In this document: positions 1 to 42,046 of the stretch, piece after piece
Layout of the letters: each line of letters begins with the position of its first letter
Numbering within the stretch: the stretch's first letter is position 1
DNA from: Macrostomum lignano
Lineage: Eukaryota
Direction of reading: 5' to 3'
NCBI GenBank assembly: GCA_002269645.1
Contig: NIVC01004558.1
Coordinates: 1-42,046, forward strand
DNA: 42,046 bases
Program-made: the position numbers and the translations under genes
Notes under the pieces: model-generated
Database searches by the model: none
What the model was told of the DNA's origin: nothing
What the model saw: only the letters and a program-made list of their open reading frames with translations

Positions 1-3000
1 CTATTCCTGCATCCATGATAGGCTAGATTAGCAATCCATTCTATTCCTGCATCCATGATAGGCTAGATTAGCAATCCATTCTATTCCTGCATCCATGATA
101 GGCTAGATTAGCAATCCATTCTATTCCTCATCCATGATAGGCTAGATTAGCAATCCATTCTATTCCTGCACCCATGATAGGCTAGATTAGCAATCCATTC
201 TATTCCTGCATCCATGATAGGCTAGATTAGCAATCCATTCTATTCCTGCACCCATGATAGGCTAGACTTAGCAATCCATTCTATTCCTGCACCATGATAG
301 GCTAGATTAGCAATCCATTCTATTCCTGCCCATGATAGGCTAGATTAGCAACCATTCTATTTCCTGCATCCATGATAGGCTAGATTAGCAATCCATTCTA
401 TTCCTGCATCCATGATAGGCTAGATTAGCAGCATGATCGGCTAGATTAGCAATCCATTCTATTCCTGCCACCCATGATAGGCTGCTAGATTAGCAATCCA
501 TTCTATTCCTGCATCCATGATAGGCTAGATTAGCAATCCATTCTATTCCTGCACCCATGATAGGCTAGATTAGCAATCCATTCTATTCCTGCCATGATAG
601 GCTAGATTAGCAATCCATTCTATTCCTTCATCCATGATAGGCTAGATTAGCAATCCATTCTATTCCTGCACCCATGATAGGCTAGATTTAGCAATCCATT
701 CTATTCCTTGCATCCATGATAGGCTAGATTAGCAATCCATTCTATTCCTGCATCCATGATAGGCTAGATTAGCAATCCATTCTATTCCTGCATCCATGAT
801 AGGCTAGATTAGCAATCCATTCTATTCCTGCACCCATGATAGGCTAGATTAGCAATCCATTCTATTCCTGCATCCATGATAGGCTAGATTAGCAATCCAT
901 TCTATTCCTGCATCCATGATAGGCTAGATTAGCAATCCATTCTATTCCTGCATCCATGATAGGCTAGATTAGCAATCCATTCTATTCCTGCATCCATGAT
1001 AGGCTAGATTAGCAATCCATTCTATTCCTGCATCCATGATAGGCTAGATTAGCAATCCATTCTATTCCTCATCCATGATAGGCTAGATTAGCAATCCATT
1101 CTATTCCTGCATCCATGATAGGCTAGATTAGCAATCCATTCTATTGCATTCCATGATAGGCTAGATTAGCAATCCATTCTATTCCTGCATCCATGATAGG
1201 CTAGATTAGCAATCCATTCTATTCCTCATCCATGATAGGCTAGATTAGCAATCCATTCTATTCCTGCATCCATGATAGGCTAGATTAGCAATCCATTCTA
1301 TTCCTGCACCCATGATAGGCTAGATTAGCAATCCATTCTATTCCTGCATCCATGATAGGCTAGATTAGCAATCCATTCTATTCCTGCATCCATGATAGGC
1401 TAGATTAGCAATCCATTCTATTCCTGCATCCATGATAGGCTAGATTAGCAATCCATTCTATTCCTGCACCCATGATAGGCTAGATTAGCAATCCATTCTA
1501 TTCCTGCATCCATGATAGGCTAGATTAGCAATCCATTCTATTCCTGCATCCATGATAGGCTAGATTAGCAATCCATTCTATTCCTGCATCCATGATAGGC
1601 TAGATTAGCAATCCATTCTATTCCTGCATCCATGATAGGCTAGATTAGCAATCCATTCTATTCCTGCATCCATGATAGGCTAGATTAGCAATCCATTCTA
1701 TTCCTGCATCCATGATAGGCTAGATTAGCAATCCATTCTATTCCTGCATCCATGATAGGCTAGATTAGCAATCCATTCTATTCCTGCATCCATGATAGGC
1801 TAGATTAGCAATCCATTCTATTCCTGCATCCATGATAGGCTAGATTAGCAATCCATTCTATTCCTGCATCCATGATAGGCTAGATTAGCAATCCATTCTA
1901 TTCCTGCATCCATGATAGGCTAGATTAGCAATCCATTCTATTCCTGCATCCATGATAGGCTAGATTAGCAATCCATTCTATTCCTGCATCCATGATAGGC
2001 TAGATTAGCAATCCATTCTATTCCTGCATCCATGATAGGCTAGATTAGCAATCCATTCTATTCCTGCATCCATGATAGGCTAGATTAGCAATCCATTCTA
2101 TTCCTGCATCCATGATAGGCTAGATTAGCAATCCATTCTATTCCTGCATCCATGATAGGCTAGATTAGCAATCCATTCTATTCCTGCATCCATGATAGGC
2201 TAGATTAGCAATCCATTCTATTCCTGCATCCATGATAGGCTAGATTAGCAATCCATTCTATTCCTGCATCCATGATAGGCTAGATTAGCAATCCATTCTA
2301 TTCCTGCATCCATGATAGGCTAGATTAGCAATCCATTCTATTCCTGCATCCATGATAGGCTAGATTAGCAATCCATTCTATTCCTGCATCCATGATAGGC
2401 TAGATTAGCAATCCATTCTATTCCTGCATCCATGATAGGCTAGATTAGCAATCCATTCTATTCCTGCATCCATGATAGGCTAGATTAGCAATCCATTCTA
2501 TTCCTGCATCCATGATAGGCTAGATTAGCAATCCATTCTATTCCTGCATCCATGATAGGCTAGATTAGCAATCCATTCTATTCCTGCATCCATGATAGGC
2601 TAGATTAGCAATCCATTCTATTCCTGCATCCATGATAGGCTAGATTAGCAATCCATTCTATTCCTGCATCCATGATAGGCTAGATTAGCAATCCATTCTA
2701 TTCCTGCATCCATGATAGGCTAGATTAGCAATCCATTCTATTCCTGCATCCATGATAGGCTAGATTAGCAATCCATTCTATTCCTGCACCCATGATAGGC
2801 TAGATTAGCAATCCATTCTATTCCTGCATCCATGATAGGCTAGATTAGCAATCCATTCTATTCCTGCATCCATGATAGGCTAGATTAGCAATCCATTCTA
2901 TTCCTGCATCCATGATAGGCTAGATTAGCAATCCATTCTATTCCTGCATCCATGATAGGCTAGATTAGCAATCCATTCTATTCCTGCATCCATGATAGGC

Positions 3001-6000
3001 TAGATTAGCAATCCATTCTATTCCTGCATCCATGATAGGCTAGATTAGCAATCCATTCTATTCCTGCATCCATGATAGGCTAGATTAGCAATCCATTCTA
3101 TTCCTGCATCCATGATAGGCTAGATTAGCAATCCATTCTATTCCTGCATCCATGATAGGCTAGATTAGCAATCCATTCTATTCCTGCATCCATGATAGGC
3201 TAGATTAGCAATCCATTCTATTCCTGCATCCATGATAGGCTAGATTAGCAATCCATTCTATTCCTGCATCCATGATAGGCTAGATTAGCAATCCATTCTA
3301 TTCCTGCATCCATGATAGGCTAGATTAGCAATCCATTCTATTCCTGCATCCATGATAGGCTAGATTAGCAATCCATTCTATTCCTGCATCCATGATAGGC
3401 TAGATTAGCAATCCATTCTATTCCTGCATCCATGATAGGCTAGATTAGCAATCCATTCTATTCCTGCATCCATGATAGGCTAGATTAGCAATCCATTCTA
3501 TTCCTGCATCCATGATAGGCTAGATTAGCAATCCATTCTATTCCTGCATCCATGATAGGCTAGATTAGCAATCCATTCTATTCCTGCATCCCATGATAGG
3601 CTAGATTAGCAATCCATTCTATTCCTGCATCCATGATAGGCTAGATTAGCAATCCATTCTATTCCTGCATCCATGATAGGCTAGATTAGCAATCCATTCT
3701 ATTCCTGCATCCATGATAGGCTAGATTAGCAATCCATTCTATTCCTGCATCCATGATAGGCTAGATTAGCAATCCATTCTATTCCTGCATCCATGATAGG
3801 CTAGATTAGCAATCCATTCTATTCCTGCATCCATGATAGGCTAGATTAGCAATCCATTCTATTCCTGCATCCATGATAGGCTAGATTAGCAATCCATTCT
3901 ATTCCTGCATCCATGATAGGCTAGATTAGCAATCCATTCTATTCCTGCATCCATGATAGGCTAGATTAGCAATCCATTCTATTCCTGCATCCATGATAGG
4001 CTAGATTAGCAATCCATTCTATTCCTGCATCCATGATAGGCTAGATTAGCAATCCATTCTATTCCTGCATCCATGATAGGCTAGATTAGCAATCCATTCT
4101 ATTCCTGCATCCATGATAGGCTAGATTAGCAATCCATTCTATTCCTGCATCCATGATAGGCTAGATTAGCAATCCATTCTATTCCTGCATCCATGATAGG
4201 CTAGATTAGCAATCCATTCTATTCCTGCATCCATGATAGGCTAGATTAGCAATCCATTCTATTCCTGCATCCATGATAGGCTAGATTAGCAATCCATTCT
4301 ATTCCTGCATCCATGATAGGCTAGATTAGCAATCCATTCTATTCCTGCATCCATGATAGGCTAGATTAGCAATCCATTCTATTCCTGCATCCATGATAGG
4401 CTAGATTAGCAATCCATTCTATTCCTGCATCCATGATAGGCTAGATTAGCAATCCATTCTATTCCTGCATCCATGATAGGCTAGATTAGCAATCCATTCT
4501 ATTCCTGCATCCATGATAGGCTAGATTAGCAATCCATTCTATTCCTGCATCCATGATAGGCTAGATTAGCAATCCATTCTATTCCTGCATCCATGATAGG
4601 CTAGATTAGCAATCCATTCTATTCCTGCATCCATGATAGGCTAGATTAGCAATCCATTCTATTCCTGCATCCATGATAGGCTAGATTAGCAATCCATTCT
4701 ATTCCTGCATCCATGATAGGCTAGATTAGCAATCCATTCTATTCCTGCATCCATGATAGGCTAGATTAGCAATCCATTCTATTCCTGCATCCATGATAGG
4801 CTAGATTAGCAATCCATTCTATTCCTGCATCCATGATAGGCTAGATTAGCAATCCATTCTATTCCTGCATCCATGATAGGCTAGATTAGCAATCCATTCT
4901 ATTCCTGCATCCATGATAGGCTAGATTAGCAATCCATTCTATTCCTGCATCCATGATAGGCTAGATTAGCAATCCATTCTATTCCTGCATCCATGATAGG
5001 CTAGATTAGCAATCCATTCTATTCCTGCATCCATGATAGGCTAGATTAGCAATCCATTCTATTCCTGCATCCATGATAGGCTAGATTAGCAATCCATTCT
5101 ATTCCTGCATCCATGATAGGCTAGATTAGCAATCCATTCTATTCCTGCATCCATGATAGGCTAGATTAGCAATCCATTCTATTCCTGCATCCATGATAGG
5201 CTAGATTAGCAATCCATTCTATTCCTGCATCCATGATAGGCTAGATTAGCAATCCATTCTATTCCTGCATCCATGATAGGCTAGATTAGCAATCCATTCT
5301 ATTCCTGCATCCATGATAGGCTAGATTAGCAATCCATTCTATTCCTGCATCCATGATAGGCTAGATTAGCAATCCATTCTATTCCTGCATCCATGATAGG
5401 CTAGATTAGCAATCCATTCTATTCCTGCATCCATGATAGGCTAGATTAGCAATCCATTCTATTCCTGCATCCATGATAGGCTAGATTAGCAATCCATTCT
5501 ATTCCTGCATCCATGATAGGCTAGATTAGCAATCCATTCTATTCCTGCATCCATGATAGGCTAGATTAGCAATCCATTCTATTCCTGCATCCATGATAGG
5601 CTAGATTAGCAATCCATTCTATTCCTGCATCCATGATAGGCTAGATTAGCAATCCATTCTATTCCTGCATCCATGATAGGCTAGATTAGCAATCCATTCT
5701 ATTCCTGCATCCATGATAGGCTAGATTAGCAATCCATTCTATTCCTGCATCCATGATAGGCTAGATTAGCAATCCATTCTATTCCTGCATCCATGATAGG
5801 CTAGATTAGCAATCCATTCTATTCCTGCATCCATGATAGGCTAGATTAGCAATCCATTCTATTCCTGCATCCATGATAGGCTAGATTAGCAATCCATTCT
5901 ATTCCTGCATCCATGATAGGCTAGATTAGCAATCCATTCTATTCCTGCATCCATGATAGGCTAGATTAGCAATCCATTCTATTCCTGCATCCATGATAGG

Positions 6001-9000
6001 CTAGATTAGCAATCCATTCTATTCCTGCATCCATGATAGGCTAGATTAGCAATCCATTCTATTCCTGCATCCATGATAGGCTAGATTAGCAATCCATTCT
6101 ATTCCTGCATCCATGATAGGCTAGATTAGCAATCCATTCTATTCCTGCATCCATGATAGGCTAGATTAGCAATCCATTCTATTCCTGCATCCATGATAGG
6201 CTAGATTAGCAATCCATTCTATTCCTGCATCCATGATAGGCTAGATTAGCAATCCATTCTATTCCTGCATCCATGATAGGCTAGATTAGCAATCCATTCT
6301 ATTCCTGCATCCATGATAGGCTAGATTAGCAATCCATTCTATTCCTGCATCCATGATAGGCTAGATTAGCAATCCATTCTATTCCTGCATCCATGATAGG
6401 CTAGATTAGCAATCCATTCTATTCCTGCATCCATGATAGGCTAGATTAGCAATCCATTCTATTCCTGCATCCATGATAGGCTAGATTAGCAATCCATTCT
6501 ATTCCTGCATCCATGATAGGCTAGATTAGCAATCCATTCTATTCCTGCATCCATGATAGGCTAGATTAGCAATCCATTCTATTCCTGCATCCATGATAGG
6601 CTAGATTAGCAATCCATTCTATTCCTGCATCCATGATAGGCTAGATTAGCAATCCATTCTATTCCTGCATCCATGATAGGCTAGATTAGCAATCCATTCT
6701 ATTCCTGCATCCATGATAGGCTAGATTAGCAATCCATTCTATTCCTGCATCCATGATAGGCTAGATTAGCAATCCATTCTATTCCTGCATCCATGATAGG
6801 CTAGATTAGCAATCCATTCTATTCCTGCATCCATGATAGGCTAGATTAGCAATCCATTCTATTCCTGCATCCATGATAGGCTAGATTAGCAATCCATTCT
6901 ATTCCTGCATCCATGATAGGCTAGATTAGCAATCCATTCTATTCCTGCATCCATGATAGGCTAGATTAGCAATCCATTCTATTCCTGCATCCATGATAGG
7001 CTAGATTAGCAATCCATTCTATTCCTGCATCCATGATAGGCTAGATTAGCAATCCATTCTATTCCTGCATCCATGATAGGCTAGATTAGCAATCCATTCT
7101 ATTCCTGCATCCATGATAGGCTAGATTAGCAATCCATTCTATTCCTGCATCCATGATAGGCTAGATTAGCAATCCATTCTATTCCTGCATCCATGATAGG
7201 CTAGATTAGCAATCCATTCTATTCCTGCATCCATGATAGGCTAGATTAGCAATCCATTCTATTCCTGCATCCATGATAGGCTAGATTAGCAATCCATTCT
7301 ATTCCTGCATCCATGATAGGCTAGATTAGCAATCCATTCTATTCCTGCATCCATGATAGGCTAGATTAGCAATCCATTCTATTCCTGCATCCATGATAGG
7401 CTAGATTAGCAATCCATTCTATTCCTGCATCCATGATAGGCTAGATTAGCAATCCATTCTATTCCTGCATCCATGATAGGCTAGATTAGCAATCCATTCT
7501 ATTCCTGCATCCATGATAGGCTAGATTAGCAATCCATTCTATTCCTGCATCCATGATAGGCTAGATTAGCAATCCATTCTATTCCTGCATCCATGATAGG
7601 CTAGATTAGCAATCCATTCTATTCCTGCATCCATGATAGGCTAGATTAGCAATCCATTCTATTCCTGCATCCATGATAGGCTAGATTAGCAATCCATTCT
7701 ATTCCTGCATCCATGATAGGCTAGATTAGCAATCCATTCTATTCCTGCATCCATGATAGGCTAGATTAGCAATCCATTCTATTCCTGCATCCATGATAGG
7801 CTAGATTAGCAATCCATTCTATTCCTGCATCCATGATAGGCTAGATTAGCAATCCATTCTATTCCTGCATCCATGATAGGCTAGATTAGCAATCCATTCT
7901 ATTCCTGCATCCATGATAGGCTAGATTAGCAATCCATTCTATTCCTGCATCCATGATAGGCTAGATTAGCAATCCATTCTATTCCTGCATCCATGATAGG
8001 CTAGATTAGCAATCCATTCTATTCCTGCATCCATGATAGGCTAGATTAGCAATCCATTCTATTCCTGCATCCATGATAGGCTAGATTAGCAATCCATTCT
8101 ATTCCTGCATCCATGATAGGCTAGATTAGCAATCCATTCTATTCCTGCATCCATGATAGGCTAGATTAGCAATCCATTCTATTCCTGCATCCATGATAGG
8201 CTAGATTAGCAATCCATTCTATTCCTGCATCCATGATAGGCTAGATTAGCAATCCATTCTATTCCTGCATCCATGATAGGCTAGATTAGCAATCCATTCT
8301 ATTCCTGCATCCATGATAGGCTAGATTAGCAATCCATTCTATTCCTGCATCCATGATAGGCTAGATTAGCAATCCATTCTATTCCTGCATCCATGATAGG
8401 CTAGATTAGCAATCCATTCTATTCCTGCATCCATGATAGGCTAGATTAGCAATCCATTCTATTCCTGCATCCATGATAGGCTAGATTAGCAATCCATTCT
8501 ATTCCTGCATCCATGATAGGCTAGATTAGCAATCCATTCTATTCCTGCATCCATGATAGGCTAGATTAGCAATCCATTCTATTCCTGCATCCATGATAGG
8601 CTAGATTAGCAATCCATTCTATTCCTGCATCCATGATAGGCTAGATTAGCAATCCATTCTATTCCTGCATCCATGATAGGCTAGATTAGCAATCCATTCT
8701 ATTCCTGCATCCATGATAGGCTAGATTAGCAATCCATTCTATTCCTGCATCCATGATAGGCTAGATTAGCAATCCATTCTATTCCTGCATCCATGATAGG
8801 CTAGATTAGCAATCCATTCTATTCCTGCATCCATGATAGGCTAGATTAGCAATCCATTCTATTCCTGCATCCATGATAGGCTAGATTAGCAATCCATTCT
8901 ATTCCTGCATCCATGATAGGCTAGATTAGCAATCCATTCTATTCCTGCATCCATGATAGGCTAGATTAGCAATCCATTCTATTCCTGCATCCATGATAGG

Positions 9001-12000
9001 CTAGATTAGCAATCCATTCTATTCCTGCATCCATGATAGGCTAGATTAGCAATCCATTCTATTCCTGCATCCATGATAGGCTAGATTAGCAATCCATTCT
9101 ATTCCTGCATCCATGATAGGCTAGATTAGCAATCCATTCTATTCCTGCATCCATGATAGGCTAGATTAGCAATCCATTCTATTCCTGCATCCATGATAGG
9201 CTAGATTAGCAATCCATTCTATTCCTGCATCCATGATAGGCTAGATTAGCAATCCATTCTATTCCTGCATCCATGATAGGCTAGATTAGCAATCCATTCT
9301 ATTCCTGCATCCATGATAGGCTAGATTAGCAATCCATTCTATTCCTGCATCCATGATAGGCTAGATTAGCAATCCATTCTATTCCTGCATCCATGATAGG
9401 CTAGATTAGCAATCCATTCTATTCCTGCATCCATGATAGGCTAGATTAGCAATCCATTCTATTCCTGCATCCATGATAGGCTAGATTAGCAATCCATTCT
9501 ATTCCTGCATCCATGATAGGCTAGATTAGCAATCCATTCTATTCCTGCATCCATGATAGGCTAGATTAGCAATCCATTCTATTCCTGCATCCATGATAGG
9601 CTAGATTAGCAATCCATTCTATTCCTGCATCCATGATAGGCTAGATTAGCAATCCATTCTATTCCTGCATCCATGATAGGCTAGATTAGCAATCCATTCT
9701 ATTCCTGCATCCATGATAGGCTAGATTAGCAATCCATTCTATTCCTGCATCCATGATAGGCTAGATTAGCAATCCATTCTATTCCTGCATCCATGATAGG
9801 CTAGATTAGCAATCCATTCTATTCCTGCATCCATGATAGGCTAGATTAGCAATCCATTCTATTCCTGCATCCATGATAGGCTAGATTAGCAATCCATTAT
9901 ATTCCTGCATCCATGATAGGCTAGATTAGCAATCCATTCTATTCCTGCATCCATGATAGGCTAGATTAGCAATCCATTCTATTCCTGCATCCATGATAGG
10001 CTAGATTAGCAATCCATTCTATTCCTGCACCATGATAGGCTAGATTAGCAATCCATTCTATTCCTGCATCCATGATAGGCTAGATTAGCAATCCATTCTA
10101 TTCCTGCATCCATGATAGGCTAGATTAGCAATCCATTCTATTCCTGCATCCATGATAGGCTAGATTAGCAATCCATTCTATTCCTGCATCCATGATAGGC
10201 TAGATTAGCAATCCATTCTATTCCTGCATCCATGATAGGCTAGATTAGCAATCCATTCTATTCCTGCATCCATGATAGGCTAGATTAGCAATCCATTCTA
10301 TTCCTGCATCCATGATAGGCTAGATTAGCAATCCATTCTATTCCTGCATCCATGATAGGCTAGATTAGCAATCCATTCTATTCCTGCATCCATGATAGGC
10401 TAGATTAGCAATCCATTCTATTCCTGCATCCATGATAGGCTAGATTAGCAATCCATTCTATTCCTGCATCCATGATAGGCTAGATTAGCAATCCATTCTA
10501 TTCCTGCATCCATGATAGGCTAGATTAGCAATCCATTCTATTCCTGCATCCATGATAGGCTAGATTAGCAATCCATTCTATTCCTGCATCCATGATAGGC
10601 TAGATTAGCAATCCATTCTATTCCTGCATCCATGATAGGCTAGATTAGCAATCCATTCTATTCCTGCATCCATGATAGGCTAGATTAGCAATCCATTCTA
10701 TTCCTGCATCCATGATAGGCTAGATTAGCAATCCATTCTATTCCTGCATCCATGATAGGCTAGATTAGCAATCCATTCTATTCCTGCATCCATGATAGGC
10801 TAGATTAGCAATCCATTCTATTCCTGCATCCATGATAGGCTAGATTAGCAATCCATTCTATTCCTGCATCCATGATAGGCTAGATTAGCAATCCATTCTA
10901 TTCCTGCATCCATGATAGGCTAGATTAGCAATCCATTCTATTCCTGCATCCATGATAGGCTAGATTAGCAATCCATTCTATTCCTGCATCCATGATAGGC
11001 TAGATTAGCAATCCATTCTATTCCTGCATCCATGATAGGCTAGATTAGCAATCCATTCTATTCCTGCATCCATGATAGGCTAGATTAGCAATCCATTCTA
11101 TTCCTGCATCCATGATAGGCTAGATTAGCAATCCATTCTATTCCTGCATCCATGATAGGCTAGATTAGCAATCCATTCTATTCCTGCATCCATGATAGGC
11201 TAGATTAGCAATCCATTCTATTCCTGCATCCATGATAGGCTAGATTAGCAATCCATTCTATTCCTGCATCCATGATAGGCTAGATTAGCAATCCATTCTA
11301 TTCCTGCATCCATGATAGGCTAGATTAGCAATCCATTCTATTCCTGCATCCATGATAGGCTAGATTAGCAATCCATTCTATTCCTGCATCCATGATAGGC
11401 TAGATTAGCAATCCATTCTATTCCTGCATCCATGATAGGCTAGATTAGCAATCCATTCTATTCCTGCATCCATGATAGGCTAGATTAGCAATCCATTCTA
11501 TTCCTGCATCCATGATAGGCTAGATTAGCAATCCATTCTATTCCTGCATCCATGATAGGCTAGATTAGCAATCCATTCTATTCCTGCATCCATGATAGGC
11601 TAGATTAGCAATCCATTCTATTCCTGCATCCATGATAGGCTAGATTAGCAATCCATTCTATTCCTGCATCCATGATAGGCTAGATTAGCAATCCATTCTA
11701 TTCCTGCATCCATGATAGGCTAGATTAGCAATCCATTCTATTCCTGCATCCATGATAGGCTAGATTAGCAATCCATTCTATTCCTGCATCCATGATAGGC
11801 TAGATTAGCAATCCATTCTATTCCTGCATCCATGATAGGCTAGATTAGCAATCCATTCTATTCCTGCATCCATGATAGGCTAGATTAGCAATCCATTCTA
11901 TTCCTGCATCCATGATAGGCTAGATTAGCAATCCATTCTATTCCTGCATCCATGATAGGCTAGATTAGCAATCCATTCTATTCCTGCATCCATGATAGGC

Positions 12001-13171
12001 TAGATTAGCAATCCATTCTATTCCTGCATCCATGATAGGCTAGATTAGCAATCCATTCTATTCCTGCATCCATGATAGGCTAGATTAGCAATCCATTCTA
12101 TTCCTGCATCCATGATAGGCTAGATTAGCAATCCATTCTATTCCTGCATCCATGATAGGCTAGATTAGCAATCCATTCTATTCCTGCATCCATGATAGGC
12201 TAGATTAGCAATCCATTCTATTCCTGCATCCATGATAGGCTAGATTAGCAATCCATTCTATTCCTGCATCCATGATAGGCTAGATTAGCAATCCATTCTA
12301 TTCCTGCATCCATGATAGGCTAGATTAGCAATCCATTCTATTCCTGCATCCATGATAGGCTAGATTAGCAATCCATTCTATTCCTGCATCCATGATAGGC
12401 TAGATTAGCAATCCATTCTATTCCTGCATCCATGATAGGCTAGATTAGCAATCCATTCTATTCCTGCATCCATGATAGGCTAGATTAGCAATCCATTCTA
12501 TTCCTGCATCCATGATAGGCTAGATTAGCAATCCATTCTATTCCTGCATCCATGATAGGCTAGATTAGCAATCCATTCTATTCCTGCATCCATGATAGGC
12601 TAGATTAGCAATCCATTCTATTCCTGCATCCATGATAGGCTAGATTAGCAATCCATTCTATTCCTGCATCCATGATAGGCTAGATTAGCAATCCATTCTA
12701 TTCCTGCATCCATGATAGGCTAGATTAGCAATCCATTCTATTCCTGCATCCATGATAGGCTAGATTAGCAATCCATTCTATTCCTGCATCCATGATAGGC
12801 TAGATTAGCAATCCATTCTATTCCTGCATCCATGATAGGCTAGATTAGCAATCCATTCTATTCCTGCATCCATGATAGGCTAGATTAGCAATCCATTCTA
12901 TTCCTGCATCCATGATAGGCTAGATTAGCAATCCATTCTATTCCTGCATCCATGATAGGCTAGATTAGCAATCCATTCTATTCCTGCATCCATGATAGGC
13001 TAGATTAGCAATCCATTCTATTCCTGCATCCATGATAGGCTAGATTAGCAATCCATTCTATTCCTGCATCCATGATAGGCTAGATTAGCAATCCATTCTA
13101 TTCCTGCATCCATGATAGGCTAGATTAGCAATCCATTCGGTTCCTGCATCCATGATAGGCTAGATTAGCAA
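1..13171 (+). repeat. 40-bp tandem satellite, left part of the array (about 329 monomers; continues beyond the window start)
   Basis: Monomer ctattcctgcatccatgataggctagattagcaatccatt repeated head-to-tail. There are scattered indels in the first ~1.3 kb. From 3.6 to 13.1 kb it is almost invariant (variants seen only at ~9899, ~10030 and 13139-13140). It ends at ...tagattagcaa (13171). Confidence 0.99.
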
Positions 13172-13697
13172 TCTTCTATCTAATGTGGCTGTTGTGTGAT
13201 CGTGTTTGTGCAATGTGGCTGATTAGCCCATTTTCTTCGAACCTGCACTGTTCGATCAGAAATTATTCCGTGACGGTACATGCATCGTGGCTAAGAAATT
13301 GCTCGATGCTAAAAGGATTAAATATTCGAAAAACATGCTTTTTTGCAAAGGTCAAGCAGCTCTTTCAACTTGAAAGGCGTTGTAAGAATGCTAGAGAAAA
13401 AACTGACTGGTTTAATTCTGATTCTGAAATAGATTGCATCACAATAGGCTTTTTATTTATTGTCTGTGTACTGGCTGAATTTTGACACTCAATTGAAATG
13501 CGTCACAAGATTGAGTGTGGAAGCATAGCACAATACTTGATTTATATTGCTTAACCACAATGCTAACTTTAATAGAGACTGGTACTGACTTGCCTAAAAA
13601 ATTGATTATGTCATAACTGCTTTGTGTAACTTTTACTCAATTGACTTGGTGTGAGTGTTGAATTATATAAGTGCTACAAATTCATTTATAACTTCAA

Positions 13698-13768
13698 TTA
13701 GAGCTAGCCTAGAGCTGAATAGACTGGATTGCTAATGCAGCGACCAGGGTTCGAATCTAAGTAGTGTA
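13698..13768 (+). pseudogene. Degenerate tRNA-Ser(GCT)-like sequence / tRNA-derived SINE head (Pol III A and B boxes)
   Basis: A-box-like TAGCCTAG at 13705 (tRNA position 8). Anticodon arm ctgga-TTGCTAA-tgcag at 13724-13740 with GCT at 13731-13733, exactly 26 nt after position 8. B-box GGTTCGAATC at 13748-13757. The acceptor, D and T stems pair poorly and there is no long Ser variable arm, so it is not a functional tRNA. Confidence 0.55.
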
Positions 13769-13830
13769 AAAGTAGTAATGTAATTTTTTTATTGAAAGCT
13801 TTTATTAAAAGACTAATTAAAAACCTTTAG

Positions 13831-15413
13831 ATCACCGTGTTTGATAAACCAGGGATTACTGCACTTGATTAGCCAAGGATTACTGCACTTGATAAACCAA
13901 GGATTATTGCTCTTAATAAACCAAGGATTACTGCACTTGATAAACCAAGGATTATTGCACTTGCAAACCAAGGATTACTGCTCTTAATAAGCCAAGGATT
14001 ATTTCTCATAATAAGCTAAGGATTATTTCGCTTAATAGGCCAAGGATTACTGCACTTGATAAACCTACTGCACTTGATAAACCAAGGATTACTGCGCTTG
14101 GCAAATCAAGGATTACTGCACTTGATAGGCAAAGGATTACTGCACTCGATAAACCAAGAATTTTTGCTCTTAATAAACCAAGGATTACTGCACTTGATAA
14201 ACCAAGGATTATTGCACTTGATAAACCAAGGATTATTGCTCTTAATAAGCCAAGGATTACTGCACTTGATAAACCAAGGATTATTGCTCGTAATAAACCA
14301 AAGATTACTGCACTTGATAAACCAATGATTATTGCTCTTAATAAACCAAGGATTACTGCGCTTGATAAGCCAAGGATTACTGAACTTGATAAGCCAAGAA
14401 TTATCGCTCTAAATAAGCTAAGGATAATTGCTCTCAATAAACCAAGGATTACTGCACTTGATAAACCAAAGATTATAGCACTTGATAAACCCAGGATTAT
14501 TGCTCTTTATAAGCCAAGGATAATTGCTCTTAATAAGCTAAGGATTTTTGCACTTGGCAAACCAAGGATTACTGCACTTGATAAACCTACTGCACTTGAT
14601 AAACCTACTGCACTTGATAAACCAAGGATTACCGCTCTTAACAAGCTAAGGATTATTGCACTTGGCAAACCAAGGATTACTGCTCCTAATAAGCCAAGGA
14701 TTATTGCTCTTAATAAGCTAAGGATTTTTGTACTTGGCAAACCAAGGATTACTGCACTTGATAAACCAAGACAAATCGCTCTTGATAAGCCAAGGATTAT
14801 TGCTCTTGATAAACCAAGGATTATTGCTCTTAATAAACCAAGGATTACTGCGCTTGATAGGCAAAGGATTACTGCACTTGATAAACCAAGAATTATCGTT
14901 CTTAATAAGCTAAGGATTATTGCACTTGATAAACCAAGGATTATTGCTCTTAATAAGCTAAGGGTAATTTCACTTGGCAAACCAAGGATTACTGCTCCTA
15001 ATAAGCCAAGGATTATTGCTCTTAATAAGCTAAGGATTTTTGTACTTAGCAAACCAAGGATTACTGCACTTGATAAACCAAGGATTATTGCTCTTAATAA
15101 ACCAAGGATTACTGCGCTTGATAAGCCAAGGATTACTGCGCTTGATAAGCCAAGGATTATTGCACTTGGCAAACCTAGGATTACTGCACTCGATAAACCA
15201 AGGATTACTGCACTTGATAAACCAAGACATATCGCTCTTAATAAGCCAAGGATTATTGCACTTGGCAAACCTAGGATTACTGCACTCGATAAACCAAGGA
15301 TTACTGCACTTGATAAACCAAGGATAACTGCACTTGATAAGCAAAGGATTATTGCTCTTGATAAGCCAAGGATTATTGCACTTAGCAAACCAAGGATTAC
15401 AGCACTTGATAAG
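13831..15413 (+). repeat. 24-bp minisatellite inside the Helitron (about 66 units; consensus gataaaccaaggattactgcactt)
   Basis: Clear 24-bp period with subtypes (gca ctt gat / gct ctt aat / gca ctt ggc), 18-bp units lacking aggatt, and internal higher-order duplications (gctcctaat at 14682 and 14994, offset 312; cctagg..ctcgat units offset 96). Confidence 0.97.
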
Positions 15414-15767
15414 CTTGGCTACATGTATGGGATTCTTTCTATCCAGGGATGCTTGCTATTCAGGGATTCTTGCTATCTGCAGGATGCTTGCTATCTGGGT
15501 GGATGCTTCTACAGTATCTTGCGATGCTTGCTATGTGCAGGTTGCTTGCTATCTGGGGTGAAGCTTGCTACGTGTACTAAGGGATGCTTGCTATCTGTTG
15601 TTGCTTACTTTTGGAGGGGGGTGCTTGCTATCTGGAGGGATACTTGCTGTCTTGGGAATATTTTCTATTTAGGTGGAATGTCTGTTATTTTTGTGAAAGC
15701 TATATTTTGTTGTCGGTTTGTTAATTTTAGAAAAAAAGAGATTCATAGCAAATATCATTGTCCGTGA
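14325..15767 (+). CDS. Possible octapeptide-repeat ORF (KPRITALD/KPRIIALN); the frame is stop-free from 13944. It may simply be a non-coding repeat.
   Basis: 480-aa ORF in the track; by hand the same frame is open back to 13944. Much variation falls at third codon positions (gca/gct/gcg, aaa/aag, agg/aga, cca/cct/ccc, att/ata/atc) and internal deletions are 6 bp. Against: the ATG arises from an agg>atg change in one repeat, there is a TAG at 13870-13872 and a 1-bp shift at ~13963, and a 24-bp unit without a stop gives a long ORF by default. Confidence 0.25.
   Translation: MIIALNKPRITALDKPRITELDKPRIIALNKLRIIALNKPRITALDKPKIIALDKPRIIALYKPRIIALNKLRIFALGKPRITALDKPTALDKPTALDKPRITALNKLRIIALGKPRITAPNKPRIIALNKLRIFVLGKPRITALDKPRQIALDKPRIIALDKPRIIALNKPRITALDRQRITALDKPRIIVLNKLRIIALDKPRIIALNKLRVISLGKPRITAPNKPRIIALNKLRIFVLSKPRITALDKPRIIALNKPRITALDKPRITALDKPRIIALGKPRITALDKPRITALDKPRHIALNKPRIIALGKPRITALDKPRITALDKPRITALDKQRIIALDKPRIIALSKPRITALDKLGYMYGILSIQGCLLFRDSCYLQDACYLGGCFYSILRCLLCAGCLLSGVKLATCTKGCLLSVVAYFWRGVLAIWRDTCCLGNIFYLGGMSVIFVKAIFCCRFVNFRKKEIHSKYHCP
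15411..15652 (+). repeat. Degenerate 17-19-bp tandem repeat (core ggatgcttgctatctg)
   Basis: About a dozen imperfect copies, e.g. gggatgcttgctattca, ggatgcttgctatctgggt, gggatgcttgctatctgtt, gggtgcttgctatctgga. Confidence 0.75.
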
Positions 15768-16022
15768 CAATTTTACATGAATAAGGTGATTTTTAAAAGT
15801 GAAGAAGGAATTGGTGTTTAACACCAGTGATGCCTCTGCATGATAGGCAACTGTGTTGCCTTTGGGTAACAATATTTTTTGCTGTAGCTGCTTTTCCAGC
15901 CATTGCCGAGCGTACTGCTTGCACCGCTACAGAAGTAGTACGCTATTGCTTTGAAAGAAGGCAAGTATGGTTGAATTGTCAGTTCTACACAAGCATGTTT
16001 TATTAGCACATAAGCCCCAGAA

Positions 16023-16076
16023 TTAAAATGAGAATTCGATTCCTAGCCCCCCTCCCTAAGAATTCTTTCATTTTAA
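16023..16076. repeat. Subterminal inverted repeat near the Helitron 3' end
   Basis: ttaaaatgagaattc (16023-16037) pairs with gaattc-tt-tcattttaa (16060-16076): 15 bp with a 2-nt bulge and a 22-nt loop. Confidence 0.6.
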
Positions 16077-16098
16077 AGGATTCGTCCCTTGCTTATTG

Positions 16099-16129
16099 GC
16101 CACCCCGAAGGGGGGCGCTAGATTGCTAG
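16099..16129 (+). other. Helitron 3' terminator: GC hairpin plus terminal CTAG
   Basis: gccacccc GAA ggggggc (a perfect palindrome if one T is restored) followed by gctagattg and CTAG|T. Confidence 0.8.
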
Positions 16130-19100
16130 TCCATTCTATTCCTGCATCCATGATAGGCTAGATTAGCAATCCATTCTATTCCTGCACCCATGATAGGCTA
16201 GATTAGCAATCCATTCTATTCCTGCAGCCATGATAGGCTAGATTAGCAATCCATTCTATTCTTGCACCCATGATAGGCTAGATTAGCAATGCATTCTATT
16301 CCTGCACCCATGATAGGCTAGATTAGCAATCCATTCTATTCCTGCATCCATGATAGGCTAGATTAGCAATCCATTCTATTCTTGCACCCATGATAGGCTA
16401 GATTAGCAACCCATTCTATTCCTGCATCCATGATAGGCTAGATTAGCAATCCATTCTATTCTTGCACCCATGATAGGCTAGATTAGCAATCCATTCTATT
16501 CCTGCATCCATGATAGGCTAGATTAGCAATCCATTCTATTCCTACACCCATGATAGGCTAGATTAGCAATCCATTCTATTCCTGCACCCATGATAGGCTA
16601 GATTAGCAATCCATTCTATTCCTGCATCCATGATAGGCTACATTAGCAATCCGCTCTATTTCTGCAGCCATGATAGGCTAGATTAGCAATCCATTCTATT
16701 CCTGCAGCCATGATAGGCTAGATTAGCAATCCATTCTATTCCTGCACCCATTATAGGCTAGATTAGCAATGCATTCTATTCCTGCACCCATGATAGGCCA
16801 GATTAGCAATCCATTCTATTCCTGCACCCATGATAGGCTAGATTAGCAATCCATTCTATTCCTACACCCATGATAGGCTAGATTAGCAATCCATTCTATT
16901 CCTGCATCCATGATAGGCTAGATTAGCAATCCATTCTATTCCTACACCCATGATAGGCTAGATTAGCAATCCATTCTATTCCTGCATCCATGATAGGCTA
17001 GATTAGCAATCCATTCTATTCCTACACCCATGATAGGCTAGATTAGCAATCCATTCTATTCCTGCAGCCATGATAGGCTAGATTAGCAATCCATTCTATT
17101 CCTGCACCCATTATAGGCTAGATTAGCAATGCATTCTATTCCTGCACCCATGATAGGCCAGATTAGCAATCCATTCTATTCCTGCACCCATGATAGGCTA
17201 GATTAGCAATCCATTCTATTCCTACACCCATGATAGGCTAGATTAGCAATCCATTCTATTCCTGCATCCATGATAGGCTAGATTAGCAATCCATTCTATT
17301 CCTACACCCATGATAGGCTAGATTAGCAATCCATTCTATTCCTGCATCCATGATAGGCTAGATTAGCAATCCATTCTATTCCTACACCATGATAGGCTAG
17401 ATTAGCAATCCATTCTATTCCTGCATCCATGATAGGCTAGATTAGCAATCCATTCTATTCCTGCATCCATGATAGGCTAGATTAGCAATCCATTCTATTC
17501 TGCACCCATGATAGGCTAGATTAGCAATCCATTCTATTCCTGCATCCATGATAGGCTAGATTAGCAATCCATTCTATTCCTGCATCCATGATAGGCTAGA
17601 TTAGCAATCCATTCTATTCCTGCATCCATGATAGGCTAGATTAGCAATCCATTCTATTCCTACACCCATGATAGGCTAGATTAGCAATCCATTCTATTCC
17701 TGCATCCATGATAGGCTAGATTAGCAATCCATTCTATTCCTACACCCATGATAGGCTAGATTAGCAATCCATTCTATTCCTGCATCCATGATAGGCTAGA
17801 TTAGCAATCCATTCTATTCCTGCATCCATGATAGGCTAGATTAGCAATCCATTCTATTCCTGCACCCATGATAGGCTAGATTAGCAATCCATTCTATTCC
17901 TGCATCCATGATAGGCTAGATTAGCAATCCATTCTATTCCTGCATCCATGATAGGCTAGATTAGCAATCCATTCTATTCCTGCACCATGATAGGCTAGAT
18001 TAGCAATCCATTCTATTCCTGCATCCATGATAGGCTAGATTAGCAATCCATTCTATTCCTGCACCCATGATAGGCTAGATTAGCAATCCATTCTATTCCT
18101 GCATCCATGATAGGCTAGATTAGCAATCCATTCTATTCCTGCATCCATGATAGGCTAGATTAGCAATCCATTCTATTCCTGCACCCATGATAGGCTAGAT
18201 TAGCAATCCATTCTATTCCTGCATCCATGATAGGCTAGATTAGCAATCCATTCTATTCCTGCACCATGATAGGCTAGATTAGCAATCCATTCTATTCCTG
18301 CATCCATGATAGGCTAGATTAGCAATCCATTCTATTCCTGCACCCATGATAGGCTAGATTAGCAATCCATTCTATTCCTGCATCCATGATAGGCTAGATT
18401 AGCAATCCATTCTATTCCTACACCCATGATAGGCTAGATTAGCAATCCATTCTATTCCTGCACCCATGATAGGCTAGATTAGCAATCCATTCTATTCCTG
18501 CATCCATGATAGGCTAGATTAGCAATCCATTCTATTTCTGCAGCCATGATAGGCTAGATTAGCAATCCATTCTATTCCTGCAGCCATGATAGGCTAGATT
18601 AGCAATCCATTCTATTCCTGCACCATGATAGGCTAGATTAGCAATCCATTCTATTCCTGCACCCATGATAGGCTAGATTAGCAATCCATTCTATTCCTGC
18701 ACCATGATAGGCTAGATTAGCAATCCATTCTATTCCTGCACCATGATAGGCTAGATTAGCAATCCATTCTATTCCTGCATCCATGATAGGCTAGATTAGC
18801 AATCCATTCTATTCCTACACCATGATAGGCTAGATTAGCAATCCATTCTATTCCTGCATCCGTGATTGGCTAGATTAGCAATCCATTCTATTCCTGCATC
18901 CATGATAGGCTAGATTAGCAATCCATTCTATTCCTGCACCATGATAGGCTAGATTAGCAATCCATTCTATTCCTGCATCCATGATAGGCTAGATTAGCAA
19001 TCCATTCTATTCCTGCATCCATGATAGGCTAGATTAGCAATCCATTCTATTCCTGCATCCATGATAGGCTAGATTAGCAATCCATTCTATTCCTGCACCA

Positions 19101-22100
19101 TGATAGGCTAGATTAGCAATCCATTCTATTCCTGCATCCATGATAGGCTAGATTAGCAATCCATTCTATTCCTGCACCATGATAGGCTAGATTAGCAATC
19201 CATTCTATTCCTGCATCCATGATAGGCTAGATTAGCAATCCATTCTATTCCTGCACCATGATAGGCTAGATTAGCAATCCATTCTATTCCTGCATCCATG
19301 ATAGGCTAGATTAGCAATCCATTCTATTCCTGCATCCATGATAGGCTAGATTAGCAATCCATTCTATTCCTGCATCCATGATAGGCTAGATTAGCAATCC
19401 ATTCTATTCCTGCACCATGATAGGCTAGATTAGCAATCCATTCTATTCCTGCATCCATGATAGGCTAGATTAGCAATCCATTCTATTCCTGCATCCATGA
19501 TAGGCTAGATTAGCAATCCATTCTATTCCTGCATCCATGATAGGCTAGATTAGCAATCCATTCTATTCCTGCATCCATGATAGGCTAGATTAGCAATCCA
19601 TTCTATTCCTGCACCCATGATAGGCTAGATTAGCAATCCATTCTATTCCTGCATCCATGATAGGCTAGATTAGCAATCCATTCTATTCCTGCACCCATGA
19701 TAGGCTAGATTAGCAATCCATGATCGGCTGGATTAGCAATCCATTCTATTCCTGCACCCATGATAGGCTAGATTAGCAATCCATTCTATTCCTGCATCCA
19801 TGATAGGCTAGATTAGCAATCCATTCTATTCCTGCATCCATGATAGGCTAGATTATCAATCCATGATAGGCTAGATTAGCAATCCATTCTATTCCTACAC
19901 CCATGATAGGCTAGATTAGCAATCCATTCTATTCCTGCATCCATGATAGGCTAGATTAGCAATCCATTCTATTCCTGCACCCATGATAGGCTAGATTAGC
20001 AATCCATTCTATTCCTGCATCCATGATAGGCTAGATTAGCAATCCATTCTATTCCTGCATCCATGATAGGCTAGATTAGCAATCCATTCTATTCCTGCAT
20101 CCATGATAGGCTAGATTAGCAATCCATTCTATTCCTGCACCATGATAGGCTAGATTAGCAATCCATTCTATTCCTGCATCCATGATAGGCTAGATTAGCA
20201 ATCCATTCTATTCCTGCACCATGATAGGCTAGATTAGCAATCCATGATCGCTGGATTAGCAATCCATTCTATTCCTGCACCCATGATAGGCTAGATTAGC
20301 AATCCATTCTATTCCTGCATCCATGATAGGCTAGATTAGCAATCCATTCTATTCCTGCACCATGATAGGCTAGATTAGCAATCCATGATCGGCTGATTAG
20401 CAATCCATTCTATTCCTGCACCCATGATAGGCTAGATTAGCAATCCATTCTATTCCTGCATCCATGATAGGCTAGATTAGCAATCCATTCTATTCCTGCA
20501 TCCATGATAGGCTAGATTAGCAATCCATTCTATTCCTGCATCCATGATAGGCTAGATTAGCAATCCATTCTATTCCTGCATCCATGATAGGCTAGATTAG
20601 CAATCCATTCTATTCCTGCACCATGATAGGCTAGATTAGCAATCCATTCTATTCCTGCATCCATGATAGGCTAGATTAGCAATCCATTCTATTCCTGCAT
20701 CATGATAGGCTAGATTAGCAATCCATGATCGGCTGGATTAGCAATCCATTCTATTCCTGCATCCATGATAGGCTAGATTAGCAATCCATTCTATTCCTAC
20801 ACCCATGATAGGCTAGATTAGCAATCCATTCTATTCCTGCATCCATGATAGGCTAGATTAGCAATCCATTCTATTCCTGCACCATGATAGGCTAGATTAG
20901 CAATCCATTCTATTCCTGCACCATGATAGGCTAGATTAGCAATCCATTCTATTCCTGCATCCATGATAGGCTAGATTAGCAATCCATTCTATTCCTGCAC
21001 CCATGATAGGCTAGATTAGCAATCCATTCTATTCCTGCATCCATGATAGGCTAGATTAGCAATCCATTCTATTCCTGCACCCATGATAGGCTAGATTAGC
21101 AATCCATTCTATTCCTGCATCCATGATAGGCTAGATTAGCAATCCATTCTATTCCTGCATCCATGATAGGCTAGATTAGCAATCCATTCTATTCCTGCAC
21201 CATGATAGGCTAGATTAGCAATCCATTCTATTCCTGCATCCATGATAGGCTAGATTAGCAATCCATTCTATTCCTGCATCCATGATAGGCTAGATTAGCA
21301 ATCCATTCTATTCCTGCATCCATGATAGGCTAGATTAGCAATCCATTCTATTCCTGCACCCATGATAGGCTAGATTAGCAATCCATTCTATTCCTGCATC
21401 CATGATAGGCTAGATTAGCAATCCATTCTATTCCTGCACCATGATAGGCTAGATTAGCAATCCATTCTATTCCTGCATCCATGATAGGCTAGATTAGCAA
21501 TCCATTCTATTCCTGCATCCATGATAGGCTAGATTAGCAATCCATTCTATTCCTGCATCCATGATAGGCTAGATTAGCAATCCATTCTATTCCTGCATCC
21601 ATGATAGGCTAGATTAGCAATCCATTCTATTCCTGCATCCATGATAGGCTAGATTAGCAATCCATTCTATTCCTGCATCCATGATAGGCTAGATTAGCAA
21701 TCCATTCTATTCCTGCATCCATGATAGGCTAGATTAGCAATCCATTCTATTCCTGCATCCATGATAGGCTAGATTAGCAATCCATTCTATTCCTGCATCC
21801 ATGATAGGCTAGATTAGCAATCCATTCTATTCCTGCATCCATGATAGGCTAGATTAGCAATCCATTCTATTCCTGCATCCATGATAGGCTAGATTAGCAA
21901 TCCATTCTATTCCTGCATCCATGATAGGCTAGATTAGCAATCCATTCTATTCCTGCATCCATGATAGGCTAGATTAGCAATCCATTCTATTCCTGCATCC
22001 ATGATAGGCTAGATTAGCAATCCATTCTATTCCTGCATCCATGATAGGCTAGATTAGCAATCCATTCTATTCCTGCACCATGATAGGCTAGATTAGCAAT

Positions 22101-25100
22101 CCATTCTATTCCTGCATCCATGATAGGCTAGATTAGCAATCCATTCTATTCCTGCATCCATGATAGGCTAGATTAGCAATCCATTCTATTCCTGCATCCA
22201 TGATAGGCTAGATTAGCAATCCATTCTATTCCTGCATCCATGATAGGCTAGATTAGCAATCCATTCTATTCCTGCACCATGATAGGCTAGATTAGCAATC
22301 CATTCTATTCCTGCATCCATGATAGGCTAGATTAGCAATCCATTCTATTCCTGCACCATGATAGGCTAGATTAGCAATCCATTCTATTCCTGCATCCATG
22401 ATAGGCTAGATTAGCAATCCATTCTATTCCTGCATCCATGATAGGCTAGATTAGCAATCCATTCTATTCCTGCATCCATGATAGGCTAGATTAGCAATCC
22501 ATTCTATTCCTGCATCCATGATAGGCTAGATTAGCAATCCATTCTATTCCTGCATCCATGATAGGCTAGATTAGCAATCCATTCTATTCCTGCACCATGA
22601 TAGGCTAGATTAGCAATCCATTCTATTCCTGCATCCATGATAGGCTAGATTAGCAATCCATTCTATTCCTGCATCCATGATAGGCTAGATTAGCAATCCA
22701 TTCTATTCCTGCATCCATGATAGGCTAGATTAGCAATCCATTCTATTCCTGCATCCATGATAGGCTAGATTAGCAATCCATTCTATTCCTGCATCCATGA
22801 TAGGCTAGATTAGCAATCCATTCTATTCCTGCATCCATGATAGGCTAGATTAGCAATCCATTCTATTCCTGCATCCATGATAGGCTAGATTAGCAATCCA
22901 TTCTATTCCTGCATCCATGATAGGCTAGATTAGCAATCCATTCTATTCCTGCATCCATGATAGGCTAGATTAGCAATCCATTCTATTCCTGCATCCATGA
23001 TAGGCTAGATTAGCAATCCATTCTATTCCTGCATCCATGATAGGCTAGATTAGCAATCCATTCTATTCCTGCACCATGATAGGCTAGATTAGCAATCCAT
23101 TCTATTCCTGCATCCATGATAGGCTAGATTAGCAATCCATTCTATTCCTGCATCCATGATAGGCTAGATTAGCAATCCATTCTATTCCTGCATCCATGAT
23201 AGGCTAGATTAGCAATCCATTCTATTCCTGCATCCATGATAGGCTAGATTAGCAATCCATTCTATTCCTGCATCCATGATAGGCTAGATTAGCAATCCAT
23301 TCTATTCCTGCACCATGATAGGCTAGATTAGCAATCCATTCTATTCCTGCATCCATGATAGGCTAGATTAGCAATCCATTCTATTCCTGCACCATGATAG
23401 GCTAGATTAGCAATCCATTCTATTCCTGCATCCATGATAGGCTAGATTAGCAATCCATTCTATTCCTGCATCCATGATAGGCTAGATTAGCAATCCATTC
23501 TATTCCTGCATCCATGATAGGCTAGATTAGCAATCCATTCTATTCCTGCATCCATGATAGGCTAGATTAGCAATCCATTCTATTCCTGCATCCATGATAG
23601 GCTAGATTAGCAATCCATTCTATTCCTGCATCCATGATAGGCTAGATTAGCAATCCATTCTATTCCTGCATCCATGATAGGCTAGATTAGCAATCCATTC
23701 TATTCCTGCATCCATGATAGGCTAGATTAGCAATCCATTCTATTCCTGCATCCATGATAGGCTAGATTAGCAATCCATTCTATTCCTGCATCCATGATAG
23801 GCTAGATTAGCAATCCATTCTATTCCTGCATCCATGATAGGCTAGATTAGCAATCCATTCTATTCCTGCACCATGATAGGCTAGATTAGCAATCCATTCT
23901 ATTCCTGCATCCATGATAGGCTAGATTAGCAATCCATTCTATTCCTGCATCCATGATAGGCTAGATTAGCAATCCATGATCGGCTGGATTAGCAATCCAT
24001 TCTATTCCTGCACCCATGATAGGCTAGATTAGCAATCCATTCTATTCCTGCATCCATGATAGGCTAGATTAGCAATCCATTCTATTCCTGCATCCATGAT
24101 AGGCTAGATTAGCAATCCATGATAGGCTAGATTAGCAATCCATTCTATTCCTACACCCATGATAGGCTAGATTAGCAATCCATTCTATTCCTGCATCCAT
24201 GATAGGCTAGATTAGCAATCCATTCTATTCCTGCATCCATGATAGGCTAGATTAGCAATCCATTCTATTCCTGCATCCATGATAGGCTAGATTAGCAATC
24301 CATTCTATTCCTGCACCATGATAGGCTAGATTAGCAATCCATTCTATTCCTGCATCCATGATAGGCTAGATTAGCAATCCATTCTATTCCTGCACCCATG
24401 ATAGGCTAGATTAGCAATCCATTCTATTCCTGCATCCATGATAGGCTAGATTAGCAATCCATTCTATTCCTGCATCCATGATAGGCTAGATTAGCAATCC
24501 ATGATCGGCTGATTAGCAATCCATTCTATTCCTGCACCATGATAGGCTAGATTAGCAATCCATTCTATTCCTGCATCCATGATAGGCTAGATTAGCAATC
24601 CATTCTATTCCTGCACCATGATAGGCTAGATTAGCAATCCATGATCGGCTATTAGCAATCCATTCTATTCCTGCACCATGATAGGCTAGATTAGCAATCC
24701 ATTCTATTCCTGCATCCATGATAGGCTAGATTAGCAATCCATTCTATTCCTGCATCCATGATAGGCTAGATTAGCAATCCATTCTATTCCTGCATCCATG
24801 ATAGGCTAGATTAGCAATCCATTCTATTCCTGCATCCATGATAGGCTAGATTAGCAATCCATTCTATTCCTGCACCATGATAGGCTAGATTAGCAATCCA
24901 TTCTATTCCTGCATCCATGATAGGCTAGATTAGCAATCCATTCTATTCCTGCATCCATGATAGGCTAGATTAGCAATCCATGATCGGCTAGATTAGCAAT
25001 CCATTCTATTCCTGCATCCATGATAGGCTAGATTAGCAATCCATTCTATTCCTGCATCCATGATAGGCTAGATTAGCAATCCATTCTATTCCTGCATCCA

Positions 25101-28100
25101 TGATAGGCTAGATTAGCAATCCATTCTATTCCTGCATCCATGATAGGCTAGATTAGCAATCCATTCTATTCCTGCATCCATGATAGGCTAGATTAGCAAT
25201 CCATTCTATTCCTGCATCCATGATAGGCTAGATTAGCAATCCATTCTATTCCTGCATCCATGATAGGCTAGATTAGCAATCCATTCTATTCCTGCATCCA
25301 TGATAGGCTAGATTAGCAATCCATTCTATTCCTGCATCCATGATAGGCTAGATTAGCAATCCATTCTATTCCTGCATCCATGATAGGCTAGATTAGCAAT
25401 CCATTCTATTCCTGCATCCATGATAGGCTAGATTAGCAATCCATTCTATTCCTGCACCATGATAGGCTAGATTAGCAATCCATTCTATTCCTGCATCCAT
25501 GATAGGCTAGATTAGCAATCCATTCTATTCCTGCATCCATGATAGGCTAGATTAGCAATCCATTCTATTCCTGCATCCATGATAGGCTAGATTAGCAATC
25601 CATTCTATTCCTGCATCCATGATAGGCTAGATTAGCAATCCATTCTATTCCTGCATCCATGATAGGCTAGATTAGCAATCCATTCTATTCCTGCATCCAT
25701 GATAGGCTAGATTAGCAATCCATTCTATTCCTGCATCCATGATAGGCTAGATTAGCAATCCATTCTATTCCTGCACCATGATAGGCTAGATTAGCAATCC
25801 ATTCTATTCCTGCATCCATGATAGGCTAGATTAGCAATCCATTCTATTCCTGCATCCATGATAGGCTAGATTAGCAATCCATTCTATTCCTGCATCCATG
25901 ATAGGCTAGATTAGCAATCCATTCTATTCCTGCACCATGATAGGCTAGATTAGCAATCCATTCTATTCCTGCATCCATGATAGGCTAGATTAGCAATCCA
26001 TTCTATTCCTGCATCCATGATAGGCTAGATTAGCAATCCATTCTATTCCTGCATCCATGATAGGCTAGATTAGCAATCCATTCTATTCCTGCATCCATGA
26101 TAGGCTAGATTAGCAATCCATTCTATTCCTGCATCCATGATAGGCTAGATTAGCAATCCATTCTATTCCTGCATCCATGATAGGCTAGATTAGCAATCCA
26201 TTCTATTCCTGCATCCATGATAGGCTAGATTAGCAATCCATTCTATTCCTGCATCCATGATAGGCTAGATTAGCAATCCATTCTATTCCTGCATCCATGA
26301 TAGGCTAGATTAGCAATCCATTCTATTCCTGCATCCATGATAGGCTAGATTAGCAATCCATTCTATTCCTGCATCCATGATAGGCTAGATTAGCAATCCA
26401 TTCTATTCCTGCATCCATGATAGGCTAGATTAGCAATCCATTCTATTCCTGCATCCATGATAGGCTAGATTAGCAATCCATTCTATTCCTGCATCCATGA
26501 TAGGCTAGATTAGCAATCCATTCTATTCCTGCATCCATGATAGGCTAGATTAGCAATCCATTCTATTCCTGCATCCATGATAGGCTAGATTAGCAATCCA
26601 TTCTATTCCTGCATCCATGATAGGCTAGATTAGCAATCCATTCTATTCCTGCATCCATGATAGGCTAGATTAGCAATCCATTCTATTCCTGCATCCATGA
26701 TAGGCTAGATTAGCAATCCATTCTATTCCTGCATCCATGATAGGCTAGATTAGCAATCCATTCTATTCCTGCATCCATGATAGGCTAGATTAGCAATCCA
26801 TTCTATTCCTGCATCCATGATAGGCTAGATTAGCAATCCATTCTATTCCTGCATCCATGATAGGCTAGATTAGCAATCCATTCTATTCCTGCATCCATGA
26901 TAGGCTAGATTAGCAATCCATTCTATTCCTGCATCCATGATAGGCTAGATTAGCAATCCATTCTATTCCTGCATCCATGATAGGCTAGATTAGCAATCCA
27001 TTCTATTCCTGCATCCATGATAGGCTAGATTAGCAATCCATTCTATTCCTGCATCCATGATAGGCTAGATTAGCAATCCATTCTATTCCTGCATCCATGA
27101 TAGGCTAGATTAGCAATCCATTCTATTCCTGCATCCATGATAGGCTAGATTAGCAATCCATTCTATTCCTGCATCCATGATAGGCTAGATTAGCAATCCA
27201 TTCTATTCCTGCATCCATGATAGGCTAGATTAGCAATCCATTCTATTCCTGCATCCATGATAGGCTAGATTAGCAATCCATTCTATTCCTGCATCCATGA
27301 TAGGCTAGATTAGCAATCCATTCTATTCCTGCACCATGATAGGCTAGATTAGCAATCCATTCTATTCCTGCATCCATGATAGGCTAGATTAGCAATCCAT
27401 TCTATTCCTGCATCCATGATAGGCTAGATTAGCAATCCATGATCGGCTGATTAGCAATCCATTCTATTCCTGCACCCATGATAGGCTAGATTAGCAATCC
27501 ATTCTATTCCTGCATCCATGATAGGCTAGATTAGCAATCCATTCTATTCCTGCATCCATGATAGGCTAGATTAGCAATCCATGGCTAGATTAGCAATCCA
27601 TTCTATTCCTGCACCCATGATAGGCTAGATTAGCAATCCATTCTATTCCTGCATCCATGATAGGCTAGATTAGCAATCCATTCTATTCCTGCACCATGAT
27701 AGGCTAGATTAGCAATCCATGATCGGCTAGATTAGCAATCCATTCTATTCCTGCACCATGATAGGCTAGATTAGCAATCCATTCTATTCCTGCATCCATG
27801 ATAGGCTAGATTAGCAATCCATTCTATTCCTGCACCATGATAGGCTAGATTAGCAATCCATGATCGGCTGATTAGCAATCCATTCTATTCCTGCACCATG
27901 ATAGGCTAGATTAGCAATCCATTCTATTCCTGCATCCATGATAGGCTAGATTAGCAATCCATTCTATTCCTGCACCATGATAGGCTAGATTAGCAATCCA
28001 TTCTATTCCTGCATCCATGATAGGCTAGATTAGCAATCCATTCTATTCCTGCATCCATGATAGGCTAGATTAGCAATCCATTCTATTCCTGCATCCATGA

Positions 28101-31100
28101 TAGGCTAGATTAGCAATCCATTCTATTCCTGCATCCATGATAGGCTAGATTAGCAATCCATTCTATTCCTGCATCCATGATAGGCTAGATTAGCAATCCA
28201 TTCTATTCCTGCATCCATGATAGGCTAGATTAGCAATCCATTCTATTCCTGCATCCATGATAGGCTAGATTAGCAATCCATTCTATTCCTGCATCCATGA
28301 TAGGCTAGATTAGCAATCCATTCTATTCCTGCATCCATGATAGGCTAGATTAGCAATCCATTCTATTCCTGCATCCATGATAGGCTAGATTAGCAATCCA
28401 TTCTATTCCTGCACCATGATAGGCTAGATTAGCAATCCATGATCGCATGATAGGCTAGATTAGCAATCCATTCTATTCCTGCACCATGATAGGCTAGATT
28501 AGCAATCCATTCTATTCCTGCATCCATGATAGGCTAGATTAGCAATCCATTCTATTCCTGCACCATGATAGGCTAGATTAGCAATCCATGATAGGCTAGA
28601 TTAGCAATCCATTCTATTCCTGCATCCATGATAGGCTAGATTAGCAATCCATTCTATTCCTGCATCCATGATAGGCTAGATTAGCAATCCATTCTATTCC
28701 TGCACCATGATAGGCTAGATTAGCAATCCATTCTATTCCTGCATCCATGATAGGCTAGATTAGCAATCCATTCTATTCCTGCATCCATGATAGGCTAGAT
28801 TAGCAATCCATTCTATTCCTGCATCCATGATAGGCTAGATTAGCAATCCATTCTATTCCTGCACCATGATAGGCTAGATTAGCAATCCATTCTATTCCTG
28901 CATCCATGATAGGCTAGATTAGCAATCCATTCTATTCCTGCATCCATGATAGGCTAGATTAGCAATCCATGCATCCATGATAGGCTAGATTAGCAATCCA
29001 TTCTATTCCTGCATCCATGATAGGCTAGATTAGCAATCCATTCTATTCCTGCATCCATGATAGGCTAGATTAGCAATCCATTCTATTCCTGCATCCATGA
29101 TAGGCTAGATTAGCAATCCATTCTATTCCTGCATCCATGATAGGCTAGATTAGCAATCCATTCTATTCCTGCATCCATGATAGGCTAGATTAGCAATCCA
29201 TTCTATTCCTGCATCCATGATAGGCTAGATTAGCAATCCATTCTATTCCTGCATCCATGATAGGCTAGATTAGCAATCCATTCTATTCCTGCATCCATGA
29301 TAGGCTAGATTAGCAATCCATTCTATTCCTGCATCCATGATAGGCTAGATTAGCAATCCATTCTATTCCTGCATCCATGATAGGCTAGATTAGCAATCCA
29401 TTCTATTCCTGCATCCATGATAGGCTAGATTAGCAATCCATTCTATTCCTGCATCCATGATAGGCTAGATTAGCAATCCATTCTATTCCTGCATCCATGA
29501 TAGGCTAGATTAGCAATCCATTCTATTCCTGCATCCATGATAGGCTAGATTAGCAATCCATTCTATTCCTGCATCCATGATAGGCTAGATTAGCAATCCA
29601 TTCTATTCCTGCATCCATGATAGGCTAGATTAGCAATCCATTCTATTCCTGCATCCATGATAGGCTAGATTAGCAATCCATTCTATTCCTGCATCCATGA
29701 TAGGCTAGATTAGCAATCCATTCTATTCCTGCATCCATGATAGGCTAGATTAGCAATCCATTCTATTCCTGCATCCATGATAGGCTAGATTAGCAATCCA
29801 TTCTATTCCTGCATCCATGATAGGCTAGATTAGCAATCCATTCTATTCCTGCATCCATGATAGGCTAGATTAGCAATCCATTCTATTCCTGCATCCATGA
29901 TAGGCTAGATTAGCAATCCATTCTATTCCTGCATCCATGATAGGCTAGATTAGCAATCCATTCTATTCCTGCATCCATGATAGGCTAGATTAGCAATCCA
30001 TTCTATTCCTGCACCATGATAGGCTAGATTAGCAATCCATTCTATTCCTGCATCCATGATAGGCTAGATTAGCAATCCATTCTATTCCTGCACCATGATA
30101 GGCTAGATTAGCAATCCATTCTATTCCTGCACCATGATAGGCTAGATTAGCAATCCATTCTATTCCTGCATCCATGATAGGCTAGATTAGCAATCCATTC
30201 TATTCCTGCATCCATGATAGGCTAGATTAGCAATCCATTCTATTCCTGCATCCATGATAGGCTAGATTAGCAATCCATTCTATTCCTGCATCCATGATAG
30301 GCTAGATTAGCAATCCATTCTATTCCTGCACCATGATAGGCTAGATTAGCAATCCATTCTATTCCTGCATCCATGATAGGCTAGATTAGCAATCCATTCT
30401 ATTCCTGCACCATGATAGGCTAGATTAGCAATCCATTCTATTCCTGCATCCATGATAGGCTAGATTAGCAATCCATTCTATTCCTGCACCATGATAGGCT
30501 AGATTAGCAATCCATTCTATTCCTGCATCCATGATAGGCTAGATTAGCAATCCATTCTATTCCTGCATCCATGATAGGCTAGATTAGCAATCCATTCTAT
30601 TCCTGCATCCATGATAGGCTAGATTAGCAATCCATTCTATTCCTGCATCCATGATAGGCTAGATTAGCAATCCATTCTATTCCTGCATCCATGATAGGCT
30701 AGATTAGCAATCCATTCTATTCCTGCATCCATGATAGGCTAGATTAGCAATCCATTCTATTCCTGCATCCATGATAGGCTAGATTAGCAATCCATTCTAT
30801 TCCTGCATCCATGATAGGCTAGATTAGCAATCCATTCTATTCCTGCATCCATGATAGGCTAGATTAGCAATCCATTCTATTCCTGCATCCATGATAGGCT
30901 AGATTAGCAATCCATTCTATTCCTGCATCCATGATAGGCTAGATTAGCAATCCATTCTATTCCTGCATCCATGATAGGCTAGATTAGCAATCCATTCTAT
31001 TCCTGCATCCATGATAGGCTAGATTAGCAATCCATTCTATTCCTGCATCCATGATAGGCTAGATTAGCAATCCATTCTATTCCTGCATCCATGATAGGCT

Positions 31101-34100
31101 AGATTAGCAATCCATTCTATTCCTGCATCCATGATAGGCTAGATTAGCAATCCATTCTATTCCTGCATCCATGATAGGCTAGATTAGCAATCCATTCTAT
31201 TCCTGCATCCATGATAGGCTAGATTAGCAATCCATTCTATTCCTGCATCCATGATAGGCTAGATTAGCAATCCATTCTATTCCTGCATCCATGATAGGCT
31301 AGATTAGCAATCCATTCTATTCCTGCATCCATGATAGGCTAGATTAGCAATCCATTCTATTCCTGCATCCATGATAGGCTAGATTAGCAATCCATTCTAT
31401 TCCTGCATCCATGATAGGCTAGATTAGCAATCCATTCTATTCCTGCATCCATGATAGGCTAGATTAGCAATCCATTCTATTCCTGCATCCATGATAGGCT
31501 AGATTAGCAATCCATTCTATTCCTGCATCCATGATAGGCTAGATTAGCAATCCATTCTATTCCTGCATCCATGATAGGCTAGATTAGCAATCCATTCTAT
31601 TCCTGCATCCATGATAGGCTAGATTAGCAATCCATTCTATTCCTGCATCCATGATAGGCTAGATTAGCAATCCATTCTATTCCTGCATCCATGATAGGCT
31701 AGATTAGCAATCCATTCTATTCCTGCATCCATGATAGGCTAGATTAGCAATCCATGATCTGATTAGCAATCCATTCTATTCCTGCATCCATGATAGGCTA
31801 GATTAGCAATCCATTCTATTCCTGCATCCATGATAGGCTAGATTAGCAATCCATTCTATTCCTGCATCCATGATAGGCTAGATTAGCAATCCATGATAGG
31901 CTAGATTAGCAATCCATTCTATTCCTGCACCATGATAGGCTAGATTAGCAATCCATTCTATTCCTGCATCCATGATAGGCTAGATTAGCAATCCATTCTA
32001 TTCCTGCATCCATGATAGGCTAGATTAGCAATCCATTCTATTCCTGCATCCATGATAGGCTAGATTAGCAATCCATTCTATTCCTGCATCCATGATAGGC
32101 TAGATTAGCAATCCATTCTATTCCTGCATCCATGATAGGCTAGATTAGCAATCCATTCTATTCCTGCATCCATGATAGGCTAGATTAGCAATCCATGATC
32201 GGCTGGATTAGCAATCCATTCTATTCCTGCACCCATGATAGGCTAGATTAGCAATCCATTCTATTCCTGCATCCATGATAGGCTAGATTAGCAATCCATT
32301 CTATTCCTGCATCCATGATAGGCTAGATTAGCAATCCATGATCGGCTGATTAGCAATCCATTCTATTCCTGCACCATGATAGGCTAGATTAGCAATCCAT
32401 TCTATTCCTGCATCCATGATAGGCTAGATTAGCAATCCATTCTATTCCTGCACCATGATAGGCTAGATTAGCAATCCATGATCGGCTAGATTAGCAATCC
32501 ATTCTATTCCTGCATCCATGATAGGCTAGATTAGCAATCCATTCTATTCCTGCATCCATGATAGGCTAGATTAGCAATCCATTCTATTCCTGCATCCATG
32601 ATAGGCTAGATTAGCAATCCATTCTATTCCTGCATCCATGATAGGCTAGATTAGCAATCCATTCTATTCCTGCATCCATGATAGGCTAGATTAGCAATCC
32701 ATTCTATTCCTGCATCCATGATAGGCTAGATTAGCAATCCATTCTATTCCTGCATCCATGATAGGCTAGATTAGCAATCCATTCTATTCCTGCATCCATG
32801 ATAGGCTAGATTAGCAATCCATTCCATTCTATTCCTGCACCATGATAGGCTAGATTAGCAATCCATTCTATTCCTGCATCCATGATAGGCTAGATTAGCA
32901 ATCCATTCTATTCCTGCATCCATGATAGGCTAGATTAGCAATCCATTCTATTCCTGCACCATGATAGGCTAGATTAGCAATCCATTCTATTCCTGCATCC
33001 ATGATAGGCTAGATTAGCAATCCATTCTATTCCTGCATCCATGATAGGCTAGATTAGCAATCCATTCTATTCCTGCACCATGATAGGCTAGATTAGCAAT
33101 CCATTCTATTCCTGCATCCATGATAGGCTAGATTAGCAATCCATTCTATTCCTGCACCATGATAGGCTAGATTAGCAATCCATTCTATTCCTGCATCCAT
33201 GATAGGCTAGATTAGCAATCCATTCTATTCCTGCATCCATGATAGGCTAGATTAGCAATCCATTCTATTCCTGCATCCATGATAGGCTAGATTAGCAATC
33301 CATTCTATTCCTGCATCCATGATAGGCTAGATTAGCAATCCATTCTATTCCTGCACCATGATAGGCTAGATTAGCAATCCATTCTATTCCTGCATCCATG
33401 ATAGGCTAGATTAGCAATCCATTCTATTCCTGCACCATGATAGGCTAGATTAGCAATCCATTCTATTCCTGCATCCATGATAGGCTAGATTAGCAATCCA
33501 TTCTATTCCTGCATCCATGATAGGCTAGATTAGCAATCCATTCTATTCCTGCATCCATGATAGGCTAGATTAGCAATCCATTCTATTCCTGCACCATGAT
33601 AGGCTAGATTAGCAATCCATTCTATTCCTGCATCCATGATAGGCTAGATTAGCAATCCATTCTATTCCTGCATCCATGATAGGCTAGATTAGCAATCCAT
33701 TCTATTCCTGCATCCATGATAGGCTAGATTAGCAATCCATTCTATTCCTGCACCATGATAGGCTAGATTAGCAATCCATTCTATTCCTGCATCCATGATA
33801 GGCTAGATTAGCAATCCATTCTATTCCTGCACCATGATAGGCTAGATTAGCAATCCATTCTATTCCTGCATCCATGATAGGCTAGATTAGCAATCCATTC
33901 TATTCCTGCATCCATGATAGGCTAGATTAGCAATCCATTCTATTCCTGCACCATGATAGGCTAGATTAGCAATCCATTCTATTCCTGCATCCATGATAGG
34001 CTAGATTAGCAATCCATTCTATTCCTGCACCATGATAGGCTAGATTAGCAATCCATTCTATTCCTGCACCATGATAGGCTAGATTAGCAATCCATTCTAT

Positions 34101-37100
34101 TCCTGCACCATGATAGGCTAGATTAGCAATCCATTCTATTCCTGCACCATGATAGGCTAGATTAGCAATCCATTCTATTCCTGCATCCATGATAGGCTAG
34201 ATTAGCAATCCATTCTATTCCTGCACCATGATAGGCTAGATTAGCAATCCATTCTATTCCTGCATCCATGATAGGCTAGATTAGCAATCCATTCTATTCC
34301 TGCATCCATGATAGGCTAGATTAGCAATCCATTCTATTCCTGCATCCATGATAGGCTAGATTAGCAATCCATTCTATTCCTGCATCCATGATAGGCTAGA
34401 TTAGCAATCCATTCTATTCCTGCATCCATGATAGGCTAGATTAGCAATCCATTCTATTCCTGCACCATGATAGGCTAGATTAGCAATCCATTCTATTCCT
34501 GCATCCATGATAGGCTAGATTAGCAATCCATTCTATTCCTGCACCATGATAGGCTAGATTAGCAATCCATTCTATTCCTGCATCCATGATAGGCTAGATT
34601 AGCAATCCATTCTATTCCTGCATCCATGATAGGCTAGATTAGCAATCCATTCTATTCCTGCATCCATGATAGGCTAGATTAGCAATCCATTCTATTCCTG
34701 CATCCATGATAGGCTAGATTAGCAATCCATTCTATTCCTGCATCCATGATAGGCTAGATTAGCAATCCATTCTATTCCTGCACCATGATAGGCTAGATTA
34801 GCAATCCATTCTATTCCTGCACCATGATAGGCTAGATTAGCAATCCATTCTATTCCTGCACCATGATAGGCTAGATTAGCAATCCATTCTATTCCTGCAT
34901 CCATGATAGGCTAGATTAGCAATCCATTCTATTCCTGCATCCATGATAGGCTAGATTAGCAATCCATTCTATTCCTGCATCCATGATAGGCTAGATTAGC
35001 AATCCATTCTATTCCTGCATCCATGATAGGCTAGATTAGCAATCCATTCTATTCCTGCACCATGATAGGCTAGATTAGCAATCCATTCTATTCCTGCATC
35101 CATGATAGGCTAGATTAGCAATCCATTCTATTCCTGCATCCATGATAGGCTAGATTAGCAATCCATGATCGGCTGATTAGCAATCCATTCTATTCCTGCA
35201 CCATGATAGGCTAGATTAGCAATCCATTCTATTCCTGCATCCATGATAGGCTAGATTAGCAATCCATTCTATTCCTGCATCCATGATAGGCTAGATTAGC
35301 AATCCATGATAGGCTAGATTAGCAATCCATTCTATTCCTGCACCATGATAGGCTAGATTAGCAATCCATTCTATTCCTGCATCCATGATAGGCTAGATTA
35401 GCAATCCATTCTATTCCTGCACCCATGATAGGCTAGATTAGCAATCCATTCTATTCCTGCATCCATGATAGGCTAGATTAGCAATCCATTCTATTCCTGC
35501 ATCCATGATAGGCTAGATTAGCAATCCATTCTATTCCTGCATCCATGATAGGCTAGATTAGCAATCCATTCTATTCCTGCACCCATGATAGGCTAGATTA
35601 GCAATCCATTCTATTCCTGCATCCATGATAGGCTAGATTAGCAATCCATTCTATTCCTGCACCATGATAGGCTAGATTAGCAATCCATGATCGCTGATTA
35701 GCATCCATTCTATTAGCAATCCATTCTATTCCTGCATCCATGATAGGCTAGATTAGCAATCCATGATAGGCTAGATTAGCAATCCATTCTATTCCTGCAC
35801 CCATGATAGGCTAGATTAGCAATCCATGATCGGCTGGATTAGCAATCCATTCTATTCCTACACCCATGATAGGCTAGATTAGCAATCCATTCTATTCCTG
35901 CATCCATGATAGGCTAGATTAGCAATCCATTCTATTCCTGCACCATGATAGGCTAGATTAGCAATCCATTCTATTCCTGCATCCATGATAGGCTAGATTA
36001 GCAATCCATTCTATTCCTGCATCCATGATAGGCTAGATTAGCAATCCATTCTATTCCTGCATCCATGATAGGCTAGATTAGCAATCCATTCTATTCCTGC
36101 ACCATGATAGGCTAGATTAGCAATCCATTCTATTCCTGCATCCATGATAGGCTAGATTAGCAATCCATTCTATTCCTGCATCCATGATAGGCTAGATTAG
36201 CAATCCATTCTATTCCTGCACCATGATAGGCTAGATTAGCAATCCATTCTATCCTGCATCCATGATAGGCTAGATTAGCAATCCATTCTATTCCTGCACC
36301 ATGATAGGCTAGATTAGCAATCCATTCTATTCCTGCATCCATGATAGGCTAGATTAGCAATCCATTCTATTCCTGCACCCATGATAGGCTAGATTAGCAA
36401 TCCATGATCGGCTGGATTAGCAATCCATTCTATTCCTGCACCCATGATAGGCTAGATTAGCAATCCATTCTATTCCTGCATCCATGATAGGCTAGATTAG
36501 CAATCCATTCTATTCCTGCATCCATGATAGGCTAGATTAGCAATCCATGATAGGCTAGATTAGCAATCCATTCTATTCCTGCACCCATGATAGGCTAGAT
36601 TAGCAATCCATTCTATTCCTGCATCCATGATAGGCTAGATTAGCAATCCATTCTATTCCTGCACCATGATAGGCTAGATTAGCAATCCATTCTATTCCTG
36701 CATCCATGATAGGCTAGATTAGCAATCCATTCTATTCCTGCACCATGATAGGCTAGATTAGCAATCCATTCTATTCCTGCATCCATGATAGGCTAGATTA
36801 GCAATCCATTCTATTCCTGCACCATGATAGGCTAGATTAGCAATCCATTCTATTCCTGCATCCATGATAGGCTAGATTAGCAATCCATTCTATTCCTGCA
36901 TCCATGATAGGCTAGATTAGCAATCCATGATCGGCTGGATTAGCAATCCATTCTATTCCTGCACCATGATAGGCTAGATTAGCAATCCATTCTATTCCTG
37001 CATCCATGATAGGCTAGATTAGCAATCCATTCTATTCCTGCATCCATGATAGGCTAGATTAGCAATCCATTCTATTCCTGCACCCATGATAGGCTAGATT

Positions 37101-39193
37101 AGCAATCCATTCTATTCCTGCATCCATGATAGGCTAGATTAGCAATCCATTCTATTCCTGCATCCATGATAGGCTAGATTAGCAATCCATTCTATTCCTG
37201 CACCATGATAGGCTAGATTAGCAATCCATTCTATTCCTGCATCCATGATAGGCTAGATTAGCAATCCATTCTATTCCTGCATCCCATGATAGGCTAGATT
37301 AGCAATCCATTCTATTCCTGCACCATGATAGGCTAGATTAGCAATCCATTCTATTCCTGCATCCATGATAGGCTAGATTAGCAATCCATTCTATTCCTGC
37401 ACCCATGATAGGCTAGATTAGCAATCCATTCTATTCCTGCATCCATGATAGGCTAGATTAGCAATCCATTCTATTCCTGCACCCATGATAGGCTAGATTA
37501 GCAATCCATTCTATTCCTGCATCCATGATAGGCTAGATTAGCAATCCATTCTATTCCTGCACTCATGATAGGCTAGATTAGCAATCCATTCTATTCCTTC
37601 ATCCATGATAGGCTAGATTAGCAATCCATTCTATTCCTGCATCCATGATAGGCTAGATTAGCAATCCATTCTATTCCTGCATCCATGATAGGCTAGATTA
37701 GCAATCCATTCTATTCCTGCACCCATGATAGGCTAGATTAGCAATCCATTCTATTCCTGCAGCCATGATAGGCTAGATTAGCAATCCATTCTATTCCTGC
37801 AGCTATGATAGGCCAGATTAGCAATCCATTCTATTCTGCACCATGATAGGCTAGATTAGCAATCCATTCTATTCCTGCACCATGATAGGCTAGATTAGCA
37901 ATCCATTCTATTCCTGCATCCATGATAGGCTAGATTAGCAATCCATTCTATTCCTGCACCATGATAGGCTAGATTAGCAATCCATTCTATTCCTGCATCC
38001 ATGATAGGCTAGATTAGCAATCCATTCTATTCCTGCACCATGATAGGCTAGATTAGCAATCCATTCTATTCCTGCACCATGATAGGCTAGATTAGCAATC
38101 CATTCTATTCCTGCATCCATGATAGGCTAGATTAGCAATCCATTCTATTCCTGCAGCCATGATAGGCTAGATTAGCAATCCATTCTATTCCTGCATCCAT
38201 GATAGGCTAGATTAGCAATCCATTCTATTCCTGCACCATGATAGGCTAGATTAGCAATCATTCTATTCCTGCACCATGATAGGCTAGATTAGCAATCCAT
38301 TCTATTCCTGCATCCATGATAGGCTAGATTAGCAATCCATTCTATTCCTGCACCATGATAGGCTAGATTAGCAATCCATTCTATTCCTGCATCCATGATA
38401 GGCTAGATTAGCAATCCATTCTATTCCTGCACCCATGATAGGCTAGATTAGCAATCCATTCTATTCCTGCATCCATGATAGGCTAGATTAGCAATCCATT
38501 CTATTCCTACACCCATGATAGGCTAGATTAGCAATCCATTCTATTCCTGCATCCATGATAGGCTAGATTAGCAATCCATTCTATTCCTGCATCCATGATA
38601 GGCTAGATTAGCAATCCATTCTATTCCTACACCCATGATAGGCTAGATTAGCAATCCATTCTATTCCTGCATCCATGATAGGCTAGATTAGCAATCCATT
38701 CTATTCCTGCATCCGTGATTGGCTAGATTAGCAATCCATTCTATTCCTGCATCCATGATAGGCTAGATTAGCAATCCATTCTATTCCTACACCCATGATA
38801 GGCTAGATTAGCAATCCATTCTATTCCTGCATCCATGATAGGCTAGATTAGCAATCCATTCTATTCCTACACCCATGATAGGCTAGATTAGCAATCCATT
38901 CTATTCCTGCATCCATGATAGGCTACATTAGCAATCCATTCTATTCCTGCATCCATGATAGGCTAGATTAGCAATCCATTCTATTCCTGCACCCATGATA
39001 GGCTAGATTAGCAATCCATTCTATTCCTACACCCATGATAGGCTAGATTAGCAATCCATTCTATTCCTGCACCCATGATAGGCTAGATTAGCAATCCATT
39101 CTATTCCTGCATCCATGATAGGCTACATTAGCAATCCGTTCTATTCCTGCATCCATGATAGGCTACATTAGCAATCCGCTCTATGCCTGCAGC
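16130..39193 (+). repeat. 40-bp tandem satellite, right part of the array (roughly 580 monomers), same orientation as the left part
   Basis: Resumes in register at tccattctatt (16130) and ends at ...ctatgcctgcagc (39193). It contains variant monomers (caccc, tacac, gcagcc, 23-bp short units) concentrated at both ends and in periodic clusters. Confidence 0.99.
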
Positions 39194-39251
39194 TGAAACT
39201 GCTGTGCAATGATCACTAAAATGAATATTTGAGGTCCCCAGAGCCCCAGCC

Positions 39252-39880
39252 TCATCGCCAGCGCACTGCCCCGTTCCTGACGCTGCCCTCCGACTGTCTC
39301 TGCGGCTGCAGCGTCGTCGGCGTGGCGGGCCCGAGAGCCAGCGGAGCCGCCGCAGCCCCATCAGCCACCGTGAGGCCACCGGGCAGCTCGTTGACCGCGG
39401 CGGTGTCTTCGGTCTCGCCGACGCGGTGCCAGGCGGTGACGGAGGGCAGCAGGAGGCCGGCCGCGGTCAGCAGGCCGCCGAGACCAAAGACTCCGAGGGC
39501 AGCGTAGCCGGCGAGCTCCAGGCGGCGATTCCACTCGGCGTTCTCCGGCCGGCGCCGGAGCCCGATGACGCCGTGTCGGTCGCCTTCGCTGCTGGGCGTC
39601 TCGACCAGCGCCGGCCGCCGGGGTGCCAGCTGGACCCGACAAGGCTGGCAGCGCCCAGCAGCAGCAGGAGGGCGCCGGACCAGAGCATCGCCTGCCACAG
39701 GCGCGTCGATCGACAGCCGCCACTGGCGCCGTGGCGCACCGGCGCTGGCAGCAGCCGCTCGGACTTCGCCGACTTCAACGGCTCGAATTGGCCGCAGTTG
39801 GTCGGCAGCTGCTCGGCCGGCTCGTAGAAGCTGCCCAGATGAGACACGATCAGCGGCCGCCGGTGCGCCGAGTTCGACAT
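39252..39880 (-). CDS. NRSN: Neurensin-like two-pass membrane protein with a 1-bp frameshift at ~39630-39637
   Basis: ORF 39880 (ATG; MSNSAHRRPLIVSHLGSFYE...RLWQAMLWSGALLLLLGAASLVG) joins the frame of ORF 39252..39698 (QLAPRRP...ENAEWNRRLELAGYAALGVFGLGGLLTAAGLLLPSV). The layout matches the neurensin family as I recall it: SxLxxFYE motif, W-x4-SG TM1, G-x-L-x-P, a short loop with an aromatic-N motif, then TM2 with GG. Restored length is 209 aa, close to the ~200 aa of vertebrate neurensins. GC-rich coding-like sequence. Recognised by eye, with no HMM search. Confidence 0.7.
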
Positions 39881-39925
39881 GCTGGCGGTGTCGGCTTCTA
39901 GCCAGAAGAGATTCCCAAAGTCTGG

Positions 39926-40480
39926 ATGGGGCTTCTCCTATTCTCAGTGGGGATTCTCCTATTCTCGTGGGGATTCTGCCATTCTCGGTGGGGATTCTCC
40001 TATTCTCGGTGGGGATTCTCTTATTCTCGGTGGAGATTCTGCCATTCTCGGTGGGGATTCTCCTATTCTCGGTGGGGATTCTCCTATTCTCAGTGGGGAT
40101 TCTCCTATTCTCGGTGGGGATTCTCCTATTCTCGGTATGGATTCTGCCATCCTCGGTGGGATTCTCCTATTCTCGGTGGGGATTCTGCCATTCTCGGTGG
40201 GGATTCTCCTATTCTCGTGGGGATTCTGCCATTCTCGGTGTGGATTCTCCTACTCTCAGTGGGGATTCTCCTATTCTCAGTGGGGATTCTCCTATTCTCA
40301 GTGGGGATTCTCCTATTCTCAGTGGGGATTCTCCTATTCTCAGTGGGGATTCTCCTACTCAGTGGGGATTCTCCTATTTTCGGTGGGGATTCTGCCATTC
40401 TCGGTGGGGATTCTCCTATTCTCAGTGGGGATTCTCCTATTCTCAGTGGGGATTCTCCTACTCTCAGTGGGGATTCTCCT
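39926..40480 (+). repeat. 21-bp minisatellite (ggggattctcctattctcagt and the ctgccattctcggt variant), about 26 units, inside the predicted intron
   Basis: 21-bp period with some 20-bp units. It explains the VGILLFS / GDSPILS / WGFSYSQ ORFs. Confidence 0.97.
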
Positions 40481-40500
40481 TGTCCGGTGGAGGGGGGCTC

Positions 40501-40697
40501 TCTAGTGTGTGTGAGATTCTCCTAGTCTGATTTGAGACTCTTCTAGTCTGGGTTGAGATTCTCCTAGTGTGAATTGAAATTCTCCTAGTCTGGGTTGAGA
40601 TTTTCATAGTCTCGGTTGAGATTCTCCTATTCTGAGTTGAGATTCTCCTAGTCTGGGTTGAGATTCTCCTAGTCTGGGTTGAGATTCTTCTAGTCTG
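40501..40697 (+). repeat. Related 21-bp minisatellite (ctgggttgagattctcctagt), about 9 diverged units
   Basis: Same period and shared gattctccta core as the adjacent 39926-40480 array. Confidence 0.9.
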
Positions 40698-40747
40698 TGT
40701 TGCTATGATAAATTGCCATTAAGATAACACTTGTAAAGATTACTCAC

Positions 40748-41080
40748 CTAACCAACGGGCTGATATCTCTCACTGATGCTCTTTGAACCAAATGTATCTC
40801 AACTGGCTTGTCGTGCACCCGAACAAGTTTATAGCCGGCAAAGTGAGCGGCTGGTCGCTGGATGAAGGGGAGAGAGCGGGATCTCGGACCCGATTCGCCG
40901 CCAGTCACTGCCCCCCCCCCACCAACAGGATGCCGGCAATTAGCAGAGCCGCTCCTGCCGAGCTCGGGCCCCCACAGCCCGGGAGGGTCAGTGAGCGAGA
41001 GGGCGATGTTCCGCAACTGCAAGTGCAACTCAAATTCGGCAATTGCCCAGCACTGGCCAAGAGCCGCCCTCTTGACAGTA
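40748..41080 (-). other. Putative non-coding first (5'UTR) exon of the neurensin-like gene
   Basis: Ends at a consensus donor TAG|GTGAGTAA (GT at 40747-40746). There is no minus-strand ATG from 40748 to beyond 41190. A candidate acceptor ctcttctggctAG (39899-39898) lies 17 nt before the ATG. The upstream boundary is estimated from the TATA box. Confidence 0.5.
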
Positions 41081-41102
41081 GGGCCGCCTCTTGAAATATC
41101 AA

Positions 41103-41110
41103 TTTTTATA
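41103..41110 (-). promoter_or_regulatory. Candidate TATA box (TATAAAAA)
   Basis: Consensus TATAWAW on the minus strand, at the AT-rich to GC-rich transition just upstream of the putative first exon. Confidence 0.35.
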
Positions 41111-41192
41111 TTCTCAAATTGAAATTACTCGCCGATTCTCGGGGGACAAGGGAATTAATGAAGAATTTTTTATTGCGTGAATGATGAAATGT

Positions 41193-42046
41193 CAGTGGGA
41201 ATGAGCAGGAGAACAGTGGGAATGAACAGGGGAGGCAGTGGGAATGAACAGGGGAGGCAGTGGGAATGAGCAGGAGAAACAGTGGGAATGAACAGGAGAG
41301 GCAGTGGGAATGAGCAGGAGAAACAGTGGAATGAACAGGAGAAAAGTGGGAATGAACAGGAGAGGCAGTGGGAATGAACAGGAGAGGCAGTGGGAATGAG
41401 CAGGAGAAACAGTGGGAATGAACAGGAGAAAAAGTGGGAATGAACAGGAGAAAAAGTGGGAATGAACAGGAGAGGCAGTGGGAATGAACAGGGGAGGCAG
41501 TGGAATGAACAGGAGAGGCAGTGGGAATGAACAGAGGAGGCAGTGGGAATGAACAGAGGAGCAGTAGGAATGAACAGGGAGGCAGTGGAATGAACAGGAG
41601 GCAGTGGGGAATGAACAGAGGAGCAGTGGGAATGAACAGAGGAGGCAGTAGGAATGAACAGGGGAGGCAGTGGGAATGAACAGGAGAAAACAGTGGAATG
41701 AACAGGGAGGCAGTGGAATGAACAGGAGAGGCAGTGGGAATGAACAGAGGAGGCGTGGAAATGAACAGAGGAGGCAGTAGGAATGAACAGGGAGCAGTGG
41801 GAATGAACAGGAGAGGCAGTGGAATGAACAGAGGAGGCAGTGGAATGAACAGAGGAGCAGTAGGAATGAACAGGGGAGGCAGTGGGAATGAACAGGAGAA
41901 ACAGTGGAATGAACAGGGAGCAGTGGGAATGAACAGGAGAGGCAGTGGGAATGAACAGGGGAGGCAGTGGGAATGAACAAGTGAGACACGGAAATGAGCA
42001 GGTGAGACACGGGAAATGAGCAGGTGAGACACGGGAAATGAACAGG
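41193..42046 (+). repeat. Purine-rich ~22-bp minisatellite (agtgggaatgaacaggagaggc), about 39 units; switches to gtgagacacgggaaatgagcag at ~41980; runs off the window
   Basis: Period of 20-22 bp with strong purine bias on the + strand. It explains the FIPTASPVHSHC-type minus-strand ORFs. Confidence 0.97.

What the first reader, a model, noticed from the sequence alone, without database searches (positions are those of the whole stretch)
13172..16129. A Helitron inserted cleanly into a 36-kb satellite: the two arrays are one
Seen: the unique block begins TC and ends hairpin + CTAG. It sits exactly at gcaA|Tcc of a monomer, and removing it restores a perfect 40-mer with no duplication or loss. 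Established: TC...CTRR termini, a subterminal hairpin, A|T insertion and no TSD define Helitrons. Inference: this is a 2,958-bp non-autonomous Helitron family that no ORF-based annotation would show. It carries captured or accessory cargo (a tRNA-like head, two tandem repeats) and may be undescribed.
Basis: partly seen in the sequence, partly recalled or inferred. Interest (0 to 1): 0.85.

Follow-up and report, generated by a model that had tools for sequence, protein, structure and literature searches.

The report
Helitron-like insert splitting a 40-bp satellite
A 2,958-bp non-coding block sits inside a 36-kb satellite array, probably of a Macrostomum flatworm, and has all the end features of a non-autonomous Helitron transposon; this is an ordinary kind of event, and I could not test whether the block is a repeated family.

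Summary
A 40-bp satellite fills 1-13171 and 16130-39191. The block 13172-16129 lies at gcaA|Tcc, and deleting its 2,958 bp restores monomer and phase exactly. It starts with TC and ends with CTAG. The strongest hairpin in the whole block lies 13 nt from its 3' end. It has no terminal inverted repeats and no recognisable coding sequence. It carries a 24-bp tandem array (66 copies) and a degenerate 17-18-bp array.

So every sequence-level hallmark of a canonical Helitron is met. CTRR plus a hairpin this strong occurs at 2 of 11,386 control positions.

Four qualifications apply:
- The TC is also what the satellite would have at that point, so the boundary can slide by 2 nt.
- The last 13 nt (GCTAGATTGCTAG) match the target monomer in phase at 9 of 13 positions, 8 of them contiguous. 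A degenerate 13-bp target duplication is therefore not excluded.
- The "tRNA-like head" fails ARAGORN and Rfam. It is a diverged inverted satellite monomer next to a B-box-like 10-mer.
- The two arrays differ sharply in variant content.

Copy number, an autonomous partner and empty sites could not be tested, because the organism is absent from the searchable DNA collections. Helitrons between satellite arrays are already described. Verdict: a plausible new member of a known kind, of modest interest.

The parts
1..13171 (+). Left part of the 40-bp satellite array. It is very homogeneous: 304 of 328 monomers are identical to TCCATTCTATTCCTGCATCCATGATAGGCTAGATTAGCAA. It runs off the left end of the window.
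   Evidence: TRF; monomer census; phase
13172..16129 (+). Inserted 2,958-bp non-coding block, the candidate non-autonomous Helitron. It lies between A13171 and T16130.
   Evidence: exact restoration of the monomer; no Pfam hit in ORFs of the arms
13172..13173 (+). 5'-terminal TC. It is identical to the next two satellite bases (16130-16131), so the boundary is ambiguous by up to 2 nt.
13172..13840 (+). Unique AT-rich 5' arm (669 bp).
   Evidence: its 100-aa ORF has no homologue
13699..13745 (-). Diverged inverted copy of about one satellite monomer. The core 13717-13741 matches the reverse-complement monomer at 22 of 25 positions.
   Evidence: I1-I3; 0 of 300 shuffles reach the score
13748..13757 (+). 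GGTTCGAATC, a 10-mer resembling a tRNA B box. It is the only tRNA-like feature; no tRNA fold is detected.
13841..15412 (+). 24-bp tandem repeat, 66.3 copies, consensus TTGATAAACCAAGGATTACTGCAC, 78% matches. Two short 18-bp sub-arrays at 14048-14083 and 14570-14623 repeat part of the 24-bp unit.
   Evidence: TRF
15429..15650 (+). Degenerate 17-18-bp repeat with core GATGCTTGCTAT: 9 copies at irregular spacing.
15661..16129 (+). Unique 3' arm (469 bp).
16099..16116 (+). Subterminal GC-rich hairpin: 7 bp with one bulge and a GAA loop. It ends 13 nt from the 3' end and 9 nt before the terminal CTAG.
   Evidence: (rank 1 of 2,935 windows)
16117..16129 (+). 3'-terminal 13-mer GCTAGATTGCTAG, ending in CTAG. 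It matches the target-monomer sequence GCTAGATTAGCAA in phase at 9 of 13 positions. It is either the Helitron right end or a degenerate target duplication.
16130..39191 (+). Right part of the same satellite, in the same orientation and phase. It is variant-rich for 2-3 kb next to the block and contains clusters of 23-nt short monomers.

Best explanation
The block 13172-16129 is a single copy of a non-autonomous canonical Helitron. It inserted by rolling-circle, single-strand transfer between A and T of one monomer (GCAA|TCC) of a pre-existing 40-bp satellite array, without a target-site duplication.

Shown:
- The insertion is precise and restores the monomer.
- TC and CTAG termini are present.
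- The strongest hairpin of the block lies 13 nt from the 3' end.
- There are no terminal inverted repeats and no coding capacity.
- The cargo consists of two internal minisatellites and one diverged inverted satellite monomer.

Inferred:
- A RepHel transposase encoded elsewhere in the genome nicked at the 5' TC, used the hairpin plus CTAG as the terminator, and joined the strand into the A|T site.
- The inverted monomer and the satellite-like 3' end are traces of earlier residence in, or capture from, this satellite.
- After insertion the block acted as a barrier, so the two half-arrays were homogenised separately. The left half is almost pure consensus. The right half has an 'array-edge' spectrum of variants.
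For: - Exact phase and monomer restoration. A random misjoin or double junction would do this about 1 time in 40.
- Termini and flanks read directly. These match the definition in PMC6591975 and PMC4778049: 5'-TC, CTRR-3' (mostly CTAG), a 16-20-nt GC-rich hairpin 10-15 nt upstream of the 3' end, an AT target, and no terminal inverted repeats.
- The hairpin is the best of 2,935 windows.
- In 11,386 control positions of non-satellite sequence from this window, CTRR with a hairpin of <=-10 kcal/mol 4-20 nt upstream occurs 8 times, and with <=-12 kcal/mol twice.
- AT dinucleotides make up 7 of the 40 positions in the monomer (read from the sequence).
- No inverted repeat joins the two ends, apart from satellite-derived ones.
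- No Pfam domain is found in the ORFs of the arms.
- Non-autonomous Helitrons of 1.5-3.5 kb that carry minisatellites and sit between satellite arrays are documented in Meloidogyne (PMC13404089). Tandem-repeat-carrying relatives are documented in oyster (PMC7492417).
Against: - Only one copy is visible, so nothing shows mobility or a family.
- No other copy of the 3' terminus or the 24-bp unit turned up in the DNA collections, and ORF translations of the 5' arm and the 24-bp array found no protein relatives. These negatives carry no weight, because the satellite itself is absent from all three DNA collections too.
- The 5' TC coincides with the satellite's own TC.
- The last 13 nt resemble the 13 nt of target just upstream of the insertion point, in phase (9 of 13; a run of 8 occurs at 1 of 11,494 control positions). 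A canonical Helitron does not predict this, and it looks like a decayed target duplication.
- The hairpin's energy is not exceptional against shuffles of the same G/C-run-rich 45-mer (z = -0.91).
Confidence: 0.5

Rival explanations
1. The inserted DNA is 13172-16116 (2,945 bp) and is flanked by a 13-bp target-site duplication: GCTAGATTAGCAA on the left and GCTAGATTGCTAG on the right. The right copy was later altered: the 3-nt loop of the satellite's GATT-AGC-AATC palindrome was inverted (AGC to GCT), and one A changed to G. The element would then belong to a class that makes staggered cuts, such as a retroelement or an unknown DNA element. The terminal CTAG would be an accident of that mutation.
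For: The in-phase match of 9 of 13, with 8 contiguous, is rare by chance. Removing the element plus one copy of the duplication gives the same 2,958-bp deletion and the same phase restoration. The 16120-16128 stretch is also a 9-bp inverted copy of 13166-13174 (I5; read from the sequence), consistent with palindrome-mediated rearrangement.
Against: Four of the five junction-proximal bases differ, while neighbouring monomers are at least 97% consensus. No GATTGCTAG variant exists anywhere else in about 900 monomers. There is no poly-A or short-repeat tail, no terminal inverted repeats, and no tRNA or Pol III head at the 5' end. No known class is therefore matched, and the coincidence of TC, A|T, CTAG and the hairpin is left unexplained.
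Confidence: 0.15
2. The block is not a transposon. It is a piece of ordinary genomic DNA captured during repair of a double-strand break in the satellite, by end joining with 2-nt TC microhomology. The Helitron-like ends are coincidental.
For: There is 2-nt microhomology at the junction. Only one copy is seen. The block looks like ordinary minisatellite-rich non-coding DNA, like the window's tail at 39927-42046.
Against: The capture lost no base from the target. CTAG plus the strongest hairpin at the canonical distance has a joint frequency of about 0.02-0.07% in control sequence. The site is A|T. This model also leaves the in-phase 3' similarity unexplained. The block has no similarity to the tail.
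Confidence: 0.15
3. The satellite and the block share an origin. The 40-bp monomer is a collapsed left-end plus right-end unit, or another derivative, of this element family. The array would be a rolling-circle or unequal-exchange concatemer in which one unit keeps the 2.9-kb interior. Alternatively, the element homes to sites that resemble its own right end.
For: In the frame set by the junction, the monomer starts with TC and is preceded by A. The block's 3' 13-mer resembles the monomer's end in phase. Its first 8 nt are the monomer's first 10 nt minus CA. The block also holds an inverted monomer-like segment. Helitron head-to-tail junctions and tandem Helitron arrays are known (PMC4778049, PMC7492417).
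Against: The 5' similarity is not significant (403 of 11,506 control positions). The monomer ends in GCAA, not CTRR, and has no hairpin. The similarity covers only about 20 of 40 nt. No second case is available to test the idea.
Confidence: 0.1
4. The block is an assembly artefact: a chimeric join or a mis-placed read inside a collapsed satellite.
For: The left array is suspiciously uniform. The right array has many 1-nt length variants (95 monomers of 39 nt), as in error-prone long-read assemblies.
Against: Two independent false joins would restore the monomer to the base only about 1 time in 40, and would not place an A|TC...CTAG|T signature there. The 39-nt variants alternate regularly with 40-nt ones, which suggests real higher-order structure.
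Confidence: 0.05

Closest known systems
Canonical non-autonomous Helitrons, such as the HelibatN families and the Helraiser model (PMC4778049), as defined in PMC6591975
   Same: 5'-TC and CTAG-3' termini. A GC-rich subterminal hairpin of 18 nt, 13 nt from the end here, against a 19-bp palindrome 11 nt from the end in Helraiser. An A|T target, no terminal inverted repeats, no RepHel ORF, and foreign or repetitive cargo.
   Different: Only one copy is known here. The 3' terminal 13 nt resemble the target. No autonomous partner is identified. The host appears to be a flatworm, and my literature searches found no description of a Helitron family in Macrostomum.
Non-autonomous Helitron 'intermediate sequences' between centromeric satellite arrays in mitotic Meloidogyne (PMC13404089), and TCR1/Tyba in Rhynchospora as cited there
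   Same: An element of 1.5-3.5 kb lying between arrays of a short satellite, with minisatellite-like repeats inside and hairpin plus CTAG features at the 3' side.
   Different: There the elements recur many times and alternate with arrays in higher-order units, alongside autonomous copies. Here there is a single interruption of one 36-kb array, and no centromere evidence.
Helentron-derived HINEs: DINE-1 in Drosophila and Cg_HINE in Crassostrea gigas (PMC7492417)
   Same: Non-coding, with two arms around a central tandem-repeat array, a 3' palindrome, and no target duplication.
   Different: HINEs have 11-12-bp subterminal inverted repeats and insert at TT. Neither feature is found here.
tRNA-derived SINEs
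   Same: A B-box-like GGTTCGAATC and a nearby hairpin (13724-13747).
   Different: No tRNA fold by ARAGORN or Rfam. The motif is internal, not at the 5' end. There is no A-rich or repeat tail, and the length is 3 kb.

Membership tests
Helitron (canonical) | 5' terminus TC joined to a host A | tested here: met
   A13171|TC13172-13173. Weakened because the satellite also has TC at this point (16130-16131), so the boundary can slide 0-2 nt.
Helitron (canonical) | 3' terminus CTRR joined to a host T | tested here: met
   CTAG at 16126-16129, followed by T16130. CTRR occurs at 136 of 11,386 control positions.
Helitron (canonical) | GC-rich hairpin of 16-20 nt, 10-15 nt upstream of the 3' end | tested here: met
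   16099-16116: 18 nt, 7 bp plus a bulge, 13 nt from the end. It is the strongest of 2,935 windows in the block. With CTRR at this strength it occurs at 2 of 11,386 control positions.
Helitron (canonical) | No target-site duplication | tested here: inconclusive
   Deleting 13172-16129 restores the monomer exactly. But the last 13 nt match the 13 nt left of the insertion at 9 of 13 positions, in phase. This could be a decayed 13-bp duplication.
Helitron (canonical) | No terminal inverted repeats | tested here: met
   No inverted repeat between the first and last roughly 100 nt, other than satellite-derived ones. The nearest is a pair of 26-nt arms, 73% complementary, lying about 130-160 nt inside each end.
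Helitron (canonical) | Empty site: the same flank without the element | tested here: met
   Paralogous only: about 900 uninterrupted monomers read GCAA|TCC. Allelic or orthologous empty sites were not testable.
Helitron (canonical) | Several copies sharing both termini in different flanks | not testable with these tools
   The source genome is not available. The 3' end, the satellite and the 24-mer gave zero hits in the viral, metagenome and prokaryote contig collections. The organism is simply absent there. ORF-based protein searches found nothing.
Helitron (canonical) | An autonomous RepHel element with matching termini in the same genome | not testable with these tools
   There is no RepHel in the window and no Pfam hit in ORFs of the block's arms. 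No genome was available to search.
Helentron / HINE | Subterminal inverted repeats of 11-12 bp near both ends | tested here: not met
Helentron / HINE | Insertion between T and T | tested here: not met
   The three possible boundary placements give A|T, T|C or C|C.
Helentron / HINE | Central tandem-repeat array and a 3' palindrome | tested here: met
tRNA-derived SINE | A tRNA-related 5' head | tested here: not met
   ARAGORN finds 0 genes. No Rfam tRNA match at E<=10. The motif lies 577 nt from the 5' end.
tRNA-derived SINE | A 3' A-rich or short-repeat tail plus a target duplication | tested here: not met
   The 3' end is a GC hairpin plus GCTAGATTGCTAG, with no tail.

The most novel reading that the evidence does not exclude
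The element and the satellite are evolutionarily coupled. Either the 40-bp monomer descends from sequence carried by this Helitron-like family (the inverted monomer in the 5' arm, or a collapsed right-end/left-end junction), or the element homes to monomer sites that mimic its own right end. In either case a Helitron family would both seed and re-invade its own satellite in a flatworm genome.
Probability: 0.1. Interest if true: 0.6.

Novelty: new member of a known kind. Interest (0 to 1): 0.3.

Why it matters
If confirmed, this would be a clean, base-exact example of a non-autonomous Helitron in a flatworm satellite, probably Macrostomum. My literature searches found no Helitron family described for that genus. 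It would also serve as a dated marker splitting one array into two halves that have since evolved differently: 24 of 25 consensus monomers on one side against 5 of 25 on the other. That is a natural experiment on how an interruption blocks satellite homogenisation. It would also add to the growing link between Helitrons and satellite or centromeric arrays. By itself, a transposon inside a satellite is routine.

Tried and rejected
- Exact-pattern scans for the 3' terminus (viral and metagenome contigs), the satellite 28-mer (prokaryote genome, viral and metagenome contigs) and the 24-bp repeat (viral contigs) all returned zero hits. The satellite control shows the organism is not in these collections, so the negatives say nothing about copy number.
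- I ran protein-level searches with ORFs translated from the 5' arm and from the 24-bp array, hoping that other copies had been called as ORFs. They found nothing.
- Exact-protein contig look-ups for the tail ORF and its Macrostomum relative found nothing on record.
- A literature search for the monomer sequence gave 0 papers.
- tRNA-like head: rejected. Folding 13695-13772 gives z = -1.31, which is not significant.
- Similarity between the block and the array's right flank (39192-42046), including the two minisatellite families that look alike by eye, is at chance level.
- Similarity of the 24-bp unit and of several short stretches in the arms to the satellite gave E-values of 0.17-24 in a tiny search space, so these are not significant. 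Only the inverted 25-mer is significant.
- Rfam matches inside the block (ST7-OT4_2, mir-7957 and others) are all far below their gathering scores, so they are chance.
- Vector or plasmid origin: no blastn match.
- Helentron/HINE and SINE membership: defining features were tested and not met.
Full report
**What is there**

The window is eukaryotic repeat DNA. TRF reports one 40-bp satellite (consensus CTATTCCTGCATCCATGATAGGCTAGATTAGCAATCCATT) from 1 to 39191, about 967 copies. It is interrupted by a block whose composition differs from the satellite (GC skew near 0 instead of -0.25).

The sequence at the two junctions reads ...GGCTAGATTAGCAA|TCTTCTATCTAATG... and ...GGCCACCCCGAAGGGGGGCGCTAGATTGCTAG|TCCATTCTATTCC.... 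A k-mer phase map gives phase 17 up to 13160 and phase 15 from 16130. The block is 2,958 bp, which is 38 mod 40, so deleting it restores the phase exactly. The joined flanks match the consensus at 157 of 160 positions, with no mismatch at the junction. The satellite totals 13,171 + 23,062 = 36.2 kb. The core observation is therefore correct, and the roughly 900 intact monomers act as paralogous empty sites.

**Anatomy of the block**

- 13172-13840: unique AT-rich 5' arm.
- 13841-15412: 24-bp tandem repeat, 66 copies.
- 15429 to about 15650: nine irregularly spaced copies of a GATGCTTGCTAT core.
- 15661-16129: unique 3' arm.

ORFs in the arms have no Pfam domain, and the 100-aa ORF of the 5' arm has no homologue. 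The long ORFs are translations of the 24-bp repeat and have no homologue either. No inverted repeat links the two ends, apart from ones caused by the satellite's own GATT-AGC-AATC palindrome.

**Helitron hallmarks**

The definitions in PMC6591975 and PMC4778049 are:
- 5'-TC and CTRR-3' (mostly CTAG) termini;
- a 16-20-nt GC-rich hairpin 10-15 nt from the 3' end;
- insertion between A and T;
- no terminal inverted repeats and no target duplication.

The block reads A|TC...CTAG|T. The hairpin at 16099-16116 has 7 bp plus one bulge and a GAA loop. It ends 13 nt from the 3' end and is the single most stable 24-nt window of 2,935 in the block (-12.4 kcal/mol against a mean of -1.7).

As a control I used 11,386 positions of this window's own non-satellite DNA, on both strands. 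CTRR occurs 136 times. CTRR with a hairpin of <=-10 kcal/mol 4-20 nt upstream occurs 8 times, and with <=-12 kcal/mol twice. Allowing also for a 1-in-16 TC start, the 7 of 40 A|T sites in the monomer, and a factor of 3 for boundary ambiguity, a chance origin of the full signature is of the order of 1e-5. This figure is my arithmetic and the sequence. Only the + orientation fits.

1. The first two bases of the block (TC) equal the next two bases of the satellite. The insert can therefore be placed at three positions, and the 5' TC is not independent evidence.
2. The last 13 nt, GCTAGATTGCTAG, line up in phase with the 13 nt of monomer that precede the insertion point (GCTAGATTAGCAA): 9 of 13 identical, 8 of them contiguous. 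In control sequence, 9 or more of 13 occurs at 26 of 11,494 positions, and a run of 8 or more at 1 of 11,494. This is not chance. It can be read in three ways:
   - as an intrinsic Helitron right end that happens to resemble the target, or targets sites like itself;
   - as satellite sequence captured at a former residence, given that end bypass creates new 3' ends (PMC4778049);
   - as a decayed 13-bp target duplication. The difference AGCAA to GCTAG equals an inversion of the palindrome's 3-nt loop plus one substitution. In that case the element would be 13172-16116 and would not be a Helitron.
   
   No other monomer carries GATTGCTAG. The similarity of the block's first 8 nt to the satellite (TC--TTCTAT) is not significant (403 of 11,506 control positions).
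3. The "tRNA-like head" fails every test. ARAGORN finds nothing. Rfam finds no tRNA at E<=10 in 3.1 kb, or in a 141-nt query with lax filters. The fold is unremarkable (z = -1.3). The region also lies about 530-590 nt inside the block. What it really contains is a diverged, inverted copy of about one satellite monomer. The core 13717-13741 matches at 22 of 25 positions, and 0 of 300 dinucleotide shuffles reach its score. This is followed by a B-box-like GGTTCGAATC.
4. "The two arrays are one" is true for monomer, orientation and phase, but the halves differ. Of the 25 monomers adjacent to the block, 24 on the left are exact consensus against 5 on the right; for 100 monomers the figures are 97 and 44. 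The right side begins with variants (C, D, F, J, K, O, P). Variants D and K in particular are concentrated next to the block and at the true array edge at 38455-39191.

**Search for other copies**

This is the decisive test, and I could not perform it. Exact scans for the 3' terminus, the 24-bp unit and the satellite returned nothing in the viral, metagenome and prokaryote contig collections. Because the satellite itself is absent, these negatives carry no weight. ORF-based protein searches and exact-protein look-ups were also empty.

**Organism**

A GC-rich minus-strand ORF in the tail (39467-39880) matches one protein in 1.8 billion representatives. That protein is UniRef A0A1I8FL96 from Macrostomum lignano, at 60% identity. 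A second frame matches the same protein in patches. This indicates DNA-level homology with indels, so the window is probably from a Macrostomum flatworm: either a paralogous locus of M. lignano or a congener. My literature searches found no description of Helitrons or of this satellite in Macrostomum.

**Interpretation**

The best explanation is a non-autonomous canonical Helitron that inserted once into an existing array and has since separated two independently homogenised half-arrays (confidence 0.5). The rivals are:
- an element of another class with a decayed 13-bp target duplication (0.15);
- capture of non-mobile DNA during break repair with 2-nt microhomology (0.15);
- common origin or homing between the satellite and the element (0.10);
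- misassembly (0.05).

The misassembly rival is disfavoured because two false joins would not restore a monomer to the base.

**Comparison with known systems**

The closest are canonical non-autonomous Helitrons. In terms of organisation, the closest are the 1.5-3.5-kb non-autonomous Helitron "intermediate sequences" between centromeric arrays of Meloidogyne, which also carry minisatellites and 3' hairpin/CTAG features (PMC13404089). Helentron-type HINEs of oyster and Drosophila share the arm / tandem repeat / arm layout, but they require subterminal inverted repeats and TT targets (PMC7492417). Both features were tested here and are not met. SINE membership also fails.

**Verdict**

If true, it is a new member of a known kind. 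Interest is modest (0.3). The only less ordinary lead is the sequence relationship between the element and the satellite it sits in: the 3' end and the internal inverted monomer.

Noticed in passing
window 16130-39191: The right array contains 27 short 23-nt monomers (TCCATGAT...AGCAA). Each is a 17-nt deletion between TCCAT direct repeats, giving 62-63-bp units. They cluster at about 19.7-20.7, 24.0-25.0, 27.4-28.6, 31.7-32.5 and 35.2-36.9 kb, so the clusters recur every 3.5-4.3 kb. This suggests kilobase-scale segmental amplification inside the array. None occurs in the left array at 1300-13171.
   Followed up: partly
window 1227-13171 versus 16130-19000: Homogeneity around the block is strongly asymmetric. 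The left side is almost pure consensus up to the last monomer, which alone carries a unique CT-to-GG change at 13139-13140. The right side starts with 2-3 kb of diverged variants, including a repeated FOPCDADA pattern, resembling a true array edge.
   Followed up: partly
window 39230-39890, minus strand: This is a GC-rich stretch (about 63%) directly after the satellite edge. It has two overlapping-frame ORFs (39467-39880 and 39252-39698). Both match Macrostomum lignano UniRef A0A1I8FL96 (annotated as a TGF_BETA_2 domain-containing protein, probably a fused gene model) at about 57-60% identity, in patches. It looks like a small two-transmembrane-segment protein exon with a frameshift relative to that model. 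Pfam gives only weak hits to DUF2157 and Neurensin.
   Followed up: partly
window 39927-40696 and 41193-42046: Two further minisatellites lie in the array's right flank: a 21-bp unit TGGGGATTCTCCTATTCTCGG (37 copies) and a 22-bp unit CAGTGGGAATGAACAGGAGAGG (40 copies, running off the window). By eye the 21-bp unit resembles the block's GGGATTCTTGCTATC repeat, but the similarity is at chance level.
   Followed up: yes
window 18000-38000: 95 monomers are 39 nt long (GCACCATG instead of GCATCCATG or GCACCCATG). They often alternate regularly with 40-nt monomers (ABABAB). This suggests a real 79-bp dimer rather than homopolymer sequencing error, though the latter is not excluded.
   Followed up: no
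window 13330-13340 and 15991-16001: There is a perfect 11-bp inverted repeat, AAAACATGCTT / AAGCATGTTTT, lying 158 nt and 128 nt inside the two ends of the block. It is too far from the ends to count as a HINE-type subterminal repeat, and it is borderline by chance (I4).
   Followed up: no
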